From: an uncultured Candidatus Saccharibacteria bacterium
GTDB lineage: Bacteria > Patescibacteriota > Minisyncoccia > Phycocordibacterales > Phycocordibacteraceae
Direction: 5' to 3'
Length of the DNA: 64,000 bases
NCBI GenBank assembly: GCA_964446735.1
Contig: CAYUQB010000001.1
Coordinates: 444,460 to 508,459 of the forward strand
Both the position numbers and the translations under genes were made by a program. Below, piece after piece: positions 1-64,000 of the stretch (position 1 is the first letter of the stretch; the number at the start of each line of letters is the position of its first letter). The notes beneath the pieces are model-generated. The model was given only the letters and a program-made list of their open reading frames with translations. It ran no database searches and had not been told where the DNA came from.

Positions 1-677
1 CGAAGCGGGAAAAGACCCAAGAAGAGCTGTTTCATCTCTTTAATGCACTCTACGACAACAATAAACAGATCATCTTTTCATCCGATCGGTCACCTGCCTC
101 GATTCCCGATATCGCTGACCGCGTGCGTGGGCGTCTTTCAAGCGGAATGACGGTCGACATCAGTGAGCCAGACCCCGAAAGCCGTATGGCTATTGTGCGT
201 AAAAAGGCCGCAATTCACGGGGTAAATCTCTCAGATGAGGTCGTAGAACACATCGCAACGTCAGTTGCCGGCTCTATCCGAGAGCTTGAGGGAGTTATCA
301 ACTCCATCGTCTGTCATACCCAGGTGAAAGGAACACCTCCCGACCTTGCTGAAGTGCGTCAGTCACTCCGCTCTTTCTCACGCCCAACAAAAACAGTCTC
401 GGTAAAACACGTAGTTTCTAAAGTTGCGGAGTTCTACGGAATCGATGAGGAGAGTATTTACGAGAAGACTCGTAGAAGGGAAGTGGTTCGACCACGTCAG
501 GTCATTATGTATATCTTGCGTGAGGATTTTAGTGTTTCCTATCCCACCATTGGAAACAAGTTGGGAGGGCGTGATCACACAACCGTTATCCACTCCTGTG
601 AGAAGGTGAAGCGTGAGGTGATTGCTGACGCTGATCTCGCTAAAGAAATTCAGGACATCCGTGGGTTGTTAGTATAA
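1..677 (+). CDS. dnaA: Chromosomal replication initiator DnaA, 5'-truncated by the window edge (C-terminal AAA+ and DNA-binding domains)
   Basis: Frame from nt 3 reads ...QEELFHLFNALYDNNKQIIFSSDRSP..IPDIADRVRGRLSSGMTVDISEPD... then ...VIMYILREDFSVSYPTIGNKLGGRDHTTVIHSCEKV (DnaA domain IV helix-turn-helix). dnaN follows immediately. Confidence 0.9.
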   Translation, partial: KREKTQEELFHLFNALYDNNKQIIFSSDRSPASIPDIADRVRGRLSSGMTVDISEPDPESRMAIVRKKAAIHGVNLSDEVVEHIATSVAGSIRELEGVINSIVCHTQVKGTPPDLAEVRQSLRSFSRPTKTVSVKHVVSKVAEFYGIDEESIYEKTRRREVVRPRQVIMYILREDFSVSYPTIGNKLGGRDHTTVIHSCEKVKREVIADADLAKEIQDIRGLLV

Positions 678-790
678 GTGGGGACAACACCTGAATACTC
701 CATGAACAAGACGTTGGCGACTATGGGGAGAACTGAGGAACAGCACCAGACCTATCCCCAGGTCTTCGGAGCGGGTGCACTTCTCCCCAG

Positions 791-799
791 TGTGGAAAA
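791..799. promoter_or_regulatory. DnaA-box-like 9-mer TGTGGAAAA (8/9 to TGTGGATAA) in the dnaA-dnaN spacer
   Basis: Seen directly in the sequence. A second weaker box, TTTTCCACC, is at 867-875. Confidence 0.3.
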
Positions 800-903
800 G
801 GAGTTTTCAACACATTACGAATTGGAGAGGACACAAAATAGTCTTCATCTAAGCTTCATAAAAGGGTTTTCCACCTATCAACAGGCCTAATAATAGTATT
901 CGT

Positions 904-2004
904 ATGGTTATCACTTTAGAAAAAAGAGAATTCGCTAATGCAGTGATGATTGTATCGAAATTCGCAGAACGACGGAGCGCAACACTCCCAGTTCTTTCCG
1001 GAATAGCCATCATTGCAGGAGACGATGGAATAAAACTGCGAGCAACAAATCTTGAGACCGGTATTGATTTGCGTGTGGAAGGGGTGATCAAAGATCCTGG
1101 AGTGATAGCACTCCCCGCAAACGTGTTACGAGAAATAACCTCGTCCTTCGGGGGATCAGGTTCTGTAGTAATCGACTACGCGGGTGAGACAGCGGTCATA
1201 ACCTCTGATAACGGCACAAGCACGCTCAAAACCCTCCCGTATGAGGATTTCCCCATCCTCCCACTTCCCGAGTCGCCACGGGCAAAATTTACGATCCCGG
1301 GCGATGCACTCCGGACACTCATAACGTCTGTGGTTTCTTGTGCGTCGACATCGACGGTGCGACCAGAACTTGCAAGCGTTCTCGTTTCAGCTGAAGGAGG
1401 GGTGGTTAAAGCTGTTGCGACTGATTCGTTTAGGCTTGCTGAGAAAAAACTCTCCCTTTCAGGAAAGATTCCTCCTTTTTCTATGCTGATTCCGGCAAAG
1501 AATGCACTCGATTTACTTTCAGCACTCCCGGAAGGTGATGTAGAAGTGGTGCTTGATGAGCATCAGTGCGCCTGTATGTGGGGAGAAGGGGTGCTGACGA
1601 CCCGATTGGTGGCGAATGCCTATCCTGACTATGCACAGATCATTCCGAAGCAATTTGTCTCCGAGGCAACCGTACTCCGGAAAGACCTGGAAGCAGGACT
1701 CAAGCGGGTTGCAGTGTTCTCGGATGCCTTCCAAAAGGTTCGTCTTGCCTGCTCACCTTCAGATAAAGAGATTCGGCTTGCGGCCCGCAATGCTGACATT
1801 GGTGAATCAAATGAGCATATTCCCGCATCTGCAACGGGAGACGCAATTGAACTTTCGTTCAACCATCGCTATCTCGCCGCACCGCTTTCGCTTATTGCCT
1901 CAGATAGCATCACATTCTCCGCAAGCGGAATCGGCCGTGCGGCCGTGCTTCGTGGTGCAGGTGATGCTTCGTTTCTATACCTCGTAATGCCGATGAATCA
2001 GTAG
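904..2004 (+). CDS. dnaN: DNA polymerase III beta sliding clamp
   Basis: 366 aa in the canonical position after dnaA, with a three-domain clamp-like sequence (MVITLEKREFANAV...LRATNLETGIDL...). Confidence 0.9.
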   Translation: MVITLEKREFANAVMIVSKFAERRSATLPVLSGIAIIAGDDGIKLRATNLETGIDLRVEGVIKDPGVIALPANVLREITSSFGGSGSVVIDYAGETAVITSDNGTSTLKTLPYEDFPILPLPESPRAKFTIPGDALRTLITSVVSCASTSTVRPELASVLVSAEGGVVKAVATDSFRLAEKKLSLSGKIPPFSMLIPAKNALDLLSALPEGDVEVVLDEHQCACMWGEGVLTTRLVANAYPDYAQIIPKQFVSEATVLRKDLEAGLKRVAVFSDAFQKVRLACSPSDKEIRLAARNADIGESNEHIPASATGDAIELSFNHRYLAAPLSLIASDSITFSASGIGRAAVLRGAGDASFLYLVMPMNQ

Positions 2005-2006
2005 TT

Positions 2007-4172
2007 TTAGAGCGTTGGTACACCAAGATCTGGAAGGATCGGTGTTGACTCCATAGTTTGAGGCGTTACCGCACCACCCCACGACTGCAGTGGGTATTCC
2101 CAATACGAGAGCTGGGGGTCATTCCACGGATTGGCGGGTGGAGGTCCTTGAGGATTATCTTTGTCTACCCAGTACAAAATGTCATGTACGCCCGAACTTC
2201 CTGTATACGAACCGCGAAGCGCAGGAGGTGCGGACTCAGGAATACCCGGTGCTTCTGGGAAATAAGAAACAGGATATTTTTTAAGTGCGACATCCATGAA
2301 GGAGCGCCACATTGGCGCAACCACAAACCCGGCTATTTCCTTTACCATCGGCCGGTTGTCGTTGTTACCAGCCCAGACCCCCACCACAATGTCAGGGGAG
2401 AATCCAACCGTCCATACATCACGGTACTCGTTCGTAGTACCGGTCTTTGCGGCGACGTCATACCCCGGAATACTAAGAGGGTTAATTGCCTGGTATTCAG
2501 GGAACCGTGCCTCGTTGTTCGAGAGCATTGATGCCATGGTGTGAGCAACATCAGGACTTATGACCTGCTGTGGATCCTCTTTAAACTCTTCAAGGAGTTG
2601 TCCGCTCGTGTCAGTCACCGACAGGATGCCGGTGGGCGGATTACGCACGCCACCAGTAGCAAACACCCCGTAAGCACTGGTGAGTTCGAGGAGACGCACT
2701 TCAGCGGCACCAAGTGCGAGCGAGAGACCGTATTCTTTCGCCTCCTTGAGTGTGGTGATGCCCATCGCAGTCGCAAGATTAATTACGTTCTGCATTCCCG
2801 CTAGATACATGGTCTTAACTGCAGGAACGTTGATTGACTGGGCGAGCGCAGTCGTGAATGTCATCGGTCCTCTGAATTTATCGTCGTAGTTAGAGGGCGC
2901 GTAGCACGGGTACGTACCATTGTGATTATCCGATGCGGCGCAGGCGGTAGAAAACTGCGTAGGGAGATCGAACACAATTGTTTGTGGGGTGAATCCTTTT
3001 GCGATTGCGGCTGCGTACACAAATGGCTTGAACGCTGAACCTGGCTGACGGAAGGCGAGCGCCGCATTGTAGCTTCCTTGCACAGCCTCGTCGAAGTAGT
3101 CACGTGAGCCGACCATCGAAAGTATTTGGCCTGTTTTAGGATCGATTGCGACCAGTGCTGCGTTGCTGGCGTTGTATTTCTGTTGGTTTGCAATTGCATA
3201 CTCGTACACCGTTGTCTCAGCTGCGTGCTGGAGATCGGTATCGAGAGTTGTCACGACATGAAGGCCTTGATTCACCATGTCAGGACCATACTTCTCTTCA
3301 AGATATTCCTCGATATAAAAGACGAAGTGCGGAGCAATAATTGAACCGTTCTGCTGCGGATTAAAGGCAACCTTTTCTTTCTTTGCCTTGGCGTACTCAT
3401 CATCACTGATATAGCCAAGCGCATTCATGCGTGCGAGTACGAGATCTTTACGGGCATCAAGAAGATTCCGATTTTGTCCGTAGGGAGAGTACCGCGAGGG
3501 TGCTTGGGGAAGGGCAGCGATGTACGCGGCTTCTGCGAGTGACACGTCACGGGCAGATTTGCCAAAGAATGCACGACTTGCAGCCTCAACACCGTACAGG
3601 GTGCCGCCATAGGGAGTGTCATTGAGATAAAAGCCGAGAATCTGGTCCTTGGTGTAGCGTTGTTCGAGCTTGATCGCCAGTATCCATTCGTGGATTTTCC
3701 GGCTTATGCTTTTTTGGCCGGTGAGCAAACTATTCTTCACCACTTGCTGAGTGATGGTGGAACCACCCTGGACGAGTGCACCATGCTTAATATCGACGAT
3801 CAATGATCGGATGATTGCTGTGAAACTGATACCGCCGTGCTGGTAGAAGCCGGAGTCCTCAATTGCGAGTGTTGATTGCTTAATGTAGGGTGAAATGTCC
3901 TCAAGCGGGACCTGGTTACGACGAATATCGCGGTTGAGGTCGTACAGCACCGTTTTTCCGGTACGGTCATAGATCTTAGTCGACTGGGTGACTTTACGGG
4001 TGTCGAACGAGTCGAGACCAGGGGTGGGGGTAAGCGCAATCCACAAGATAGTTACACTCGCCGCAAACATCACGACTCCAAGTGCCATGAACGCGACCCG
4101 CGTGAGAGGGTGCGGGTCGCGCAGATGCTTGCGTATAGTTGCTACGATATCTCCCTTCTTTTTTCGGGACAT
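2007..4172 (-). CDS. Class A penicillin-binding protein (bifunctional transglycosylase/transpeptidase, PBP1A-type)
   Basis: N-terminal TM segment, GT51 motifs (EDSGFYQHGGISFTAIIRS, TITQQVVKN), and the transpeptidase SxxK motif (GSAFKPFVYAAAI). Confidence 0.85.
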   Translation of the reverse strand: MSRKKKGDIVATIRKHLRDPHPLTRVAFMALGVVMFAASVTILWIALTPTPGLDSFDTRKVTQSTKIYDRTGKTVLYDLNRDIRRNQVPLEDISPYIKQSTLAIEDSGFYQHGGISFTAIIRSLIVDIKHGALVQGGSTITQQVVKNSLLTGQKSISRKIHEWILAIKLEQRYTKDQILGFYLNDTPYGGTLYGVEAASRAFFGKSARDVSLAEAAYIAALPQAPSRYSPYGQNRNLLDARKDLVLARMNALGYISDDEYAKAKKEKVAFNPQQNGSIIAPHFVFYIEEYLEEKYGPDMVNQGLHVVTTLDTDLQHAAETTVYEYAIANQQKYNASNAALVAIDPKTGQILSMVGSRDYFDEAVQGSYNAALAFRQPGSAFKPFVYAAAIAKGFTPQTIVFDLPTQFSTACAASDNHNGTYPCYAPSNYDDKFRGPMTFTTALAQSINVPAVKTMYLAGMQNVINLATAMGITTLKEAKEYGLSLALGAAEVRLLELTSAYGVFATGGVRNPPTGILSVTDTSGQLLEEFKEDPQQVISPDVAHTMASMLSNNEARFPEYQAINPLSIPGYDVAAKTGTTNEYRDVWTVGFSPDIVVGVWAGNNDNRPMVKEIAGFVVAPMWRSFMDVALKKYPVSYFPEAPGIPESAPPALRGSYTGSSGVHDILYWVDKDNPQGPPPANPWNDPQLSYWEYPLQSWGGAVTPQTMESTPILPDLGVPTL

Positions 4173-4182
4173 GCGGGCATGC

Positions 4183-4210
4183 TAGCACGAAAACGGCCCC
4201 GAAGGGCCGT
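4183..4210 (-). terminator. Stem-loop aaacggccc-cgaa-gggccgttt, directly downstream of the small acidic ORF
   Basis: Perfect 9-bp stem seen in the sequence. The flanking T-tract is weak. Confidence 0.4.
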
Positions 4211-4214
4211 TTCG

Positions 4215-4343
4215 TTAGATCGGTTCCTCCTCGTCAGAGGAGAACGAATCGTCTTCTTCGTCGAGCTCATCGTCTTCAAGGTCCTCTGCGGCCTCGTCCT
4301 CGTCAAGCTCTGAACCGAAATTTCGGATCTCGTCATCTTGCAT
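4215..4343 (-). CDS. Small highly acidic ORF (42 aa; MQDDEIRNFGSELDEDEAAEDLEDDELDEEDDSFSSDEEEPI); coding status uncertain
   Basis: ATG-to-TAA ORF between ruvC and the PBP gene, followed at once by a strong hairpin. It falls below the 60 aa cutoff of the ORF track. Confidence 0.25.
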   Translation of the reverse strand: MQDDEIRNFGSELDEDEAAEDLEDDELDEEDDSFSSDEEEPI

Positions 4344-4413
4344 GGTGAAATGCGGATTACGTTACTGGTGCCCCTCTATTTGAACAAAATCGAATCCGTT
4401 TGCAAGTTGTGGA

Positions 4414-4887
4414 TCACGGCCGTGTGGACAAGCCCGCAATAGCAATAGCAATGGCGTCGAGTTCGTCATCGAGGCGCTTTTTTGCTGGAAGTGCAATGAG
4501 GTGGGGAAGCATACGGGCTAGCGCCGCTTTATCTGCACTCCCATGTCCGGTTACGGCAAGTTTTACTTGGGCAGGAGTGATCTCAAGCACCGGGAGTTCA
4601 AAAGCACCGATAGCTGCAAGCGCGACTCCTCGAGCTTCTGCTACCGACAAGGCAGTCTTTTTGTTGGTACTGAAATAGAGAGTCTCGAGTGCAATGATCG
4701 AAGGGTGGTATGTGTCGATGGCGGTGGTAATAGCGGCGTATACAGCCGCAAGCCGCAAGGAAGATGCTCCTTTTGCGGGAGTAATGCAGTCACTCCACAG
4801 GTGGGTGGGATGACTTGGATCACCCTCTATAACCGCAAGCCCAAGACGATCAAAGCCAGGATCGATTCCCAAGACCCGTCTACTCAT
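4414..4887 (-). CDS. ruvC: Holliday junction resolvase RuvC
   Basis: VLGIDPGFDRLGLAV...ALETLYF...LDAIAIAIAG. Start placed at MSRRVLGIDPG; the upstream in-frame Met alternatives overlap yebC. Confidence 0.85.
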   Translation of the reverse strand: MSRRVLGIDPGFDRLGLAVIEGDPSHPTHLWSDCITPAKGASSLRLAAVYAAITTAIDTYHPSIIALETLYFSTNKKTALSVAEARGVALAAIGAFELPVLEITPAQVKLAVTGHGSADKAALARMLPHLIALPAKKRLDDELDAIAIAIAGLSTRP

Positions 4888-5440
4888 CGCTGGTGCTTTC
4901 ATACCCACGAGCATTCGTGGCAACCGCCTGAACATCGTCCTGTTCGTCGAGGAATGTTAAAAGAAGTGTGAGCTTCTCTTCCTCGGCACCGCTGATGTCC
5001 ATGAGCGGTTCGTTAGGTGTGTGACGGCCGTCAGGGGATTTAGTGAACGCCCATGCGGCACTTCCTGGTGTGCCGAGCTCGTATCCATTTTTAGTAAGGA
5101 TGAGTTTAATTTCTTGTGTAGTGCGATTGCGACTATCGGTGAGGGCAGTGACTACGATAGCAATGCCGCCAGGACCATAAAGCTCATACACCACCTGTTC
5201 GAGATCTCCTGCCTCCTTACTGATGCCTTTAGCAACCGCACGATCAATATTATCTTTGGGCATGTTAGCGGCCTTTGCGCGCGCAATGATTGCCGCAAGA
5301 GTGGGGGAAGAAGTATTACCAGCAGTTTTCTTTGATTCCAGGGTTATTTCACGGGCGAATTTAGAGAAAGTGCGTCCCTTAGCAGCATCAGTCACTGCTT
5401 TTTGTCGTTTTATTTGGGCCCATTTGCTGTGGCCAGCCAT
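4880..5440 (-). CDS. yebC: YebC/PmpR family DNA-binding regulatory protein (short form)
   Basis: MAGHSKWAQIKRQKAVTDAAKGRTFSKFAREI... is the YebC N-terminal signature. It sits in the classic ruvC-yebC arrangement. Confidence 0.85.
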   Translation of the reverse strand: MAGHSKWAQIKRQKAVTDAAKGRTFSKFAREITLESKKTAGNTSSPTLAAIIARAKAANMPKDNIDRAVAKGISKEAGDLEQVVYELYGPGGIAIVVTALTDSRNRTTQEIKLILTKNGYELGTPGSAAWAFTKSPDGRHTPNEPLMDISGAEEEKLTLLLTFLDEQDDVQAVATNARGYESTSDE

Positions 5441-5443
5441 ACA

Positions 5444-6427
5444 CTAGGACTGTAGCAAATATCTTTTTCCCGTGTCAGTCAGTACACGCCCACGCGAGGA
5501 ACGCTCAATAAATCCAAGCCGAAGGAGATAGGGTTCGTATACGTTCTCAATAGTGTCAGGATCTTCATGCATCGCACTTGCAAGTGCTCGTACCCCAGCA
5601 GGTCCACCCTTGAATCCCGTTCGAAGGGTTTCTAGGTATCGTTGGTCGTCCTTTGTAAGACCAAGAGCATCAATACCAAAAAGCTGGCACGCTTCGTCGC
5701 ACACCGTGGGGGAAAGGTCTCGCTCGTGGACCTCAGCGTAGTCGCGTACCCGTTTCAAAAGCGCGTTGGCAACACGAGGGGTAGCACGACTGCGGCCAGC
5801 AATCCGTTCCACTACCGCAGCATCAGCTTCAACCCCAAGCTTATTCGCTGACCGAGAAATGATGGAGCGGAGGTCTTCGTCAGTGTAGAAATCTAGCTGG
5901 TATACACCGCCACCGAATCGACTACGCAAGGGACCTGAAAGTTGTGCGACGCGAGTCGTAGCACCGACGAGCATGAACGGAGGAAGTGCGAGCTCCACGG
6001 TGCGCGCAGATGGCCCCTTACCAAGCACGATATCAAGAGAGCCAGACTCAAGCGCGGGGTATAGCAACTCCTCAATCTTTCGTGAAAGTTGATGAATCTC
6101 GTCAATGAAGAGTACGGTGCCAGGTTCGAGGTTAGTGAGAATTGCGGCGAGATCGCCCGCACGTTCAATAGCGACCCCGGATGTGGTCTTAAGTGGGGCA
6201 TCGAGAGTAATTGCAATGAGATGCGCCAGCGTGGTCTTTCCAACTCCGGGTGGGCCATACAAAAGGACATGTTCAGGCATGTCACCGCGTCTCTTTGCGG
6301 CCTCAAGGAGCACTTTAATGTTGGCTTTTACATGCCCCTGACCCATGTATTCATCCCACAGGGTGGGACGAAGGGCAGAATCGAGCATAGGGTCGCGTAC
6401 TTTGACAGGATCGGGGGTACTTGACAT
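5444..6427 (-). CDS. ruvB: Holliday junction branch-migration helicase RuvB
   Basis: LRPTLWDEYMGQ...LLYGPPGVGKTTLAHLIA (Walker A), then the RuvB C-terminal winged helix. Confidence 0.9.
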   Translation of the reverse strand: MSSTPDPVKVRDPMLDSALRPTLWDEYMGQGHVKANIKVLLEAAKRRGDMPEHVLLYGPPGVGKTTLAHLIAITLDAPLKTTSGVAIERAGDLAAILTNLEPGTVLFIDEIHQLSRKIEELLYPALESGSLDIVLGKGPSARTVELALPPFMLVGATTRVAQLSGPLRSRFGGGVYQLDFYTDEDLRSIISRSANKLGVEADAAVVERIAGRSRATPRVANALLKRVRDYAEVHERDLSPTVCDEACQLFGIDALGLTKDDQRYLETLRTGFKGGPAGVRALASAMHEDPDTIENVYEPYLLRLGFIERSSRGRVLTDTGKRYLLQS

Positions 6428-6646
6428 AAAAACGGACTATGCTACCATTCTAGCACACGAGCTCCTTCAGAAGGGCCCGTTTTCTTTTCATCCCGCATAG
6501 TACCCTCTAGGCAAGGCTTGACGGCTTAGGGCGTCTCCCCAAGGACCACATTGGTACCGCGCTTGTACGCGGCTCGCTGATTGTCTCCTCAGGCGTTTCG
6601 TTCACCTTCCTCACGGAAGGAGTGCCTGGAGGGTAATGTGCAGGAT

Positions 6647-6677
6647 ATGAAATGACCCGCTTCAGCGGGTCATTTCA
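6647..6677 (-). terminator. Perfect inverted repeat atgaaatgacccgc-ttca-gcgggtcatttcat, abutting the stop of the PilB-like gene
   Basis: 14-bp perfect stem seen in the sequence. Confidence 0.5.
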
Positions 6678-8339
6678 TTAATTGCGCGGCAAATCGACAA
6701 CGCGCATCACTTCATCGAGAGAGGTTACCCCCGAAAGTGCCTTCAAGACGCCGTCTTGTGCCATCGTTAGATATCCTTGGCGGGTGACGTGCTTAGCGAT
6801 ATCACCTTCGCTCGGATTGTCGCGCAAGAACGTGCCCAACTCATCATCCATGAAAATGGCTTCGTAGAGGCCAATGCGTCCTTCATAGCCACTCTCATCA
6901 ACAGGCACCCACGTCATATCGAGTGATTGAGGGAGTAGCGTTTGATCGGTGAGTGATGAGAGTGCCTTTTCAGCAAAAGCGCGTTGCGCACCTTCAAGTG
7001 GAACCTGCTTTCTTTTATCGGGATGGAGTCTACGTACCAGGCGCTGTGCCATGGCGACTGATATAGCAGAACTAAATGATTTTGGATCAAGTCCTAAGTC
7101 AACGAGGCGGGGGAACGTACCTGCTGCGTTATTGGTGTGGAGCGTGGTGAATACGAAGTGTCCCGTAAGGGCAGCTTGAAGCGCGGTCTCGGCGACTTCC
7201 GCATCACGAATTTCACCGACCATAATCACGTCCGGATCCTGACGGAGTACTGATCGAAGTCCTGATGCAAATGTGTAGTCCTTGCCGTTTATTTGTGTCT
7301 GAACAATACCGGGGAGGTGGTACTCAATAGGGTCTTCGAGTGTGATGATTTTGATGTCAGGTGTGTGGATGCGTTTCAAAAAGGCATACAACGTGGTGGT
7401 CTTACCCGACCCAGTGGGGCCGGTCGTAAGGAGCATGCCGTTCGGGCGTTTGATTTCAGCTTCAAGTCGCGAAAGAAGCTTCGGGTGAATGCCCAAATCT
7501 TCAAAAGAAACTTGAATTGCTTCGGGATTGAGGATGCGCAGCACCACTGACTCGCCGTATCCTCCCGGAATAAGGGAGGTGCGGATTTCAATGTCACTTC
7601 CGGCAATTCCTACCGAGAATCGACCGTCTTGCGATCGATCCGTCACGTTCAGCTTAAGTCCGGAGAGTAATTTAATACGCGAGACCAGGCCATGATAGGT
7701 GTGTTGATCAAGGGTGTATGCGTCAGTAAGGATTCCGTCCAAGCGAAGACGCAAGCGCACATGTTCTTCCTCTGGCTCGATGTGTACATCAGACGCGCGC
7801 ATGGCAAACGCGGACGCAAGAATCTCTTCCAGTAGCTCCGAAGTTTGTGCACGAGTTCGCTTATTGAGAAGCTCATCCATATGCGCTGCGAAGCTCGGTA
7901 TGTCGGTCAGAGATTGCTTGAGATCGTTGAGGGCATCTGGCGAAAGCGTGAACACACCCGCCTCGCTTCCTGCTGCAAACGAAAGTTCCTCGTATTTCGC
8001 AAATGCTCGCGCCAGGCTTTTGTGCGAGACCATGAAGAGCTCAATGAGATACCCATCGCGTTCGAGTGATTGACGCAGCTCAATAAATTTTGGTGCTTCA
8101 GGAGAACGAACAGCGAGCGAGATTTTTTTACCCACCTTTGCAAACACAATCGCTTCTGCCTCGTGGGCGATAGGTTCAGGAATAATTCGAAGCGAATCTC
8201 CGTCAATGGGAGTAGTCGTGAGATCTACATACGTCGCTCCGTGCTTTTCGGAGAGCAGACGAGCGAGATCTTCTTCCTCGCGTTCACGAATAGCAGCAAG
8301 CTTCGCGTCCTCGGCGTCGGTATCAAAGGGGAGAGACAT
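6678..8339 (-). CDS. pilB: Type II/IV secretion system ATPase (GspE/PilB family), likely type IV pilus assembly ATPase
   Basis: Walker A LTTGPTGSGKTTTLYAFL; GEIRDAEVAETALQAALTGHFVFTTLHTNNAAGTFPRLVDLGL. Start placed at MSLPFDTDAED. Confidence 0.8.
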   Translation of the reverse strand: MSLPFDTDAEDAKLAAIREREEEDLARLLSEKHGATYVDLTTTPIDGDSLRIIPEPIAHEAEAIVFAKVGKKISLAVRSPEAPKFIELRQSLERDGYLIELFMVSHKSLARAFAKYEELSFAAGSEAGVFTLSPDALNDLKQSLTDIPSFAAHMDELLNKRTRAQTSELLEEILASAFAMRASDVHIEPEEEHVRLRLRLDGILTDAYTLDQHTYHGLVSRIKLLSGLKLNVTDRSQDGRFSVGIAGSDIEIRTSLIPGGYGESVVLRILNPEAIQVSFEDLGIHPKLLSRLEAEIKRPNGMLLTTGPTGSGKTTTLYAFLKRIHTPDIKIITLEDPIEYHLPGIVQTQINGKDYTFASGLRSVLRQDPDVIMVGEIRDAEVAETALQAALTGHFVFTTLHTNNAAGTFPRLVDLGLDPKSFSSAISVAMAQRLVRRLHPDKRKQVPLEGAQRAFAEKALSSLTDQTLLPQSLDMTWVPVDESGYEGRIGLYEAIFMDDELGTFLRDNPSEGDIAKHVTRQGYLTMAQDGVLKALSGVTSLDEVMRVVDLPRN

Positions 8340-8381
8340 AGGCGCATCATACCACCGCCTACTTACGGCTCCTTGGAATAC

Positions 8382-8434
8382 TTGACAATACTGGTAAAGT
8401 GTGTGTATAATAAAGGTCGGCAACAACTAGGAGG
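8382..8434 (+). promoter_or_regulatory. Near-consensus sigma70-type promoter (TTGACA-18 nt-TGnTATAAT) plus AGGAGG ribosome-binding site ahead of the GC-rich ORF
   Basis: TTGACA at 8382-8387, gtgtgTATAAT at 8401-8411, AGGAGG at 8429-8434, ATG at 8441. Confidence 0.45.
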
Positions 8435-8440
8435 TCCGCT

Positions 8441-9295
8441 ATGCGGCTCTACAACACGTTGGCTGTTCTTCTGAGTTCAGCCCTCTGCGGTGTCGCACAC
8501 GCGGCTACCGCCCCTGCGGCTCAGGCCGAAACCACGATCGCAGTCGACGCGTCCGTTGGGTGCGATCCCACCGGGATCGCGTTCGACACCAAGGACCTGA
8601 CGAAGGTCTACCCCTGCGGGTCCGAGACGGTCAGGCTCTCCAAGAGCACGACCGGCTACCGGATCTCCAAGGTGCAGACCCAGATCGTGGGCACCGCGCT
8701 CGCGCCGCCCAACATGCTCGCCTTCACGCAGCAGCCGTCGGCCCCGCCGGCGATCGCCGGTCAGGTCCTCCTGGCCGCCTGCAAGAAGACGGTGATGAAG
8801 GATTCGAACCGAGCGTCAGCCTGTCCGATGATCGCCAACAACAAGGTGGTCGCCTGGCAGTTCTACAACCGGGCTGGCGTCGCTATTCCCGGCGACGTGA
8901 CTCCGGATCCGCGCGGCACGACGGTGGAGGAGGTCCTCTCCTCAACGTCGCCCGTCGCCCGGCAGCAGGTCGCGAACGTCTCGGTTCCCGGCGGCAAATG
9001 CGCCGACGGGCTCGTCCATCGTCCCACGGCCGAAATGGTCGTGCGGACGTCGGAAGGGACTACCTGCGGCGCGGCCTACGTGAAGCAGCCCTCGATGGTC
9101 GGCCAGGTCCTGGGCGCCTCGGCGCTCATGCTCGTGTCCGGCTACGCCAATCGCATCGCCTACGGCGACGACGGCTACTATCATGGGGGCTACGGCAGCT
9201 ACTACCAGCGGCCATACAACTACAGCTCGGGCTCCTACTTCAACCTGGGCCGGCCCGGCGATCAGCCGTCCTGCGGCGGCTGCCAGCGGTACTAG
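8441..9295 (+). CDS. Hypothetical secreted Cys-rich protein with a Gly/Tyr-rich C-terminus, encoded in a high-GC island
   Basis: Signal peptide MRLYNTLAVLLSSALCGVAHA, about 8 Cys, and a C-terminal GYGSYYQRPYNYSSGSY. Local GC is about 65-70% with very high GC3, against roughly 50% in the neighbouring genes. Confidence 0.6.
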   Translation: MRLYNTLAVLLSSALCGVAHAATAPAAQAETTIAVDASVGCDPTGIAFDTKDLTKVYPCGSETVRLSKSTTGYRISKVQTQIVGTALAPPNMLAFTQQPSAPPAIAGQVLLAACKKTVMKDSNRASACPMIANNKVVAWQFYNRAGVAIPGDVTPDPRGTTVEEVLSSTSPVARQQVANVSVPGGKCADGLVHRPTAEMVVRTSEGTTCGAAYVKQPSMVGQVLGASALMLVSGYANRIAYGDDGYYHGGYGSYYQRPYNYSSGSYFNLGRPGDQPSCGGCQRY

Positions 9296-9317
9296 TAGCT
9301 GCTGGCTGAACTCAGTG

Positions 9318-9354
9318 AAGCGCTCGTCTTTCGGGACGGGCGCTTTCTGTTTTC
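9318..9354 (+). terminator. Rho-independent terminator after the GC-rich ORF (aagcgctcgtc-tttcgg-gacgggcgctt plus ctgttttc)
   Basis: Stem-loop followed by a T-tract, seen in the sequence. Confidence 0.45.
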
Positions 9355-9383
9355 ATGGGTACAATAAAAGCGTGGAAAAACAG

Positions 9384-9806
9384 ATGGTAGATCTTACAGC
9401 GCTCGAAACAGAGGCGAAGACGTTCGTTCGATCACTCACCCCTGCACGGACCGCAACCCTGGTGACGCTTTCTGGAGAACTTGGGGCAGGCAAAACTACA
9501 TTTACCCAGGCGGTGGCGAAAGCCGTCGGCATCGCGGAAGCGGTCACGAGTCCTACCTTTGTACTCGAGAAGATATATGAACTTCCAGCCGGACAAGTAT
9601 TTGAGCGTTTGGTACACATAGACGCGTATCGGCTTTCTGGTGGAGAGGAGCTTTCCGCACTGGGATTCTCTGAACTCATGTATGATCCAGGGAATCTGAT
9701 CGTACTTGAGTGGCCTGAAAAGGTAGCGGACACACTTCCTACTCCCACGATTGCCATAACGCTCACCGTGAATCCTGACGGGTCACGCACCCTTTCCTAT
9801 GCCTAA
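9384..9806 (+). CDS. tsaE: tRNA threonylcarbamoyladenosine biosynthesis ATPase TsaE (YjeE)
   Basis: LSGELGAGKTTFTQAVAKAVG...VTSPTFVLEKIYE...HIDAYRL is the TsaE signature. Confidence 0.75.
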   Translation: MVDLTALETEAKTFVRSLTPARTATLVTLSGELGAGKTTFTQAVAKAVGIAEAVTSPTFVLEKIYELPAGQVFERLVHIDAYRLSGGEELSALGFSELMYDPGNLIVLEWPEKVADTLPTPTIAITLTVNPDGSRTLSYA

Positions 9807-12189
9807 GACAACCAACAAGAAACGTCTCGTTATTCTGGACTCGCACGCGATCATTCATCGTGCGTATCACGCACTTCCTGACTTTACTGGACCGGATGGT
9901 CAACCCACGGGTGCGCTATACGGGCTGGCATCTATGTTGCTGCGCATTTTTGGGGACCTGAAGCCTGACTATATTGCTGCAGCATATGATCTTGCCGGTC
10001 CCACCGTGCGGCATGAAGCGTATGCGGAATACAAGGGAACCAGAAGCAAGACTGATGATGCGCTTATCGCCCAACTCACCACGTCGCGTGATGTCTTTGC
10101 TGCGTTCTCGGTCCCCATTTACGAGCGTGAGGGATTTGAGGCTGACGACATCATCGGCACCGTAACGAAACTGCTTGAGAAGGAGAAAGAACTCGAAATA
10201 GTAATTGCATCTGGTGACATGGATACGATGCAGCTCATCGATGGCAAGCGCGTGCAGGTGTATACCCTAAAGAAAGGACTCAACGACACTATTCTGTACG
10301 ACGAAGCCGCGGTACAGGAACGCTACGGATTCCCTCCAGAACTGATTCCCGACTATAAGGGTCTACGAGGCGACCCTTCGGACAACATTAAGGGTGTTCC
10401 CGGTATCGGCGAAAAGACCGCAACGGAGTTAGTTGCGAATTTTGGAACCATAGAATCGCTGTATGAAACTATTGCAAAGAATGAACAGGCACTCCTTGCG
10501 AAAGGAATCAAGCCACGGATTGTAAATCTTCTGAAGGAGCACGAAGAAGACGCGCGATTTTCAAAAGCGATTGCGACTATTCGCACGGATGCACGCATTG
10601 CATACGCACTTCCCAAAGAATGTTGGCTCGACCAAGTCTCTCTTCCGCGCGTTCTCGCGCTCTTTGATGAGCTCGGATTTCGGTCGCTTCGTGGTAGAGC
10701 GCAAACACTTATGGGTGGAGATGGAACCGAGGACGAGACGTATGAGGAAGCGGCTGCTGAAGCTGACATTGCACCTGCACGTCTTGAAGAAGCGAAAGTC
10801 ATGCTGTGGCTCCTGTGCTCTGACTTCACCAATCCAAATCTCGAGGACGTGCTCGGATATACGCGAACACAAACGTTTGATGAGGCGCACGCCGAACTTA
10901 CGCGACTTGTGGCAGAGACGGGACGACTCCAGAAAGTGTACGAAGACATCGAACATCCACTCATTGCGCTCATCGAAGCGATGAAGCAGCACGGAGTACT
11001 TATAGACCGAAACGTACTCAGCACACTTTCGAAGGAGTACCATGCGGATCTGGAAAAGATAGAAGCCCGGATATATGCGGCGGCAGGGCACGAATTCAAT
11101 ATCGCGTCACCCAAACAACTTGGCGATGTGCTGTTCGATGAACTTGAGCTCAAGGTTCCAGGAGCCAAGACCCAGAAGAAGACCGCGACCGGACAACGCT
11201 CAACTAAAGAGTCCGAGCTTGAGAAACTGCAGGACCTGCATCCTATTATCGGCGACATCCTCGAATACAGAGGTTTGGCAAAACTTCTTTCTACCTACAT
11301 TGATAACTTGCCGACTCTCCTAGACGATAAGGATCGATTGCATCCGCAGTTCCTCCAGTATGGAGCGGTCACGGGTCGTATGGCGAGTACAAATCCGGGA
11401 CTTCAGAACATCCCAATACGCACTGAACGGGGCCGGGCGATCCGAAACGCCTTCATCGCGCCTCCTGGGTACACACTCCTCGATCTCGACTACTCACAGA
11501 TTGAGCTACGCATTGCCGCAATCCTTTCGAAGGATGAAAAGCTCATTGGGATATTCAAATCTGGACGTGATGTACATCGCGAAGTTGCAGCTGCAGTTTT
11601 TGATGTCGCTCCGGAAACGGTGGACGCTGAGATGCGTCGACGAGCCAAAATTATCAACTTCGGCATTCTCTATGGCATGGGTGTGAATGCGCTCAAAACC
11701 CAACTTGGGACCTCTATGGCTGACGCCCACCGATTCTATGATGACTATTTCGCGACGTTCTCAACGCTCGCAAAATATCTAGAGTCGACTCGAGGGTTTG
11801 CCCGAAAAAACGGCTTCACTGAGACACTCTTTGGTCGCCGTCGTCAGTTTCCGGAAATGAAGTCTCCGCTCCCGTACGTTCGCGCGCAGGCCGAGCGCAT
11901 GGCTATTAATGCGCCGATTCAGGGAACCCAGGCAGACATTATTAAACTCGCCATGGTGCGGATCGATGAAATGCTTGTCGCTGAGAATCTTCGAGACGAG
12001 ACCCATCTTCTCCTCCAGGTGCATGACGAACTGGTATATGAAGTAGCGGAAGAGCGGCTTTCCATGCTTGCACCGAAAATTAAGAACATCATGGAAACGG
12101 TTCTTTCTGAAGATCAGACCGAGGGGGTACCGATCATAGCTGAAATGAAGGTAGGAAAGTCGTGGGGAAGTGCACAACCACTTGTCTGA
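9799..12189 (+). CDS. polA: DNA polymerase I (5'-3' exonuclease plus polymerase domains)
   Basis: N-terminal 5'-nuclease (LILDSHAIIHRAYHAL, GVPGIGEKTA). C-terminal pol A motifs (DYSQIELRIAA, RRRAKIINFGILYGM, QVHDELVYE). Confidence 0.9.
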   Translation: MPKTTNKKRLVILDSHAIIHRAYHALPDFTGPDGQPTGALYGLASMLLRIFGDLKPDYIAAAYDLAGPTVRHEAYAEYKGTRSKTDDALIAQLTTSRDVFAAFSVPIYEREGFEADDIIGTVTKLLEKEKELEIVIASGDMDTMQLIDGKRVQVYTLKKGLNDTILYDEAAVQERYGFPPELIPDYKGLRGDPSDNIKGVPGIGEKTATELVANFGTIESLYETIAKNEQALLAKGIKPRIVNLLKEHEEDARFSKAIATIRTDARIAYALPKECWLDQVSLPRVLALFDELGFRSLRGRAQTLMGGDGTEDETYEEAAAEADIAPARLEEAKVMLWLLCSDFTNPNLEDVLGYTRTQTFDEAHAELTRLVAETGRLQKVYEDIEHPLIALIEAMKQHGVLIDRNVLSTLSKEYHADLEKIEARIYAAAGHEFNIASPKQLGDVLFDELELKVPGAKTQKKTATGQRSTKESELEKLQDLHPIIGDILEYRGLAKLLSTYIDNLPTLLDDKDRLHPQFLQYGAVTGRMASTNPGLQNIPIRTERGRAIRNAFIAPPGYTLLDLDYSQIELRIAAILSKDEKLIGIFKSGRDVHREVAAAVFDVAPETVDAEMRRRAKIINFGILYGMGVNALKTQLGTSMADAHRFYDDYFATFSTLAKYLESTRGFARKNGFTETLFGRRRQFPEMKSPLPYVRAQAERMAINAPIQGTQADIIKLAMVRIDEMLVAENLRDETHLLLQVHDELVYEVAEERLSMLAPKIKNIMETVLSEDQTEGVPIIAEMKVGKSWGSAQPLV

Positions 12190-12491
12190 TACGGGGGTGA
12201 AATAGGATACTAGAGCTAGGCTCGTGGTGAGTCGGGGAGTCACAGTCATGAGTGCACAGGGCGCTAATCACCAAGGTCGTTCGTCGAACAGCTACCGTTC
12301 TAGCGGAGCTGCCAGGGTTCTGGTTCCGCTTCTCATATCACTCGCCATGTGGGCGTTCATCCTCCTCGGGCTTTCGGGCCTCTGGATGAAAAGCTTCGGT
12401 GGGTGACGCCATAGATCTTCAGGTAACCAGCTCTCGTTGCGAGCGTCCGTGTCCCGGGCGCTCCGCATCTTTTAGCGATACACTATCTCCT

Positions 12492-13142
12492 ATGATTTAT
12501 CTCTTTCACGGCACCGATGTCGAGAAAGTACGAGCGAAGGCATTTGGGTGGGTGGCAGCTGCACGCGCTAAAGCGCCTGATGCACCCTATATTCGGCTTT
12601 CGGCCGACGTGATCACACCAGAGGCACTCGATGAAGTAGTGCAATCGCAGGGACTCTTTTTCTCAAAGATGCTCGTACTCCTTGATGATCCGTTTTCGCT
12701 TACGGAAACTGGCGAGCTGATACTCCAAAAACTACCGGTCCTACAAGAGTCAGCTAATCCAATTGCCATTCTTTCTCCGAAACTTCTTGCTGCACGGATC
12801 AAGAAGCTTGAGGTTGTGGCGGAGAAGGTTTTTGTGTTTGACGCAAAAGAGAAGAAACCAACACGAGGGTTCAACGCGTCCTTGGTAAATGCGCTCGCAG
12901 CGCGCGATCGCGCGGCACTCTGGAAAGAATTACAGAAAGCAGAGCGTGCAGGAGACGCTCCAGAAATGCTCCATGGACTGCTTCACTGGAAGGCACGTGA
13001 TCTTATGCAAAAGGGAGGGAAGGGATGGGACACGGAAGAGGCCCGAGTGCTTTCCCGTTCTCTCATCGAGCTCCTGTCTGATTCTCGAAGCGGCGATCTT
13101 CCGCTCTCGCTTCAGTTAGAGCGATTTGTGCTCTCCGTATGA
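12492..13142 (+). CDS. holA: DNA polymerase III delta subunit-like (HolA-like), short
   Basis: Starts MIYLFHGTD... (compare the canonical MIYLLYGED). Low-complexity alpha-helical C-terminus. Only 216 aa. Confidence 0.5.
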   Translation: MIYLFHGTDVEKVRAKAFGWVAAARAKAPDAPYIRLSADVITPEALDEVVQSQGLFFSKMLVLLDDPFSLTETGELILQKLPVLQESANPIAILSPKLLAARIKKLEVVAEKVFVFDAKEKKPTRGFNASLVNALAARDRAALWKELQKAERAGDAPEMLHGLLHWKARDLMQKGGKGWDTEEARVLSRSLIELLSDSRSGDLPLSLQLERFVLSV

Positions 13143-13606
13143 TTTTTCGAACAGCACCGGAAGATTTTAATAAGCGATTCGATGTTGTGGGTTGTTACAT
13201 TCTCTGTGACGATTCCTTTCTCCTCCTGCATCGTCATGAGCATAAAACGAGTGGAGACACATGGGGGTTGCCTGCTGGGAAAGTCGACGAAGGCGAGGAA
13301 CTGAAAGAGGCACTACTTCGGGAAGTGAAAGAGGAAACGGGAATTGCTTTTGCACCTGACGAAGTCGAGTATTTCGATTCAGTGTTTCTTCGCGATGGAA
13401 ATTTCGATATGGGCTGGCATATGTTCTCAATCAGAGTCCCCGAACGTCCGGAAGTAGTTATTGATCCGTATGAGCACCTTGAATACCGGTGGGTCTCCCT
13501 AGCTCAAGCGGGGGAGATGAACCTCATCCATGATCTCGCAGAATCAAATGAGATGTTTTTTAATTTGTCCGCCCGCCTGGGCTCGAACCAGGGACCGTCT
13601 CCTTAA
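13139..13606 (+). CDS. NUDIX hydrolase
   Basis: Nudix box GLPAGKVDEGEELKEALLREVKEETGI. Confidence 0.8.
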   Translation: MIFRTAPEDFNKRFDVVGCYILCDDSFLLLHRHEHKTSGDTWGLPAGKVDEGEELKEALLREVKEETGIAFAPDEVEYFDSVFLRDGNFDMGWHMFSIRVPERPEVVIDPYEHLEYRWVSLAQAGEMNLIHDLAESNEMFFNLSARLGSNQGPSP

Positions 13607-13640
13607 AAGGGAGCTGCTCTACCGACTGAGCTACGGGCGG
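13568..13640 (-). tRNA. tRNA-Lys (anticodon TTT)
   Basis: Reverse complement folds as CCGCCCG/TA/GCTCAGTCGGTAGAGC/.../CTTTTAA loop/.../CCTGGTTCGAGCCCAGG/CGGGCGG-A. No encoded CCA. Confidence 0.85.
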
Positions 13641-13689
13641 ATTGTTGCACTCGCAACTTCAACAAACTAGCACTTACTGGACTCCTTTT

Positions 13690-14328
13690 CTAGTACGAGA
13701 ATGAGTCAACGACACGGCCACGTTCGTCGTACAGGGTGATCGTTTCTCGGTCCCGCGCGTACGCGTCAAAGTTTCGGTTTAGGAAGGCACAGTTCGCATC
13801 AGGTTGTTCGCAGAGATTTCGGTAGAAAGAACTATTCTCCGAACCTCTACCACTCACCACATGGAGCTTCTGTCCTCCTGGGAGGGTATACCGCTGGAGC
13901 GGAATCGATGCACCCGTTCGATCGCTTTCGACATACCACCCTTCAATTCGCGCGTCAGCGGTACCACGATTAACTACGGTCACGTATTCTTGGTTCGGAT
14001 TATCAGATGCGGGTCCGAGTGTTGAGTGTTCAAGTGCAACACTTCCTTCAGAACTCGAGATCGCTCCGTCTGTATTTCTGGTGTACGCATTTGGATTGCC
14101 CTGCGAGATGACCGAAGGTGCACCACCGATCTGTTTCGGATAAGACGTGGTGTTGATGGGGTTGGTTGGAACAATGTAGCGGTATCCCTGCGATTCTTCA
14201 CCGGGTCGTGTCACCGGTGTGATGAACGGGCCTGTGGTTGAGATCGGACGCGATGGGCCGCCTGTTGCCACCCAAGCTGCAAAGATGAACACGATAGCCA
14301 TGATGACAAAGAGGGCGTCGGCTTTCAT
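13690..14328 (-). CDS. Membrane-anchored protein with a lamin-tail-like (LTD) domain
   Basis: N-terminal TM segment. The C-terminal EYVTVVNRGTADARIEGWYVESD...GGQKLHVVSGRG...ITLYDERGRVVDSFSY resembles an LTD fold. Confidence 0.5.
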   Translation of the reverse strand: MKADALFVIMAIVFIFAAWVATGGPSRPISTTGPFITPVTRPGEESQGYRYIVPTNPINTTSYPKQIGGAPSVISQGNPNAYTRNTDGAISSSEGSVALEHSTLGPASDNPNQEYVTVVNRGTADARIEGWYVESDRTGASIPLQRYTLPGGQKLHVVSGRGSENSSFYRNLCEQPDANCAFLNRNFDAYARDRETITLYDERGRVVDSFSY

Positions 14329-14344
14329 GGCTCAATGATAGCAA

Positions 14345-15619
14345 TTATTGTCCCAAGAGCTCCAATTCCTCTTTTACTACCTGCGCATCGCTCCACGGCT
14401 CCTTCTTACCGCCCGCCTGCATGATGTAGGGGTCCGTGCCTTTTCCGGTAATGAGTACTGCGTCGCCTGAGTGCGCACGAGCAAGTGCTTCTCGAATGGC
14501 TTCACGCCGATTCATGATGATTGTGGGGGTACGCTTCATGCCGCCCGCCATTGCTGCGAGAATAGCGGACGGGTCCTCATCGTACGGATCCTCGTCGGTG
14601 AGTATCACTTCGTCGCAATAGTCATCGGCAATACGCCCCATCTCCGGACGCTTCCAGGTATCGCGCCCGCCTCCTGTATTTCCGAGCACGCAGATTTTAC
14701 GACGAGATTCATATGCTTCATAGAGCGCAATGAGGGAGTCAGGTGTATGCGCATAGTCCACAATCGCGAGGAAGTCTTGTCCGACCTCAATGCGCTCGGC
14801 ACGCCCCGGAATGCGCGAAAGGGAGGCAAGTGAGCGTTGTATCGTTTGTGGCTTTACCCCCAGAAATTCTCCAGTGCGAATTGCAGCCAGTGCATTCCTG
14901 ATACTGAAGTCTCCGGGTTGCGGTAGGGTGTAGCGCGTCTGATTGTAGGTAAATGACACACCATCAGGAGAAGCAGTGTGGTCGTGCGCGTTGTTGAGTG
15001 AAAAAGGGAGCGACTGTTCGACAGGAAGCGCAAGAAAACGTTTTCCGTATCCGCTATCGGTGTTCGCAATTATAGCTCGCGGTCGTTTGGGAGAGTTGAG
15101 GAGTGCCTGTCCAATGCGGAACTTCGCTGCGAAGTACTTTTCCATGCCACCGTGACTTTCAAGGTGCTCTTTCTCGAGGTTAGTGAAGATGAGCGCGTCC
15201 AGATCAAGGAACAGGTGTCGATATTGCAGGGCCGCTTCGCTCGTGATTTCTATGACCGCGTGCGTCGCTCCCTTCGTTACCGCTTCTCGCAAGAACTTTT
15301 GAATAAAACCGCGTCCCGGCAGTGTCATTTTGAATAGGTTAGGACGCGACTCATTGCCGATTGAGAATCGAATGGTGCTTGATACCGCGACTGTGTGTCC
15401 TTGTGCCGCAAGGATAGCTGCGACCATTTCAGCTACGGACGATTTCCCCTTGGTACCGGTTACACCAACTACTACAAGACTTCGTGCAGGGAAGTGGTAG
15501 TAGAGTGCACTTCCAATAGTCCAGAGTAGGTGGTAGGGCAACAAGAGCGTGCGGTACACGCTGCGCGGGAAGAGTGATTGGAGAAATGACTTGAATGCAC
15601 CCATGCTACCGAGTGGCAC
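14345..15619 (-). CDS. murE: Mur ligase, most likely UDP-N-acetylmuramoyl-L-alanyl-D-glutamate--2,6-diaminopimelate ligase
   Basis: VGVTGTKGKSS P-loop; IVDYAHTPDSL; C-terminal TDEDPYDEDP (compare DNPRSEDP) and GKGTDPY. Confidence 0.6.
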   Translation of the reverse strand: MPLGSMGAFKSFLQSLFPRSVYRTLLLPYHLLWTIGSALYYHFPARSLVVVGVTGTKGKSSVAEMVAAILAAQGHTVAVSSTIRFSIGNESRPNLFKMTLPGRGFIQKFLREAVTKGATHAVIEITSEAALQYRHLFLDLDALIFTNLEKEHLESHGGMEKYFAAKFRIGQALLNSPKRPRAIIANTDSGYGKRFLALPVEQSLPFSLNNAHDHTASPDGVSFTYNQTRYTLPQPGDFSIRNALAAIRTGEFLGVKPQTIQRSLASLSRIPGRAERIEVGQDFLAIVDYAHTPDSLIALYEAYESRRKICVLGNTGGGRDTWKRPEMGRIADDYCDEVILTDEDPYDEDPSAILAAMAGGMKRTPTIIMNRREAIREALARAHSGDAVLITGKGTDPYIMQAGGKKEPWSDAQVVKEELELLGQ

Positions 15620-16157
15620 CAGAAAGGGCTGCTTTCAGTCGCGCATCCTTGCCAGTAATGTCTTTTGGAATTCCGGCGACCGAAGCACGCGCTTCGCGTT
15701 CAGTGTATCCAAGTGCGACCAACGTATCGAATACGTCTGCATCGCCATCATCATGCGAACCGGTCGAGCCAATCTTCTCAGCAAGTTCAACCAGGATTTT
15801 TTCCGCCGCCTTCTTACCCAAACCGGCCACGCGAGTGAGGTATTCGAGATCGCGACTCGCTATAGCGCCAATGAGTGATTCTCTTGGTGCCTTCCGCATG
15901 ATTGAAAGGGCGGTCTTAGGTCCTACGCCAGGCACATGGAGGAGTCGTTCGAAAAAGCGTAGGTCCTCTGACTCTGGGAAGCCATACAACTCAAGTCCGT
16001 CTTGTTTGACGGCCAAATACGTAAAGAGAGTTGCTTCGGATCCTTGCGTAAGGGATTCGGGTGCGGCCATGGCGACAAAGACACCAAAGCCAGCTACCTC
16101 AATCGTTGCTCCGGACGGGTCCACTTCAAGTACGGTCCCTCGTATCTGACGAATCAT
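15606..16157 (-). CDS. ruvA: Holliday junction DNA helicase RuvA
   Basis: MIRQIRGTVLEV...LYGFPESEDLRFFERLLHVPGVGPKTALSIM. Start placed at MIRQIRG. Confidence 0.85.
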   Translation of the reverse strand: MIRQIRGTVLEVDPSGATIEVAGFGVFVAMAAPESLTQGSEATLFTYLAVKQDGLELYGFPESEDLRFFERLLHVPGVGPKTALSIMRKAPRESLIGAIASRDLEYLTRVAGLGKKAAEKILVELAEKIGSTGSHDDGDADVFDTLVALGYTEREARASVAGIPKDITGKDARLKAALSGATR

Positions 16158-16219
16158 ATATAAAGGTATCCTAGCATTCCTTGCGCAGAGGCGGCTCGTA
16201 GCGTAGTATGCGGAACACC

Positions 16220-16486
16220 ATGGCAATTACGAAATCGGCCAAGAAAGCCCATCGCGCGAGCCTCAAGAAGCGCGTTTTTAATGTACGCCGCAAGCGTGTT
16301 CTCACCGATACGACCAAGTCGGTAAAGAAACTCATTGCGACCGACCCTAAGGAGGCAGGAAAGTCTCTTTCCGCTGCCTACCAGGCGATTGATAAGGCGG
16401 CAAAGCGCGGCATCATCAAGAAGAATGCTGCCTCTCGAAAGAAATCGCGTCTCGCACTCGCCATTAAGCGAGCTGAAGGTAAATAG
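16220..16486 (+). CDS. rpsT: 30S ribosomal protein S20
   Basis: MAITKSAKKAHRASLKKRVFNVRRK... Confidence 0.85.
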   Translation: MAITKSAKKAHRASLKKRVFNVRRKRVLTDTTKSVKKLIATDPKEAGKSLSAAYQAIDKAAKRGIIKKNAASRKKSRLALAIKRAEGK

Positions 16487-16516
16487 AAAGAACCGCCCCT
16501 AAGGGCGGTTCTTTCT
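16487..16516 (+). terminator. Terminator hairpin gaaagaaccgccc-ctaa-gggcggttctttc after rpsT
   Basis: Perfect 13-bp stem followed by a T-rich stretch. Confidence 0.5.
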
Positions 16517-16579
16517 ATATGGTGCACTGTATTAGGGTCTACCTCGAACCTTTATGCCCGAGCATCATACAATGGAGGT

Positions 16580-16969
16580 ATGAACAGCAGGTTCTCGCTA
16601 GCTATCAAGCTTCTCGCAATATACTTCTGGTCGTTCACGCCGACTTTTGTTCTGTCCCTTCTCCCCCAAAGGAATACCGCCCTGGGCGAGTTATTCGTTC
16701 GGGATGCTCAGGTTGTAGGCTACCAGTTTGAACTTCTTTTTGCACTCATCTTTTTAGTGTGGGGAGTGTATCTCTGGAAGGCTTCAAGAAATCCAGGAGC
16801 GCATCTGTTTTTCATTGATTTCACTGTCTGGGCCTCCGCTGCTCACTTGCTATGGATGCTACTCATAGCAGCCAGCCAGTCAGCCGATGCAATGCATCTT
16901 CTCAGGGACGCAGTAACCCTTGCGATTCCACTCGGCCTGGTTATTTATTTTAGAGAACAGAAGCGATAA
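16580..16969 (+). CDS. Hypothetical integral membrane protein
   Basis: 129 aa with about four hydrophobic helices. No recognisable motif. Confidence 0.4.
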   Translation: MNSRFSLAIKLLAIYFWSFTPTFVLSLLPQRNTALGELFVRDAQVVGYQFELLFALIFLVWGVYLWKASRNPGAHLFFIDFTVWASAAHLLWMLLIAASQSADAMHLLRDAVTLAIPLGLVIYFREQKR

Positions 16970-17005
16970 ACCTGACCTGGACGCATCCAGGAGTCTTCTT
17001 GTGAC

Positions 17006-17080
17006 TGGTGCTCCCAGCAGGAATCGAACCTGCATTTTCTCCTTCGGAGGGAGATGTCCTGTCCATTGAACGACGGGAGC
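17006..17080 (-). tRNA. tRNA-Arg (anticodon CCG), CCA encoded
   Basis: Reverse complement GCTCCCG-TC-GTTCAATGGACAGGAC-A-TCTCC-CTCCGAA-GGAGA-AAAT-GCAGGTTCGATTCCTGC-TGGGAGC-ACCA. Confidence 0.8.
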
Positions 17081-17102
17081 GTCGTCCCACTCTAGCAATT
17101 TG

Positions 17103-17174
17103 TGCTCTCGGTAGGAATCGAACCTACATTACCAGCTCCGCAAGCTAGCGTCCTATCCATTGAACGACGAGAGC
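17103..17174 (-). tRNA. tRNA, predicted Arg with an apparent GCG anticodon (loop TTGCGGA); isotype less certain
   Basis: Reverse complement GCTCTCG-TC-GTTCAATGGATAGGAC-G-CTAGC-TTGCGGA-GCTGG-TAAT-GTAGGTTCGATTCCTAC-CGAGAGC-A. D and T arms are near-identical to the adjacent tRNA-Arg(CCG). Confidence 0.6.
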
Positions 17175-17216
17175 GAACGTTTCTGACAATACCGTTCTCC
17201 CACCTCCTTCGCAAGC

Positions 17217-17696
17217 TTAGAGTCGCAGAAGACCGATTAGATGATCAAATACTGATTCGTCATGCTTTCCTTCCGGGATGTGCGCGGAGAAGAATTCGTA
17301 GATCTCCACCGGGTCGTGTCCAACGATTGGTATAAGAAGATGCGATGCGAGGAAGTGTTTGGTTTTGATAGAAAGGGAGGGGGGCATCGACTCATCTGCA
17401 TATTCAAGTACCGTAAACGAAAGCATGCTTTCGTACGGATAGAGATTGCGGTCGATGACGACTCCTCGTTCAGTAACGGCAAAATAGTGTTCGCGTGGCC
17501 GCTTCGCTGCTTCGAGCGCGAGCGCTCCCGCTCCCGCCGCGACGACCAACGCGAGAATCACGTTACTGAAAAGAATAGATGCAATAACTCCCGCGACTGC
17601 AATGATACCGAGTGCCCAATACCAATCTGAACCCTTCTCTTCGAAGGAGTATTCATGTCCATTCCATTCCCAAATGACGCCGCGCGGCATATTCAT
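17217..17696 (-). CDS. Hypothetical membrane protein (two TM helices plus a C-terminal bacterial PH-like domain)
   Basis: Hydrophobic segment ALGIIAVAGVIASILFSNVILALVVAAGAGALAL followed by about 90 aa of soluble domain. Confidence 0.35.
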   Translation of the reverse strand: MNMPRGVIWEWNGHEYSFEEKGSDWYWALGIIAVAGVIASILFSNVILALVVAAGAGALALEAAKRPREHYFAVTERGVVIDRNLYPYESMLSFTVLEYADESMPPSLSIKTKHFLASHLLIPIVGHDPVEIYEFFSAHIPEGKHDESVFDHLIGLLRL

Positions 17697-17762
17697 ACAT
17701 CATGATAGCACCGTGAATGGAACACGAGGGACGCTATAAACCAGCGGAGGTATACTCTGCCT

Positions 17763-18872
17763 ATGCGTAAGATTCTGTTTTTGCTTGTCAGCGTCATACT
17801 CCTGCTTCCGTCTGGCGTTTCTGCACAGGAACTTTCAATAGCGCAAGAATACATTGCAAAAGCCAAGGTAGTGGAGGCGTCACCATCACGTACTGAGTAC
17901 ATCCTAGGTACCGAAGTCGAGACCAAAGTTCAGGACATCACCGTTGAGGTTCTCGAAGGGCGTGATATAGGGCTCCGTGCCTCGTTCCGAAATGATTTCA
18001 CGCAGGTGCAGACAGGAGACACTATCTATGTTCGCCATACGGTGAGCCAGTTTGATCCTGAAATGTGGTCAGTTGCCGATCCCTATCGACTCGATGTGTT
18101 GATCGTCATTGCAGTTGTCTTCGTGCTCCTTCTTTTTCTATTCGGTGGTTGGCAGGGAATACGGGGACTTGCGAGTCTTATTGGAAGCTTCGTACTCATT
18201 TTCTATCTCCTTATCCCAAACTTGTATGCTGGCCACTCACCCATATTGGTCTCGCTTGGAGTAGCATCACTCATTATTGTTGTCGGCTCCTACATCACCC
18301 ACGGATTCAATCGCACTACCACTCTTGCGATGTTCGGTATGGTGCTTACGATCATCGTAACGGGAATAGCAACCTATTTCGCCATTGATGCAGCAGAGCT
18401 TTCAGGTTTCACCTCGGAAGAAAATGTATATCTAAACTTCAATACCGGAGGACGTATCGACATGGTTGGACTTCTTTTCGGCGCCATCATGATCGGTCTT
18501 CTGGGCGTTCTTTACGACATCGCCATCGGCCAGGCCGTGACGGTTGAAGAGCTCGTTGCTGCAGGCGCACATTACACTCGCGAACAAGTGTTCGCTCGTG
18601 CTATGCGCGTTGGCCGTGAACACATCGGGGCTCTCGTGAACACACTCGCTATCGCCTATGTTGGTGCAGCGCTACCACTCCTTCTCCTATTCCAGTCATC
18701 CGAAACAAACATTCCACACCTTCTGAACAGTGAGCTATTTGCAACCGAATTGATCCGCATCCTCATGGGAAGTATTGGGTTGGTACTTGCGGTACCGATT
18801 ACCACACTTCTCACCACGTATGCACTATATGGAAAGGAAGTTCAGGGTAGAACGACACATACTCATACGTAA
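17763..18872 (+). CDS. Multi-pass membrane protein with an N-terminal signal peptide and extracytoplasmic domain (YibE/F-like architecture)
   Basis: Signal peptide MRKILFLLVSVILLLPSGVSA, a soluble domain of about 100 aa, then six or more TM helices. Confidence 0.4.
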   Translation: MRKILFLLVSVILLLPSGVSAQELSIAQEYIAKAKVVEASPSRTEYILGTEVETKVQDITVEVLEGRDIGLRASFRNDFTQVQTGDTIYVRHTVSQFDPEMWSVADPYRLDVLIVIAVVFVLLLFLFGGWQGIRGLASLIGSFVLIFYLLIPNLYAGHSPILVSLGVASLIIVVGSYITHGFNRTTTLAMFGMVLTIIVTGIATYFAIDAAELSGFTSEENVYLNFNTGGRIDMVGLLFGAIMIGLLGVLYDIAIGQAVTVEELVAAGAHYTREQVFARAMRVGREHIGALVNTLAIAYVGAALPLLLLFQSSETNIPHLLNSELFATELIRILMGSIGLVLAVPITTLLTTYALYGKEVQGRTTHTHT

Positions 18873-18879
18873 CCAATGT

Positions 18880-18910
18880 TATACTATTGCAAATAATTTG
18901 CGTTAGCAAT
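18880..18910 (+). promoter_or_regulatory. Putative -10 element (TATACT) overlapping palindromic Fur/Zur-type operators upstream of zur
   Basis: TATACT at 18880-18885; GCAAAT-A-ATTTGC at 18889-18901; ATTGC-GTTA-GCAAT at 18897-18910. Confidence 0.4.
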
Positions 18911-18921
18911 ATGATGCCTTC

Positions 18922-19332
18922 ATGGCACCACTCGATTTCGCGGACACACTTCGTACCCACGGCATGCGTGCTACGGAAGGGCGTATTTCTCTTCTAAAAA
19001 CCCTCGCACGCCAGAAGAAGCCCATCAGTATAGAGGACCTTCAGCATAAACTGTCGGAACGACTTGATACTGCAACGCTCTATCGTGCCCTTGAGGCGCT
19101 TGCTGATGCACGGCTGGTGGAACGAGTGGATCTTCAACATGGCCATGCCCATTACGAACTTATTCCCGGACGCCCGCATCACCATCATGCGGTGTGTCGC
19201 TCATGCGGAACGATCGAAGACATTGAACTATCGCACGCTCCAGAACAGGAGGCCGCTCGTCGGACGAAACAGTTTTCGATCATCGACACACACCGCCTTG
19301 AATTCTTTGGTCTGTGTAGCAATTGCACCTAA
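18922..19332 (+). CDS. zur: Fur-family transcriptional regulator, likely zinc uptake regulator Zur
   Basis: Fur fold (LYRALEALADARLVERV...HHH..CRSCG...CSNC). Immediately upstream of a ZIP zinc transporter gene. Confidence 0.75.
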   Translation: MAPLDFADTLRTHGMRATEGRISLLKTLARQKKPISIEDLQHKLSERLDTATLYRALEALADARLVERVDLQHGHAHYELIPGRPHHHHAVCRSCGTIEDIELSHAPEQEAARRTKQFSIIDTHRLEFFGLCSNCT

Positions 19333-19344
19333 ATCCCTCACCAT

Positions 19345-20088
19345 ATGATCAGTATCTATACACTTATAAGTGTTATCGCCATCAGTCTCATTTCCTTTGT
19401 GGGTGCTGTAGCCCTCACCCTGAAGGGTGATCTGCTGAAGCGAAGTGTATTCATATTGGTAAGTCTTGCGGTCGGTGCGCTTTTGGGCGATGTATTCGTA
19501 CACATTATTCCGGAAGCGTATGGAGAGCTTGATGATCCGCTTCTGATCTCACTCGCGTTCATCGCAGGCATATTACTATTCTTTGTTCTCGAGAAGGTCT
19601 TACACTGGCATCACCACACCTCTGAACATGTAGAGGAACATCCCCATCCAGTAGGGAAGATGGTGCTCATAGGCGATGGTGTCCATAATTTTATCGATGG
19701 TCTCATCGTTGCGGGAAGTTATCTTGTATCCGTTGAAGTAGGTATCGCGACCACCGTTGCGGTGATTCTTCACGAGATTCCTCAAGAGATCGGCAACTTC
19801 GGTGTCCTCATCCATGCCGGGTATACCAAAGCCAAAGCACTTTGGTATAACTTTCTTTCCGCACTTTCAGCAGTAGTGGGAGCGATTGTTGCTCTTGCCA
19901 TCGGCAGCATGACGGAGACCTTTGCCTTTTGGCTTCTTCCTCTTACCGCGGGAGGATTCATGTACGTTGCCCTCTCCGACCTTATTCCAGAACTGCATAA
20001 GGACCGTCGCCTCAGTCAGGGGGTCATTCAGGTACTCGCCATTATGGTCGGGGTACTCGCGATGACCGCGCTTCTTGTGCTTGAGTAA
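19345..20088 (+). CDS. zupT: ZIP-family zinc transporter (ZupT-like)
   Basis: HNFIDGLIVAGSY...HEIPQEIGNFGVLI motifs, a His-rich loop (HWHHHTSEHVEEHPHP), and 7-8 TM helices. Confidence 0.85.
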   Translation: MISIYTLISVIAISLISFVGAVALTLKGDLLKRSVFILVSLAVGALLGDVFVHIIPEAYGELDDPLLISLAFIAGILLFFVLEKVLHWHHHTSEHVEEHPHPVGKMVLIGDGVHNFIDGLIVAGSYLVSVEVGIATTVAVILHEIPQEIGNFGVLIHAGYTKAKALWYNFLSALSAVVGAIVALAIGSMTETFAFWLLPLTAGGFMYVALSDLIPELHKDRRLSQGVIQVLAIMVGVLAMTALLVLE

Positions 20089-20268
20089 TGTTAGTTGCGA
20101 ACGGGTCGACTGAGAACATTGGGAAATCAAGCCCAGCGGAATCGTCACCAGGAATTTTAGGTTATAAAACTTCTTTGTACGCACCCCGCTGCTAGAGAGG
20201 TGAAGACGTTTACGTCGTCTTTGCGGAGACAGATGGATTATGGCAAGCGTGAATGGTATAGTGCCGCC

Positions 20269-20931
20269 ATGGTTACCGCCGTCATCCCGGTTCGCGGTGG
20301 TTCTCGTCGCCTCAAGGATAAGAATATTCAACCGTTTGGCGACAGCAATTTGTTAGTACACAAGATTCGCCAACTCAAGCAAGTTCCGGCCATTGATTCG
20401 ATTGTAGTATCTTCGGATTCTGAGGTAATGCTTGATATGGCGACACACGAGGGTGTCGTTGCGCATAAGCGTGCTCCAGAATTTTGCGATGAGCAGTCAA
20501 AAACCTTTGGCGAAGTTGTTCGTCATATCTGTGAACAAGTAGAAGGCGACACCATTGTATGGGCGCTCTGCACACTGCCATTTATCGTACCGAAACATTA
20601 TCAAGATATGGTTGATATCCACGAGAGCCGTCTCGGCGAGCATGATTCGGTACTGGCTGCGGAACACTTTAAAAAATATCTCTTTAATGCACAGGGTCCC
20701 GTGAATTTTAAACTCGGCACTGAAGCAGTTGCATCCCAAAATCTACCCGAATTGTTTTGTGTTTACGGAGCGTCAGTTGCACCCCGGAACAAGATGATCG
20801 AGTGGCACCACCACATTGGACAGCATCCGTATCTCTATCCAATCCCCAAAATAAGCGGCATTGATATAGATGACGAGCTTGATATGAAAGTTGCTCGAGC
20901 ATGGTATCCGGACGCGGAACGGTATCTCTAA
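20269..20931 (+). CDS. CMP-nonulosonic acid synthetase-like cytidylyltransferase (NeuA/CMP-KDO synthetase family)
   Basis: N-terminal AVIPVRGGSRRLKDKN (compare AIIPARGGSKGIPRKN). Start placed at MVTAVIPV; the longer ORF from 20200 is possible. Confidence 0.65.
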   Translation: MVTAVIPVRGGSRRLKDKNIQPFGDSNLLVHKIRQLKQVPAIDSIVVSSDSEVMLDMATHEGVVAHKRAPEFCDEQSKTFGEVVRHICEQVEGDTIVWALCTLPFIVPKHYQDMVDIHESRLGEHDSVLAAEHFKKYLFNAQGPVNFKLGTEAVASQNLPELFCVYGASVAPRNKMIEWHHHIGQHPYLYPIPKISGIDIDDELDMKVARAWYPDAERYL

Positions 20932-21081
20932 GAGAAGGTAACGACACAGAAAACCTCCGTTTTGCCGAGATCTTCTCCTGTGGCATCATAAACCCGCACT
21001 GAGGAATGTAACGAAGCAGTATGGTCGCCAGTTATTAGTAGCGTATACTCTCCTGCGACAAGGCACCAATCTATTCTATCT

Positions 21082-21831
21082 ATGAAGGGAATAATCACGG
21101 CAGGAGGAAGCGGCACACGGTTGTATCCACTCACGGCCGCGACGAATAAGCATTTACTGTCGCTCTATGACAAGCCAGTCATTTATTATGCCGTTGATAA
21201 ACTGGTCAATGCGGGAATTGACCAGATAATGATCGTAACCAACCCGCAGCACATCGAGGATTTTGTGAAGCTGTTTGGTTCGGGTAAAGATTTCATTTCG
21301 AAGAAAACAGGCAAACAGATTCAAATTGTCTACACCGTCCAAAACGAACCGAACGGTATCGGACACACACTTTCAGTCGCGCGTGACTATATAGGAAATG
21401 ACTCGTGCCTTCTCTATCTAGGCGACAATGTCTTTGAGGACGATATCGAACCGCATATACGGAATTTCAAGAGCGGAGCTAAAATATTTCTGAAACAGGT
21501 TCCCGATCCAGAGCGATTCGGTATAGCCGAATTAGATAAACGAGGGAGAGTCATCAGCATTGTTGAGAAGCCCAAAAAACCGAAATCGTCGTACGCGGTT
21601 ACTGGTCTCTATATGTACGACAACTCTATTGTTGAGAAATCCCGCCATCAAAAACGCTCTGCACGCGGTGAATTTGAAATCACGGCGCTCAATAATCTCT
21701 ACATCAAAGAGGGGAGAATGCGAGCCGCTATCCTGGAGAAGGAATGGTTTGATATCGGGACCTTTGACAGTTTGCTTGATGCTTCTTTATATATGCGCAA
21801 CAAAAGGAACGGTAAATTGAACCCTCTATGA
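21082..21831 (+). CDS. Sugar-phosphate nucleotidyltransferase (glucose-1-phosphate thymidylyltransferase RmlA-like)
   Basis: MKGIITAGGSGTRLYPLTAATNKHLLSLYDKPVIYY is the RmlA N-terminal signature. Confidence 0.8.
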   Translation: MKGIITAGGSGTRLYPLTAATNKHLLSLYDKPVIYYAVDKLVNAGIDQIMIVTNPQHIEDFVKLFGSGKDFISKKTGKQIQIVYTVQNEPNGIGHTLSVARDYIGNDSCLLYLGDNVFEDDIEPHIRNFKSGAKIFLKQVPDPERFGIAELDKRGRVISIVEKPKKPKSSYAVTGLYMYDNSIVEKSRHQKRSARGEFEITALNNLYIKEGRMRAAILEKEWFDIGTFDSLLDASLYMRNKRNGKLNPL

Positions 21832-22796
21832 GGAACGGCTTCTCTGACGTTGTCTTCGTGACAGGCGGCGCTGGATTCATCGGAAGTAATTATCTCAATA
21901 CCTATGTTCCAAGGTGCCCAGAGCGTCTATTCGTAAATATCGATTGTCTTACCTACGCAGGGAATGTTGAAAATGTAACGGTAGATAAGGAAAAGAACTA
22001 TATTCTTGAAACGGTTGATATACGAGATGTTGAAAAGCTTACGTCGCTTTTTGAGACCTATGCTCCAACCGGCGTTATTCACTTTGCTGCTGAAAGTCAT
22101 GTGGACGTCAGTATTGAGAATCCTGACGTATTTATTGGCACGAACATTGTTGGTACACATAACCTTCTCAAACTTGCACGGGAATATCGCGTGAAGCGGT
22201 TCCATCAGATATCAACAGATGAAGTATATGGAGCGTTATCAGCAGAGGATTCAGCGTTCACAGAAGATGCTCCACTTACTCCCCGAAACCCGTACAGCGC
22301 CTCTAAAGCTGCAGCCGACCTATTAGTGGGGGCATATCATGAGACATTTGGACTTAACACGGTCATTACGCGGTCTAGCAACAACTATGGCCCGAACCAG
22401 GATCTTTCAAAAGTAATTCCCAGTTTTATAACCAAACTGCTCCGTGGTGAGAAGGTTCCGCTCTACGGAGAAGGCGCACAGATGCGCGAATGGGTATACG
22501 TGGGAGATTCTGTTGACGCTATACACCTTGTGTTTGAACAGGGTGTAAACGGTGGGATGTATAACATCGGTAGCCAGCACGAGATGAGCAATTTACAGCT
22601 CACCAAGGCACTTCTTTCGCTCACCGGCCGCGATATGTCCTCTATTTCCTATGTTACTGACCGGTTAGGGCACGATTTCCGTTATTCACTTGATAGTAGT
22701 AAACTCCGAAATGAACTTGGCTGGGTGCCTAAAGTGTCGTTTGACGTTGGATTACGCAACACATTCGAACACTATAAGCGGATACATTCGGCATAA
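21828..22796 (+). CDS. rmlB: dTDP-glucose 4,6-dehydratase (RmlB family SDR)
   Basis: VTGGAGFIGSNY; NIDCLTYAGNVENV; YSASKAAAD (YxxxK); PNQDLSKVIP. Confidence 0.85.
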   Translation: MRNGFSDVVFVTGGAGFIGSNYLNTYVPRCPERLFVNIDCLTYAGNVENVTVDKEKNYILETVDIRDVEKLTSLFETYAPTGVIHFAAESHVDVSIENPDVFIGTNIVGTHNLLKLAREYRVKRFHQISTDEVYGALSAEDSAFTEDAPLTPRNPYSASKAAADLLVGAYHETFGLNTVITRSSNNYGPNQDLSKVIPSFITKLLRGEKVPLYGEGAQMREWVYVGDSVDAIHLVFEQGVNGGMYNIGSQHEMSNLQLTKALLSLTGRDMSSISYVTDRLGHDFRYSLDSSKLRNELGWVPKVSFDVGLRNTFEHYKRIHSA

Positions 22797-22802
22797 GAGA
22801 TT

Positions 22803-25205
22803 ATGGCGACAAAAAAACAAAAACGAGCATATGTAATCGGCGCTGGCATGAGCGGGCTTTCAACTGCGCTCCGTCTTGCAGAGCTTGGAGTACAAACGAC
22901 CGTTATAGAAAAAGAAAAATATGTGGGCGGTATGGCCGGCAGTTTTTCGTGGGGCGAGTTTAAACATCTTGATTATGGACCCCACATCTATCATTCACCC
23001 GATGAGCAACAAGTTGCTCGATGGGAAAAGGAATTCGGCGATCTCTTTTTTAAGAGTGAGCCGTGGGGAAAAAATGTAAAAGGAGAGAACTTTGATCAAT
23101 ATTTTGATTATCCGCTTTCGTATGCCTCACTCAAGAACTTTCCTAAGGAATTGCGTGAGCAGATTCTCGATGAACTTGCTCGGGTAGATATCACCCGGCG
23201 AGCGAAAGCAACAAATTATTCAGAATATGTACGCGAGCTCGTCGGGCCTACTCTTACGAAGATATTCTTTACTGATTACCCACAAAAACTGTGGGGCGTT
23301 TCGGTTGAAGAAATGACCGCGAATTGGGCTCCGAAGCGCGTGACACTTCGCACAAAACAGGAACATGCTCATGCCGGCCAGTGGTGTGCAGTGGGTAAGG
23401 AGGGGTCGGGGGCGATTCTCGAGCGAATGGCAGAGCGCTTTAAAAAAGCCGGCGGCACTTTGCTACTAGGGAGTGCAGTCGCTCGTATTGTGCACTCTCG
23501 TGGTGTGGTAAAGAAACTCATATTACAGAACGGCAAGTCTATTTCCCTTGCTCCCGAAGACGTGGTTGTCTCAACCATGCCCATACATATCCTTGCTGAA
23601 TATCTCGGTATTAAAAATAATCTCAAATATCGGGGAGCGAAACTCGTGTTTGCGGCTCTCAATACTCCAGTTGCGATACCTGATAAGTTTAAGTATTTGT
23701 ACTACGACGCTCCAGACATCATCTTCCATCGCGTTAGCGAACAAAAGAAATTCTGTGCAAACGGGTTTCCGAAGAACAAGACAACTTTGTCGTGTGAGAT
23801 TTCGTATATGCAGGGAGACGCGCGAGACAAAATGGATGAGAAAAAAATCATGGAGAAAGCGGCAGAAGACCTCATAAAAGTTGGACTTGCGAAGGAAGGA
23901 CAAATCTACGATCTCAAAATGGTGTCCCTGCCTTTCATGTACCCCCTCATGGTAAAGGGAAGTGAGAAGGAGCTTGCAGAGGTGCGTAGTGCGCTTTCGG
24001 CATATACTCAGCTTTATTTCATCGGTACAGGGGGCAATTTCCACTACGCTGACCTGCAGATCTTGAACGTGCAGGGAATTGATCTTGCAGAACGGCTTGC
24101 AAGCGCAGAGGCAGGGGAGAGCGAGAAAGAACTCGTGAAGCAGGATTACACACACGAATTCAATAAGAAAGTTAAGTTCGGCTCTTTCGAAGTATCAGAT
24201 GACGCGCCTGCTTTTATTATTGCAGAGATAGGTCACAACCATAATGGCAGTTTGAAGCTCGCATATGAGCTTATTGATAAAGCAAAAGAAGTTGGCTGCG
24301 CTGCGGCGAAATTCCAGACATACAGCGCAGATCGTGTTTCAAAAGCAGTGAAAGGCAACCGGTATGCGGAGGAACTGGTAGATCAAGAGGAATCTATTTA
24401 TGATACGTACACTCGTCTACGGCTTGATAAAGAAGCGCATAAGAAAATATTTGCTTATGCGAAAAAAAAGGGAATAGACGTTTTCTCCACGCCGTCTGAT
24501 ATCGAGAGTGTCGAACTGCTCGAATCTCTCGGCTGTCCCTATTACAAAATTGCCTCAATGGATCTCGTGAACCTTCCGCTTATTCGTAGGGTGGCTAGTA
24601 CCGGAAAGCCACTCATCATGTCGACTGGCATGTCCACGCTCGGTCAGATTGAAGACGCGGTAAACGCCGTACGAGAGACGGGTAATCGGAACTTGGTGCT
24701 GCTCCATTGCGTATCGGCATACCCTGCTTCTTCTCAGGAGGTACACATGAGAGTCATGGATACGCTTCGACAGGCATTTGGCGTGCCTGTCGGCTTCTCA
24801 GATCACACTATAGGACTCACCGCGTCTACGGTTGCGCTTGCGCAAGGCGCATGCTCAATAGAGCGGCACTTCTCTCTCGATCGTTTTATGGAAGGACCTG
24901 ACCATATTTTTTCTTCTGACGTCGAAGAAATGAGAGAGCTGGTACGTTTGAGCCATCTTATTCCACTTATCAGAGGACGGGGCGAGAAGGTCATTCTTCC
25001 GAGCGAGACAGAAACGGCTAACCGTTTTAAAAAGTGCTTATATGCAAGAAAGGATATCCGTCGCGGACAAAAGATAACCGCTGCCCACCTCATACTCAAA
25101 GGCCCTGGTGGCGGCATATTACCTAAATACGAAGATATAGTGATTGGGAAAATCGCACGTCGAGCCATTAAACGTGATCACCCTATTCGTTGGGAAGATA
25201 TATAA
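22803..25205 (+). CDS. Fusion protein: N-terminal FAD-dependent UDP-galactopyranose-mutase-like domain (about aa 1-440) plus C-terminal NeuB-type N-acylneuraminate/nonulosonate synthase with SAF domain (about aa 455-800)
   Basis: N-terminus: YVIGAGMSGLSTALRLAELGVQTTVIEKEKYVGGMAGSF and FTDYPQKLWGVSVEEM (compare Glf YTEKQWG). C-terminus: IIAEIGHNHNGSLKLAYELIDKAKEVGCAAAKFQTY, a TIM-barrel NeuB fold, and the SAF tail KGPGGGILPKYEDIVIGKIARRAI. Confidence 0.75.
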   Translation: MATKKQKRAYVIGAGMSGLSTALRLAELGVQTTVIEKEKYVGGMAGSFSWGEFKHLDYGPHIYHSPDEQQVARWEKEFGDLFFKSEPWGKNVKGENFDQYFDYPLSYASLKNFPKELREQILDELARVDITRRAKATNYSEYVRELVGPTLTKIFFTDYPQKLWGVSVEEMTANWAPKRVTLRTKQEHAHAGQWCAVGKEGSGAILERMAERFKKAGGTLLLGSAVARIVHSRGVVKKLILQNGKSISLAPEDVVVSTMPIHILAEYLGIKNNLKYRGAKLVFAALNTPVAIPDKFKYLYYDAPDIIFHRVSEQKKFCANGFPKNKTTLSCEISYMQGDARDKMDEKKIMEKAAEDLIKVGLAKEGQIYDLKMVSLPFMYPLMVKGSEKELAEVRSALSAYTQLYFIGTGGNFHYADLQILNVQGIDLAERLASAEAGESEKELVKQDYTHEFNKKVKFGSFEVSDDAPAFIIAEIGHNHNGSLKLAYELIDKAKEVGCAAAKFQTYSADRVSKAVKGNRYAEELVDQEESIYDTYTRLRLDKEAHKKIFAYAKKKGIDVFSTPSDIESVELLESLGCPYYKIASMDLVNLPLIRRVASTGKPLIMSTGMSTLGQIEDAVNAVRETGNRNLVLLHCVSAYPASSQEVHMRVMDTLRQAFGVPVGFSDHTIGLTASTVALAQGACSIERHFSLDRFMEGPDHIFSSDVEEMRELVRLSHLIPLIRGRGEKVILPSETETANRFKKCLYARKDIRRGQKITAAHLILKGPGGGILPKYEDIVIGKIARRAIKRDHPIRWEDI

Positions 25206-25220
25206 CTTTTACTGCACATC

Positions 25221-26081
25221 ATGAGCAGTAACCCTCAAAAAATAATAGTAACGGGAGGTTCAGGCTTCATTGGTTCAAATCTTGTTGAGGAACTTCGTAC
25301 GCAGGGGTACGACGTAGAAAGTATTACATCAGCTGAGAATGACATCCGCGATACCGAGTTACTCAAAGAAAGGTTTGCTGGCGCACACATAGTATTCCAC
25401 TTGGCAGGTCTCTCACGAGTAAAGGACGCACTTGACCGTCCACTGGAGTCGCATGAAGTAAATGTAACCGGCACGCTCTCTGTACTTGAGGCGGCAAGGC
25501 ACGCGGGAGTAAAACGGGTTGTGTTCGCGTCCTCAAGCGCCGTTTACGGTCCACAAAACGACCTGCCTTTTCGAGAAAATATGAGTGTACGGCCCGAACA
25601 TCCGTACGCGCTCCAAAAATATATCGGTGAGATGTATTGCAAACTCTATAGTGAATTGTTTGGGCTAGAGACAGTATGTCTGCGTTATTGCAATGTTTAT
25701 GGCAGCGAGGATGCATTTAAGAATCGTGGGACCACGGTTATTTCGCATTTTCTCACCTTACAAAAGGAGGGGAACCCGCTCACTATAGCTGGAAACGGAG
25801 AACAAAAGCTTGATTTTGTACACGTGCGCGACGTCACTCGCGCAAATGTGCTTGCCGCGAAAAGTGAGCTTGTTGGGAAGGGAGAAATTATCAATATAGG
25901 TTCTGGAGAAAACACCTCAATACTTGAGCTCGCGGAGCTCATCGGTGGGCATGTTGAATTTATGGAAGTGCAGACAGACCAGCAGAGCACCTTAGCAGAT
26001 ATAACCCTTGCGAAGAAGCTGCTTGACTGGGAGCCGCAAATTTCCCTCGAAGAGGGAATAGCTGAACTCAAAATTGTTTGA
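25221..26081 (+). CDS. NAD-dependent epimerase/dehydratase (UDP-sugar 4-epimerase-like SDR)
   Basis: IIVTGGSGFIGSNLVEEL; YALQKYIGE (YxxxK). Confidence 0.8.
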   Translation: MSSNPQKIIVTGGSGFIGSNLVEELRTQGYDVESITSAENDIRDTELLKERFAGAHIVFHLAGLSRVKDALDRPLESHEVNVTGTLSVLEAARHAGVKRVVFASSSAVYGPQNDLPFRENMSVRPEHPYALQKYIGEMYCKLYSELFGLETVCLRYCNVYGSEDAFKNRGTTVISHFLTLQKEGNPLTIAGNGEQKLDFVHVRDVTRANVLAAKSELVGKGEIINIGSGENTSILELAELIGGHVEFMEVQTDQQSTLADITLAKKLLDWEPQISLEEGIAELKIV

Positions 26082-26133
26082 AACATATAACGCGCGCCAT
26101 CACGGCTACGATTTCTAGTATTCGATCTTCAGG

Positions 26134-26219
26134 CGGAGGAGGTGGGATTCGAACCCACGAGGCCTTGCGACCTGGCGGTTTTCAAGACCGCTCGTTTCGA
26201 CCACTCACGCACTCCTCCG
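26134..26219 (-). tRNA. tRNA-Ser (anticodon TGA), class II with long variable arm
   Basis: Reverse complement GGAGGAG-TG-CGTGAGTGGTCGAAACGAG-CGGTCTTGAAAACCG-CCAGGTCGCAAGGCCTCG-TGGGTTCGAATCCCA-CTCCTCC-G. Confidence 0.85.
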
Positions 26220-26225
26220 AGTTAC

Positions 26226-26513
26226 CTATACGCCCGGTGTTGATGACACTACCGGAGTAGCTCGCTTCTTGGCAAAGCCAAGCAGATAAATAAGCTCAAG
26301 AATACCGATAGTGTTCACCAGAAGAAGTACCACGAACCACGCGGTGTGGCCATTGCGAGCTGACTTCCAGAGGGCGACGCCCTTAATTGCGACCGTCCAT
26401 ACAACAAGAACTACGATAAGAATCAAGCCAAGCGCACCCATACTTCCAACGAAGGTAAGCAGTTCTGCGTCAGTGTTCATGGCTGCGAGTATAGCATGCA
26501 GGCCATTGGCCAT
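26226..26513 (-). CDS. Small hypothetical membrane protein (2 TM)
   Basis: 95 aa, two hydrophobic helices. Confidence 0.35.
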   Translation of the reverse strand: MANGLHAILAAMNTDAELLTFVGSMGALGLILIVVLVVWTVAIKGVALWKSARNGHTAWFVVLLLVNTIGILELIYLLGFAKKRATPVVSSTPGV

Positions 26514-26526
26514 GTAGCATGCAGGT

Positions 26527-26931
26527 ATGCGTTATCTCGGCATCGACTACGGTACCAAGAAGGTCGGTCTTGCACTCTCTGATGAAGCGGGGGTTATGGG
26601 ATTCCCATACGAAGTAATTCCAAACGATGCACACCTTCCTGATGCGCTGGTGCTTCTCGTGCAGGCAGAACATGTCGGGGGAATTGTTATCGGTGAGTCT
26701 CGGGACTTTTCAGGAGCGCTTAACCCGGTAGCAAACCCTGCATGTGCCCTTGGTGAGGAACTCGCCGAGCGAACGGGAGTACCTGTCTTTTACGAACCGG
26801 AACATCTCACGACTCAAGAAGCACGTCGTGATTTCGAAGGGCAGCGTACCAATAAGGGGAACGTAGACGCATCTGCTGCTGCTCTGATCCTTACCAGCTA
26901 TCTTTCTCACCATGGAAAAACCCCGAATTAA
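26527..26931 (+). CDS. ruvX: Putative pre-16S rRNA nuclease / Holliday junction resolvase-like YqgF (RuvX)
   Basis: MRYLGIDYGTKKVGLALSDEAG... is RNase H-like. Confidence 0.8.
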   Translation: MRYLGIDYGTKKVGLALSDEAGVMGFPYEVIPNDAHLPDALVLLVQAEHVGGIVIGESRDFSGALNPVANPACALGEELAERTGVPVFYEPEHLTTQEARRDFEGQRTNKGNVDASAAALILTSYLSHHGKTPN

Positions 26932-27253
26932 TATCGACGAATTCAGCAAGATAGAGGTGAAGGTGGGAACGGTATGTTCTGCCGAACGGGTGCCTGATAC
27001 CGATAAGCTGCTGCGTCTTACGGTCGACTTTGGGGAAGATACTGGTCCGCGCCAGATCGTGTCAGGCATTGCTGCGTACGTGCCCGACCCAGAGACGCTC
27101 ATCGGGCGTCAATTGGCATTCGCAACGAATCTTATGCCCCGTACACTTCGAGGACTGGAGAGCGATGGCATGCTGTTTGCGGTTGGGGAAGGGGACTCTT
27201 TTGCGTTTCTGACCCCTGATCGTCCGATTCCACCAGGAACAAGTGCGCACTAA
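26912..27253 (+). CDS. Stand-alone tRNA-binding protein (CsaA/EMAP-type OB fold, related to the MetRS C-terminal domain)
   Basis: KIEVKVGTVCSAERVPDTDKLLRLTVDFGEDTGPRQIVSGIAAYV... matches Myf/CsaA domains. Confidence 0.7.
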   Translation: MEKPRINIDEFSKIEVKVGTVCSAERVPDTDKLLRLTVDFGEDTGPRQIVSGIAAYVPDPETLIGRQLAFATNLMPRTLRGLESDGMLFAVGEGDSFAFLTPDRPIPPGTSAH

Positions 27254-27290
27254 CTCGTTTGCGGGTGAGTGCACGGTATACTAGCTACAA

Positions 27291-28379
27291 ATGAACGGAG
27301 CGTTCACCCGATTCTTGCGCGCTGAATTTGCGCCTCCTTCGTATCTTTCGCAGCCGACTGCTGGCATCGATATTTCCGCAAGCGGTATTAAGCTCGCGGT
27401 ACTCAAGGAACGCAGTCATGGCCTTGAGCTCGCTGCATTTGAGGACGTCGGTCTTCCTGAGGGTGCCATTGTAGGCGGAGAGATCACGGATAGTAAGGCG
27501 GTGATCGAGGCGCTTAAAACACTCACAAAGCCCTATCGGGTCGCAACTGCCAACATTACTCTTCCGGAGGCGCGCACCTATCTCTTTGAAGCTGAAGTGC
27601 CTGGTCGCTCGATGCGGGAATTGCGCACCGCAGTGGAACAGCACCTGGATGAGTATGTGCCGCTCCCGCCTGCCGAAGTCGTGTTCGATATCGTACCGGT
27701 TGTTCGAACCGGGGATACCACACACGTGGTTGGGGTAGGGGTGGCACATCGTGTGGTCGATCTTGCACTCTCGGTATTCGATGAGGCAGGGATACGAGTT
27801 CGCTCAATAGAAGGCGAAACATTCGGTGTTCCTCGCGCATTGCTCCCAACTGGTAATAGCGAAACCGTGCTCATTATCGACATCGGTCGGACAACGACCA
27901 AACTCGACATCGTATCCCATCGCATTCCAGTCTTTGCGACTACGCTCGACATTGGTGGCCAGGCACTCACGTCGGCAGTGCAGAAATACTTCGGGGTAAC
28001 CGAAGAGGAGGCGAAACGGGTGAAGGCAGAACGCGGCCTGGTTCCGAGCGAGGAAAATGCCGAATACCTTGCTTCCATGCTCTCGACCGTATCGGTGATT
28101 CGTGAAGAGGTAACGAAACGTCTTGAATACTGGCAAGGACGTGCGGCAGTGGGTTCTGCCCATGAACCAGTTACCCGTGCCATCCTCGCAGGCGGTAATG
28201 CGACGTTACGTGGGCTCCCTGAATATCTTGAGTCGACGTTAAAGGTTCCGGTTGAACTTGGCGATGTATTCACGAATCTCGCCTCACGAGATCACTGGCT
28301 ACCACCCATCGACTACATGGAATCGCTTGCGTATGCGACCGCAATTGGCCTCGCGCTTCGTGAGCACTCTCCGCACTAA
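27291..28379 (+). CDS. pilM: Type IV pilus assembly protein PilM (actin-like ATPase)
   Basis: IDISASGIKLAVL...; two actin-like subdomains; followed by pilN/pilO-like genes. Confidence 0.8.
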   Translation: MNGAFTRFLRAEFAPPSYLSQPTAGIDISASGIKLAVLKERSHGLELAAFEDVGLPEGAIVGGEITDSKAVIEALKTLTKPYRVATANITLPEARTYLFEAEVPGRSMRELRTAVEQHLDEYVPLPPAEVVFDIVPVVRTGDTTHVVGVGVAHRVVDLALSVFDEAGIRVRSIEGETFGVPRALLPTGNSETVLIIDIGRTTTKLDIVSHRIPVFATTLDIGGQALTSAVQKYFGVTEEEAKRVKAERGLVPSEENAEYLASMLSTVSVIREEVTKRLEYWQGRAAVGSAHEPVTRAILAGGNATLRGLPEYLESTLKVPVELGDVFTNLASRDHWLPPIDYMESLAYATAIGLALREHSPH

Positions 28380-28383
28380 TTGT

Positions 28384-28944
28384 ATGGCCTCCGAACTACT
28401 CAACCTCCTGCCTCCCGAACGCCTTCGCGCATGGAAACGTGACTATTTCGTGCGACTCGCGACTGTGTGCGTACTGGCACTGACCGTTGTCGTTGTCGGT
28501 AGTGGTGCACTTTTGGTGCCTGCGTACCTGTATCTCGGGGAGCAAACCGAAGCACGACAAGCGTACGTTAAAACTCTTGATAAAGAGCTGGCAGACGCTA
28601 AGGAGAAGGGGACCAGCCAGCGACTGACCGCACTTACCGAGGGTGCAACGTATCTTGCACGACTGGCTACCACGACCACAGCGACCGGAGCGTTCCGTGG
28701 CGTACTTGCGGCCCCGCGCACCGGGGTCACTTTGACTGGTTTCACCTACACGTCCCCCACACAAGGAACGAATGGGCGAATGGATCTGAAGGGGCAGGCA
28801 ACAACACGCGAAGCACTTCGAGCATATACAGAAGCGCTCTCTGCACTGCCGTTCGTATCCAATGTTGAACTTCCGATAAGTGCCTATGCAAAGGAGCGTG
28901 ATATTCCATTTACGATCACGCTCACCGGTACCTTACGGCCATGA
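28384..28944 (+). CDS. pilN: Type IV pilus assembly protein PilN-like (bitopic membrane protein)
   Basis: Single N-terminal TM helix then a periplasmic domain. Position downstream of pilM. Confidence 0.55.
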   Translation: MASELLNLLPPERLRAWKRDYFVRLATVCVLALTVVVVGSGALLVPAYLYLGEQTEARQAYVKTLDKELADAKEKGTSQRLTALTEGATYLARLATTTTATGAFRGVLAAPRTGVTLTGFTYTSPTQGTNGRMDLKGQATTREALRAYTEALSALPFVSNVELPISAYAKERDIPFTITLTGTLRP

Positions 28945-29477
28945 ACTTGAAACCCTTCATTCCGCTCGTTATTGCGACCGCTATTCTTGCGGTTGCTGCA
29001 GGTATCTATGGGTTTGGGTACTACCGGCTCAGTAAGGGGGAAGCCAAAGTAATAGAGCTTGCAAAACAAATTGATACCAAGAGCCTCGAAATGGAACGTA
29101 TTGCTAAAGCGCAGGCAACCCTCACAACCCTGACGGCAGACGAAGAAGCACTTCGTGCCTATACCGTCGACACAAATGACATCGTGGCATTTCTCGAACG
29201 CCTCCAGTCTGCTGGTGCTCCGTTCGGTGCCACTGTAGAAGTCGTTTCTGTAACCCAGGATCGTGCTGCTCTACATAACCGCGTTACGACGGCACTCTCC
29301 ATTAGCGGCTCGTTCGATGCGGTGCTGCGAACCTTGGGTACCATTGAATATGCCCCATATGATGGCGTGCTTACATCGGTAAACTTCGATACCCCCGCGG
29401 ATGCGAAGGGGCGCACCTGGACTGCTAACGTTATTTATTCGGTCGGGCTTGCAGCGCCCACGTCCAAAAAACCATGA
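28941..29477 (+). CDS. pilO: Type IV pilus assembly protein PilO-like
   Basis: Single TM helix, a coiled-coil region (EMERIAKAQATLTTLTADEEALRAY), then a C-terminal domain. Position after pilN. Confidence 0.5.
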   Translation: MNLKPFIPLVIATAILAVAAGIYGFGYYRLSKGEAKVIELAKQIDTKSLEMERIAKAQATLTTLTADEEALRAYTVDTNDIVAFLERLQSAGAPFGATVEVVSVTQDRAALHNRVTTALSISGSFDAVLRTLGTIEYAPYDGVLTSVNFDTPADAKGRTWTANVIYSVGLAAPTSKKP

Positions 29478-29779
29478 ATCGCATTCTTTCCCATCTTATA
29501 AAGCTCATACGCGTCTTCCGCTATGGCGACAGCATTCGTCCACAGCGTGATTGGCTTGTCGTCATGCTCATCGCAGGTGTTCTGCTCATAGGAAGTGCGA
29601 GTTGGAGTTATTACCTCTTCGGTCGCATCAGCGGGGGAGATCTCCTCGGAGGACATTCACAAACCGTTGCGCCAGTGGATACAGCGTCACTTGAAACGGT
29701 CCGAGCGGTATTCGAAGCACGGGCGGCAGAGCGCGAACGATATCGTTCTGAGTATCGGTTCGTTGACCCGTCGAAGTAG
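29474..29779 (+). CDS. Hypothetical small membrane protein (last gene of the pilMNO unit)
   Basis: One TM helix; start overlaps the pilO stop. Confidence 0.3.
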   Translation: MNRILSHLIKLIRVFRYGDSIRPQRDWLVVMLIAGVLLIGSASWSYYLFGRISGGDLLGGHSQTVAPVDTASLETVRAVFEARAAERERYRSEYRFVDPSK

Positions 29780-29797
29780 CGGCGCTAGGGTAAAGGA

Positions 29798-29869
29798 GCC
29801 CCCATAGCTTAATGGATAAAGCTGCGGACTTCTAAGCCGTCGATGTTGGTTCGATTCCAGCTGGGGGCA
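29798..29869 (+). tRNA. tRNA-Arg (anticodon TCT)
   Basis: GCCCCCA-TA-GCTTAATGGATAAAGC-T-GCGGA-CTTCTAA-GCCGT-...-GTTGGTTCGATTCCAGC-TGGGGGC-A. Confidence 0.8.
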
Positions 29870-29893
29870 CAAGATGATACGCTCCAACAGAAT

Positions 29894-29975
29894 GGGCATG
29901 TGGCGGAATTGGTATACGCGTACGCCTCAGAAGCGTATGGAGCAATCCTTGGAGGTTCGAGTCCTCTCATGCCCA
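29894..29975 (+). tRNA. tRNA-Leu (anticodon CAG), class II
   Basis: GGGCATG-TG-GCGGAATTGGTATACGC-G-TACGC-CTCAGAA-GCGTA-TGGAGCAATCCTT-GGAGGTTCGAGTCCTCT-CATGCCC-A. Confidence 0.8.
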
Positions 29976-29979
29976 CTAG

Positions 29980-30564
29980 TTACGACAAGCGTGACTTGAT
30001 CGTCGCGTTGATCTCACGCAAGCTTTTTTCGTCCTTGAAATCAATGGAACTGCGATCAATATTCAGCACATGAGGATGTGAGGAGAGAAGTGAGCAGTAG
30101 CTTTCCTGGACTGCAAGTGAACGCACCAGCGCCTCCTCATGCTGTTCAGTACTTCGCCCTCGTGTACGGATTGCGTCGCGCAACCATTCGCGTGAGGCAA
30201 CCAGCAAGACTATGAGATCGGAGTCGAGTCCTTGGAGTTTTTGTATTACTTCGCGAAGCAGTACGTGATGCTGTTCTGCCTCAGTCTGCATAATTGCTTC
30301 CGGGCTGAGTGCAGCGCCGTCAACGTATACATCAAGTCCGCTTTCAGAAATGACACGAGCTCGGGAAAGCTGGTTGGAATATCGGTCTACAAAATATTCG
30401 TAGCGTTGCACCGGATCATTGGAGAATACATTCGTGAATATTTCTTCTGGAATGACACCTTCCTCACCTTCAAGAAAGGCAGGCATGCCATTGAGCGCTG
30501 CCAACTGAGCAACAAGAAACGATTTGCCTACTCCCGACGTACCAACGATGGAGATAACGGCCAT
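29980..30564 (-). CDS. Deoxynucleoside kinase family P-loop kinase
   Basis: ISIVGTSGVGKSF P-loop; ...DRYS...; LIVLLVASREWLRDAIRTRGRSTEQ (compare dNK D-I-Y-L...RIxxRGRxxE). The longer ORF's N-terminus is a tRNA read-through artefact. Confidence 0.55.
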   Translation of the reverse strand: MAVISIVGTSGVGKSFLVAQLAALNGMPAFLEGEEGVIPEEIFTNVFSNDPVQRYEYFVDRYSNQLSRARVISESGLDVYVDGAALSPEAIMQTEAEQHHVLLREVIQKLQGLDSDLIVLLVASREWLRDAIRTRGRSTEQHEEALVRSLAVQESYCSLLSSHPHVLNIDRSSIDFKDEKSLREINATIKSRLS

Positions 30565-30566
30565 GT

Positions 30567-30638
30567 GCGCGCTGTAGGACTCGAACCTACGACCATCCCG
30601 GTGTAAACGGGGCGCTCTACCAACTGAGCTAAGCGCGC
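30567..30638 (-). tRNA. tRNA-Val (anticodon TAC)
   Basis: Reverse complement GCGCGCT-TA-GCTCAGTTGGTAGAGC-G-CCCCG-TTTACAC-CGGGA-TGGTC-GTAGGTTCGAGTCCTAC-AGCGCGC-A. Confidence 0.8.
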
Positions 30639-30677
30639 GTGTTTGAACCATAGCGCACCTGGGGTATTTTTTGAAGG

Positions 30678-30953
30678 ATGGAGCGACTCTATGTCATTGT
30701 CGGAGGACGGGTGCAAATGGTGATGTATCGGGACTTTACGCAGCGCAAGGCAAGCGCTCTGGGACTCACCGGCTTCGTTCGCAATCTTCGAGACGGTACG
30801 GTGGAGGTGCTCGCTGAAGGGTCGCGCGAAAGACTTGAGCGCTTACTTTCGAAACTTGAACGAGGACCCCTCCTGGCCCACGTAGAACAACTAAACGTGT
30901 CGTGGCTTCCAGCGACCGGTGAATTCACGAAGTTCCGTATCGCATACGAGTAG
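30678..30953 (+). CDS. acyP: Acylphosphatase
   Basis: VIVGGRVQMVMYRDFTQRKASALGLTGFVRNLRDGTVEV is the acylphosphatase signature. Confidence 0.8.
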   Translation: MERLYVIVGGRVQMVMYRDFTQRKASALGLTGFVRNLRDGTVEVLAEGSRERLERLLSKLERGPLLAHVEQLNVSWLPATGEFTKFRIAYE

Positions 30954-30968
30954 TGCTAGGGTAAGGGC

Positions 30969-31709
30969 ATGAACCTACCCATTCTCTATGAGGATGCCGA
31001 CGTTGTTGCGGTCGATAAGCCCGCGGGCGTGATGACACACCCGGATGGACGATCACCCGAAGAAACCGCAAGCGACTGGTTTCGTAATCGCTACCCGCAG
31101 AGTGCATCGGTAGGGGAAGTACAGCGACTACAAGACGGAACCGAACTGCCTCGTCCTGGCGTCGTACATCGACTCGATCGCGAAACATCGGGAGTACTCA
31201 TCTTTGCAAAGACTCAAGAAGCACACGCTGCACTCAAGCATGCGTTCCAGTCGCACGATGCCAAGAAAACCTATCTGGCGTTCGTGTATGGTGTACCGAA
31301 AGAACGTCGCGGAGTGATTGATTTTCCCATTGGACGCTCGAATAAGGATTTCCGACTCCGAAGCGCTCAACCGAAAGCGCGCGGTACGTTGCGTGAAGCC
31401 GTCACCCGCTGGGAAACCATTTCTGACATTGGCACACACGCACTCTTGAGGGTCATGCCGGAAACTGGTCGTACCCACCAGATCCGCGTGCATCTGAAAG
31501 CCATTCATCACCCAGTGGTCTGCGACCCGCTCTATGCTCCAAACAAGAGCTGCGATCTTGGATTTGATCGCGTGGGACTCCATGCATATGAGCTCGCTAT
31601 CTTGCTTCCATCAGGAGACAGGAAAACTATTCGGGCATATCCACCGCCTAATCTTGCCGCTGCTATGGAGCGATTCCCGGAAACCAAGGAATTTCTTGCC
31701 CCGATGTAG
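30969..31709 (+). CDS. RluA-family RNA pseudouridine synthase
   Basis: ADVVAVDKPAGVMTHP...HRLDRETSGVLIFAKT (catalytic Asp motif). Confidence 0.8.
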   Translation: MNLPILYEDADVVAVDKPAGVMTHPDGRSPEETASDWFRNRYPQSASVGEVQRLQDGTELPRPGVVHRLDRETSGVLIFAKTQEAHAALKHAFQSHDAKKTYLAFVYGVPKERRGVIDFPIGRSNKDFRLRSAQPKARGTLREAVTRWETISDIGTHALLRVMPETGRTHQIRVHLKAIHHPVVCDPLYAPNKSCDLGFDRVGLHAYELAILLPSGDRKTIRAYPPPNLAAAMERFPETKEFLAPM

Positions 31710-31733
31710 GGCTCGTGCTACAGTCCCTGCACT

Positions 31734-32246
31734 ATGCAGGCAGTTATTACTCCCGTTAAGACCGAGGAGCGCGCGAAGCTCGGCATTCGTCCGGGTGACA
31801 CCGTCCGTGTGCACCAGAAGGTCATCGAGAAAGGAAAGACTCGTATTCAGGTATACGAGGGTCTGGTGATCGCGGTAAAGCACGGCACAGAGGCGGGCGG
31901 TACCTTTACGGTACGCGCTACCATGTCCGGCATTGGCGTTGAGAAGATTTTCCCGCTCTACTCTCCGGTCATCGACAAGATCGAGATCGTTCGCCGCTCC
32001 AAGGTACGTCGCGCAAAACTGTACTTCATCCGCGAGAAGGTTGCCCGCGAAGTGCGTCGCCAGCTCCGTAATATGCGCATGATGAATATCTCCACTGACG
32101 ACTTTAAGGAAGAAGAGAAAGTCGAAGAGCCGTCCCAAGGTGTAGACGAGGCTCCGATTGAGGTGGGGGAGCCAGAGACTCCGGAAGAGGTAGTCGCGGC
32201 AGAAGAAGCCGAGACCATCGAGGAAAAGAAAGAGGAGGCGGCATAG
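31734..32246 (+). CDS. rplS: 50S ribosomal protein L19 with an acidic C-terminal extension
   Basis: [34 protein letters not shown]...[11 protein letters not shown], then a Glu-rich tail of about 50 aa. Confidence 0.85.
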
Positions 32247-32299
32247 GCCGCCGTTCTCTTTATTTGTTTGGACGCGTGCGCTATAGTGCCGGAACACCT

Positions 32300-32381
32300 G
32301 CCCAGGTGGCGGAATTGGTATACGCGTATGCTTGAGGTGCATATGCCGCAAGGCTTGGAGGTTCGAGTCCTCTCCTGGGCA
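32300..32381 (+). tRNA. tRNA-Leu (anticodon GAG), class II
   Basis: GCCCAGG-TG-GCGGAATTGGTATACGC-G-TATGC-TTGAGGT-GCATA-TGCCGCAAGGCTT-GGAGGTTCGAGTCCTCT-CCTGGGC-A. Confidence 0.8.
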
Positions 32382-32414
32382 CACTGATTGCGAATCCATC
32401 GCGATTCAGTTCAT

Positions 32415-32488
32415 GGCGGCGTTAGCTCAGTTGGTAGAGCTCTTGGTTGTGGTCCAAGTGGTCGTGGGTTCGAGCCCCACACGTCGCC
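32415..32488 (+). tRNA. tRNA-His (anticodon GTG) with genome-encoded G-1 opposite C73
   Basis: G-GCGGCGT-TA-GCTCAGTTGGTAGAGC-T-CTTGG-TTGTGGT-CCAAG-TGGTC-GTGGGTTCGAGCCCCAC-ACGTCGC-C. Confidence 0.85.
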
Positions 32489-32504
32489 CCGGTATACTGC
32501 ATAC

Positions 32505-32909
32505 ATGAAAGAATTCTTCTCGGAATTTAAGAAGTTTGCATTGCGAGGGAACGCAATTGACCTGGCGGTTGGTGTTGTCATCGGTGCCGCATTTAATACC
32601 GTGACGAATTCATTGGTCAGTAACGTGCTTACCCCGCCACTCTCACTGCTTACGAAAGGCATCAACTTCGAAGATCTCGCATTCGCTATTCCCAATACCG
32701 GTGCACATATTCAGTACGGCCTCTTTATCCAAGCGGTCATTAGTTTCCTCATCACCGCGTTCGCACTTTTCCTTCTCGTGAAGGCGATGAACCAGATGGC
32801 CGCCGCCGCTCGTAAGGAACAGGTAGAGGGGAAGGCTCCCCAGGAACAGAAATCGGCCGAGCTCATAGTTTTGGAAGACATCCGAGACCAGCTAAAGAAC
32901 CGATCCTAA
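32505..32909 (+). CDS. mscL: Large-conductance mechanosensitive channel MscL
   Basis: MKEFFSEFKKFALRGNAIDLAVGVVIGAAF... The longer ORF's N-terminus is a read-through of tRNA-His. Confidence 0.85.
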   Translation: MKEFFSEFKKFALRGNAIDLAVGVVIGAAFNTVTNSLVSNVLTPPLSLLTKGINFEDLAFAIPNTGAHIQYGLFIQAVISFLITAFALFLLVKAMNQMAAAARKEQVEGKAPQEQKSAELIVLEDIRDQLKNRS

Positions 32910-32973
32910 GACTCATTTCCCGACAGAAGTGCGTCACTCATCCGTCAGGAGGGGTGTGCTACCATCCCGTCAT

Positions 32974-33630
32974 ATGAAGCAACTCATCGCAGGCGTTGTC
33001 ATACTGCTCGTCATTGGTATTGGCGGGTTCCTGTATAGGAATGCACTCGAGCGTCCACCGGTAGCTACAAACCCCGAGCCAGTTGCCTGTACGGCTGATG
33101 CACGTGTGTGTCCTGACGGAGCCTCCGTTGGCAGGACCGGACCGAACTGCACGTTCGCAGCATGCCCACCACCAAACGTTGAACTTGGAAGCATTCAGGT
33201 CTCGTTTGCCGTACCGCCAGGCTATACCGAAAATCGTGATGCGCTTGGGGCAGGTCAGGCACTGGTGGCGTATCAAAAACCAGGCATGGGGGGGAGTCGT
33301 CACATAATCGCTATTCGTGCATTCCCCATATCGGGAAGTGCCACGAGTACGATTCTCGCGAACACCATGCTTTCGCCATCCGGACTTCAGCCGAAGTCCA
33401 TGAGCGAGTTCAAGCCCAAGATCATTCAAGGAAGAACCTTTTCCTGCATCACGCTCGAGCGTTTTGAGGGACAGGTGCATACCGCGTGCTATCTCGTGCG
33501 TGCATCCGATGTGCTGCGATTTGAGGTGCTTGAAATGGACGTGGATTGGATGAACCCTGCACTCGTCATTGACCAGCTGCCAGAACATCGAGTGTTCTAT
33601 GGCATGCTTGCGACAATGCAAACACCGTAG
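32974..33630 (+). CDS. Hypothetical membrane-anchored extracytoplasmic protein
   Basis: TM helix (MKQLIAGVVILLVIGIGGFLY) then a soluble domain of about 190 aa with Cys pairs. No known motif recognised. Confidence 0.35.
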   Translation: MKQLIAGVVILLVIGIGGFLYRNALERPPVATNPEPVACTADARVCPDGASVGRTGPNCTFAACPPPNVELGSIQVSFAVPPGYTENRDALGAGQALVAYQKPGMGGSRHIIAIRAFPISGSATSTILANTMLSPSGLQPKSMSEFKPKIIQGRTFSCITLERFEGQVHTACYLVRASDVLRFEVLEMDVDWMNPALVIDQLPEHRVFYGMLATMQTP

Positions 33631-33669
33631 CAGGTATACTTATTACATATTCTAACCGACAGTATTTAT

Positions 33670-34470
33670 ATGGACCTTAATCCTTCGCCGACGCTTCTCT
33701 CTGCAAGCCGCCCTGTGCGCTACGCTGCGGTCGCTGCGCTGGCTTTATTGGCTCTGTTTCTCTTCGCTAAAACCATCGCGGTATTTGAGGACCTTGGACG
33801 CACTCAGATTGGGAGCGTCGCAAGCATTACCGTGAGTGGTACCGGCAAAGCCTCTGCCGTTCCGAACATTGCGCACATTAGCTTCACGGTGCAGGAGAAT
33901 GCATCTACCGTTGCCGCTGCACAAGATTCGGCTACGAAGCGGACTGAGAACGCGCTTGCGGCCCTAAAAAAGCTGGGTGTTGAAGATAAAGACATCAAGA
34001 CTTCCGGCTACCAGGTAATGCCGCAGTATGAAAATGCGGCATGTCGTGGCGGGTACTGCCCACCGGACACCTCCAAGATCACTGGCTATCAAGTCATGCA
34101 GTCTATCGAAGTAAAGGTGCGTGACACTGCTAAGGCAGGTGACGTACTCGCTGCACTTGGCGGAGCTGGCGTCCAGAATGTTTCCGGCCCGAACTTCATG
34201 GTTGACGATGACGCGGTGGTGCAGGCTGAGGCGCGCGGAGAAGCAATCGAAGATGCACGTAAAAAGGCTGAGGTACTTGCCAAGCAGTTGGGTGTCCGTC
34301 TTGGGAAGGTCGTGAGCTTCTCTGAAAGCGGTGGCCCGATGCCGTACTTCGCATACGGGAAGGGAGGAGTAGCGATGGACTCTGCCGTGACGGCACCCGC
34401 CGCTCCACCGCTCCCTACGGGGCAAAACGAGACGACGGTAACCGTCATGATCCAGTACGAAATAAAGTAG
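33670..34470 (+). CDS. SIMPL-domain (DUF541, YggE-like) protein with N-terminal TM anchor
   Basis: ...ITVSGTGKASAVPNIAHISFTV...GYQVMQSIEVKVRD... is the SIMPL pattern. Confidence 0.6.
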   Translation: MDLNPSPTLLSASRPVRYAAVAALALLALFLFAKTIAVFEDLGRTQIGSVASITVSGTGKASAVPNIAHISFTVQENASTVAAAQDSATKRTENALAALKKLGVEDKDIKTSGYQVMPQYENAACRGGYCPPDTSKITGYQVMQSIEVKVRDTAKAGDVLAALGGAGVQNVSGPNFMVDDDAVVQAEARGEAIEDARKKAEVLAKQLGVRLGKVVSFSESGGPMPYFAYGKGGVAMDSAVTAPAAPPLPTGQNETTVTVMIQYEIK

Positions 34471-34545
34471 GGATCATATCCGAAACCACCACACGCTCCA
34501 TACGGGGCGTGTTTTGGTTTGACAGAGAAATAAGGGCGTACTATC

Positions 34546-34782
34546 ATGCGTTTATCCAAGGCCTGCGGGCCTTTTTTATTAGCGCTTACCTTGGCACTCA
34601 TGAAGGCATTTGCGACCTATCTTAAGAACGTCCGCGCCGAAATGGCACACGTGGTATGGCCCGACCGCAAACAGGCGGTTCTCCACACGGTGCTCATCAT
34701 TCTTATTTCCGCGTTGCTTGCGATAGTGATTGCCGTGCTCGACTACGCATTCACGGGAGTTGTTTCTCGCATCATCGGCTAA
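34546..34782 (+). CDS. secE: Preprotein translocase subunit SecE
   Basis: Sequence similarity (KNVRAEMAHVVWPDRKQAVLHTVLIILISALLAIVIAVLDY, single TM) and canonical position before nusG. Confidence 0.75.
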   Translation: MRLSKACGPFLLALTLALMKAFATYLKNVRAEMAHVVWPDRKQAVLHTVLIILISALLAIVIAVLDYAFTGVVSRIIG

Positions 34783-34792
34783 TCCTTTGCAT

Positions 34793-35362
34793 ATGGAAAT
34801 AAAATCCGTACCCCAATTCAACGAAGAGGCTGCCAATGCGGAACCACGTTGGTACAGCATCCATACCTACGCTGGATACGAGAACGCGGTCGAACGCAAT
34901 CTCAAGCAGCGTATTGAGTCACTCGGTATGGAGCACAAGATTTTTGAGGTAGTCGTTCCAACCGAAAAGAAGATTCGGGTGAAAGCCGGTAAGCGTATTG
35001 TCGAGGAAGAGAAGATCTATCCGGGGTATATTCTCGTGCGCATGATTGTGGACGAGGACTCCTGGTTTGTCGTACGCAATACACCGCGTGTCACTGGGTT
35101 TGTCGGAAGCGGCACCACCCCGGTTCCTATGGAAGAGAGCGAAGTCACTACGTTGATGAAACGTATGGGCGCCGAGGCCCCCAAACACCGTATTGACCTT
35201 ATGAAAGATGATCCGGTCGTTATTGCCGACGGACCCTTCAAGGACCTTGAAGGAAAGGTGGGCGAGATTGATGAGGAACGCGGCAAGGTGAAGGTGCTCG
35301 TCTCCATGTTTGGCCGCGAGACGCCGGTCGAGCTCGATTTCTTGCAGGTTCGCAAGCTCTAA
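34793..35362 (+). CDS. nusG: Transcription termination/antitermination factor NusG
   Basis: WYSIHTYAGYENAVERNL (NGN domain) plus C-terminal KOW (GPFKDLEGKVGEIDEERGKVKVLVSMFGRETPVELDF). Confidence 0.85.
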   Translation: MEIKSVPQFNEEAANAEPRWYSIHTYAGYENAVERNLKQRIESLGMEHKIFEVVVPTEKKIRVKAGKRIVEEEKIYPGYILVRMIVDEDSWFVVRNTPRVTGFVGSGTTPVPMEESEVTTLMKRMGAEAPKHRIDLMKDDPVVIADGPFKDLEGKVGEIDEERGKVKVLVSMFGRETPVELDFLQVRKL

Positions 35363-35384
35363 GGTAGGTTAAAGCAACCACGAT

Positions 35385-35807
35385 ATGGCAAAAGCAGTAA
35401 AGAAAATTAAGCTCCAGATTCCGGCGGGTAAAGCGACGCCGGCTCCTCCGGTGGGTACCGTCCTCGGTCCTGCGGGTGTGAACATTGGTGATTTCGTCAA
35501 TAAGTTCAATGAAGCAACCCGTGAACGCATGGGAGAGATCGTGCCGGTTGAGATGACGGTCTATGACGACCGCACCTTCTCGCTCGTCTACAAAGTGTCG
35601 CCCATGTCCCAGCTCATCTTGAAGGCTATTGGAGCAGATAAGGGTTCGGGCAAGACACCGTTTTCTAAAGTAGGAACACTCACGCGTGCGAAGGTTCGTG
35701 AAGTAGCCGAAAAGAAGATGCCTGATCTCTCAGCATCGTCAATCGAGGCTGCAGAGCGTACGGTTGAAGGTACGGCACGTTCCATGGGCGTTACCATCGA
35801 GAAATAA
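35385..35807 (+). CDS. rplK: 50S ribosomal protein L11
   Basis: [45 protein letters not shown]... Confidence 0.9.
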
Positions 35808-35816
35808 CCCATTACG

Positions 35817-35855
35817 AAAGAGGCCCTGGCTTCCCGCCAGGGCCTCTTTCGTTTA
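35817..35855 (+). terminator. Strong rho-independent terminator directly after rplK (aaagaggccctggc-ttcc-cgccagggcctcttt plus cgttt)
   Basis: 12-13 bp GC-rich perfect stem plus T-tract, seen in the sequence. Confidence 0.6.
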
Positions 35856-35865
35856 CTGTGAGCGC

Positions 35866-36609
35866 ATGGAGATAGAGAGCTTCAAAGTAGAAACCTTGCT
35901 TCCACCCAAGGATGATCTGCTCGCAAAAATACGAGCCTCTGCCCTCACTCTCAACGAGCATGATGTCGTTGCGATTTCCTCAAAGGTGGTGGCGATTGGA
36001 GAAGGAAGTGTTATTCCCATGGAAGGGGTGGTGCAGGACGAGTTGATTGCACAAGAATCAGATCAGTATTTAGAGCGTCGTGAGACACCGGGAGGGTTTG
36101 TCATGCACACGCTCAAGAATGGCACACTCATTCCAAATGCCGGTATTGATCCCTTCGCGGGGCATTATGTTCTGTGGCCAAGAGATCCGCAGAATAGTGC
36201 GGATGAACTGCTTGCTTGGTTCAAGACGGAGTATGGGATTGAACACTTATATCTGGTCATCACTGACTCACGGAGTGTGGTACTGCGTCGTGGCGTAGTT
36301 GGTATCGCAATCGCATGGGCAGGATTCGAACCAATCTACGACAACCGAATGCGTACCGATCTTCTCGGTAATCCAAGTAATGGGAGTCAGACCAATATTC
36401 CAGACGCCCTTGCCGCTGCGGCCGTGTACGTCATGGGCGAGGCCAATGAAGGCACGCCGCTCGTACGCATTCGTAATGCGCCGTACGTACAAAAGACACA
36501 GACCGGGCGCAAGAAAGAATTTAATACCTACACGTTCAGTATTGAGGAAGATATCTTTGCACCATTCCTTTCACGTGCACCGTGGAAGCAGGGTGCTACG
36601 GGCGGGTAA
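35866..36609 (+). CDS. CofE-family gamma-glutamyl ligase-like protein (F420-0:gamma-glutamyl ligase / FolC2-like), copy 1
   Basis: ...TLKNGTLIPNAGIDPF... (the NAGID motif of CofE-like proteins) and the overall CofE fold pattern. Converges on folA. Confidence 0.55.
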   Translation: MEIESFKVETLLPPKDDLLAKIRASALTLNEHDVVAISSKVVAIGEGSVIPMEGVVQDELIAQESDQYLERRETPGGFVMHTLKNGTLIPNAGIDPFAGHYVLWPRDPQNSADELLAWFKTEYGIEHLYLVITDSRSVVLRRGVVGIAIAWAGFEPIYDNRMRTDLLGNPSNGSQTNIPDALAAAAVYVMGEANEGTPLVRIRNAPYVQKTQTGRKKEFNTYTFSIEEDIFAPFLSRAPWKQGATGG

Positions 36610-37099
36610 GGGTAATCCAGCGATACGAAAGTTCCTCAAACGAACGGGTCTCGTCTGAAAGTACTTTGGTAAATTCCTGCTCGTATTCCGGGAAGAAAGC
36701 ATCCCCTTCTTTTTGGTCAGCAATGAGTGTCAGATAGAGCCGGTCAGTATAGGGAAGGGCAGCTTCGTATATTTGCGCGCCACCACCGATGAATATTTCG
36801 TCCGATCCCAGTGCCTGGGCCTGCTCGAGTGCCGCTTCAATCGACGTGGTCGCGATCATGCCTTCATAGGACCAGGTAGGATCGCGCGTCACCACGATAT
36901 TTGTGCGGTTTGGAAGTGGTGCGCCACGAATGGAAAGTATAGAGTCGAAGGTTTTCCTTCCAAAAATGAGTGGATGGTGCTCAGTGAGTTCTCGGAACCG
37001 TCTGAGGTCGTCTGGAATACGCCACAGAAGGTCATTTTCTTTTCCGAGCGCACGGTTCGTACCGATTGCAGCGATTGCAGATACCGGAACATGCTTCAT
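36596..37099 (-). CDS. folA: Dihydrofolate reductase
   Basis: VSAIAAIGTNRALGKENDLLWRIPDDLRRFRELT...IFGRKTF..IPGRTNIVVTR is the DHFR signature. Confidence 0.85.
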   Translation of the reverse strand: MKHVPVSAIAAIGTNRALGKENDLLWRIPDDLRRFRELTEHHPLIFGRKTFDSILSIRGAPLPNRTNIVVTRDPTWSYEGMIATTSIEAALEQAQALGSDEIFIGGGAQIYEAALPYTDRLYLTLIADQKEGDAFFPEYEQEFTKVLSDETRSFEELSYRWITLTRP

Positions 37100-37113
37100 G
37101 CCGTAAGCCTACC

Positions 37114-37815
37114 TTAGAACCCAGCATTTTTGAAAAGCGGGTAATACATATCCTCTTTTGCGGGCATGATGAGTTCACGATTCGGATGTCGGCTCGTGAA
37201 CGTGACTGGTGCGCCAGTGATAAGGACAAGCGGTTGCCGTTCGTTCCCCTCTCCCATAAGGATGCCAGCAGTAGCAGCAAGGCCGTCAGCAAGATTCGTA
37301 CGCGTCATACGAAGGGATCGACCGAATAAGTCTTTTTTCCCGGCGTATTCACGAAGTCCGGTGAAGCCGGCATATCCGAGCGCAGATCCTGTGACGCCAG
37401 CACGAAGAGGGAGTGGGCAGCTGTCCGTAATGAGGATCCCAAGTTTTTTTCGGCCGTACGCCTTCTTGAGTTTTTTGTGTAGCTCGGCTGCAGACGCGTA
37501 GCTGTCTTTTGGAAGGAGCACTAGTTTTTTATTTGCATTCGATTCATCTATGCCAGCGTTGGCCATGAGCATCCCATCTTTACGGGTGAGCCACACGTAT
37601 TTCGTTTTGAGTGCCGCATCGCTTTCTGATTGTATTCGCTCGTCCTTGGCGCGTTGGGTAGTAAGCGGAACGGTGCGGCCCTCCGCAAGAGCTACTACCT
37701 TTGATGCTATAGCGATGATGCTGTGCTCTGGGACTTCGGGAAGTGCCTGTGTAATGAAAGAAACGAGGTCGTCACCCTCGTGAAAAATGCCGGTATGTAT
37801 CGGGCGAGACTGCAT
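37114..37815 (-). CDS. CofE-family gamma-glutamyl ligase-like protein, copy 2
   Basis: ...WLTRKDGMLMANAGIDESNANKKLVLLP.. is the CofE-like motif. Start placed at MQSRPIHTGIFHEGDDLVSFI. Confidence 0.55.
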   Translation of the reverse strand: MQSRPIHTGIFHEGDDLVSFITQALPEVPEHSIIAIASKVVALAEGRTVPLTTQRAKDERIQSESDAALKTKYVWLTRKDGMLMANAGIDESNANKKLVLLPKDSYASAAELHKKLKKAYGRKKLGILITDSCPLPLRAGVTGSALGYAGFTGLREYAGKKDLFGRSLRMTRTNLADGLAATAGILMGEGNERQPLVLITGAPVTFTSRHPNRELIMPAKEDMYYPLFKNAGF

Positions 37816-37823
37816 GGTAGGGA

Positions 37824-38273
37824 CTATATCACCGGGTCTCCGCATGCATAGAGTGAGAGCGTCTGGTCCGGCAGCACCACTATGACGTAGTCCATGGGCT
37901 GATCCCATGGCTCTTTTGTAAGCGGGGTGGGTGAGAATTGGTGTTCATGACACACACCAATTCGAAGCCAGGCGCCAGGCACGTACGTAAGAAAGCGGTC
38001 ATACCATCCACCCCCTTGGCCATGGCGGGTGCCGAGAGCATCAAAGCGACGTCCAGGAATAAGAAGTGCGGTCGGGTCTCCCTGAGCAACCGCCAGAGTT
38101 GTTTGCGCTTCTTGTACTGGATCGAGTCCAGCTCGGGCCGGTATTTCGTAGGTAGGTATGCCCGTAGGAAGGGTAATCAGGTCAAGAATAGGGACCTCAG
38201 TGCGTAAGGGATGGTAGGTAATGACACAACGCCTGTCCAAAAGGAGCTTGTCAATGTCGGCGCGGGCGCCCAT
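37824..38273 (-). CDS. 5-formyltetrahydrofolate cyclo-ligase (MTHFS family)
   Basis: GTRHGQGGGWYDRFL (GxGGGYYDR motif). Start placed at MGARADIDKLL; the TTG at 38294 is an alternative. Confidence 0.7.
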   Translation of the reverse strand: MGARADIDKLLLDRRCVITYHPLRTEVPILDLITLPTGIPTYEIPARAGLDPVQEAQTTLAVAQGDPTALLIPGRRFDALGTRHGQGGGWYDRFLTYVPGAWLRIGVCHEHQFSPTPLTKEPWDQPMDYVIVVLPDQTLSLYACGDPVI

Positions 38274-38293
38274 GTGCCGTATACTACCAGGCA

Positions 38294-38971
38294 ATGTCCG
38301 GCACTTACGAGATCGAAATTAAGAGCCTCTTGGGGGAGGCGAGCGAGGCGGAACGAGTCCGTGAAGGCATGCGTGCACTCGATCCGAACGCAACCTGCCG
38401 TGCCTCCTACACCCAGATCAATCACTACTTTGAGAATGGCGACATCACTAAATTAGTCGAAGCACTTACGCCGCTCGTATCGTCTGCAACAGCAGACAAA
38501 ATGGGAACCATAGCTACGGAAGGACGTAGTCTTTCAATTCGTACTCGCTCTATGAATGGAGAAAGTCGTATCGTCATGAAGGCATCTATTGGAGACGACT
38601 CAAGTGCCAATGGAGTGGCGCGGCTTGAGATCGAGGAACCAGTTACGCTTGCATTAGACGCGCTCGACCAGCTGGTGCTTTCTTGTGGGTATACGTATCA
38701 GGCTAAGTGGTCACGAAGTCGGGAGGAGTATCAGGTTGGTGACGTCACGGTATGTCTTGATAAGAATGCGGGATACGGCTATCTGGCCGAATTTGAAAAA
38801 GTCGTTGAGAAACCCGACCAGGCACCGGAAGCTCGCGCCGCACTCGATGATTTGATGCGGCAACTCGGTGTCGTCGAGCTGCCGCAGGAGCGGCTCGAAC
38901 GCATGTTTGCGTATTACAACCAGCACTGGCCCGAGTACTATGGGACGGAAAAAGTATTCACCGTAGAATAG
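38294..38971 (+). CDS. CYTH-domain protein (class IV adenylyl cyclase / triphosphatase fold)
   Basis: N-terminal YEIEIKSLL (ExExK motif of CYTH) and acidic patches, about 225 aa. Confidence 0.45.
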   Translation: MSGTYEIEIKSLLGEASEAERVREGMRALDPNATCRASYTQINHYFENGDITKLVEALTPLVSSATADKMGTIATEGRSLSIRTRSMNGESRIVMKASIGDDSSANGVARLEIEEPVTLALDALDQLVLSCGYTYQAKWSRSREEYQVGDVTVCLDKNAGYGYLAEFEKVVEKPDQAPEARAALDDLMRQLGVVELPQERLERMFAYYNQHWPEYYGTEKVFTVE

Positions 38972-38975
38972 ACGT

Positions 38976-39545
38976 ATGTTTCTCTCTGACCTCGATATTA
39001 CGAAAGGGATCAAGTCGGGTGCGATTGTCATCCGCCCGTTCAACCCAAAGAACCTGCAGATGGCGAGCTACGACGTTACACTCGGCAATGAGTTCCAGGT
39101 GACCGATCGCCACAGCACCAGCGTTATCGATCCATATCATAAGGTGTACCCCAAGACCCGAACCATTAAAGTGAAGGATGGGGAGCCGTTTATTCTTCAT
39201 CCAGGAGAAAGCGTGCTCGGGAAGCAAAAGGAATTTATTGGGGTAGATCATGAGCACCTCATTCTCCTTTCGGGAAAGTCATCCCTCGCTCGTGCCGGTC
39301 TCGTGGTCCACAACACTGCCATGCTGTTTAATCCCGGGCATCATTTCTATCCCACGTTCGAGCTCGTGAATACGAATAACGTTCCTATCATTCTTCGTCC
39401 CGGCATGGAGATCGCACAGCTTCTGTTTGCGCGCCTTACCAGCAAGACTTCCAAGGGATACGACGGGAATGGACGGTTTGATAAGAAGAATTCAAATCAT
39501 TTCCCCGGCACAAAGCGTCCTGCCACAAAGAAGCGGCGCACCTAA
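38976..39545 (+). CDS. dcd: dCTP deaminase (dUTPase superfamily)
   Basis: IRPFNPKNLQMASYDVTLGNEFQV... plus the dUTPase-like beta fold. Confidence 0.8.
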   Translation: MFLSDLDITKGIKSGAIVIRPFNPKNLQMASYDVTLGNEFQVTDRHSTSVIDPYHKVYPKTRTIKVKDGEPFILHPGESVLGKQKEFIGVDHEHLILLSGKSSLARAGLVVHNTAMLFNPGHHFYPTFELVNTNNVPIILRPGMEIAQLLFARLTSKTSKGYDGNGRFDKKNSNHFPGTKRPATKKRRT

Positions 39546-39550
39546 ACACT

Positions 39551-40528
39551 ATGAACAATCGTCACCCCGAGTACCAATACCTGGACCTGATGCAAGAGAT
39601 CCTTGATACAGGGGAGAAGCAGGAGGATTCCATTGGGGTGAATACGTACAGCCTCTTTGGTCGACAGATTCGGTTCGACCTTTCGGACGGTCTTCCACTC
39701 CTTACGACCAAGAAGGTGTATTGGAACGGGGTTCTCCACGAGTTGTACTGGTTCATCTCAGGACAGACAAATATCAAGTACCTCGTCGATAACAACGTTC
39801 ATATTTGGGACGACTATCCGTACAAGATCTACTGCGAGAAAGTTGCTAAAGGTCTCTTGCCTGCGATGGAGAAGGCTGAATTCATTGCGGCAATTGCTCG
39901 GGACGATGAGTTCGCACGTCTCCATGGCGATCTTACTCATTGCTACGGCGAGGCATGGAGACGGTGGCCCGCACGGGACGGTCGTACGGTTGACCAGCTT
40001 GCGTGGGCAATAGCGGAGCTTGCTCGAGATCCGGATGCTCATAACACAGTTGTGAATTCGTGGAATCCCGAGTACCTATACGGCATGGCACAGCCGGAGG
40101 AGGCACTTCGGTTCCCGATCTGCCACAACATGTTCCAGTTCAATATTAAGAATGGGAAGGTGTGTCTCCAGCTCTACCAGCGCTCTGCGGACATCTTTCT
40201 TGGTGTTCCGTTCAACATTGCGAGCTATGCACTCCTGACCGCAATCGTTGCACGCGTGCTGGGCAGGGAACCGGGAGAATTCGTCCATACGTTCGGTGAT
40301 GTACATCTGTATGAGAACCACATCGAGCCTGCGCGAGAACAGCTCTCTCGTGAGCCGATGCCCTTTCCAACGGTTACGCTTTCCGGATTCGATTCTATTG
40401 ATGACTTCCGTCCCGAGCATGTTGAGCTCACGCACTATGAAGCGCACCCGCCTATTAAAGCCGAGCTTTCCGTCACCGGTGGAGTGAACGTCGCAGGGTA
40501 CGATTCGCGTACGAAGAAAGCGGTATAA
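39551..40528 (+). CDS. thyA: Thymidylate synthase (ThyA)
   Basis: PICHNMFQFNIKNGKVCLQLYQRSADIFLGVPFNIASYALLT, including the catalytic Cys. Confidence 0.9.
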   Translation: MNNRHPEYQYLDLMQEILDTGEKQEDSIGVNTYSLFGRQIRFDLSDGLPLLTTKKVYWNGVLHELYWFISGQTNIKYLVDNNVHIWDDYPYKIYCEKVAKGLLPAMEKAEFIAAIARDDEFARLHGDLTHCYGEAWRRWPARDGRTVDQLAWAIAELARDPDAHNTVVNSWNPEYLYGMAQPEEALRFPICHNMFQFNIKNGKVCLQLYQRSADIFLGVPFNIASYALLTAIVARVLGREPGEFVHTFGDVHLYENHIEPAREQLSREPMPFPTVTLSGFDSIDDFRPEHVELTHYEAHPPIKAELSVTGGVNVAGYDSRTKKAV

Positions 40529-40590
40529 CTATTTGTATGATCTAACGCGCTTCATGGTCTCGATCCATTACTCAGATTTATTCTCGACCC

Positions 40591-41889
40591 ATGAACACGT
40601 ACCCACACATTCACGCAGAAGATCCTGAACTTAACGCCTTTATTGACGGAGAAGAGCGCCGTCAGCACGAGGGGCTCGAACTTATACCGAGCGAGAACTA
40701 TGTCTCGCAGGCAGTGCGTGAAGCGATGTCCTCGTGCCTTACCAATAAGTATTCCGAAGGGTATCCCGGTAAACGCTACTACGGCGGTCAGGAATTTACT
40801 GATCAAATAGAAACGCTTGCGATTGAGCGTGCCAAGACGCTTTTCCGGGCTGACCACGCAAACGTACAGCCCCTGGGGGGCGCAAATGCAAACATTGCAG
40901 CGTACTTTGCGTGGGTTGAGCCGGGTGACACTATCCTCGGAATGGATCTCGCGCATGGGGGACACCTCACGCATGGGTCTCCGGTCACGTATATGGCGCG
41001 GCTCTTTAACTTCGTCCGCTACGGTATGAAGGATCCTGATACCGGCGAGATCGACTATGACGAAATGCGAGAAACGGCAAAGCGGGTCCGTCCGAAGATT
41101 GTACTCGCTGGCTTTTCGGGGTATCCGCGTGAGCTCGACTGGGACCGCATTGCAGATATCGCTCACGAAGTTGATGCGGTCGCGATGGCCGACGTCGCAC
41201 ATATCGCAGGACTCATCGCGGGCGGTGTTGCGGAGAATCCCCTCGACCATGGCTTCCAGGTCATGTCGACCACGACACATAAGACGCTGCGTGGCCCACG
41301 TGGTGGGATGATTCTTTCTCGTGGAAAAGTATCAAGTCCCCTCAAGAAACCCGAGAAGACCATCGAGAATCTGCCGACGTTAATTGATCGAAGCGTCTTC
41401 CCAGGATTTCAGGGTGGCCCCCACATGCACCAGATCGCGGCGAAGGCCGTCATGCTTAACGAAGCAGCACGTCCGTCGTTTAAGGAGTACGCGACGCAGA
41501 TTGTGAAAAACGCGAAGGCGATGGCCGAAGTGTTCCGCGATGGCGGCATCCGCCTCATCACCGGCGGTACGGACAACCACCTCATTCTTGCCGACGTGTA
41601 TGGATCGCTCGGCATTACCGGTGGGGAAGCAGAGACCCTGCTTGATCGTGCTGGTATCACGCTCAATAAGAATTCCATTGCAAACGATACTCGGACACCG
41701 TTCGATCCTTCGGGCATACGGTTTGGAACACCGGCAATGACCACTCGTGGGTTTGTTGAGGAGGAATCGAGAGAAGTTGCCATGCTTATGCTCGAAGTGC
41801 TCCAGAAACGCGATGATGCGACCGTGGAGGCAGTGGGGAGACGTATTACTGAGCTCGCTGAGTCACATCCGATTCCCGACTCCTTCTAA
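40591..41889 (+). CDS. glyA: Serine hydroxymethyltransferase
   Basis: LELIPSENYVS; TTTHKTLRGPRGG (PLP-lysine motif). Confidence 0.9.
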   Translation: MNTYPHIHAEDPELNAFIDGEERRQHEGLELIPSENYVSQAVREAMSSCLTNKYSEGYPGKRYYGGQEFTDQIETLAIERAKTLFRADHANVQPLGGANANIAAYFAWVEPGDTILGMDLAHGGHLTHGSPVTYMARLFNFVRYGMKDPDTGEIDYDEMRETAKRVRPKIVLAGFSGYPRELDWDRIADIAHEVDAVAMADVAHIAGLIAGGVAENPLDHGFQVMSTTTHKTLRGPRGGMILSRGKVSSPLKKPEKTIENLPTLIDRSVFPGFQGGPHMHQIAAKAVMLNEAARPSFKEYATQIVKNAKAMAEVFRDGGIRLITGGTDNHLILADVYGSLGITGGEAETLLDRAGITLNKNSIANDTRTPFDPSGIRFGTPAMTTRGFVEEESREVAMLMLEVLQKRDDATVEAVGRRITELAESHPIPDSF

Positions 41890-41923
41890 TTTTCAAACCG
41901 CATGATATTGTGCGGCTAGCACG

Positions 41924-42307
41924 GTGTACCCTTCAGGTACACGAGTTCTTGGCGAGGGGACCATGACGCCATGCGAACAAGAAATCATCGGTATTCTTAC
42001 GGTTGCGCTTACGCGAAACCTGGAAGTTGAGGTCAAAATCCTCGCTCGGCTTGCACGGGAAGCGGGGTGTTCGGATCAGAAGCGGGTTCGCTTCTGGACC
42101 CAAGAACGGATCACCATGGCGTTTCTCGCCATCGGAGATCTCAGAAAGGGGCATCGCTACCAACTCTTGATCGATAATTGGTTCCTCCCGGCGCTACGAC
42201 ACCTGGTCGCATGGAAGTCTGACTACCGCGGACCCTGCCACGAGACCTGTCCCGTGCGAGCGTTTGTAGCGTTCGCGAGACAGCACGGCATATCGGTCGA
42301 CCTTTGA
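41924..42307 (+). CDS. Hypothetical protein
   Basis: 127 aa ORF with no recognised motif, followed by a terminator. Confidence 0.3.
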   Translation: MYPSGTRVLGEGTMTPCEQEIIGILTVALTRNLEVEVKILARLAREAGCSDQKRVRFWTQERITMAFLAIGDLRKGHRYQLLIDNWFLPALRHLVAWKSDYRGPCHETCPVRAFVAFARQHGISVDL

Positions 42308-42309
42308 AC

Positions 42310-42344
42310 GAACGCGCACTCCCCGGCGCGTTCGGTTTTTTCTG
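42310..42344 (+). terminator. Rho-independent terminator (gaacgcgc-actcccc-ggcgcgttc plus ggttttttctg)
   Basis: Stem-loop plus T-tract, seen in the sequence. Confidence 0.5.
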
Positions 42345-42358
42345 TTATAGTCGCGGTA

Positions 42359-44044
42359 ATGGAAGAGATCCTGAGGGCCGCAGTCAACGAAGCGCTTTCT
42401 GCGATGGGGGCACCCGAAGTCTCATTTGCCATCGAATGGCCAGCTGACACCGCCCATGGCGACTATGCGACGAATGCTGCACTCGCCGCAGGAAAGGAAC
42501 TTCAGAAGAATCCTCGCGAACTAGCTGAAGAGCTCGCGGTCATTCTTCGCACGTCACTTTCGGAGGAGGTCGAACGGATTGAGGTGGCGGGACCAGGATT
42601 CATCAACTTTACGCTCGCACGCACCGTCATCGCTGGGGTGGTGGGAGAAGCAGCGGTGCGTGGAAGTGAGTGGGGAAAGGGAAATGGAAACGAAGGAAAG
42701 CGAGTCATGCTCGAGTACTCAAATCCAAATCCTTTCAAAGAAATACACATTGGGCATCTGATGAGTAATGTTGTTGGTGAGGCGTTTTCACGCATTCTGG
42801 AGAACGCAGGCACGGTTGTCCTGCGCGATACGTTTGGTGGCGACGTAGGTCCCCATGTCGCGAAGGCGTTGTGGGCGCTCCGAAGAAACGGAGTGACCGA
42901 CATTGCACATGCTGCTGAAATTGGGAAAGCGTACGCGCAGGGATCGACTGCCTATGAGGAAAGCGAGGAAGCAAAGCGCGAAATTGATGATCTCAACACT
43001 CGTATCTACGAGGTTGTTGCGAAGCACGAAAGCCCTGACGCGCTCACTGAAGAAAATCGGGAACTTCTCACGCTCTGGCGAAAGGGGCGAGAGGTGTCTA
43101 TGGAGGAGTTCTTCCGGATCTTTAAACTCCTCGGCACGTCCTTTGATTATGTCTTTTTTGATAGTGATACAACGGCGCCTGGCATGGAAGCGGTTCGCCA
43201 GGGTCTTACTCAAGGAATCTTCGAGGAAAGCGATGGAGCTATCATCTATCGTGGCGAGAAGAAGGGTCTCCATACCTTGGTGTTCATTACCTCTCGAGGC
43301 ACTCCCACCTACGAAACTAAGGACATCGGACTTGCGCTCATCAAAGAAGAGCGAGCAGCAACTGATGAGAACATTATCGTCACCGCAGTGGAGCAGGTCG
43401 GCCATTTCCAGGTAGTGCTCGCGGCACTTGAGGAATTGATTCCATCCCTCGCTGCAAAGACACGCCACCTTCCGCATGGGCTTCTCCGCCTTCCAGAAGG
43501 AAAGATGTCATCGCGTAAGGGAAACGTTATTACTGGTGCTGACCTCATCGAAGAAATGACCGGTCGTGCAGGTGAGAAGAACGACGATCCGGTAATTGCC
43601 CAGCAGGTCGCGATTGGAGCCATCAAGTATATGATCCTTCGGCAAGCTCCCGGCGGAGACATTGTCTTTGATCCCGAACGGTCGCTCTCACTTGATGGAG
43701 ATTCTGGGCCGTACCTCCAATATGCACTTGTACGCGCACGTTCCGTATTGGCACAGGCACCCAAAGCGCCGGACGCACCGACGCCGTCTGGAGAACCATT
43801 CCTCATCGAACGACTTTTAGTTCGGTTCCCTGCAGTCACTGCACTCGCGGCGCGCGAAAATGCTCCACACAAAGTCACCCAGTATCTGACGCTTCTGGCA
43901 GGAGAATGGAATTCCTTTTATGCCAAGGAGCGCATCATCGGAGGAGAGCATGAGGGATACAAACTGGTGATTGCGAAGGCATTCGCAACAACCATGGAGA
44001 ACGGACTCCGTCTCCTTGCTATCCCCGCTCCGGAGAAGATGTAA
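42359..44044 (+). CDS. argS: Arginyl-tRNA synthetase
   Basis: ArgRS N-terminal domain (..HGDYATNAALAAGK..), HIGH motif (EIHIGHLMSNVVGEAF), KMSSRKG (KMSKS-like), and a C-terminal anticodon-binding domain. Confidence 0.85.
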   Translation: MEEILRAAVNEALSAMGAPEVSFAIEWPADTAHGDYATNAALAAGKELQKNPRELAEELAVILRTSLSEEVERIEVAGPGFINFTLARTVIAGVVGEAAVRGSEWGKGNGNEGKRVMLEYSNPNPFKEIHIGHLMSNVVGEAFSRILENAGTVVLRDTFGGDVGPHVAKALWALRRNGVTDIAHAAEIGKAYAQGSTAYEESEEAKREIDDLNTRIYEVVAKHESPDALTEENRELLTLWRKGREVSMEEFFRIFKLLGTSFDYVFFDSDTTAPGMEAVRQGLTQGIFEESDGAIIYRGEKKGLHTLVFITSRGTPTYETKDIGLALIKEERAATDENIIVTAVEQVGHFQVVLAALEELIPSLAAKTRHLPHGLLRLPEGKMSSRKGNVITGADLIEEMTGRAGEKNDDPVIAQQVAIGAIKYMILRQAPGGDIVFDPERSLSLDGDSGPYLQYALVRARSVLAQAPKAPDAPTPSGEPFLIERLLVRFPAVTALAARENAPHKVTQYLTLLAGEWNSFYAKERIIGGEHEGYKLVIAKAFATTMENGLRLLAIPAPEKM

Positions 44045-44125
44045 TATTGCATCATTCAGTTCTAGGCGCTAAGGTAGCGAGCATGCCGCATTCGTGTTGA
44101 AGCGGCTGTATGGGGAGGCTCTTTA

Positions 44126-44326
44126 ATGAGCGAACGTGTGATCTTCGAAACCGGCGCCGACGTCGCCAGGGCTCGCCGTGAACAGCAGGGCAAGGATCCC
44201 ATCCCGGGCCATGCGTACGAACAGCGGGATCTGGCCAACCAGCGGAGCATGCGGGGCCAAGCCAGGCTCGGCATCGACCGCTTCGGCGACCGGTACGGCT
44301 CCCTGTTCTCGGGCCGCATCACCTAG
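44126..44326 (+). CDS. Small hypothetical protein in a high-GC islet (66 aa)
   Basis: About 66% GC ORF (MSERVIFETGADVARARREQQGKDPIPGH...) with its own terminator, inserted between argS and ileS. Confidence 0.35.
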   Translation: MSERVIFETGADVARARREQQGKDPIPGHAYEQRDLANQRSMRGQARLGIDRFGDRYGSLFSGRIT

Positions 44327-44354
44327 CTCATCATCAACAACTCAATCAGGACGT

Positions 44355-44388
44355 CCCGGCGCGTGCGCGCGCCGGGCGTTTCCTTTTT
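44355..44388 (+). terminator. GC-rich terminator hairpin cccggcgcg-tgcg-cgcgccggg plus cgtttccttttt
   Basis: Stem-loop plus T-tract, seen in the sequence. Confidence 0.5.
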
Positions 44389-44416
44389 AGGGCCTGAACG
44401 CTAGGATGAGGAAGAC

Positions 44417-47400
44417 ATGGCCGATATTGATACCGACGCGGTGGAGAAAAGCGAGGCAGTGCTTCGCGAAGAGGAAGTACTCCGATTCTGGAAGGAGAAT
44501 CGTATTTTTGAGAAGTCACTCGAACGAGGGAGTGATAAGCATCCGTTCATTTTTTATGAAGGCCCTCCGACCGCAAACGGTCGACCCGGAGTTCACCATA
44601 TGGAGTCTCGGTCGTTTAAAGATGCTATTCCTCGATACAAAACGATGCGGGGGTTCAATGTCCCTCGTCGAGGTGGCTGGGATACTCACGGACTTCCCGT
44701 TGAGCTCGAAGTCGAGAAGCAACTTGGCTTTAGCGGAAAACAGGACATAGAAACGTACGGCATCGCCGAGTTTAATAAAAAGTGTCGAGAGAGTGTATTT
44801 TCATACATCGACGAATGGAAAAAGTTTTCCGATCGCATGGGCTATTGGGTCGATCAGGACGAAGCGTACTTTACCTTCGATGCTTCGTACATGGAGTCGC
44901 TCTGGAGCATTTTCAAGAAAGTGAGCGACGATGGGCGTCTCTATAAAGACTATCGAGTGGTGCCGTGGTGCGTATCGTGTGGAACCGCACTGTCTTCTCA
45001 CGAACTCGCGCAGGGATACGAAGAAGTGAAAGACCTCTCGCTTACGGTGAAGTTCGAACTCGTAAACGAGCCTGGTACGTTCGTACTTGCATGGACCACG
45101 ACTCCGTGGACGCTTCCGGGAAATGTTGCACTTGCCGTGGGTGAGAAGATTGCGTACGGCCTCTATCAGAAGGATGATCAGAAGGTCATCGTTGCGGATG
45201 CACTTGCTCCAAAGGTGCTTGGAGAGGGATGGGTGCGAACTGAAGATCGGCCGACAGCGGGACTCATCGGTCAGGAGTATCGACCGCTCTACCCATTTGC
45301 CCGAGAGGTAGCTCCTGAAAGTGAGCAACCCAAATTCGATGCTGCGTATCGAATATATACCGCAGACTTTGTGAATACTGAAGACGGTACCGGCATTGTG
45401 CATACGGCTGTTATGTACGGTCAGGACGACTTCGAGCTTGGTTCCAAGGTCGGCCTACCCAAAGTTCATCTCGTCGCCCCTGATGGGAGGTTTGTGAGCG
45501 GCACCGGCTTTTTGGAAGGTGCATCGGTCATCGATTCCGAGACGAACGTTGCGGTACTGAAAGACCTACAGGAGAAGGGACTTTTCTTTGCGAAAGAGAA
45601 TTACGCGCACGAGTATCCACACTGCTGGCGAAGTAAGAATCGACTGGTCTACTATGCGCGTGATTCCTGGTATATCCGCATGACGGAGCTCCGTGACTAC
45701 CTTATTGACGAGAACAAGACGGTGAACTGGGAGCCAAGCTATATTCGCGATGGCCGCATGGGTGAGTGGCTCGCGAATGTGCGTGATTGGGCAATCTCAC
45801 GAGAACGATACTGGGGCACGCCGCTCCCGGTATGGCAGAGTGCAGACGGGAGCGAACAGGTGGTTGTCGGTTCTATCGAAGAATTACGGTCTCGTAGGAA
45901 AAGAAGCGGGAATACCTATTTCCTCATGCGTCATGCCGAAGCTGAGCAGAATGTAAAAAGAATCGTTAACAGTGGTGATTTGAATGCGTATGGAATCACC
46001 GACCTCGGCAAGCAGCAGGCGCTTGAGTCGGCACAGCAATTCAAACAAGAAAACGTCTCGATTATCTATGCATCGCCGTTTCGTCGTACACGTGAGACAG
46101 CCGAAATAATTGCCGATGAGCTGGGCATTCCACGTTCTGAAATAGTTTACGATGTTCGGCTTCGAGAGCTCGACTTCGGCGATCTCAATGAATGTCCGTA
46201 CGATGATTTCACCGCATACCGGAAGGAGCACCTGCATGCCTACTCAGATTCATTACCAAGTGGCGAGAGCTGGCTTGATGCACGTCGACGCTTCGGTCAC
46301 TTCATTTACGAAATGGAGCAGATGCATCAAGGGAAGAATATTCTAATGGTTACGCACGGTGTTGCGTTCGAATCCCTGCTTATGATTACAGAAGGAAAGA
46401 ATCATAGGGAGTCCCAGGAGTTTCTCCAATCATATGCGCCGCCCCAGAAGGGTTCATGGATGAAACTTGATTTCGTTCCGCTTCCACACAACGATGACTA
46501 CGAACTCGACCTCCATCGTCCCTATATAGATGACGTGGTACTTCTCTCCGATTCGGGAACTGAACTACGACGGACACCGGAAGTTATGGATGTCTGGTTC
46601 GATTCAGGTGCGATGCCATTCGCACAGGATCACTATCCTTTCGAGAATAAGGAGTGGATTGATACGAAAGGCTACCCAGCTGATTTCATATCGGAAGCAA
46701 TCGACCAGACTCGAGGATGGTTCTACACGCTTCTTGCGGTAGGAGTACTGATGGGGAAGGGTGCGGCGTATAAAAATGTTATCTGTCTTGGGCATCTCTT
46801 GGACGAGGCTGGTCAAAAGATGAGTAAGTCAAAGGGGAACATCATTGAGCCCATGAAGGCCATAGACCGGTACGGGGCCGACACCCTTCGGTTCTGGATG
46901 TACTACGTCAATCAGCCAGGCGATAGCAAGAATTTTGATGAGAAAACGGTCAAGGAAGCAGCACGTGTGCTGTCCTGGTTCGAACATAGTGTGAAGTTCT
47001 ATCAACTCTTCGGTGGCGCAGAAGGAAAGGCCGAAGAGCAGATCATCGATACGTGGATGCGTACTCGAGTTTCCGAGACCATCGGTGAGGTCACCACTAC
47101 GCTCGACGCCTATGATCTTTACACTGCAACACGGCGAATCAGCACACTCATTGAAGATCTCTCGCAGTGGTATGTCAGACGCGTACGTGATCGTGTGCGT
47201 GATGGTGACGTTGCCGCCAGTACAGCGTTACGTGACACCCTCCAAGCCATTGCTGTTCTTCTTGCTCCGTTTGCCCCTTTTATTGCTGAATGGGGCTACC
47301 AAGCAGTGCGTGATGCCGAAGATCCCGAAAGCGTACATCTTGCCGATTGGTATGAGGCGGGCACCGTTGACACTACGCTTATCGAACACATGGCGACGAC

Positions 47401-47830
47401 ACGGATGCTCGCGTCAGAAGCACTCCGCGCTCGTCAGGGTGCTGGCGTGAAGGTCCGCCAGCCGCTTTCAACACTTTCTATACCAGGAAAGCTTCCTCAG
47501 GAATTTGCGCTCCTTCTGGCAGAAGAAGTGAATGTAAAAGAAGTCATCATGGAGCAAGAGGCACTTTCGCTTGCAACCGAACTCACTCCTGACCTTATCC
47601 GCGAAGGTGATGCGCGTGAGTTTCTGCGTGCACTTGCAGATGCACGAAAAGAAACCGGACTATCTCCACACGACCGCATTGCACTGACGGTCTCTCCAGA
47701 AGGTGAGGGCGTACTTGCTGGCTTAAGTATTCCGGCGGTGACGTCCATTGCGTACGGCTATGCGGATGATCATGCGGTAGAGCTTTCGTTTGGAAAGCTT
47801 GGGTTCTCCTTCCTGCTCAATGCGTCATAA
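44417..47830 (+). CDS. ileS: Isoleucyl-tRNA synthetase (type 2-like) carrying an inserted histidine-phosphatase (phosphoglycerate-mutase-like) domain of about 180 aa
   Basis: PPTANGRPGVHH (HIGH-type), CP1 editing domain (WTTTPWTLPGN), KMSKSKGN, and the C-terminal anticodon-binding region. Between ...VVVGSIEELRSRRK and YAPPQKGSWMKLDF...DLHRPYIDD there is a complete RHG-type phosphatase: FLMRHAEAEQN...SPFRRTRETAEI...LMVTHGVAFESL. Confidence 0.85.
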   Translation: MADIDTDAVEKSEAVLREEEVLRFWKENRIFEKSLERGSDKHPFIFYEGPPTANGRPGVHHMESRSFKDAIPRYKTMRGFNVPRRGGWDTHGLPVELEVEKQLGFSGKQDIETYGIAEFNKKCRESVFSYIDEWKKFSDRMGYWVDQDEAYFTFDASYMESLWSIFKKVSDDGRLYKDYRVVPWCVSCGTALSSHELAQGYEEVKDLSLTVKFELVNEPGTFVLAWTTTPWTLPGNVALAVGEKIAYGLYQKDDQKVIVADALAPKVLGEGWVRTEDRPTAGLIGQEYRPLYPFAREVAPESEQPKFDAAYRIYTADFVNTEDGTGIVHTAVMYGQDDFELGSKVGLPKVHLVAPDGRFVSGTGFLEGASVIDSETNVAVLKDLQEKGLFFAKENYAHEYPHCWRSKNRLVYYARDSWYIRMTELRDYLIDENKTVNWEPSYIRDGRMGEWLANVRDWAISRERYWGTPLPVWQSADGSEQVVVGSIEELRSRRKRSGNTYFLMRHAEAEQNVKRIVNSGDLNAYGITDLGKQQALESAQQFKQENVSIIYASPFRRTRETAEIIADELGIPRSEIVYDVRLRELDFGDLNECPYDDFTAYRKEHLHAYSDSLPSGESWLDARRRFGHFIYEMEQMHQGKNILMVTHGVAFESLLMITEGKNHRESQEFLQSYAPPQKGSWMKLDFVPLPHNDDYELDLHRPYIDDVVLLSDSGTELRRTPEVMDVWFDSGAMPFAQDHYPFENKEWIDTKGYPADFISEAIDQTRGWFYTLLAVGVLMGKGAAYKNVICLGHLLDEAGQKMSKSKGNIIEPMKAIDRYGADTLRFWMYYVNQPGDSKNFDEKTVKEAARVLSWFEHSVKFYQLFGGAEGKAEEQIIDTWMRTRVSETIGEVTTTLDAYDLYTATRRISTLIEDLSQWYVRRVRDRVRDGDVAASTALRDTLQAIAVLLAPFAPFIAEWGYQAVRDAEDPESVHLADWYEAGTVDTTLIEHMATTRMLASEALRARQGAGVKVRQPLSTLSIPGKLPQEFALLLAEEVNVKEVIMEQEALSLATELTPDLIREGDAREFLRALADARKETGLSPHDRIALTVSPEGEGVLAGLSIPAVTSIAYGYADDHAVELSFGKLGFSFLLNAS

Positions 47831-48380
47831 GTACACGACCGGAGGGGTAGTTCTTGCACGCACTCCGCTTCGGGAAGCAGGCATGCTCATAACACTCCTT
47901 ACCCCCGATCTGGGGCTTGTGCGGGCACGTGCTGAAGGGGTGCGACGTTCGGGTGCGAAGCTTGCCCACGCGCTTCAGACGTTGTGTCAATCGCGGTTGA
48001 TGCTGGTACGCGGCAGAGAAGGGTGGCGCATTACGGGAGCGGCACTCGATACTAACCGCTTTCTGGAGCTCCCTCCTTCCGAACGTGCTCGGGTCGCACG
48101 CGTCGCGCAGCTTCTCATTCGTCTCGTGCATGATGAGTCGAATGATCCAGCACTCCACGACACGTTCACCCAATTCGTTACGATGCTCCCCACGCTCTCA
48201 AAAGGGGAAGGGGAGATAGCCGAACTCCTCGTGGTCCTACGGCTTCTGGCAACGCTTGGGCTGGTCCGTGAGGCACTCCCGCCTCCTGGGTACGATGCAT
48301 CGGCTCTTCGCTATGGGGAGGAACATCGCAGTGAGCTTATTTCTCGCATCAATCGCGGGATCACGGCCTCAGGACTCTAA
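47820..48380 (+). CDS. recO: DNA repair protein RecO
   Basis: N-terminal OB fold (TTGGVVLARTPLREAGMLITLLTPDLGLVRARAEGVRRSGAKL) and a helical C-terminal domain. Confidence 0.7.
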   Translation: MRHKYTTGGVVLARTPLREAGMLITLLTPDLGLVRARAEGVRRSGAKLAHALQTLCQSRLMLVRGREGWRITGAALDTNRFLELPPSERARVARVAQLLIRLVHDESNDPALHDTFTQFVTMLPTLSKGEGEIAELLVVLRLLATLGLVREALPPPGYDASALRYGEEHRSELISRINRGITASGL

Positions 48381-48383
48381 CGA

Positions 48384-50282
48384 GTGCGCTATACTTGCGC
48401 CATGGCGGACGAGGAATTGAATTCCCTCGAGAAAGTACAGCGCCGCTTGTACGGCTCAGAATCACCACCGGTCTTCGATACCCCGGTGCTTAAGGAGCGT
48501 GCTGCTGAGCGTACCGGTGGCTGGGATAAGCTGAAGGCGGGTTCCGAAGGACTGCGCAAAGAGGCGGAGCACATCTCCGGACCGGCTCGGTTTTTTATTG
48601 TTGCCTTTGCATTCTTCTTGGTAACTGGAGGTGGAGCCGTGATCTACCTCATCTATGGTGGGCGGATCGTGTCGACCAATAACGTGAACATTGCGGTGCA
48701 GGGTCCGACGTCGATAGCGAGTGGCGACACCGTTTCGCTCCTCGTTACTATCGAGAACCGGAATCCCGTGGCCATGAAAAAGCCTCGGATCACCCTTGAT
48801 TTCCCCGAGGGGACAAAATCAGCAGATGATACTTCGCTGCCGCTTTCCCTCTATGCAAGTGAGCTTGAAGATATCCCTTCGGGTGGGAAGGCTGAGGTAA
48901 GTGTGCGTGCGGCCGTGTATGGGAGTGAAGGTCAGAACGTCACGGTGCCGCTTAAGGTCGAGTACCGTACCGATAGTAGTAATTCGGTGTTTGTGAAGCA
49001 GAAGCAATACTCGTTCATCATCACCTCGTCACCCATCAGCCTCAATATCTCCTCGCTTACGCAGGCGTCTGCTGGGCAAACGGTCACGATTGACGTGGCA
49101 GTGAAGAGTAATGCGAACGGTCCGGTCAATGATGTTGCGGTAGTCGCCCAGTATCCTTTTGGGTTCACACTCACCCGCAGCGATCCACAGCCAACCACCG
49201 GTTCGGTATTCACTTTTGGTACGCTCGGGCCGGGTGAAGAACGTCGTATCAGTATTACGGGGACTGTCTCGGGAGAAAACAACGACGAGCGCATCTTCAA
49301 ATTCACCGCGGGTACGCTTGCCTCTAGTGGAGGGACTTCGCTCGCGACCTCGTTTACGAGCAAGGAGACTCTCATACGTCTCACCAAGCCATTCCTTGCA
49401 ACTACACTCTCAGTTAATCGCGATACCTCTACAAGCCCGGTGATTGAGGCGGGCGTACCAGTTGCGGTGACTGTTTCGTGGGTTAACACACTTCCAAAGC
49501 CCGTGACGAACGCGCGGGTATCAGTTCAGATCGTTGGCGACGCACTTGATCCTGCAAGCGTTACGGGCGCCGGCTTCTATCGTTCGAGTGATAACACCGT
49601 GTTATTTGATGCTAGTACGAATCCCGGCCTCGCTGCACTACAGCCAGGCGATACAGGGCAGGGGACGTTCACCTTTGCTACGAAGCGCTCGGCACTCTCA
49701 ATGAGTAATCCAAGCGTTGTACTCAAGGTGTCAGTCGCGGGGCAACGGCTTTCGGAAAGCAACGTTCCTGAAACTATAACGGCGACACTTACGCGGACGG
49801 TAAAAGTCGGAACAAATCTTGCTCTCACTTCACGTGCGGTGCGCACCACAGGGCCGTTCACAAACGTGGGTCCGTGGCCTCCCGAAGCAAATAAGGAGAG
49901 TACGTACACGGTAATGTATACGCTCAACAATTCTGGCAACACAGTCGCAGGAACACAGATAACTGCCGCGCTGCCTTCCTATGTACGCTTCACTGGTGCC
50001 ACGAACCCGAACGATGGATCCGTAAAATATGATGACGCTTCTCGTACGGTGACTTGGAGTGCAGGTGATGTCACCGCTGGGGCGAGTAAAACGGCAGCGT
50101 TCCAGATTGCGATCACACCGAGTGTTTCCCAGCAGAATACGGCACCGGTACTCCTGTATGCTCAGCAGGTGACCGGCGTCGATCGGTTCACCCAGCGTAC
50201 GATTACTGGAAGCGTACCGGAGCTCACCACAGAAGTGAGTAAGGACCCGGCCTACACCGCTGGAGTTGGTAAGGTGAAATAA
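48384..50282 (+). CDS. Membrane-anchored cell-surface protein with about four DUF11/CARDB-like beta-sandwich repeats
   Basis: TM helix (FFIVAFAFFLVTGGGAVIYLIYG). Repeated segments GDTVSLLVTIENRNPVAM / GQTVTIDVAVKSNANGPVNDV / GVPVAVTVSWVNTLPKPVTNA / STYTVMYTLNNSGNTVAGT. Confidence 0.5.
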   Translation: MRYTCAMADEELNSLEKVQRRLYGSESPPVFDTPVLKERAAERTGGWDKLKAGSEGLRKEAEHISGPARFFIVAFAFFLVTGGGAVIYLIYGGRIVSTNNVNIAVQGPTSIASGDTVSLLVTIENRNPVAMKKPRITLDFPEGTKSADDTSLPLSLYASELEDIPSGGKAEVSVRAAVYGSEGQNVTVPLKVEYRTDSSNSVFVKQKQYSFIITSSPISLNISSLTQASAGQTVTIDVAVKSNANGPVNDVAVVAQYPFGFTLTRSDPQPTTGSVFTFGTLGPGEERRISITGTVSGENNDERIFKFTAGTLASSGGTSLATSFTSKETLIRLTKPFLATTLSVNRDTSTSPVIEAGVPVAVTVSWVNTLPKPVTNARVSVQIVGDALDPASVTGAGFYRSSDNTVLFDASTNPGLAALQPGDTGQGTFTFATKRSALSMSNPSVVLKVSVAGQRLSESNVPETITATLTRTVKVGTNLALTSRAVRTTGPFTNVGPWPPEANKESTYTVMYTLNNSGNTVAGTQITAALPSYVRFTGATNPNDGSVKYDDASRTVTWSAGDVTAGASKTAAFQIAITPSVSQQNTAPVLLYAQQVTGVDRFTQRTITGSVPELTTEVSKDPAYTAGVGKVK

Positions 50283-50301
50283 TTCGCGTAGTATCGACCC
50301 T

Positions 50302-51690
50302 ATGGAAACACCCAGTCTCGATACCATAGTCTCTTTGGCTAAGCGCCGAGGGTTCGTATTCCCTGGCTCCGAGATATACGGCGGTTTTGCTGGTACCTAC
50401 GACTGGGGACCGCTTGGTGTTCCGCTTCGCGAGAACGTCATGAATCTCTGGAACAGGGCTATGAGAAGTCACGACGATATAGCACCACTTGATTCAAGTA
50501 TCGTTACCGCAGGTGCAGTGTGGGAGGCTAGTGGCCACGTACATAATTTCTCAGATCCGCTCGTTGCCTGTCTGGCCTGCGGGACTAAGCATCGGGCAGA
50601 TCATCTACTTGAGGCAATTGGCGTGCAAGCAGATGAAAAAATGACTGAGAAGGAGTTGAATGCGCTTTTTGATGCTAATCGCGACAAGCTTGTATGTACG
50701 AATTGTGGAAAAAAGGACTTTGATGTCGTGACGAATCGGTACCTCTTGGCGACAACCAATCTCGGAATGATTTCTGACGACGATCCGCAGGTCTACCTGC
50801 GAGGGGAGACAGCACAGGGAATTTATATCAACTATAAGAATGTGCTCGACTCAGGATTCTACAAAGTCCCATTCGGTATCGCACAAGTTGGTAAAGCGTT
50901 TCGCAACGAGATTAATCCACGCCAATTTCTTTTCCGTAAACGGGAGTTCGAGCAGATGGAGATGCAGTACTTTGTGCATCCCAACCAAGCGGTGCACGTA
51001 TTCGAGGAGTGGCGTAACGAGCGCATGGCATATTATGCCCAACTCGGCATTCGGAAAGAAAAACTTCGTTGGAAGCAGCATGAGAATCTCGTTTTCTACG
51101 CCAAGGATGCTTGGGATATTGAATACGAGTTTCCCTTCGGATGGGGTGAGCTCGAAGGTCTCCACTATCGAGGAGAATATGATCTCTCGCAACACCAGAA
51201 GTTCTCTGGAGTGGACCTCACATTTTTCGACGAAGAGACGAAGGAACGCTTCATACCACATGTGGTGGAAGCATCTGTTGGTCTCGACCGCTCGATATTG
51301 ATGGTACTCGCCGATGCATATCGCGAGGACGAAATGAATGGTGAAACTCGGGCATACCTGGCCTTTGATCCGAAAGTCGCACCGATAAAAGCAATGGTTT
51401 CTCCGCTTCTGAAGAACAAGCCTGAGCTCGTCGAGAAAGCGAAAGAAGTCCGTAACGAACTTCGAAAGGCACATCCTGCTATCGCATGGGACGACAATGG
51501 AAATATTGGTAAGCGGTACCGTAGACAGGACGAAATAGGAACCCCGTTCTGCATCACCATTGATTTCGACACACTCGGCGAGACGGCGGATTTAAAAGAT
51601 ACGGTCACGTTGCGTCATCGCGACACCGGGGAGCAGGAACGGCTTACGGTTGCTGAAGTAGCAGAGCGTATCCGGGCCGCCGTAGGCTAA
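50302..51690 (+). CDS. glyQS: Glycyl-tRNA synthetase (dimeric class II, GlyQS type)
   Basis: RRGFVFPGSEIYGGFAGTYDWGPLG; class II motifs; C-terminal anticodon-binding domain. Confidence 0.9.
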   Translation: METPSLDTIVSLAKRRGFVFPGSEIYGGFAGTYDWGPLGVPLRENVMNLWNRAMRSHDDIAPLDSSIVTAGAVWEASGHVHNFSDPLVACLACGTKHRADHLLEAIGVQADEKMTEKELNALFDANRDKLVCTNCGKKDFDVVTNRYLLATTNLGMISDDDPQVYLRGETAQGIYINYKNVLDSGFYKVPFGIAQVGKAFRNEINPRQFLFRKREFEQMEMQYFVHPNQAVHVFEEWRNERMAYYAQLGIRKEKLRWKQHENLVFYAKDAWDIEYEFPFGWGELEGLHYRGEYDLSQHQKFSGVDLTFFDEETKERFIPHVVEASVGLDRSILMVLADAYREDEMNGETRAYLAFDPKVAPIKAMVSPLLKNKPELVEKAKEVRNELRKAHPAIAWDDNGNIGKRYRRQDEIGTPFCITIDFDTLGETADLKDTVTLRHRDTGEQERLTVAEVAERIRAAVG

Positions 51691-51739
51691 GGGATTCAGC
51701 CAATCCTGCCACGCACACGTTTCGTGCTAGGATGCGCGT

Positions 51740-52792
51740 ATGGACAAGCAAATACAGGTCTCGATCACTCCGGGGACCATCATCACCGCCCTTATTATCG
51801 GGGCAGTGGCGTTTGCGGTGTGGACTCTGCGTGACCTCGCGCTTTTGGTACTGACGGCCATCGTAATTGCATCCGCCATTGAGCCGGGCGTCGTCTTCTT
51901 CACCCGTCGCAAATTCCACCGGGTGTTTGCGGTGCTGCTCATGTATCTTCTTGTATTCGGATCGCTTTTCGCTTCCGTCTATTTCTTTATTCCGCCCATG
52001 CTTGATGATGCGAGCAACTTTCTCTCGGTCATGTCGCAGTATTTGGGAACACTTCCGATACCGGGTGCGCCGGATCCTAATGCTGCCGTACAAGCCGCGT
52101 CGAGCTCACAGCTTTCAGGAATGCTCGACACACTGTTTACAATTGAGCGAGCGTTTGTCGATCCATCAGCTGGAGCATTTAAGATCGTCTCGACGTTCTT
52201 CGGGGGACTCTTTTCGCTTCTTCTTGTCGTTATTCTTTCGTTCTACTTCGCTGTTCAAGATACCGGCATTGAGGAATTCTTAAAACTCATTACGCCCCAT
52301 AAGCACGAGCAGTATGTGGTCGGACTGTGGCGCCGCGCGCAGCGCAAGATCGGTCTCTGGATGCAGGGTCAGCTACTCTCCTCGCTTATGAGCGGCGTCA
52401 TTGTGTATCTGGGCTTACTCATTCTGGGTATCCCCTATGCGCTACTCCTTGCGGTATTCACCGCAATTGCGGGGTTAGTACCGATCTTCGGTTCCTTCGT
52501 TGCTGCGGTTCCAGCAATCATCATTGCGTTTACGACAGGCGGCGTCACGCTCGCGCTCATCGTGGCGGGCCTCTTCCTTATCGTGAATCAGTTTGAAGCA
52601 CATCTTATACATCCGTTGGTGGTGAATAAGGTGGTAGGTATTCCGCCGCTTCTGGTTATTCTCGCCCTCATTGTCGGCGGCCAACTAGCAGGCTTCTTGG
52701 GAGTCGTGCTGGCAATCCCCGTTGCAGCAGCATTGCGCGAATTCCTCGCTGACCTTGATCGTGGCAAGCGTGCTCGTGCACAATCGGCGTAA
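51740..52792 (+). CDS. AI-2E family transporter (UPF0118 / PerM-like)
   Basis: 8-TM topology with the conserved GLWMQGQLLSSLMSGV..GIPYALLLAVFTAIAGLVPIFGS pattern. Confidence 0.75.
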   Translation: MDKQIQVSITPGTIITALIIGAVAFAVWTLRDLALLVLTAIVIASAIEPGVVFFTRRKFHRVFAVLLMYLLVFGSLFASVYFFIPPMLDDASNFLSVMSQYLGTLPIPGAPDPNAAVQAASSSQLSGMLDTLFTIERAFVDPSAGAFKIVSTFFGGLFSLLLVVILSFYFAVQDTGIEEFLKLITPHKHEQYVVGLWRRAQRKIGLWMQGQLLSSLMSGVIVYLGLLILGIPYALLLAVFTAIAGLVPIFGSFVAAVPAIIIAFTTGGVTLALIVAGLFLIVNQFEAHLIHPLVVNKVVGIPPLLVILALIVGGQLAGFLGVVLAIPVAAALREFLADLDRGKRARAQSA

Positions 52793-54231
52793 TGGCTCGG
52801 TACATAACCCCCACGATTGCGTATGTGAACGCCGATCCCCATATCGGCTATGCTCTCGAACTTATTCAGAGCGATACGCTTGCTCGCCTGTGGCGACTTG
52901 AAGGTGAAGACGTGTTCTTCAATACGGGAGCAGATGAGCACGGACAGAAGATATTTGAAGCTGCTCAGAAGAACGGTCAGGATGTGCAGGCATATGTCGA
53001 TCACTACGCCGACGAGCTCCGCAAGCTTAAGGATGCGCTTGATTTATCTCCAGACAATTTCATCCGAACAACCAGTCCCGAGCATAAAGCGGCAGCGCAG
53101 GAGATGTGGCGTATCTGTGACGCGGCAGGCGACATTTATAAGAAGTCGTACACCGGACTGTATTGCGTCGGGTGTGAACTCTACAAGAACGAGAAGGACC
53201 TGAACGAAGACGGTTTTTGTCTCATCCACCCGAGCCTAAAGCCTCAGACGCTCTCGGAAGAGAATTACTTCTTCCGGTTCTCAAAGTATCAAGACGCATT
53301 GCTTAGCTACCTCGACCGTCCCGATGTACTTATTCCTGACTGGAGAAGGGAAGAAGCACGAAATTTTATCGAAGGTGGTCTTGAGGACTTCAGCATTTCG
53401 CGGGAGAAAGCACGTCTGTCGTGGGGGGTTCCAGTTCCCGGCGACGACTCTCAAGTCATGTACGTATGGTTCGACGCGCTCACTGATTATCTTTCGACAC
53501 TTGGCTGGCCAGAGGATGCGGAAGGCAAGTTCGAGAAGTTCTGGCAGAACGGTCGTACAGTACAGGTGGCTGGTAAAGACCAGGTCCGGTTCCAGTCCCT
53601 AATGTGGCAGGCAATGCTCATGTCGGCAGGTATACAAAACACCGACCAGATTTTCTATCACGGCTTCATTACGTCAGGAGGTCAGCGTATGAGCAAGTCG
53701 CTTGGTAACGTCATCAGTCCCTACGAGCTGGTTGAGAAATACGGCACCGATGCGACTCGGTATCTACTTTTGCGCCATGTGCATGCGACTGATGATTCGG
53801 ATGTCACCTGGGAGAAGCTCGATGAGTGGTATACCGCAAATCTCGTGAATGGGTTGGGGAATCTGGTGGCCCGGGTAATGAAGCTGGCAGAAGAACATCT
53901 ATCGCAGCCGGTTGAACTCGCCAAAGAAGATACCGCTCTGGAACAAGGATTCGTCGGTTTGCTTGACCGGTTTGCATTCAACGAAGCCATGGACCTGGTG
54001 TGGGAGCACGTTGGGAAGGGCGATGAATTCATGACGAGTCGAGAGCCTTATAAGAAAATCAAGAATCCTGAAACCGTAGAAGAGGCCCGGTCGGATATCG
54101 AAAAGCTCGTAACACATCTTGCAAAAATTGCTGTGCATTTAACGCCGATTATGCCGAGAACCAGCGAAGCGATTATCGAATCAATACGCACGAACACGAA
54201 ACCGGATAATCTTTTTCCTCGCCTTCCATAA
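52792..54231 (+). CDS. metG: Methionyl-tRNA synthetase (core enzyme without the C-terminal tRNA-binding domain)
   Basis: YITPTIAYVNADPHIGYALE (HIGH); KMSKSLGNVI; 479 aa. Confidence 0.9.
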   Translation: MARYITPTIAYVNADPHIGYALELIQSDTLARLWRLEGEDVFFNTGADEHGQKIFEAAQKNGQDVQAYVDHYADELRKLKDALDLSPDNFIRTTSPEHKAAAQEMWRICDAAGDIYKKSYTGLYCVGCELYKNEKDLNEDGFCLIHPSLKPQTLSEENYFFRFSKYQDALLSYLDRPDVLIPDWRREEARNFIEGGLEDFSISREKARLSWGVPVPGDDSQVMYVWFDALTDYLSTLGWPEDAEGKFEKFWQNGRTVQVAGKDQVRFQSLMWQAMLMSAGIQNTDQIFYHGFITSGGQRMSKSLGNVISPYELVEKYGTDATRYLLLRHVHATDDSDVTWEKLDEWYTANLVNGLGNLVARVMKLAEEHLSQPVELAKEDTALEQGFVGLLDRFAFNEAMDLVWEHVGKGDEFMTSREPYKKIKNPETVEEARSDIEKLVTHLAKIAVHLTPIMPRTSEAIIESIRTNTKPDNLFPRLP

Positions 54232-54233
54232 CC

Positions 54234-55022
54234 ATGCGCTACTTTGACGCGCATTGTCACATTCAGTTCGATCCGTACGATGAGGACCGTGATGCGCTTA
54301 TCGGACGCATGCGAACGGAGGCGATTGGTGGACTCGTGGTGGGTACGAACCTCGAATCATCGCAGAAGGCAGTGGCGCTGGGGCAGATGCATGAGCATCT
54401 CTATGCCAGCGTAGGGCTCCACCCGAACGCTGTCGACGTCGAGGAATTTGATATCTCTACGTTTGAAGATCTTGCAAAGAATGACAAGGTGGTTGCGATA
54501 GGGGAGTGCGGACTTGATTACTATCGTCCCGAGGACCCCGATGCAGCAAAAGAGAAACAGAAGGAACTATTTCAAGCACATGTCGACCTGGCAGTGCGAG
54601 TTGGAAAACCGCTCATAATCCATGCGCGCCCGACGAGGGGGACTATGAACGCATACGAAGATGCACTCGACATACTCGAGGCGGTAAAGCGAGAGCATCC
54701 CGATCTCCGAGGCGATTTCCATTTCTTTGTAGGTGATGTGGCGACCGCGGAACGGATTGTTGCGCTCGACTTTACAGTGTCATTCACGGCGGTGCTTACG
54801 TTTGCTCGCGACTATGACAATGTGGTGCGATCGGTGCCACGCACCCATATCCTTTCTGAAACAGATGCTCCATACGTGGCACCCTTGAGCCGTCGTGGCG
54901 AGCGCAATGATCCATTCGCAATTCCCGAGATTGTTAGGTTAATTGCACAGATACGAGGTGAGAGTGAGGAAGTCGTACAACAGGCAGTCCTAAAAAACGC
55001 ACAACACCTTTTTCGGATATAA
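54234..55022 (+). CDS. tatD: TatD-family metal-dependent deoxyribonuclease
   Basis: MRYFDAHCHIQFD... and other TatD His/Asp motifs. Confidence 0.85.
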   Translation: MRYFDAHCHIQFDPYDEDRDALIGRMRTEAIGGLVVGTNLESSQKAVALGQMHEHLYASVGLHPNAVDVEEFDISTFEDLAKNDKVVAIGECGLDYYRPEDPDAAKEKQKELFQAHVDLAVRVGKPLIIHARPTRGTMNAYEDALDILEAVKREHPDLRGDFHFFVGDVATAERIVALDFTVSFTAVLTFARDYDNVVRSVPRTHILSETDAPYVAPLSRRGERNDPFAIPEIVRLIAQIRGESEEVVQQAVLKNAQHLFRI

Positions 55023-55028
55023 AACGAA

Positions 55029-55051
55029 CACCGCCCGGGCGAGGGGCGGTG
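55029..55051. terminator. Bidirectional GC-rich hairpin caccgccc-gggcgag-gggcggtg between convergent tatD and the GC-rich ORF
   Basis: 8-bp perfect stem, seen in the sequence. Confidence 0.4.
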
Positions 55052-55058
55052 CGGCCGT

Positions 55059-55622
55059 TTAGGCAGGGTAGAGCTGGGCGAGTCGCCAGCGATTCTTGAT
55101 CCGGGAGAAGAACTCGTAGACCTCACGGAATAGACGAATCGCGAGCGGTTCCTCCGGATCGAAGGTCTCGATCCACCAGCACGGGACGACTTGATCGTGG
55201 GCGCGTACGACCGTGTTCGCAATGAACGCGAGCCGGCTGAAACGCCACGTCTCGACGACGAAAATAACTCGGTCGTAGATGATCCCAGCGCGTGCCTGCT
55301 CATGCAGGAAACGCAGAACCTCCTCGACCTCGCCGTGCGTGGTGAACTCCTCCGCCTCGCCACACTTGATGGTGGGATGGTGGAGGGCGGCATGATGCAG
55401 ATACTGGTGCATGATCCAGCCCATCGGCGCGCCCTTGAACTTCGGGCCAGCCCTCCCGGCCGGCGTGAAGATCGTGACGTTTGCCGAGCGAGTTTCCACC
55501 CACTTGTGTCCGTGCTTCAGCGCCGTTTCGCAGGCAAGAGCGGTCCGCGGTCCGCAGACCACATCGCCCTCCGGAGTCCACTCAAGGTCCCCGGCGATCG
55601 GTACGATAAGAACAGTGGCCAC
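55059..55622 (-). CDS. Hypothetical protein in a high-GC island (possibly DUF218/YdcF-like)
   Basis: 187 aa ORF at about 62% GC, clearly above its neighbours. The pattern VLIVPIAGD...GEAEEFTTHGEVEEV is reminiscent of DUF218 proteins, but assignment is weak. Confidence 0.45.
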   Translation of the reverse strand: MATVLIVPIAGDLEWTPEGDVVCGPRTALACETALKHGHKWVETRSANVTIFTPAGRAGPKFKGAPMGWIMHQYLHHAALHHPTIKCGEAEEFTTHGEVEEVLRFLHEQARAGIIYDRVIFVVETWRFSRLAFIANTVVRAHDQVVPCWWIETFDPEEPLAIRLFREVYEFFSRIKNRWRLAQLYPA

Positions 55623-55742
55623 CGGGAGCCTCCTTTCAGTTGCCGGTTGTGAGGAAAACTATACTATGCAAAGTTGAAAAGGCAAGTGTCGCCAGCTCCA
55701 TTCGTTGCTGGCCGAAAAGGAGCGTGCTACAGTGCGCCTGTT

Positions 55743-56246
55743 ATGAAAAAAGAATTCGACCACGGTGCAGAGGGCACCGAGTCTGAGCTTGAGGCGGGAT
55801 ATAACGAGTCCCGAATCTACGAGCTCGGCTTCCACCTCGATTCTGAACTTCCGAGCGAAGAAGTGAAGAAGACTTATCAGAACCTTCGCGATGTTATCGC
55901 AGGCGTGGGAACTCTCGTTGCCGAGGGTGAACCTACCAAGGTCGCTCTTGCGTATACCATTTCTCGCAGTGAGCAAGCTGGCCGACGTGACTTCACGAGT
56001 GCTTTCTTTTGCTGGATCGCATACGAGACCGCTGGAGAAGGGCATGACGCAGTACTTGAGGCAGTGAAAGCTGAACCACGAGTCATTCGCTACCTCGATA
56101 TCCGCACCACCAAAGAAGCTGCCAAGCATGCTGAAGAGATGGCGGAAATCTACGCTCGCACTCCGGAACCTGAAGACGGTGCTCCTGAAGAGGAGGTCTC
56201 CGATACCGAGCTCGATGCAGCACTGAAGGAAGCGGGTGCCGCATAA
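55743..56246 (+). CDS. rpsF: 30S ribosomal protein S6 with an acidic C-terminal tail
   Basis: ESRIYELGFHLDSE...VLEAVKAEPRVIRYLDIRT (compare S6 HYEIVFMVHPD...). Start uncertain; the longer ORF from 55674 is possible. Confidence 0.75.
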   Translation: MKKEFDHGAEGTESELEAGYNESRIYELGFHLDSELPSEEVKKTYQNLRDVIAGVGTLVAEGEPTKVALAYTISRSEQAGRRDFTSAFFCWIAYETAGEGHDAVLEAVKAEPRVIRYLDIRTTKEAAKHAEEMAEIYARTPEPEDGAPEEEVSDTELDAALKEAGAA

Positions 56247-56264
56247 GGCGGTATACTGGAACGC

Positions 56265-56711
56265 ATGTATATCAACAAAGTCCAGCTCTACGGGAACCTG
56301 ACCCGAGACCCAGAAGTGAAAGCACTTCCTTCTGGTCAACAGGTCGCTAATTTTAGCGTCGCTACCAACCGTACGTTCAAGGATAAGAATGGTGCACGAC
56401 AGGAACAGACCGAGTTCCATAACGTAGTCGCATTCGGCCGCACCGCAGAGGTCATAGGTCAGTATATGAAGAAGGGTCGTCCTATATTCGTGGAAGGCCG
56501 TATGCAAACCCGCTCATGGGACAAGGATGGTCAGAAGCAGTATCGTACCGAAGTCATCGTCGAGAGCTTCCAGTTTGGACCAGGCGGCGGTATGGGAGAG
56601 GGAGGTCCTCGAAGCTCAGAGTCGGTGGCCGCAAACGATTCTGTCGACATGGGAAGCGACTCCATTCAGTATCCTGACGAAGAGATTAATCCGGAAGATA
56701 TTCCGTTCTAA
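56265..56711 (+). CDS. ssb: Single-stranded DNA-binding protein
   Basis: OB fold (VQLYGNLTRDPEVKALPSGQQVANFSVATNR...FHNVVAFGRTAEV), a Gly-rich linker, and the C-terminal DIPF. Confidence 0.9.
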   Translation: MYINKVQLYGNLTRDPEVKALPSGQQVANFSVATNRTFKDKNGARQEQTEFHNVVAFGRTAEVIGQYMKKGRPIFVEGRMQTRSWDKDGQKQYRTEVIVESFQFGPGGGMGEGGPRSSESVAANDSVDMGSDSIQYPDEEINPEDIPF

Positions 56712-56722
56712 CGAAAGCAATC

Positions 56723-56929
56723 ATGGCATATCAAGCAGAGCGCGAGGAAATCGAGCACAAGAAGTTTGTCGATTACAAGGACATCGCCTATCTACGGCAG
56801 TTCACGAATCCGCACGCAAAGATCCTTGGCAAGAAGCGTACAGGCATCAGTGCAGATAAGCAGCGTGAAATCGCACTTGCGATCAAGCGTGCCCGCTATA
56901 TGGCACTCATGCCGTATTTGACTGCGTAA
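56723..56929 (+). CDS. rpsR: 30S ribosomal protein S18
   Basis: FVDYKDIAYLRQFTNPHAKILGKKRTGISADKQREIALAIKRARYMALMPY. Confidence 0.9.
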   Translation: MAYQAEREEIEHKKFVDYKDIAYLRQFTNPHAKILGKKRTGISADKQREIALAIKRARYMALMPYLTA

Positions 56930-56944
56930 TATTCGCACAAAAGA

Positions 56945-56973
56945 AAAGACCCCAGGTGTTCCTGGGGTCTTTT
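56945..56973. terminator. Bidirectional terminator gaccccagg-tgtt-cctggggtc with A-tract upstream and T-tract downstream, between rpsR(+) and efp(-)
   Basis: Perfect 9-bp stem flanked by aaaa / ttttcttt, seen in the sequence. Confidence 0.6.
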
Positions 56974-56984
56974 CTTTGTACGCA

Positions 56985-57560
56985 CTATGCTTTGCTCACT
57001 CGCTCAACGTATTCACCAAGCTCGGTATTAATGCGTAGTACATCCCCAGGATTGATGAAGAGGGGAGTGAGTACCGTTGCGCCGCTCTCGAGGGTCACCA
57101 GCTTATTGCCGCCTGTTGCGGTGTCACCCTTCACGGCAGGCGGAGCATCAGTCACTTTAAGGTCCACCTTGATGGGGATCTCCACCGTAACCGGCTTGTC
57201 GTTATAGAGCATCATCTCGACAGGTGCGTTTTGTGTAAGCCACTGAATCTTGTCGTGAACCGCTTCTTCAGGGAAGGAGAAACGATTCTTTGGATTGCCC
57301 GCTTCACTGAACCAACTCTCACCACGATTCGTGTACAGATATACTGCATCCATGCGAGAGATGTCGGCCTCAGCCGCAGTCTCACTTTGATGGAAGCTGA
57401 TCTCAAGCACCTTGCCGGTAACCAGGTGGCGGAGCTTTGTCTGGTTCACGGGCTTGCGCTGCTGCATGCGGAACACGTGAGAAGAGAGGACCTCATACGG
57501 TTCGCTGTTGTAGACGATCACTTTCTTCTGGGTGATCTCGTTATACGAGAGAATTGCCAT
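56985..57560 (-). CDS. efp: Elongation factor P
   Basis: MAILSYNEITQKKVIVYNSEPYEVL...KLRHLVTGK... is the EF-P signature (191 aa). Confidence 0.9.
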   Translation of the reverse strand: MAILSYNEITQKKVIVYNSEPYEVLSSHVFRMQQRKPVNQTKLRHLVTGKVLEISFHQSETAAEADISRMDAVYLYTNRGESWFSEAGNPKNRFSFPEEAVHDKIQWLTQNAPVEMMLYNDKPVTVEIPIKVDLKVTDAPPAVKGDTATGGNKLVTLESGATVLTPLFINPGDVLRINTELGEYVERVSKA

Positions 57561-57605
57561 AATTCGGGTACTGCGACGTTTCCGCCAGCTCGTTAGTTAT
57601 AAAAA

Positions 57606-58214
57606 ATGCCGGAGGTCCGGATTGAGGGTATGATACAAGACATCATGCGCTTTTCAAGCGACGAACTTACTGCCCTCTCAGACGAAGAGGTATTACGCCT
57701 TTCTCGCAAGGAACCGGCGGCTTTTGAGGTCCTGGTTTCGCGCTACGAAGATGCGTTTCTCCGGAAAGCCCGTTCCATCCTGTACTCAAAGGAGGATGCA
57801 GAGGAGATCGTACAGGATGCCTTTACCCGCATCTATGTATATGCCGACCGCTATCAGCCCCAGGAGGGCGCTCAGTTCTCCTCATGGGCGTACGCCATCC
57901 TGACTCGCCTGGCCTTTACTCGATACCAAAAGCTCGCCAAACACCGGAAGATAACCGCACCGCTTGAGGCCGAGACGTATGAGCGTCTTCCTGACACGAG
58001 CGACTTTCGGGACGAACTGACGGTTAAAGATGAAGTGCTGGTCGCTCTGGCCAAGATTCCGGAATCGGCTGCACGAGTACTACGTCTCCAATTCCTTGAA
58101 GGTAAGACGCAGGAAGAAATTGCAGTGCTCGAGCAATCAAGTGTCTCAGCTGTGAAGACTCGAGTACACCGTGCTAAGAAATTATTCAAACAAGCCCTCG
58201 ACGAAACCTCGTAA
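57606..58214 (+). CDS. RNA polymerase ECF-type sigma-70 family factor
   Basis: Region 2 (EEIVQDAFTRIYVYADRY...FSSWAYAIL) and region 4 (VLRLQFLEGKTQEEIAVLEQSSVSAVKTRVHRAKK). Confidence 0.8.
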   Translation: MPEVRIEGMIQDIMRFSSDELTALSDEEVLRLSRKEPAAFEVLVSRYEDAFLRKARSILYSKEDAEEIVQDAFTRIYVYADRYQPQEGAQFSSWAYAILTRLAFTRYQKLAKHRKITAPLEAETYERLPDTSDFRDELTVKDEVLVALAKIPESAARVLRLQFLEGKTQEEIAVLEQSSVSAVKTRVHRAKKLFKQALDETS

Positions 58215-58221
58215 CTCTACT

Positions 58222-58548
58222 ATGGAATCTACTTCGACCATTTCTCGCACCGTGATGCGTCGCGTGCATACCATTCATGCCATCCAGCCGCTATTTTCGG
58301 GTACGGCGTTTGCAAGCCTGCTCCTTCTCGTTGCCCTCTGGGGTATTGGAAGGGAAGTATGGGTTGCGCATGTTATCCAAAACATGTCTTCGCTCACCGA
58401 TGTTATCGCTCTCGAGCGATTTATCGTCGCCGCATTCCTCAATACCGGGCTTCTCGTGCAGGCGCTCTCGATTCTCACGCTCGCCGCAGCCGTTTGGCTT
58501 GTGCGGGATGGAGTCCGCTCTCTTGAGTACGCACGTCGTATTGCCTAA
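58222..58548 (+). CDS. Putative anti-sigma factor / small membrane protein cotranscribed with the ECF sigma
   Basis: Overlaps the sigma gene's 3' end. Has 2-3 TM helices. Confidence 0.35.
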   Translation: MESTSTISRTVMRRVHTIHAIQPLFSGTAFASLLLLVALWGIGREVWVAHVIQNMSSLTDVIALERFIVAAFLNTGLLVQALSILTLAAAVWLVRDGVRSLEYARRIA

Positions 58549-58551
58549 CCG

Positions 58552-59607
58552 TTATTCAGCAGCGAGTCGATCCTTGACCTGCTTCAGGATGTCGCTCGCA
58601 ACCTTCGGGTTCTCTCGAAGGAATGTGCGGGTTGCGTCATACCCACGTCCAAGTGGAAGATCTCCGTATTTATAGCTCGAGCCGGATTTCGAGAGGATCT
58701 CGTATTTCTCACCGAGTGCGATGAGCTCACCCTCACGACTAATACCTTCATTGTAGAGAAGGTCGAACTCGGTGGTCTTAAACGGTGCAGCCACTTTATT
58801 CTTCACGACTTTCACGCGTACGCGTCCACCGACAATCTCCTCACCCTTCTTGATCTGCGCAATCCGGCGAATATCAAGGCGTACTGAAGTGTAGAACTTA
58901 AGCGCCTTACCTCCCGGGGTAGTCTCCGGGTTACCGAACATAACTCCGATCTGCATGCGGATCTGATTAATGAAGATGACGATGGTCTTTGACTTGGCGG
59001 TGATGGCAGTGAGCTTACGGAGTGCTTGGCTCATGAGGCGTGCCTGCTTACCGACATGATGCGCTCCCATGTCACCCTCGATCTCGTCCTTCGGGGTCAG
59101 GGCAGCTACCGAGTCCACTACAATGATGTCGACTGATCCCGCGCGTACCAGGGACTCGACGATCTCGAGAGCCTGCTCACCGGTGTCAGGTTGGCTAATG
59201 AGGAGTTCGGAAAGCTTCACCCCAATATTGCGAGCGTAGCCAGGGTCTAGTGCATGCTCAGCGTCGACAAATGCACAGATGCCACCCTTTTTCTGGGCCT
59301 CTGCGATTGCATGCAATGCCAGCGTCGTCTTACCGGAAGACTCAGGACCAAAGATTTCAATAATGCGTCCGCAAGGAAGACCACCAACTCCAAGAGCAGC
59401 ATCAAGCCCGATGGAGCCGGTCGAAATAGCTGGGATGGCCGCAGGTTTGCCGGCGCCGAAGGTCATGATTGCCTCGTCGCCGAACTTTGTCTTGATCTCT
59501 TTGATGGCAAGCTCTATTGACCGAGTTTTGCTGTCAGCACCCCCCTCGTTCGGTTCGTGGGCGGAAGTGGCTTTGGCGGTCTTCTTCGTAGCTTTTTTTG
59601 CAGGCAT
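58552..59607 (-). CDS. recA: Recombinase RecA
   Basis: [52 protein letters not shown]. Confidence 0.9.
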
Positions 59608-59621
59608 AACGAGGGCGTTGG

Positions 59622-59945
59622 TTAGGGTACGAATATCATGCGACGTGCGCTTGCGGTCTTCCCGAAGCGATCAGTTGCCGTTAGGGACAGTATAGCGCCC
59701 CCTCGTGGGAGCACGAGAATGGTCTCAAAGCGTCCTGCGGCGTCAATAAGGAGGGGAGCTCCGTTCAGACTGAGTTCCTCAGAGTGGCGGGCTGTGCCTG
59801 AAAGAGTCACAAACCCATCGGTAAAGGCTTGTCCCTCCTGGGGGGAGGTGAGAACGATCTCTGGCCCCGCTATCAGAGGAAACGCCTTATAAATACCGTA
59901 GCTACCGAGCAGCACGAGGATAATGGCGGTTCCAATGCGTAGCAT
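59622..59945 (-). CDS. Hypothetical small secreted or membrane-anchored protein
   Basis: 107 aa, N-terminal hydrophobic segment. Lies downstream of ftsK. Confidence 0.3.
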
Positions 59946-59947
59946 GA

Positions 59948-62101
59948 CTAGAACTCATCAGTACCGGCCTCAGTAGGAGACTTGATTCGGGCGCTGATGA
60001 CTTCGCGCGGTCGTGAGCCGTCAGCAGGGCCGATCACACCTTTTTGTTCGAGAATATCCATGAGGCGCGCAGCCCGTGAGTAGCCAATCCGCAGTTTACG
60101 CTGTAGATAAGAGGTCGAAGCGCGTCCCGCCTCTTCAACTGCAGCTTTCGCATCGTCGTACATGTCATCATCCGCATCATCGTTGCTATCGAAGCCTCCC
60201 ATGGACATGACGTCGTTTGGTTCATGGCCAGTGCCAGATGCTCCGGCACCCAGATCAAGTGCATCGAGCGAGCCAGCGTTGTGCTTTTTGATGTAATCAA
60301 CCACTTTCTTTACCTCTGTCTCAGCGATGAAGGCGGTTTGGAGGCGGACCGGCTTTTGCATATCAGCCGAGAGGTACAGCATGTCGCCGGCACCAAGGAG
60401 TGATTCGGCACCGGGGCCATCAAGAATGGTCCGGGAATCGATCTGGCTCGCTACTTGAAGTGCCATACGGGTCGGGACGTTTGCCTTAATGAGACCCGTG
60501 ATGACGTTTACCGATGGCCGTTGGGTAGAAAGAACGAGGTGAATACCCACAGCACGTGACATCTGTGCCAGACGGACAATGCTTGCCTCAAGCTCGCGAG
60601 GATACGTTTGCATAATATCGGCGAGCTCATCGATCACGATGACAATGTAGGGCATTGCCTCAGGGATATCGGTTTTCGATTTCTTTTTCGCTGGCTCGAC
60701 CACGGTTTGGTGGTATGACTCAACGTCACGAACACGCTCCTGCTCAAGGATGTTGTAGCGACGGTCCATTTCCTTGGCCGCCCACTTGAGCGCCATGATG
60801 CACTTCTTTGGATCGGTAATGACGGGAGTAAGAAGGTGAGGGATGCCGTTATAAAGCGTAAGCTCGACACGCTTCGGGTCCACCATAATGAAGCGCATCT
60901 GGTTCGGACCGTTTCGGTAGAGGAGGGAAGTGATGAGTGCGTGGATGGCAACCGATTTACCGGACCCAGTCGCACCAGCAACAAGTCCATGGGGCATTTT
61001 CGCTATGTTCACGTAGTGAGGTACACCGGTGATATCTCGACCGATTGCTGCCAGAAGTGGCTTTTTAGAGGCACCCCAATCGGGGGAGGAGAGAACTCCG
61101 CCTAGACCGACTGTCGCTTTCGATGCGTTTGGCACCTCGATTCCAACGAGGGACTTACCAGGAATCGGCGCTTCGATGCGTACGGGATGGGCAGCGAGCG
61201 CGAGTTCCAGGTTATTTTGGAGGCTTACGATCTTATTGAGACGCACTCCCTCAGCTGGCTTTATGGCGTAGCGGGTGACGGTCGGACCAACCGAAACTTC
61301 GTCCATTTCGACCGAAATACCAAAGTTCTGGAATGTGCGCTTAATGATGTTGGCATTTGCTTTGATGTCGCCTACGCCAGGCTTCCCACGATCCTCACCC
61401 AGAAGTGATAGTGGAGGCGGGTGATATTCGGCATCAAAGTTTGCGATTGCGGGAGCTCCTCCGGGTGCCTCGCGGGGCCGGTCAAACATAGTCACTACGG
61501 GCTCACGATCGGTCTGGACCTGCTCAACTTCAGGCTCCTCCACCGGTTCATAAGGAGGCTCCTCTTCTCCTGTCGAGTCCTTTTTCGGCAGGGAAGGGAG
61601 TTTTACATTACCAAGAGTGGATGCGGCTCCGTTAGCGAGTGATGAGAGTGCTCTGGCTATGACAACAATATCGGCTGCCACGATGAGTCCAACCGCAGCA
61701 AGGGCCAAAAGGAGAATGACTGCACCCCACACTCCAAAGAGTTGCGTGGCTGTCTGGCCGGCAAATGCCCCGGCAGCACCACCTAGTGCCGCTGAAGCGA
61801 TCCCAAGCAGGGTCAGGAACGCCACAACAATAAGAGCCAGTCCGATCATGGTGAGCGGTGATAGGAAAGAGCGCTGCAGGGCGAGTCCCGTTCCGGTTCC
61901 AATTAGGATGATCGGTAGAAGAAAAGCGGCCACACCAACCTCCGCGAAGGTCCAAGAGAATATGGCGCTCCCGGCATATCCAGCCAGGCCGAATACCGCA
62001 AGTGCAAGGACAAGGCCAAACGCAATACAAAGGATAGCGGCGGTCCATCGAATGGCCGCCTTGGTATTTTCAGCGTCTCGCTGCTTACGTTTTTTTGCCA
62101 T
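59948..62101 (-). CDS. ftsK: DNA translocase FtsK/SpoIIIE
   Basis: N-terminal multi-TM region; motor domain PHGLVAGATGSGKSVAIHALITSLL...; C-terminal gamma domain (YLQRKLRIGYSRAARLMDILEQKGVIGP). Confidence 0.9.
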   Translation of the reverse strand: MAKKRKQRDAENTKAAIRWTAAILCIAFGLVLALAVFGLAGYAGSAIFSWTFAEVGVAAFLLPIILIGTGTGLALQRSFLSPLTMIGLALIVVAFLTLLGIASAALGGAAGAFAGQTATQLFGVWGAVILLLALAAVGLIVAADIVVIARALSSLANGAASTLGNVKLPSLPKKDSTGEEEPPYEPVEEPEVEQVQTDREPVVTMFDRPREAPGGAPAIANFDAEYHPPPLSLLGEDRGKPGVGDIKANANIIKRTFQNFGISVEMDEVSVGPTVTRYAIKPAEGVRLNKIVSLQNNLELALAAHPVRIEAPIPGKSLVGIEVPNASKATVGLGGVLSSPDWGASKKPLLAAIGRDITGVPHYVNIAKMPHGLVAGATGSGKSVAIHALITSLLYRNGPNQMRFIMVDPKRVELTLYNGIPHLLTPVITDPKKCIMALKWAAKEMDRRYNILEQERVRDVESYHQTVVEPAKKKSKTDIPEAMPYIVIVIDELADIMQTYPRELEASIVRLAQMSRAVGIHLVLSTQRPSVNVITGLIKANVPTRMALQVASQIDSRTILDGPGAESLLGAGDMLYLSADMQKPVRLQTAFIAETEVKKVVDYIKKHNAGSLDALDLGAGASGTGHEPNDVMSMGGFDSNDDADDDMYDDAKAAVEEAGRASTSYLQRKLRIGYSRAARLMDILEQKGVIGPADGSRPREVISARIKSPTEAGTDEF

Positions 62102-62219
62102 CGTTCATTCATTTTATCACCCGTATGTGGACAAACACTCCTCATCTAATCGGTAGCCGAGAAAGGTTGCAGGGCACCTCTTACGGACATATACTTGCGG
62201 CACAAAGGACAAAGATTTC

Positions 62220-62990
62220 ATGGACAATAATGGACACAAAAAGGACATTAGACCGATGCAGCAAACCCGTGAAAATAACGGAATTGATACATTTGTCCTA
62301 GAGAAAGATATATTTTCAAACGTATTTGATAAAGACATAAAACGAGTTTACATATACAAGAAGGCTGAACGTCTGGCGAAAGCCATTCACCTTATTGGGC
62401 CGGCATTTCGTTCCTCACCCTCACTTTTCGCTCGTGTGGACTCTATAGCCATTGGTCTGGTGGACGCGGCGACCCTCCCACCCACAACCTGCCGCGAGGC
62501 ACTCTCACGTGAACTACTTGCACTCTCGAGTGTGCTCGCGATTGCTCGAAGCAGTGGTCTACTTTCTCCAATGAACACCGATCTGATTTCACGAGAGGCT
62601 CATGCACTTTTGTCAGAAGTTGCTGGTTACGAGGAACCGCAACTGCGCATTGAGGATGTCCCGACCCTCGCGTCACTTTTCAAAGTAGCGGCAAGTACTC
62701 CCGCAACGCTTGCCGACCCAGCAAGACACGCACAGAAATCTAAAGGACATATAAAGGACACAAAAGGACAGCAGCTCGGAGAAGATAGGTCCGGAAGGCG
62801 TGATGCCATACTTTCAGTTCTAAGAGCAAAGGGTGCTTCCTATATAAAGGATATTTCGACGGTTGTTCGAGACATCGGCGAAAAGACTATCCAGCGCGAG
62901 CTCTCACAGCTAGTTGCTGATGGTCTGGTTGAACGGTCTGGTGAACGTCGTTGGACACGCTACAGCCTGGTCAGCGGAGGGAGCCTCTAA
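62220..62990 (+). CDS. Hypothetical protein with a C-terminal winged-helix DNA-binding domain; the alternative start at 62256 is plausible
   Basis: The C-terminus ...ILSVLRAKGASYIKDISTVVRDIGEKTIQRELSQLVADGLVERSGERRWTRYSL is wHTH-like. GGACA direct repeats overlap the 5' end and one internal site. Confidence 0.45.
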   Translation: MDNNGHKKDIRPMQQTRENNGIDTFVLEKDIFSNVFDKDIKRVYIYKKAERLAKAIHLIGPAFRSSPSLFARVDSIAIGLVDAATLPPTTCREALSRELLALSSVLAIARSSGLLSPMNTDLISREAHALLSEVAGYEEPQLRIEDVPTLASLFKVAASTPATLADPARHAQKSKGHIKDTKGQQLGEDRSGRRDAILSVLRAKGASYIKDISTVVRDIGEKTIQRELSQLVADGLVERSGERRWTRYSLVSGGSL

Positions 62991-63071
62991 AGAGTGAAGG
63001 GTTCATTGACGAACGGTCGCGTTTAGGCTACTGTTTGCTTGTGATGACTCGGGGAGTCGGGAACACATAAG

Positions 63072-63099
63072 AAGGCCACCGCGGTTTCGCGGCGGCCTT
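63072..63099 (+). terminator. Terminator-like hairpin aaggccaccgcgg-tttcg-cggcggcctt after the wHTH gene
   Basis: 12-bp stem with one mismatch. T-tract is weak. Confidence 0.4.
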
Positions 63100-63119
63100 C
63101 TTCGTGTCCGGATTTTCGG

Positions 63120-63128
63120 TTATCCACA
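63120..63128. promoter_or_regulatory. Perfect consensus DnaA box TTATCCACA
   Basis: Exact 9-mer seen in the sequence. A single isolated copy, so significance is doubtful. Confidence 0.2.
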
Positions 63129-63556
63129 TTGGTTTTAGCGGGTTTTTTGCTAATCGTTCGCTATACTGCCTACCATAGGCTGATACGAACTGGGGCGATT
63201 ACCCGAACGACCGATCGTTGACAAGCGAATAGGGCTTGTAAAAATCTGCCGCGCTGTAAGAAGGCGCAGGCAGTGCCGTCACCGGCTACGGTGGCGGTTC
63301 GGAAACGGTTGACATGATACTGATGACGGATGATTTCGGAATGAAATAAATCTTTGCCAACTAGCCGATGGGACGCGCGTCGATATTGCGCCCTGTCGGG
63401 TAGTGTGAAAGGGAAGTGCGAACTATGAACGCGATGCATTAGATCTACGGATCCGTGTCGCGCGATTACCAAAATATGAATGGGAGCGTGTGGGGAAGCA
63501 CCATTACTAGACGCGGCCCCCCGCGCCTCAGAAAATTAATTAGAAAACAATCTTAT

Positions 63557-64000
63557 ATGTCTATTGCACAGACCAATACGATCGCCAAGGTCGCGGCAGT
63601 TGTCGCCGGCCTCGGACTCGTTGCGATGTCGTTTGTTGCCGCCGCTCCGGCGAAGGCAGCTACCACGTTCATGACTGACCTTACGGTTGGTTCGACGGGT
63701 GCCGATGTTACGGCACTTCAGACGTGGCTCATCGCTAAGGGCTACAGCATCCCAGCAGGTGCCACTGGATACTTCGGTATGCAGACTAAGGCAGCTGTTG
63801 CTGCATACCAGACCGCGAAGGGCATTGCCCCGACCGCTGGTTACTTCGGTCCTAAGACCCGTGCTTCGGTTAACGCTGACGGCGGCACCACTGGTGGTAC
63901 TACCGGCGGCACGACCGGCGGCACTCTCTCTGGCGCAGGACGTCTTACCGACGTCGGCGATGCAGGCGATGTCGAGAGCGATCTCGATGAGGGTGATGAG
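63557..64000 (+). CDS. Secreted protein with a peptidoglycan-binding (PG_binding_1-like) domain, 3'-truncated by the window edge
   Basis: Signal peptide (MSIAQTNTIAKVAAVVAGLGLVAMSFVAAAPAKA); LQTWLIAKGYSIPAGATGYFGMQTKAAVAAYQ (PG-binding repeat); then a GGTTGGTTGGT linker. No stop codon before nt 64000. Confidence 0.6.
   Translation, partial: MSIAQTNTIAKVAAVVAGLGLVAMSFVAAAPAKAATTFMTDLTVGSTGADVTALQTWLIAKGYSIPAGATGYFGMQTKAAVAAYQTAKGIAPTAGYFGPKTRASVNADGGTTGGTTGGTTGGTLSGAGRLTDVGDAGDVESDLDEGDE

Follow-up and report, generated by a model that had tools for sequence, protein, structure and literature searches.

Two CofE-family paralogs at a folate and thymidylate locus of a Patescibacteria bacterium are likely FolC2-type folate gamma-glutamyl ligases

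Two CofE-like paralogs, named here P1 and P2, are encoded in the window, a 64-kb stretch of a 516,752-bp contig from a small-genome Patescibacteria (CPR) bacterium. Both proteins are probably FolC2-type (COG1478) folate:L-glutamate gamma-ligases, largely interchangeable, that serve a folate salvage and thymidylate module. An enzyme commonly annotated as "F420 cofactor ligase" most likely glutamylates salvaged folate in this bacterium. Following the CofE and FolC2 precedents, the terminal gamma-carboxylate of imported folate would be activated and glutamates added by a dimeric nucleotide- and metal-dependent enzyme. Glutamylation would trap the cofactor inside the cell and help ThyA, GlyA and related enzymes to use it.

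The neighbouring genes would supply further steps of folate salvage and of the thymidylate cycle. The 5-formyltetrahydrofolate cyclo-ligase (5-FCL) would convert folinate to usable methenyl-tetrahydrofolate (methenyl-THF), and the dihydrofolate reductase would reduce folate and dihydrofolate. ThyA would use methylene-THF and yield dihydrofolate, to be recycled by the folA product, while GlyA would regenerate methylene-THF and run the cycle together with ThyA.

Gene organization of the locus

The features of the locus are listed in Table 1. From P1 to glyA (35866-41889), the open reading frames and the profile matches agree with the gene list of the original prediction.

Table 1. Features of the P1/P2 locus, with positions counted from the first nucleotide of the window.
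Feature	Coordinates	Strand	Evidence and setting
Promoter-like site	34519-34547		before nusG; promoter scan score 11/12
nusG	34730..35362	+	opens the conserved nusG-rplK-(CofE-like) run; tblastn synteny; PF02357 in orthologous loci
rplK (ribosomal protein L11)	35385..35807	+	directly upstream of P1, 58-bp gap; PF03946/PF00298 in the related locus L001
P1 (CofE-like-1)	35866..36609	+	247 aa; PF01996 116.5 bits
folA (dihydrofolate reductase)	36596..37099	-	PF00186 153.8 bits; last in the 5-FCL/P2/folA operon
P2 (CofE-like-2)	37114..37815	-	233 aa; PF01996 150 bits
Short 5-FCL	37824..38294	-	156 aa; opens the minus-strand operon; PF01812 45.5 bits
CYTH-domain protein	38294..38971	+	PF01928 36.2 bits; opens the plus-strand CYTH-dcd-thyA-glyA run
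dcd (dCTP deaminase)	38976..39545	+	TIGR02274 139.1 bits, above the 92.8 cut-off
thyA (thymidylate synthase)	39551..40528	+	TIGR03284 346 bits
glyA (serine hydroxymethyltransferase)	40591..41889	+	NF000586 546.7 bits
Terminator-like hairpin, strong	42309..42334	+	9-bp stem with 7 GC pairs, then a T-run; closes the plus-strand run

P1 occupies a conserved slot after nusG-rplK and opposite folA; the two genes are convergent and their 3' ends overlap by 14 bp. P2 begins 8 nt past the stop codon of the 5-FCL gene and ends 14 nt ahead of the folA start, and would be co-transcribed with both. Its start, MQSRP (position 37815), follows the alignment of the family and database entry P0121, the mechanical open reading frame extending to 37908. 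The 5-FCL is matched by PF01812 in its C-terminal half only and scores 61.9 bits on TIGR02727, below the 84.9 cut-off. It contains a GGGWYDR motif, and its orthologs are likewise short (~146-152 aa) and carry PF01812. The CYTH-dcd-thyA-glyA block is kept in four related loci (L010, L014, L019 and L055). An open reading frame of 127 aa with no family match lies between glyA and the terminator-like hairpin.

Family, fold and catalytic motifs

P1 and P2 are related as true paralogs, with 38% identity to each other (E = 4e-40). As originally predicted, both belong to the CofE family by their PF01996 matches, and their AF2 models match the Archaeoglobus fulgidus enzyme (Af-CofE, 7ULD), with TM 0.73 for P1 (pLDDT 85.8) and 0.87 for P2 (pLDDT 84.6). 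By these models and the alignments, both have the CofE fold and the metal-ligand motifs. In all 116 P1 and 118 P2 sequences NAGID keeps its Asp, TDS its Asp-Ser and MGE its Glu (100% conservation).

P1 departs from this common plan at several positions. It lacks the Ser-Asn pair beside the Asp that binds the metal, although P2 and the archaeal CofE sequences have this pair without exception (100%), and in the region aligned with Af-CofE residues 185-193 the GRxLxxT hairpin is replaced by SGGSQTN. A long domain-swapped hairpin of Af-CofE touches the cofactor (PMC10861534); the P1 hairpin may be its counterpart, an assignment of our own, as that hairpin is described there without residue numbers. 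The window P1 also carries R48S and C49V, whereas position 48 is an Arg in 98% of P1, 97% of P2 and 76% of archaeal sequences. The segment Af G153-C155, which contacts the chromophore, differs among Af-CofE, P1 and P2. Given the missing Ser-Asn pair and the remodelled hairpin, P1 may not do exactly what P2 does, and some functional divergence of P1 is possible.

Relationship to FolC2-type and F420-type enzymes

The best NCBIfam model for both proteins is the FolC2 model TIGR04132, with 185 bits for P1 and 202 for P2. These scores are below the 350-bit cut-off, so that neither protein counts as a strict FolC2 equivalog. A Chlamydiales protein passes this model (357 bits), and P1 and P2 are 37.5% and 39.6% identical to it, compared with 30-33% to archaeal CofE. 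On the F420 CofE model TIGR01916 (cut-off 180.65) the scores are 105 bits for P1 and 158.7 for P2. P1 and P2 also share two traits of the non-F420 clade, a deletion of ~16 residues and the C-terminal motif E-[ED]-D-x-[YF]-x-P.

In neighbour-joining trees both proteins fall in a bacterial clade apart from the F420-type CofE (bootstrap 98%). This bacterial clade includes the Chlamydiales protein that passes TIGR04132. Within it, P1 and P2 form ancient and distinct subfamilies with bootstraps of 100 and 99. The P1 subfamily is FolC2-like and Paceibacteria-specific, and the P2 subfamily, also FolC2-like, is widespread in Patescibacteria. P1 joins a Holosporales-type clade in 88% of the bootstraps, and a member of that clade overlaps a fused HPPK-DHPS (folK-folP) gene, an arrangement comparable to the folate operon of Chlamydia (PMC4161248).

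The proposal that these proteins polyglutamylate folate thus gains from the model ranking, the indel, the C-terminal motif and the clade, as well as from the conserved neighbourhood described below, and loses from the scores under the TIGR04132 cut-off. The Chlamydia precedent to which it appealed is real (PMC1971073, PMC4161248).

Conservation and alternation of the paralogs

The folate/thymidylate neighbourhood of both genes, noted at first in this genome, is conserved across many Patescibacteria. P1 follows rplK, and is convergent with folA, at 26 of the 27 informative loci (species level), and the arrangement is no chance juxtaposition. At the P1 loci thyA is present in 25/31 and glyA in 24/31. 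P2 has folA within 4 kb downstream in 15/35 loci and often takes the rplK slot of P1 in other Patescibacteria. The 5-FCL-P2-folA operon was found in the window and in two other loci, L080 and L005. Gene order in compact Patescibacteria genomes can partly reflect shared ancestry and not shared function.

The two-copy state is rare. No second CofE-like gene lies within ~10 kb in 28 of 31 P1 loci, nor in any of the 80 P2 loci. P1 and P2 occur together only in the window and in one close relative (L080), while another close relative (L005) has only P2 at the locus. In three further P1 genomes a different second paralog, P3, is placed directly beside P1. These counts cover loci of ~20 kb, and genomes that appear single-copy could have another copy outside them. 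Because one takes the place of the other at this locus in related genomes, P1 and P2 most likely have the same function or functions that overlap to a large extent. Most relatives have P1 only and one has P2 only, in the same slot by folA, which indicates that each alone probably suffices. The same pattern disfavours the earlier idea of a first glutamate added by one copy and a chain extended by the other.

Competing genes were searched for within the 64-kb window, and no FolC, FolP/FolK or F420 genes were detected there; the predicted lack of FolC holds at this scale. An E. coli FolC query had no match in 2.03 Mb of fetched related loci. The single Mur-ligase candidate of the window is MurE (TIGR01085 297.5 bits, cut-off 257.3), with 51 bits on the folC model.

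Alternative explanations

A division of labour is unlikely. P1 and P2 would then both be needed and differ in their acceptors (pteroate/dihydropteroate versus THF, or different one-carbon forms), chain lengths or nucleotides, or would form a heterodimer with two differing active sites at the interface. The CofE active site is indeed at the dimer interface (PMC10861534), and the deep, separately conserved subfamilies, the peculiarities of P1, the divergent chromophore segment, the P3 genes beside P1 and the affinity of P1 to the folKP-adjoining clade are consistent with specialization. On the other hand, a second copy within ~10 kb is missing from nearly all P1 loci and from the 80 P2 loci, L005 has P2 without P1 at the locus, the window showed no genes of the pterin branch, and a dihydrofolate synthase step would be needless in a folate-salvaging organism.

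It is considerably less probable that another imported cofactor or metabolite is glutamylated, for instance the cargo of a Vut_1/YhhQ-family transporter, with the folate genes as mere syntenic neighbours. In 28 of 62 informative P2 loci a Vut_1 gene directly precedes P2 in the same orientation, and such a gene also adjoins P1 or P3 in L002/L012, L010, L014 and L044. These transporters pass the queuosine-precursor transporter model TIGR00697 (128-132 bits, cut-off 51), and known folate transporter families are not involved. Yet no glutamylated 7-deazapurine is known to us. The window itself contains no Vut_1 gene, P2 is tightly packed in the 5-FCL-P2-folA operon, in Holosporales a member of the clade overlaps folKP, and a folate role of the Chlamydia member is validated (PMC1971073). 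A genuine F420-0:gamma-glutamyl ligase activity of one or both proteins is highly improbable, despite the PF01996 membership, the score of P2 near the TIGR01916 cut-off and the many homologs named coenzyme F420-0:L-glutamate ligase in their source records. Both proteins score under the CofE cut-offs and rank higher on TIGR04132, lie outside the F420-type clade and lack the ~16-residue segment and the C-terminal R-x-x-E-x-D-L-F of these enzymes. Moreover, F420 biosynthesis genes are absent from the window and Patescibacteria from a 2021 review of F420 distribution. Folate glutamylation by two largely overlapping enzymes is therefore the preferred reading.

Comparison with known systems

FolC, the Mur-ligase-type folylpolyglutamate/dihydrofolate synthase (TIGR01499), has the role proposed here, the gamma-glutamylation of folate, but its fold and family are unrelated to P1 and P2. 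The searches of the window and of the fetched loci gave no FolC homolog. FolC uses ATP and CofE uses GTP.

Archaeal CofE, the F420-0:gamma-glutamyl ligase of A. fulgidus (PDB 2PHN, 7ULD), has the same fold as the window proteins and the motifs NAGID, TD[ST], MGE and SK..EG in common with them, and presumably also the dimeric, nucleotide-dependent acyl-phosphate ligase chemistry. It differs in the additional segment (Af ~57-72), the C-terminal motif and the chromophore segment, and the genomic context in the window is that of folate, not F420.

FolC2 of Chlamydia trachomatis (CT611; COG1478; TIGR04132, 'putative folate metabolism gamma-glutamate ligase') complements an E. coli folC mutant (PMC1971073). 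It has the same superfamily and fold and belongs to the same clade, and TIGR04132 matches P1 and P2 from end to end, the C-terminal motif included. Its gene adjoins folA and other folate genes and also clusters with 5-FCL (PMC1971073). However, P1 and P2 score far under the FolC2 cut-off, and the Ser-Asn pair missing from P1 is kept in the Chlamydiales protein (GIDESN in P0355). The Chlamydia enzyme acts in de novo folate synthesis (folB, folKP), where addition of the first glutamate falls to it as well, whereas the genes at the Patescibacteria locus are those of salvage and recycling only. Chlamydia has one gene and the window two paralogs. The locus would represent a new example of a known mechanism, first shown in Chlamydia, and no new kind of system.

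Organization of the locus

The two CofE-like genes of the window, CofE-like-1 (P1) and CofE-like-2 (P2), flank folA in the 34.7-42.3 kb region. The ORFs and their profile matches bear out the gene list of the original prediction with two adjustments: P2 starts at 37815, against an ORF limit of 37908, and the 5-formyl-THF cyclo-ligase (5-FCL) is a short form, with a profile match confined to its C-terminal half. The genes for 5-FCL, P2 and folA follow each other in this order with gaps of 8 and 14 nt, which indicates a minus-strand operon. folA and P1 are convergent and their 3' ends overlap by 14 bp. At the rplK-P1 junction, the promoter/terminator scan gave no clear operon boundary and only a weak 5-bp hairpin. 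The Rfam scan returned nine tRNAs only and neither a THF nor any other riboswitch. The genome is a Patescibacteria (CPR) genome of Paceibacteria type. The named homologs of P1 and P2 all belong to Patescibacteria, Paceibacterota, Parcubacteria or Kaiserbacteria, and dnaA and dnaN are located at the start of the window.

Features of the 34.7-42.3 kb region and of other parts of the window
Feature	Coordinates	Strand	Remarks
nusG		+	
rplK		+	
P1 (CofE-like-1)	35866..36609	+	
folA	36596..37099	-	
P2 (CofE-like-2)	37114..37815	-	
5-FCL	37824..38294	-	
CYTH-domain protein	38294-38971	+	start abuts divergent 5-FCL start
dcd		+	
thyA		+	
glyA		+	
127-aa ORF	41924-42307	+	no Pfam or NCBIfam match
Terminator-like hairpin	42309-42334	+	strongest in the region
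MurE	14345..15619	-	423 aa
Nucleotide-sugar gene cluster	~20200-26081		
NeuB fusion	22803-25205	+	800 aa
Isoleucyl-tRNA synthetase	44417-47830	+	1137 aa

The CYTH gene lies directly 5' of dcd-thyA-glyA. The same CYTH-dcd-thyA-glyA block is found in four related loci from other genomes (L010, L014, L019 and L055), and in a fifth (L002) a CYTH gene comes after ndk. These neighbors suggest that the CYTH protein may be linked to nucleotide metabolism. The 127-aa ORF is placed 3' of glyA and precedes the terminator-like hairpin; two related loci (L005 and L080) likewise have unannotated ORFs of 114-215 aa between glyA and argS.

Two proteins elsewhere in the window have unusual domain compositions. 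The central part of the isoleucyl-tRNA synthetase is interrupted by a histidine-phosphatase domain (PF00300), as indicated by the precomputed Pfam match of the L080 ortholog and an LMRHAE motif in the window sequence. The 800-aa fusion, encoded inside the nucleotide-sugar gene cluster, combines an FAD amine-oxidase/UDP-galactopyranose-mutase-like N-terminal half with NeuB and SAF domains.

Family, fold and catalytic residues

P1 and P2, which share 38% identity, were both predicted to be CofE-family proteins, and the profile search agrees: the PF01996 F420_ligase model (CofE/COG1478 superfamily; cut-off 25) gives 116.5 bits for P1 and 150 bits for P2. Their AlphaFold (AF2) models (pLDDT 85.8 for P1 and 84.6 for P2) match the structures 7ULD/2PHN of the Archaeoglobus F420-0:gamma-glutamyl ligase (Af-CofE) with E = 2e-16 and TM 0.73 for P1, and E = 3e-20 and TM 0.87 for P2. 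No solved structure other than Archaeoglobus CofE matched either model below E = 0.1.

The Asp of NAGID, the Asp-Thr/Ser of TDx and the Glu of MGE are present in 100% of the 116 P1, 118 P2 and 17 archaeal/F420-type sequences compared. The TDx motif reads TDS in the P1-type and P2-type proteins, its Asp-Ser being invariant in both. We take these residues to be the acidic metal ligands of Af-CofE (2PHN). Their invariance indicates that the P1 and P2 families are under selection as active enzymes.

The P1 family has a four-residue deletion directly after the metal-binding Asp, which removes the Ser-Asn pair (S111 and N112 in Af-CofE). This pair is present in 100% of the P2 and of the 17 archaeal/F420-type sequences, and is kept in representatives of every other subfamily examined. 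Ser111 and Asn112 are mentioned neither in a paper on Af-CofE (PMC10861534) nor in its supplements. P1 also has a hairpin reading SGGSQTN instead of GRxLxxT. In Af-CofE, a long domain-swapped hairpin touches the cofactor (PMC10861534, where the residue numbers are not given), and from the alignment we infer that the remodelled stretch of P1 is its counterpart. In addition, the P1 of the window carries R48S and C49V, at positions where the family conserves Arg (98%) and Cys (97%); P2 and archaeal CofE share the conserved Arg (R49 in Af-CofE), and the closest relatives of the window protein (P0002 and P0003) keep Arg-Cys. Given the deletion, the rebuilt hairpin and these substitutions, P1 may have an altered specificity, or the copy in this genome may be slightly decayed.

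Folate type or F420 type

The NCBIfam model TIGR04132 ('folate metabolism gamma-glutamate ligase') describes FolC2, the CofE-family enzyme that is unrelated to the Mur-ligase-type FolC. Among the NCBIfam models it ranks first for P1, P2 and the third Patescibacteria subfamily (P3), and likewise for all other non-F420 proteins from bacteria that were scored. It matches P1 and P2 over their full length with 185.2 and 202.1 bits, and its cut-off of 350 is not reached. The two models for F420-0:gamma-glutamyl ligase score lower and also stay below their cut-offs, with 105.2 bits for P1 and 158.7 for P2 on TIGR01916 (cut-off 180.65), and 100.5 and 150 on NF009809 (cut-off 274). On TIGR04132, a Chlamydiales protein reaches 357 and an alphaproteobacterial protein 377 bits, and Holosporales and Puniceispirillum members 290-295. 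By these scores, both below 350 bits, P1 and P2 are related to the curated FolC2 family but fall outside it.

The alignment separates the two types as well. Behind the SK..EGR motif, a stretch of about 16 residues is missing in the P1, P2, P3, Holosporales, Puniceispirillum and Elusimicrobiales members of a representative alignment, whereas it is present in the CofE of Archaeoglobus, Methanocella, Hadarchaeota, Chloroflexota and Steroidobacter. The same bacterial groups have in common the C-terminal motif E-[ED]-D-x-[YF]-x-P-[LF], and P1 and P2 lack the F420-type counterpart R-x-x-E-x-D-L-F, a contrast that applies to the F420-type sequences with an aligned C-terminus, as the Archaeoglobus sequence ends before the motif. 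The non-F420 clade, with P1 and P2 inside, is recovered in 98 of 100 NJ bootstraps and includes the Chlamydiales protein that exceeds the TIGR04132 cut-off. The identity to this protein is 37.5% for P1 and 39.6% for P2, compared with 30-33% to archaeal CofE. The gene for another member of the clade, from Holosporales (L050:9965-12000), runs into the beginning of an HPPK-DHPS (folK-folP) fusion gene. Altogether, the ranking of the models, the indel and C-terminal motif, the clade, the identity to the Chlamydiales protein and the Holosporales context point to P1 and P2 being nearer to the folate type than to the F420 type. The Holosporales protein itself, with 290 bits on TIGR04132 against the cut-off of 350, is named an F420 ligase by NCBI.

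Pfam and NCBIfam scans of about 50 ORFs of the window (64 kb of a 516,752-bp contig) found no FolC, FolP, FolK, FolB or FolE, and none of the F420 biosynthesis proteins (cofC/D/G/H, fbiA/C/D). A tblastn search with E. coli FolC against 2.03 Mb of related Patescibacteria loci gave no match. The only FolC candidate of the window, a 423-aa Mur-ligase protein with the middle and C-terminal domains only, was assigned to MurE, since it scores 297.5 bits on TIGR01085 (cut-off 257.3) and 51 bits on the folC model (cut-off 162.65). The N-terminal domain typical of Mur ligases is missing from this MurE, and its architecture is superficially FolC-like.

Distribution and synteny in other genomes

A scan with the P1 alignment against one genome per species gave 31 P1 loci, and a metagenome scan with the P2 alignment gave 80 P2 loci. 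rplK lies 5' of P1 in 26 of the 27 informative loci, and thyA and glyA occur in 25 and 24 of the 31, respectively. The folate/thymidylate neighborhood that had been predicted holds in the window, where 5-FCL, P2 and folA are clustered and P1 faces folA, and the P1-folA layout recurs in the relatives: folA is convergent with P1 within 4 kb, usually less than 600 bp, in 26/27 informative P1 loci. P2 often occupies the slot of P1, in the order nusG, rplK, (Vut_1), P2, (ATP-grasp gene), followed by folA and thyA on the other strand. Of the P2 loci, 35 were informative for folA, and 15 of these have it at most 4 kb downstream. From the synteny of both sets, the slot beside folA/thyA is conserved over a wide diversity of Patescibacteria and what varies is the subfamily that fills it. 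In the Kaiserbacteria loci, a 185-aa ORF 5' of P2 (L081) appeared to be a conserved partner. In the window it matches nothing but a gene for tRNA-Leu, so that it is probably a spurious gene call.

The subfamilies are well delimited, with bootstraps of 100 for P1, 99 for P2 (with a few Elusimicrobiales sequences inside) and 100 for P3. As judged from this tree, P1 and P2 are old, distinct subfamilies and not the product of a recent duplication. The branching order of the three is less clear, P1 and P3 grouping to the exclusion of P2 in 36% of the bootstraps only. Over about 10 kb, 28 of the 31 P1 loci and all of the 80 P2 loci lack a further CofE-like gene. P1 and P2 together were verified only in the window and in its closest relative (L080; 79% identity for P1 and 67% for P2). 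A further pair, the homologs P0004 (P1-type) and P0144 (P2-type), was rejected as sharing a contig, since the 7,201-bp contig of P0004 holds no second CofE-like gene. The related locus L005 has no P1, and its run of 5-FCL, ATP-grasp gene, P2 and folA converges directly on rplK; the identity of L005 to the window (nusG 82%, glyA 68%) is similar to that of the P1-only relatives. This reciprocal presence and absence of P1 and P2 at one locus, seen over about 20 kb per genome, is the pattern that isofunctional genes would show.

Three P1 genomes carry P3 between rplK and P1 (L010:8612-9268(-), L011:1345-2070(-) and L014:8481-9260(-)), in L010 and L014 downstream of Vut_1. P3 is 37-41% identical to P1 and P2 of the window and keeps the Ser-Asn pair. 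The genomes with P1 and P3 thus have two paralogs in another combination, independent of the pair P1 and P2.

Genes from two other families adjoin the CofE-like genes of the relatives and are absent from the window. A Vut_1/YhhQ-family transporter gene directly precedes the CofE-like gene, in many cases with an overlap between the two, in all three Patescibacteria subfamilies (L002/L012, L007, L010, L014, L044 and 28 of 62 informative loci among L086-L165). On the 'queuosine precursor transporter' model TIGR00697, which has a cut-off of 51, the Vut_1 proteins reach 128-132 bits; they may be candidate folate importers of Patescibacteria or merely syntenic neighbors. An ATP-grasp ligase gene adjoins P2-type genes in L005 (6939-7937) and in 25 of 80 loci among L086-L165. 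A Pfam match to Ddl was rejected for this ligase, as the NCBIfam Ddl score is only 42-46 bits; it is closest to the ATP-grasp modules of cyanophycin synthetase and GshB (181 and 144 bits, NCBIfam). If it acts as CofF and MptN do, its substrate could be the glutamate tail.

Two paralogs in one genome

The co-occurrence of P1 and P2 raises the question of a division of labor between them. Such a division would agree with the absence from P1 of the otherwise retained Ser-Asn pair and with its SGGSQTN hairpin in place of GRxLxxT. However, P1 and P2 replace each other at the locus in the approximately 20 kb available per genome, and we consider the division unlikely. The same replacement is counter-evidence to the particular form that the original prediction had proposed, in which one paralog attaches the initial glutamate and its partner lengthens the chain; a folate salvager would have no need of this split, which argues further against a fixed one.

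A broader reading takes P1 as a ligase with a shifted, non-redundant function, the sole subfamily in the whole superfamily with the Ser-Asn pair deleted and the substrate hairpin rebuilt. P1 would then use another acceptor or another nucleotide, or pair with P2 or P3 in a heterodimer. On this reading, Patescibacteria would also have a hitherto overlooked folate capture module, consisting of a Vut_1/YhhQ importer, a FolC2-like trap and a cyanophycin-synthetase/GshB-like ATP-grasp modifier of the glutamate tail. The reading as a whole seems rather improbable.

Implications for folate metabolism in Patescibacteria

At least one of folA, glyA and folD is present in 90.8% of 4,581 Patescibacteria (CPR) genomes, and no known folate transporter was detected in the CPR genomes examined in that study (PMC11974145). 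Neither folC nor folylpolyglutamate, a glutamylation step or F420 is named in the text of this 2025 paper, which deals with the folate metabolism of Patescibacteria, and its supplements have no folC or cofE entries. If the CofE-like proteins are the folylpolyglutamate synthases of Patescibacteria, they would fill a gap in the folate metabolism of the group, and the recurrent Vut_1 and ATP-grasp neighbors would become specific candidates, the former for taking up folate and the latter for modifying its tail.

Database names for the homologs of P1 and P2 are inconsistent and probably misleading. Most are 'coenzyme F420-0:L-glutamate ligase' (NCBI or JGI), and a minority are 'putative folate metabolism gamma-glutamate ligase' or 'dihydrofolate synthase / folylpolyglutamate synthase'. 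With a folate role, the first name would imply an F420 metabolism that these bacteria probably do not have.

The displacement of FolC by FolC2-type enzymes has been known since 2007. To this, the present analysis adds two defined Patescibacteria subfamilies, a conserved slot beside folA and candidate partners from the relatives, and the genome with paired P1 and P2 offers a natural test of specificity differences between two diverged FolC2-like enzymes. The precedent invoked in the original prediction, FolC2 in place of folylpolyglutamate synthase in Chlamydia, is sound, as CT611 complements an E. coli folC mutant (PMC1971073). The Chlamydia folate operon (PMC1971073, PMC4161248) also resembles in its arrangement the overlap of the FolC2-like and folK-folP genes in Holosporales.

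Follow-up and report, generated by a model that had tools for sequence, protein, structure and literature searches.

What does it mean when an aminoacyl-tRNA synthetase carries a second enzyme in its middle? These synthetases are heavily studied, and their accessory domains usually signal extra biology: editing; tRNA binding; or signalling. The question arises from the ileS gene in a 64-kb stretch of DNA, here called the window, from a Parcubacteria-type bacterium of the candidate phyla radiation, for which the original prediction proposed that an RHG-type histidine phosphatase is inserted in an intact type-2 isoleucyl-tRNA synthetase (IleRS). The proposal holds: the segment matches the phosphatase family significantly, the synthetase scaffold is intact, and the ileS equivalog threshold is passed.

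The gene (44417..47830; all features lie on the + strand) is a single unbroken ORF of 1137 codons plus stop. Its product scores 804.9 bits on TIGR00392, the ileS equivalog model (cutoff 621.4), the match being cut in two by the insert. Pfam domains follow in the order tRNA-synt_1 in two stretches, His_Phos_1 between them, then Anticodon_1 and DUF5915. The amino-terminal IleRS part (aa 1-493; 44417..45895) comprises the CP1 editing domain together with the first halves of the catalytic HUP/Rossmann fold and of CP2, the last residues being ...VVVGSIEELRS. The carboxyl-terminal part (aa 691-1137; 46487..47827) resumes with the second half of CP2 (HNDDYELDLHRPYID...), followed by the second half of the HUP fold, the KMSKS loop (aa 801-805; 46817..46831), the anticodon-binding domain, and the type-2 carboxyl-terminal domains. 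The organisation of the latter is ARD2/ARD3-type, with Anticodon_1 and DUF5915 found and no carboxyl-terminal zinc-binding domain.

The GxHH form of the class I signature occurs in some IleRS2 enzymes and is documented as functional (Brkic et al. 2023, PMC10485003); it marks the mupirocin hyper-resistant type and is linked to antibiotic resistance (PMC10485003). The HIGH-type motif that had been predicted is indeed present, in this swapped form and not as HxGH: G58-V-H-H61 (44588..44599; motif type as in PMC10485003). The first and third positions of HxGH are thus exchanged in an IleRS2 background, as in all 120 of the homologues examined. The editing motif T228-T229-P230-W231-T232, with H329 and D338, is invariant in the same set, and GxHH, KMSKS, and the editing residues are together invariant or nearly so. 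The CP1 editing domain, KMSKS loop, and anticodon-binding domain were all correctly foreseen.

Structural comparison agrees. The CP1 region aligns to the isolated IleRS editing-domain structures 1WK8 and 1UE0, and the modelled IleRS body superposes on 8c8v (TM 0.83) and on 1ile (TM 0.91), matches to IleRS1 being far weaker. Outside the insert, domain order and fold are the same as in PmIleRS2 (8C8U, 8C8V, and 8C8W) and in the Thermus thermophilus enzyme (1ILE). No second ileS lies within the 64-kb window, and the protein is probably the organism's IleRS2. The ArgRS, the MetRS, and one class II synthetase encoded in the same window are ordinary, and lack an extra domain of this kind. A search of the region 5' of ileS for a riboswitch or T-box gave only a sub-threshold chance match in Rfam.

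Where exactly does the phosphatase sit? Alignment to the IleRS2 of Priestia megaterium (PmIleRS2; 8c8w) pairs aa 15-493 with chain residues 11-477, and aa 691-1052 with residues 480-856. The break at 477/480 means that about 197 residues, a second enzyme nested within CP2, stand in place of 2, where a normal gap of about 15 had been supposed. The insertion point is the tip of the CP2 (zinc-knuckle) hairpin, adjoining the catalytic core. As defined by this alignment and by the insert lengths of relatives (192-200 aa in 120), the inserted segment spans aa 494-690 (197 aa; 45896..46486); the span first proposed, 45899-46435, stops about 50 nt before the C-terminal junction. The segment consists of three parts: the basic linker RKRSGN; a complete histidine phosphatase domain; and a carboxyl-terminal junction, ...KLDFVPLP. 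The structure prediction that had been called for agrees, with a pLDDT of 90.2 and a pTM of 0.82 for the full-length model and values of 91-98 for the insert blocks. The insertion is clean, leaving the motifs and fold of IleRS intact, and the phosphatase fold that it brings is complete.

The junctions do not resemble those of an intein. At the N-junction, RSRRKRSGN, there is no Cys, Ser, or Thr nucleophile. At the C-junction, PLP-HN-DD, an H-N pair does occur (aa 691-692), contrary to what had been expected; D/E and not C/S/T follows, and H691 aligns with a native IleRS2 histidine, so the pair is not an intein signature. The Pfam search of the protein found no Hint, intein, or LAGLIDADG/endonuclease family. 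Inspection of the junctions found no repeats or target-site duplications beyond chance 11-13-mers. Since the segment is also a phosphatase fold, an intein is rejected, as the original prediction had held.

The domain is a branch-1 histidine phosphatase of the alpha/beta fold. His_Phos_1 (PF00300) matches aa 502-671 (45920..46429; E=1.4e-32, 113.4 bits, cutoff 21.7) over model positions 2-171 of 194, and the excised segment alone yields E=6.9e-34. Its catalytic residues can be followed through 120 relatives and through 159 domain copies from 50%-identity clusters. R505-H506 of the RH[G/A] motif (45929..45934) is present in all 120 relatives and in 157 copies, the other 2 being truncated; H506 is the predicted phospho-accepting nucleophile. 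The motif reads RHA here, and the RHG originally named is the form in 110 of the 120 relatives. N512, the phosphate-pocket Asn of RHGExxxN (45950..45952), is kept in 118 relatives and 141 copies; R557, the second phosphate-binding Arg, of SPxxR (46085..46087), in 120 and 158; and R625, which follows the GES motif (46289..46291), in 119 and 155. The predicted general acid/base, E584 (46166..46168), is found in 118 relatives, and appears as E in 152 copies and as D in 6. H647-G648, with the second catalytic His of the THG motif (46355..46360), is present in 120 relatives and 157 copies.

Taken as a set, R-H-R-E-H is intact in 148 of the 159 copies. Of the 11 exceptions, six replace E with D, three reflect truncation of the copy or a gap in the alignment, and only two are clear substitutions (R557W and E584A). 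Whether the domain is a phosphatase or a degenerate structural insert had been left open; the near-universal retention of catalytic residues favours an active enzyme, and the domain is apparently still an active phosphatase.

The same retention bears on the idea of a pseudo-enzyme, a non-catalytic brace kept for the folding or stability of CP2 or the whole IleRS, and perhaps replacing the zinc knuckle. None of the four CP2 zinc-knuckle cysteines survives in the window's subclade, insert length is tight, and the insert has diverged far more rapidly than the core: mean identity to the window's protein across 120 relatives is 42% for the insert (about 44% among the relatives), against 72-79% for the HUP core. 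A brace, however, needs none of the nucleophile His, the two Arg, the acid Glu, or the second His, and copies of the domain at other sites in IleRS likewise retain them. Moreover, the CxxC...CxxC knuckle persists in many insert-bearing lineages, so the insert did not replace it; only the window's subclade has lost it, and general replacement of the knuckle is rejected. A structural brace is therefore improbable.

Which phosphatase is it? The closest structural neighbours of the insert are all small-molecule phosphatases. Those of the dPGM-like branch match it in the PDB with E-values of 7e-13 to 2e-9 and identities of 20-27%, beginning with PhoE (1EBB/1H2E; E=7e-13). PhoE, the phosphoserine phosphatase iPSP1 (4IJ5), the glucosyl-3-phosphoglycerate phosphatase 6S2Q, the riboflavin-pathway phosphatase HFP (9MMH), and CobC (6E4B) share with the insert their fold, a length of about 190-210 aa, and the catalytic constellation; they are free-standing, whereas the insert is nested in another enzyme. 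Every NCBIfam equivalog cutoff exceeds the insert's score: GpmB, 76.2 against 261; CobC alpha-ribazole phosphatase, 74.2 against 162.9; PspA phosphoserine phosphatase, 67.2 against 350; and SixA, 32.1 against 74.5. With such scores and identities, substrate specificity is not transferable from known phosphatases. A PADLOC search for defence systems gave no match, and the phage side offers only a generic phage His_Phos family of unknown function.

One specific substrate can be weighed more closely. Cofactor-dependent phosphoglycerate mutase (dPGM) binds its second phosphate and the carboxylate through ER[HY]YG, the Lys of GLNK, an Arg-Arg pair, and the Asn of HGN. If the insert were a hidden mutase, it would supply the dPGM step of lower glycolysis. 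Its top NCBIfam match is indeed the short archaeal dPGM model (NF038349, 88.5 bits), and the short Schizosaccharomyces pombe dPGM 1FZT is among the PDB matches (E=2.5e-9). That score nevertheless falls short of a cutoff of 225, as do those for TIGR01258 (30.9 against 81.7) and PRK01295 (58.8 against 316) of theirs. Set against 1FZT, ER[HY]YG has become ELDFG, the GLNK lysine is Y, WRR is absent, and HGN is HGV, the residue after H647-G648 being V where dPGMs have N; the family consensus likewise is without the dPGM-specific residues. Their absence marks the insert as a phosphatase and not a mutase. Genome surveys do report the lower-glycolysis step as missing in some Parcubacteria, PGM being absent, or possibly too divergent for detection, in several shallow clades (Jaffe et al. 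2020, PMC7304191). All IleRS sequences sampled from the radiation have the insert, whereas absence of PGM is reported for only some shallow clades (PMC7304191). With scores under cutoff and substrate-binding residues missing, the hidden mutase is not supported, and we consider it very improbable.

The insert is lineage-wide, as the original prediction had suggested checking. PF00300 is present in 120 of the 120 closest homologues and, for a distant locus (L002), in 119 of its 120 relatives; a search at E<=1e-30 gave 261 representatives, and the insert is seen in at least 150 clusters formed at 50% identity. It occurs at 11 of 11 Patescibacteria loci, against none of 69 IleRS2 loci from other phyla. 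Judged from this distribution, the whole Parcubacteria/Paceibacteria radiation has inherited the architecture. Extension to the Saccharibacteria is not supported: the 120 closest relatives of L002 are named Nomurabacteria, Pacebacteria, Minisyncoccia, or Paceibacterota. Nor is the GxHH signature coupled to the insert, because two loci (L010 and L011) combine HxGH with the insert and many loci of other phyla have GxHH without it. In L011, ileS looked split where the insert joins it, but the break proved to be a masked run of N in the record.

Copy number and position vary within this inheritance. Site A, that of the window's insert, accounts for 138 of the 146 copies with an assignable site, and its junction residues N499 and P690 are conserved at 80% and 81%. 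Other copies lie at site B, near aa 746-751 (P0269, P0257, and P0267), or at site C, near aa 867-874 (P0203, P0227, P0198, P0204, and P0257). Tandem copies occur in P0183, P0184, P0223, and P0236, and four copies in P0242. The extra copies are old, with identities of 26-35%, yet catalytically intact. In P0386 an HD phosphohydrolase domain is added at the carboxyl terminus; this is one cluster, and could reflect a lost stop codon.

Such variety might suggest a selfish in-frame element, intein-like or a mobile domain, or else a chimeric assembly. Insert distances follow core distances weakly (Pearson 0.33, Spearman 0.05), and GC is slightly lower over the insert than upstream (0.48 against 0.52-0.55), though the low stretch runs on to about 46950. 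The age of the extra copies, however, speaks against recent transposition, and the junctions described above speak against an intein-like element. At shallow depth, when sequences are ranked by identity of the IleRS core, the top five include the insert's nearest neighbour in 65 of 120 cases; the weak congruence at greater depth is attributed to saturation, with values of 0.47 within clades and 0.44 between them, and is not evidence for exchange of inserts between lineages. Chimerism is ruled out because four sources (NCBI, JGI, ENA, and Logan) between them hold hundreds of independent assemblies with the same architecture; with the ORF uninterrupted, an assembly chimera or frameshift is rejected, as had been anticipated. 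We give hardly any credence to a selfish or artefactual origin.

Together, these results make it probable that the protein is a two-enzyme polypeptide: an IleRS2 with a nested, catalytically competent branch-1 histidine phosphatase. In the reading that we favour, the latter is an autonomous phosphomonoesterase for small molecules, to which an essential enzyme serves as host. By family chemistry, the nested domain would use the standard two-step phospho-histidine mechanism. H506 would attack a phosphomonoester held by R505, N512, R557, R625, and H647; E584 would protonate the leaving group and then activate water, and phospho-His506 would be hydrolysed. Less certainly, the substrate may be a small phosphomonoester, either a metabolite or a nucleotide, and the domain may be an autonomous module. 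The tie to IleRS would then lie in physical attachment and shared expression within a minimal genome, and not in precise geometry with the aminoacylation or editing sites. Autonomy is suggested by the relatives that keep catalytically intact copies in tandem and at two other IleRS positions.

A fixed, functionally coupled orientation would also fit the predominance of site A, its fairly conserved junctions, and the single-body model. In that case the phosphatase might be a third catalytic site serving translation, acting on something that IleRS handles. Candidate substrates include: the 3' end of tRNA-Ile bearing a 2'- or 3'-phosphate (or an opened cyclic phosphate), which would have to be repaired before aminoacylation; a by-product of nucleotide type (AMP, ADP, Ap4A-derived species, or PPi); and a phosphorylated IleRS inhibitor. 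The domain is in IleRS and absent from the other synthetases of the window; the CP2 position adjoins the catalytic core; the preceding RKRSGN linker is conserved and basic (mean charge of +2.2 over aa 488-500); and the full-length prediction is confident for the protein as a single unit. The HD phosphohydrolase of P0386, combined with a phosphomonoesterase, would form an end-healing pair, and the clade also has the resistance-linked GxHH motif.

Other observations speak against such a role. A geometry-dependent hand-off is hard to fit to intact copies at three sites and in tandem arrays. The charge of the domain is not conserved and is often acidic (from -14 to +19 net across copies, and -8 in the window's insert), and a conserved basic, RNA-binding surface was not found across the domain copies. 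The nearest structural neighbours are all phosphatases of small molecules, P0386 is the single and possibly artefactual cluster noted above, and GxHH and the insert occur independently. We know of no histidine phosphatase that dephosphorylates RNA 3' ends. A role in translation thus appears rather unlikely, although it is the foremost alternative to an autonomous phosphatase.

Histidine phosphatases joined to a second module in one polypeptide are not new in themselves. PFK-2/FBPase-2 (1BIF, 5HR5), the bifunctional RNase H/acid phosphatase (NCBIfam NF005567), the Nudix-His_Phos protein MutT1/Rv2985 (3FJY, 9CXX), and the TFIIIC tau55 phosphatase domain (2YN0) are all sequence or structural neighbours of the insert. 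These are end-to-end fusions; here, by contrast, the host is an aminoacyl-tRNA synthetase, and the phosphatase lies within the host's catalytic domain. For whole domains in IleRS surface loops, precedents are the CP1 editing domain and the INS in ARD2 of IleRS2. Both serve aminoacylation fidelity and tRNA binding, unlike a phosphomonoesterase insert, for which we know of no role in the aminoacylation reaction. Another enzyme joined to IleRS is indicated by NCBIfam NF040702 ('isoleucine--tRNA ligase, N-acetyltransferase domain-containing'), as judged from the model name and a partial match.

The fusion was thought to be undescribed, and literature and full-text searches gave no description of an IleRS-histidine phosphatase. 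The IleRS literature that was text-searched, including a domain census of 96,219 sequences, makes no mention of a phosphatase insert. The sequences themselves are already public, and their precomputed Pfam annotation lists PF00300.

The arrangement is a clean natural case of a domain inserted where a zinc-knuckle hairpin turns at its tip, and the insert is likely a lineage marker for the radiation. A very large group of uncultivated bacteria has kept a second, catalytically intact enzyme within the catalytic body of an essential synthetase, and some lineages have duplicated it or moved it within the same protein. Such retention, duplication, and relocation imply strong selection for its function. 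One possibility is that IleRS provides these minimal cells with an obligatory scaffold for expressing a diversifying phosphatase family, in one to four copies at three sites. Should its substrates be tRNA ends, nucleotides, or an inhibitor, the domain would represent a new kind of synthetase-associated activity, and a whole bacterial radiation would have a substrate-conditioning activity unknown in synthetases elsewhere. If instead it is an autonomous metabolic phosphatase, a metabolic step of the Parcubacteria would be hidden in a gene annotated only as 'isoleucyl-tRNA synthetase', and metabolic reconstructions of these organisms would lack that step.

The ileS gene is an uninterrupted reading frame on the forward strand (44417-47830) encoding 1137 residues. 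Pfam divides the product into a class I synthetase catalytic domain (PF00133) found in two stretches; a histidine phosphatase domain (His_Phos_1, PF00300; residues 502-671, E=1.4e-32); an Anticodon_1 domain; and the carboxyl-terminal DUF5915. The whole protein, once more matched in two stretches, exceeds the curated ileS equivalog cutoff (NCBIfam TIGR00392; 804.9 bits versus 621.4). Its closest solved structures are P. megaterium IleRS2 and T. thermophilus IleRS. In the alignment with the former (8c8w), residues 11-477 correspond to residues 15-493 of the window protein and residues 480-856 to residues 691-1052, so an insert of about 197 residues (494-690; nucleotides 45896-46486) occupies the place of two residues in IleRS2. 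The original prediction placed its end about 50 nucleotides too early. The family assignment was correct: the excised segment by itself matches PF00300 (E=6.9e-34). In the two-CP nomenclature of the IleRS2 structural papers, the insertion position is CP2, the connective peptide that joins the editing domain to the latter half of the catalytic HUP fold.

As had been supposed, the synthetase around the insert is intact. An alignment of 120 homologues reveals the following elements as invariant or nearly so: the GxHH signature; KMSKS; the editing motif TTPWT together with H329 and D338; and the DQTRGWFY block. In the full-length AlphaFold model made from this alignment (mean pLDDT 90.2, pTM 0.82), the IleRS body superposes on P. 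megaterium IleRS2 (8c8v; target TM 0.83) and T. thermophilus IleRS (1ile; 0.91), and no solved structure in this comparison covers the insert. The 64-kb window contains no second ileS. The predicted class I signature is present, though as the swapped form GVHH (44588-44599; residues 58-61) rather than HxGH; GxHH occurs in 120/120 close homologues. Brkic et al. 2023 (PMC10485003) connected this swapped form with hyper-resistance of IleRS2 to mupirocin. Many IleRS2 loci of other phyla have GxHH and no insert, and two insert-bearing loci (L010 and L011) have canonical HxGH; thus, the two traits are independent.

The insert is real and lineage-wide. All of the 120 best homologues (identity 100% to 60%; 1108-1189 residues) contain both PF00300 and the IleRS domains. 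These sequences derive from NCBI, JGI, ENA, and Logan assemblies, and the named ones are from Parcubacteria, Paceibacterota, or Patescibacteria MAGs. When residues 440-760 (junction, insert, junction) were searched exhaustively against 1.84 billion 50%-identity representatives, 261 proteins matched at E<=1e-30; among the 150 matches listed, nearly all align as one contiguous stretch, with identity as low as 34%. One genome per GTDB species was then compared at the 80 best IleRS2 loci. The domain is at the same site in 11/11 loci judged to be Patescibacteria (eight labelled as such, including Paceibacteria, Yanofskybacteria, and Spechtbacterales; three with generic or conflicting labels), and in 0/69 loci of other phyla (Chloroflexota, Bacillota, Gammaproteobacteria, Ignavibacteria, Poseidoniales archaea, and others). 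Homology searching from a Saccharibacteria-labelled locus led to relatives bearing the names Nomurabacteria, Pacebacteria, and Minisyncoccia, with PF00300 in 119/120; the evidence thus supports a distribution in the Parcubacteria/Paceibacteria radiation. An apparent split of ileS at the insert junction in a Yanofskybacteria MAG (L011) proved to be an artefact of the stored data, a masked N run at 7262-7274 in the phosphatase-coding part. That the segment is an intein, a mobile element, or an assembly chimera is effectively excluded, the first of these in agreement with the original prediction. One argument offered there needs amendment: an H-N dipeptide is present at the carboxyl-terminal junction (PLPHND), but Asp follows it and the His is native to IleRS2.

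By sequence criteria, the insert is complete and, within the histidine phosphatase family, of phosphatase type. Modelled by itself it reaches a pLDDT of 94.7, and its nearest solved protein by sequence is PhoE (E=7e-13). The RHG motif first ascribed to it is found in most relatives; the window protein itself reads RHA. A phage family annotated without function (phrog_12933; 197-residue profile) matches 45896-46486 (E=5.7e-23). Free-standing His_Phos proteins of like size thus also circulate in phages, and the match probably reflects generic family similarity. The insert reaches none of the curated NCBIfam equivalog cutoffs (archaeal dPGM, GpmB, CobC, PspA, and SixA), so that no specific substrate can be transferred. 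One could imagine a hidden dPGM, since phosphoglycerate mutase is reported missing in some Parcubacteria clades (PMC7304191). Against this very improbable identity stand both the equivalog scores and comparison with the short S. pombe dPGM: ER[HY]YG is replaced by ELDFG, the GLNK lysine by Tyr, and HGN by HGV, and the WRR segment is absent. In mutases these residues hold the second phosphate or carboxylate; their absence marks a phosphatase rather than a mutase.

The catalytic residues are conserved far more deeply than their surroundings. R505, H506, R557, and H647 are present in 120/120 homologues, R625 and G648 in 119, and N512 and E584 in 118/120; mean identity to the window protein is 42% for the insert versus 72-79% for the catalytic core, with insert length kept at 192-200 residues. 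Among the 159 domain copies of the 50%-identity representatives, 148 have an intact R-H-R-E-H core. Six exceptions change Glu to Asp, three reflect truncation or alignment gaps, and only two carry clear substitutions (R557W and E584A). This pattern indicates that selection acts on catalysis. It speaks against a pseudoenzyme or structural brace, which we consider improbable, because an insert kept for structure alone would not be expected to preserve a nucleophile, a general acid, and every part of the phosphate pocket at such depth. By homology with the family, H506 would attack a phosphomonoester held by R505, N512, R557, R625, and H647; E584 would protonate the leaving group and then activate water for phosphate release.

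The CP2 zinc knuckle suggests how the domain arrived. Its CxxC...CxxC cysteines are kept in P. megaterium IleRS2 and in many insert-bearing Paceibacteria enzymes (for example, L004-L010). In the window subclade all four are replaced (QSADGS... and LLSDSG...; about 45830-45860 and 46540-46575, residues 472-481 and 708-719), implying secondary loss of the structural zinc site after domain insertion. The hairpin still had an intact zinc knuckle when the domain entered at its tip.

Pfam and custom segment HMMs located copies at three sites among the 50%-identity representatives. Site A, the CP2 position, holds 138 copies, including tandem pairs in P0183, P0184, P0223, and P0236; in P0242 the domain is present four times. 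A loop in the second HUP half (about residues 746-751) forms site B, occupied in P0269, P0257, and P0267. Site C falls after the HUP/stem-contact region and before the anticodon-binding domain (about residues 867-874; P0203, P0227, P0198, P0204, and P0257). Site A is empty in P0203 and P0269. Copies that share a protein are only 26-35% identical to one another, and all keep the catalytic residues; first and second tandem members are orthologous across proteins. The duplications therefore are old. Insert and core distances are weakly related (Pearson 0.33, Spearman 0.05), which we read as saturation: insert identity is near its floor (0.47 within clades, 0.44 between), and at shallow depth the insert's nearest neighbour is among the five closest by core identity for 65/120 sequences.

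Four aminoacyl-tRNA synthetase genes lie on one strand within 12 kb (42359-54231): ArgRS (42359-44044), IleRS, a class II enzyme with HGTP anticodon domain (50302-51690), and a short MetRS (52792-54231). ThyA (39551-40528) and SHMT (40591-41889) are just upstream of argS, and a recO-like frame with a TTG start (47790-48380) overlaps the end of ileS by 41 nucleotides. The 372-bp argS-ileS spacer (GC 0.64 versus about 0.53) is a candidate small protein gene or structured RNA: a 66-codon frame on the forward strand (44126-44326), preceded by GGGGAGG, is followed by a strong terminator-like hairpin (44355-44376; nine G-C pairs plus a T-run). The frame has no Pfam match, and the spacer no Rfam family above threshold. 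Nine tRNA genes (13567-32490: Lys-TTT, Arg-CCG, Arg-GCG, Ser-TGA, Arg-TCT, Leu-CAG, Val-TAC, Leu-GAG, and His-GTG) include none for Ile.

Neither part is new: the host is a regular IleRS2, and the insert a regular branch 1 histidine phosphatase. Histidine phosphatases are fused to partners in PFK-2/FBPase-2, RNase H/acid phosphatase, the Nudix protein MutT1, and TFIIIC tau55, but end-to-end. Within IleRS, the CP1 editing domain and INS are kindred nested domains, and an NCBIfam model describes a GNAT-containing IleRS. Full-text searching of about 8 million papers and preprints, with thin coverage of subscription journals, agreed with the original prediction in finding no description of an aminoacyl-tRNA synthetase whose catalytic body houses a catalytic phosphatase; nor does the insert appear in the text of two IleRS2 papers, one a census of 96,219 IleRS sequences. 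As far as we found, this arrangement is undescribed. The proteins are public and their precomputed Pfam annotation lists PF00300, so the novelty lies in recognition and function, not sequence. The insert would surprise synthetase specialists.

What might such a phosphatase do? A translation-coupled role, which we hold possible though rather unlikely, draws on several features: the domain is specific to IleRS, with no extra domain in the ArgRS, MetRS, or class II enzyme of the window; site A is dominant and its junction residues are partly conserved; the N-linker is basic; and the full model is confidently predicted as a single body. Moreover, one relative of L002 (P0386; 1335 residues, one cluster) has an additional carboxyl-terminal HD phosphohydrolase domain (PF01966, about residues 1133-1335; 25.4 bits versus cutoff 22). 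The extra domain may be truly fused, or a stop codon may have been lost so that a downstream gene was joined on; if the fusion is real, the HD and histidine phosphatase domains would resemble an RNA-end-healing pair. An autonomous activity is favoured instead because the close structural neighbours all are small-molecule phosphatases; because intact copies are found at three positions and in tandem arrays; and because domain net charge is not conserved (-14 to +19 across copies; -8 in the window insert). We think it somewhat probable, then, that the insert is a catalytically competent phosphatase; less firmly, we take it for an autonomous small-molecule phosphomonoesterase that shares its polypeptide and its expression with an essential enzyme in a minimal genome.
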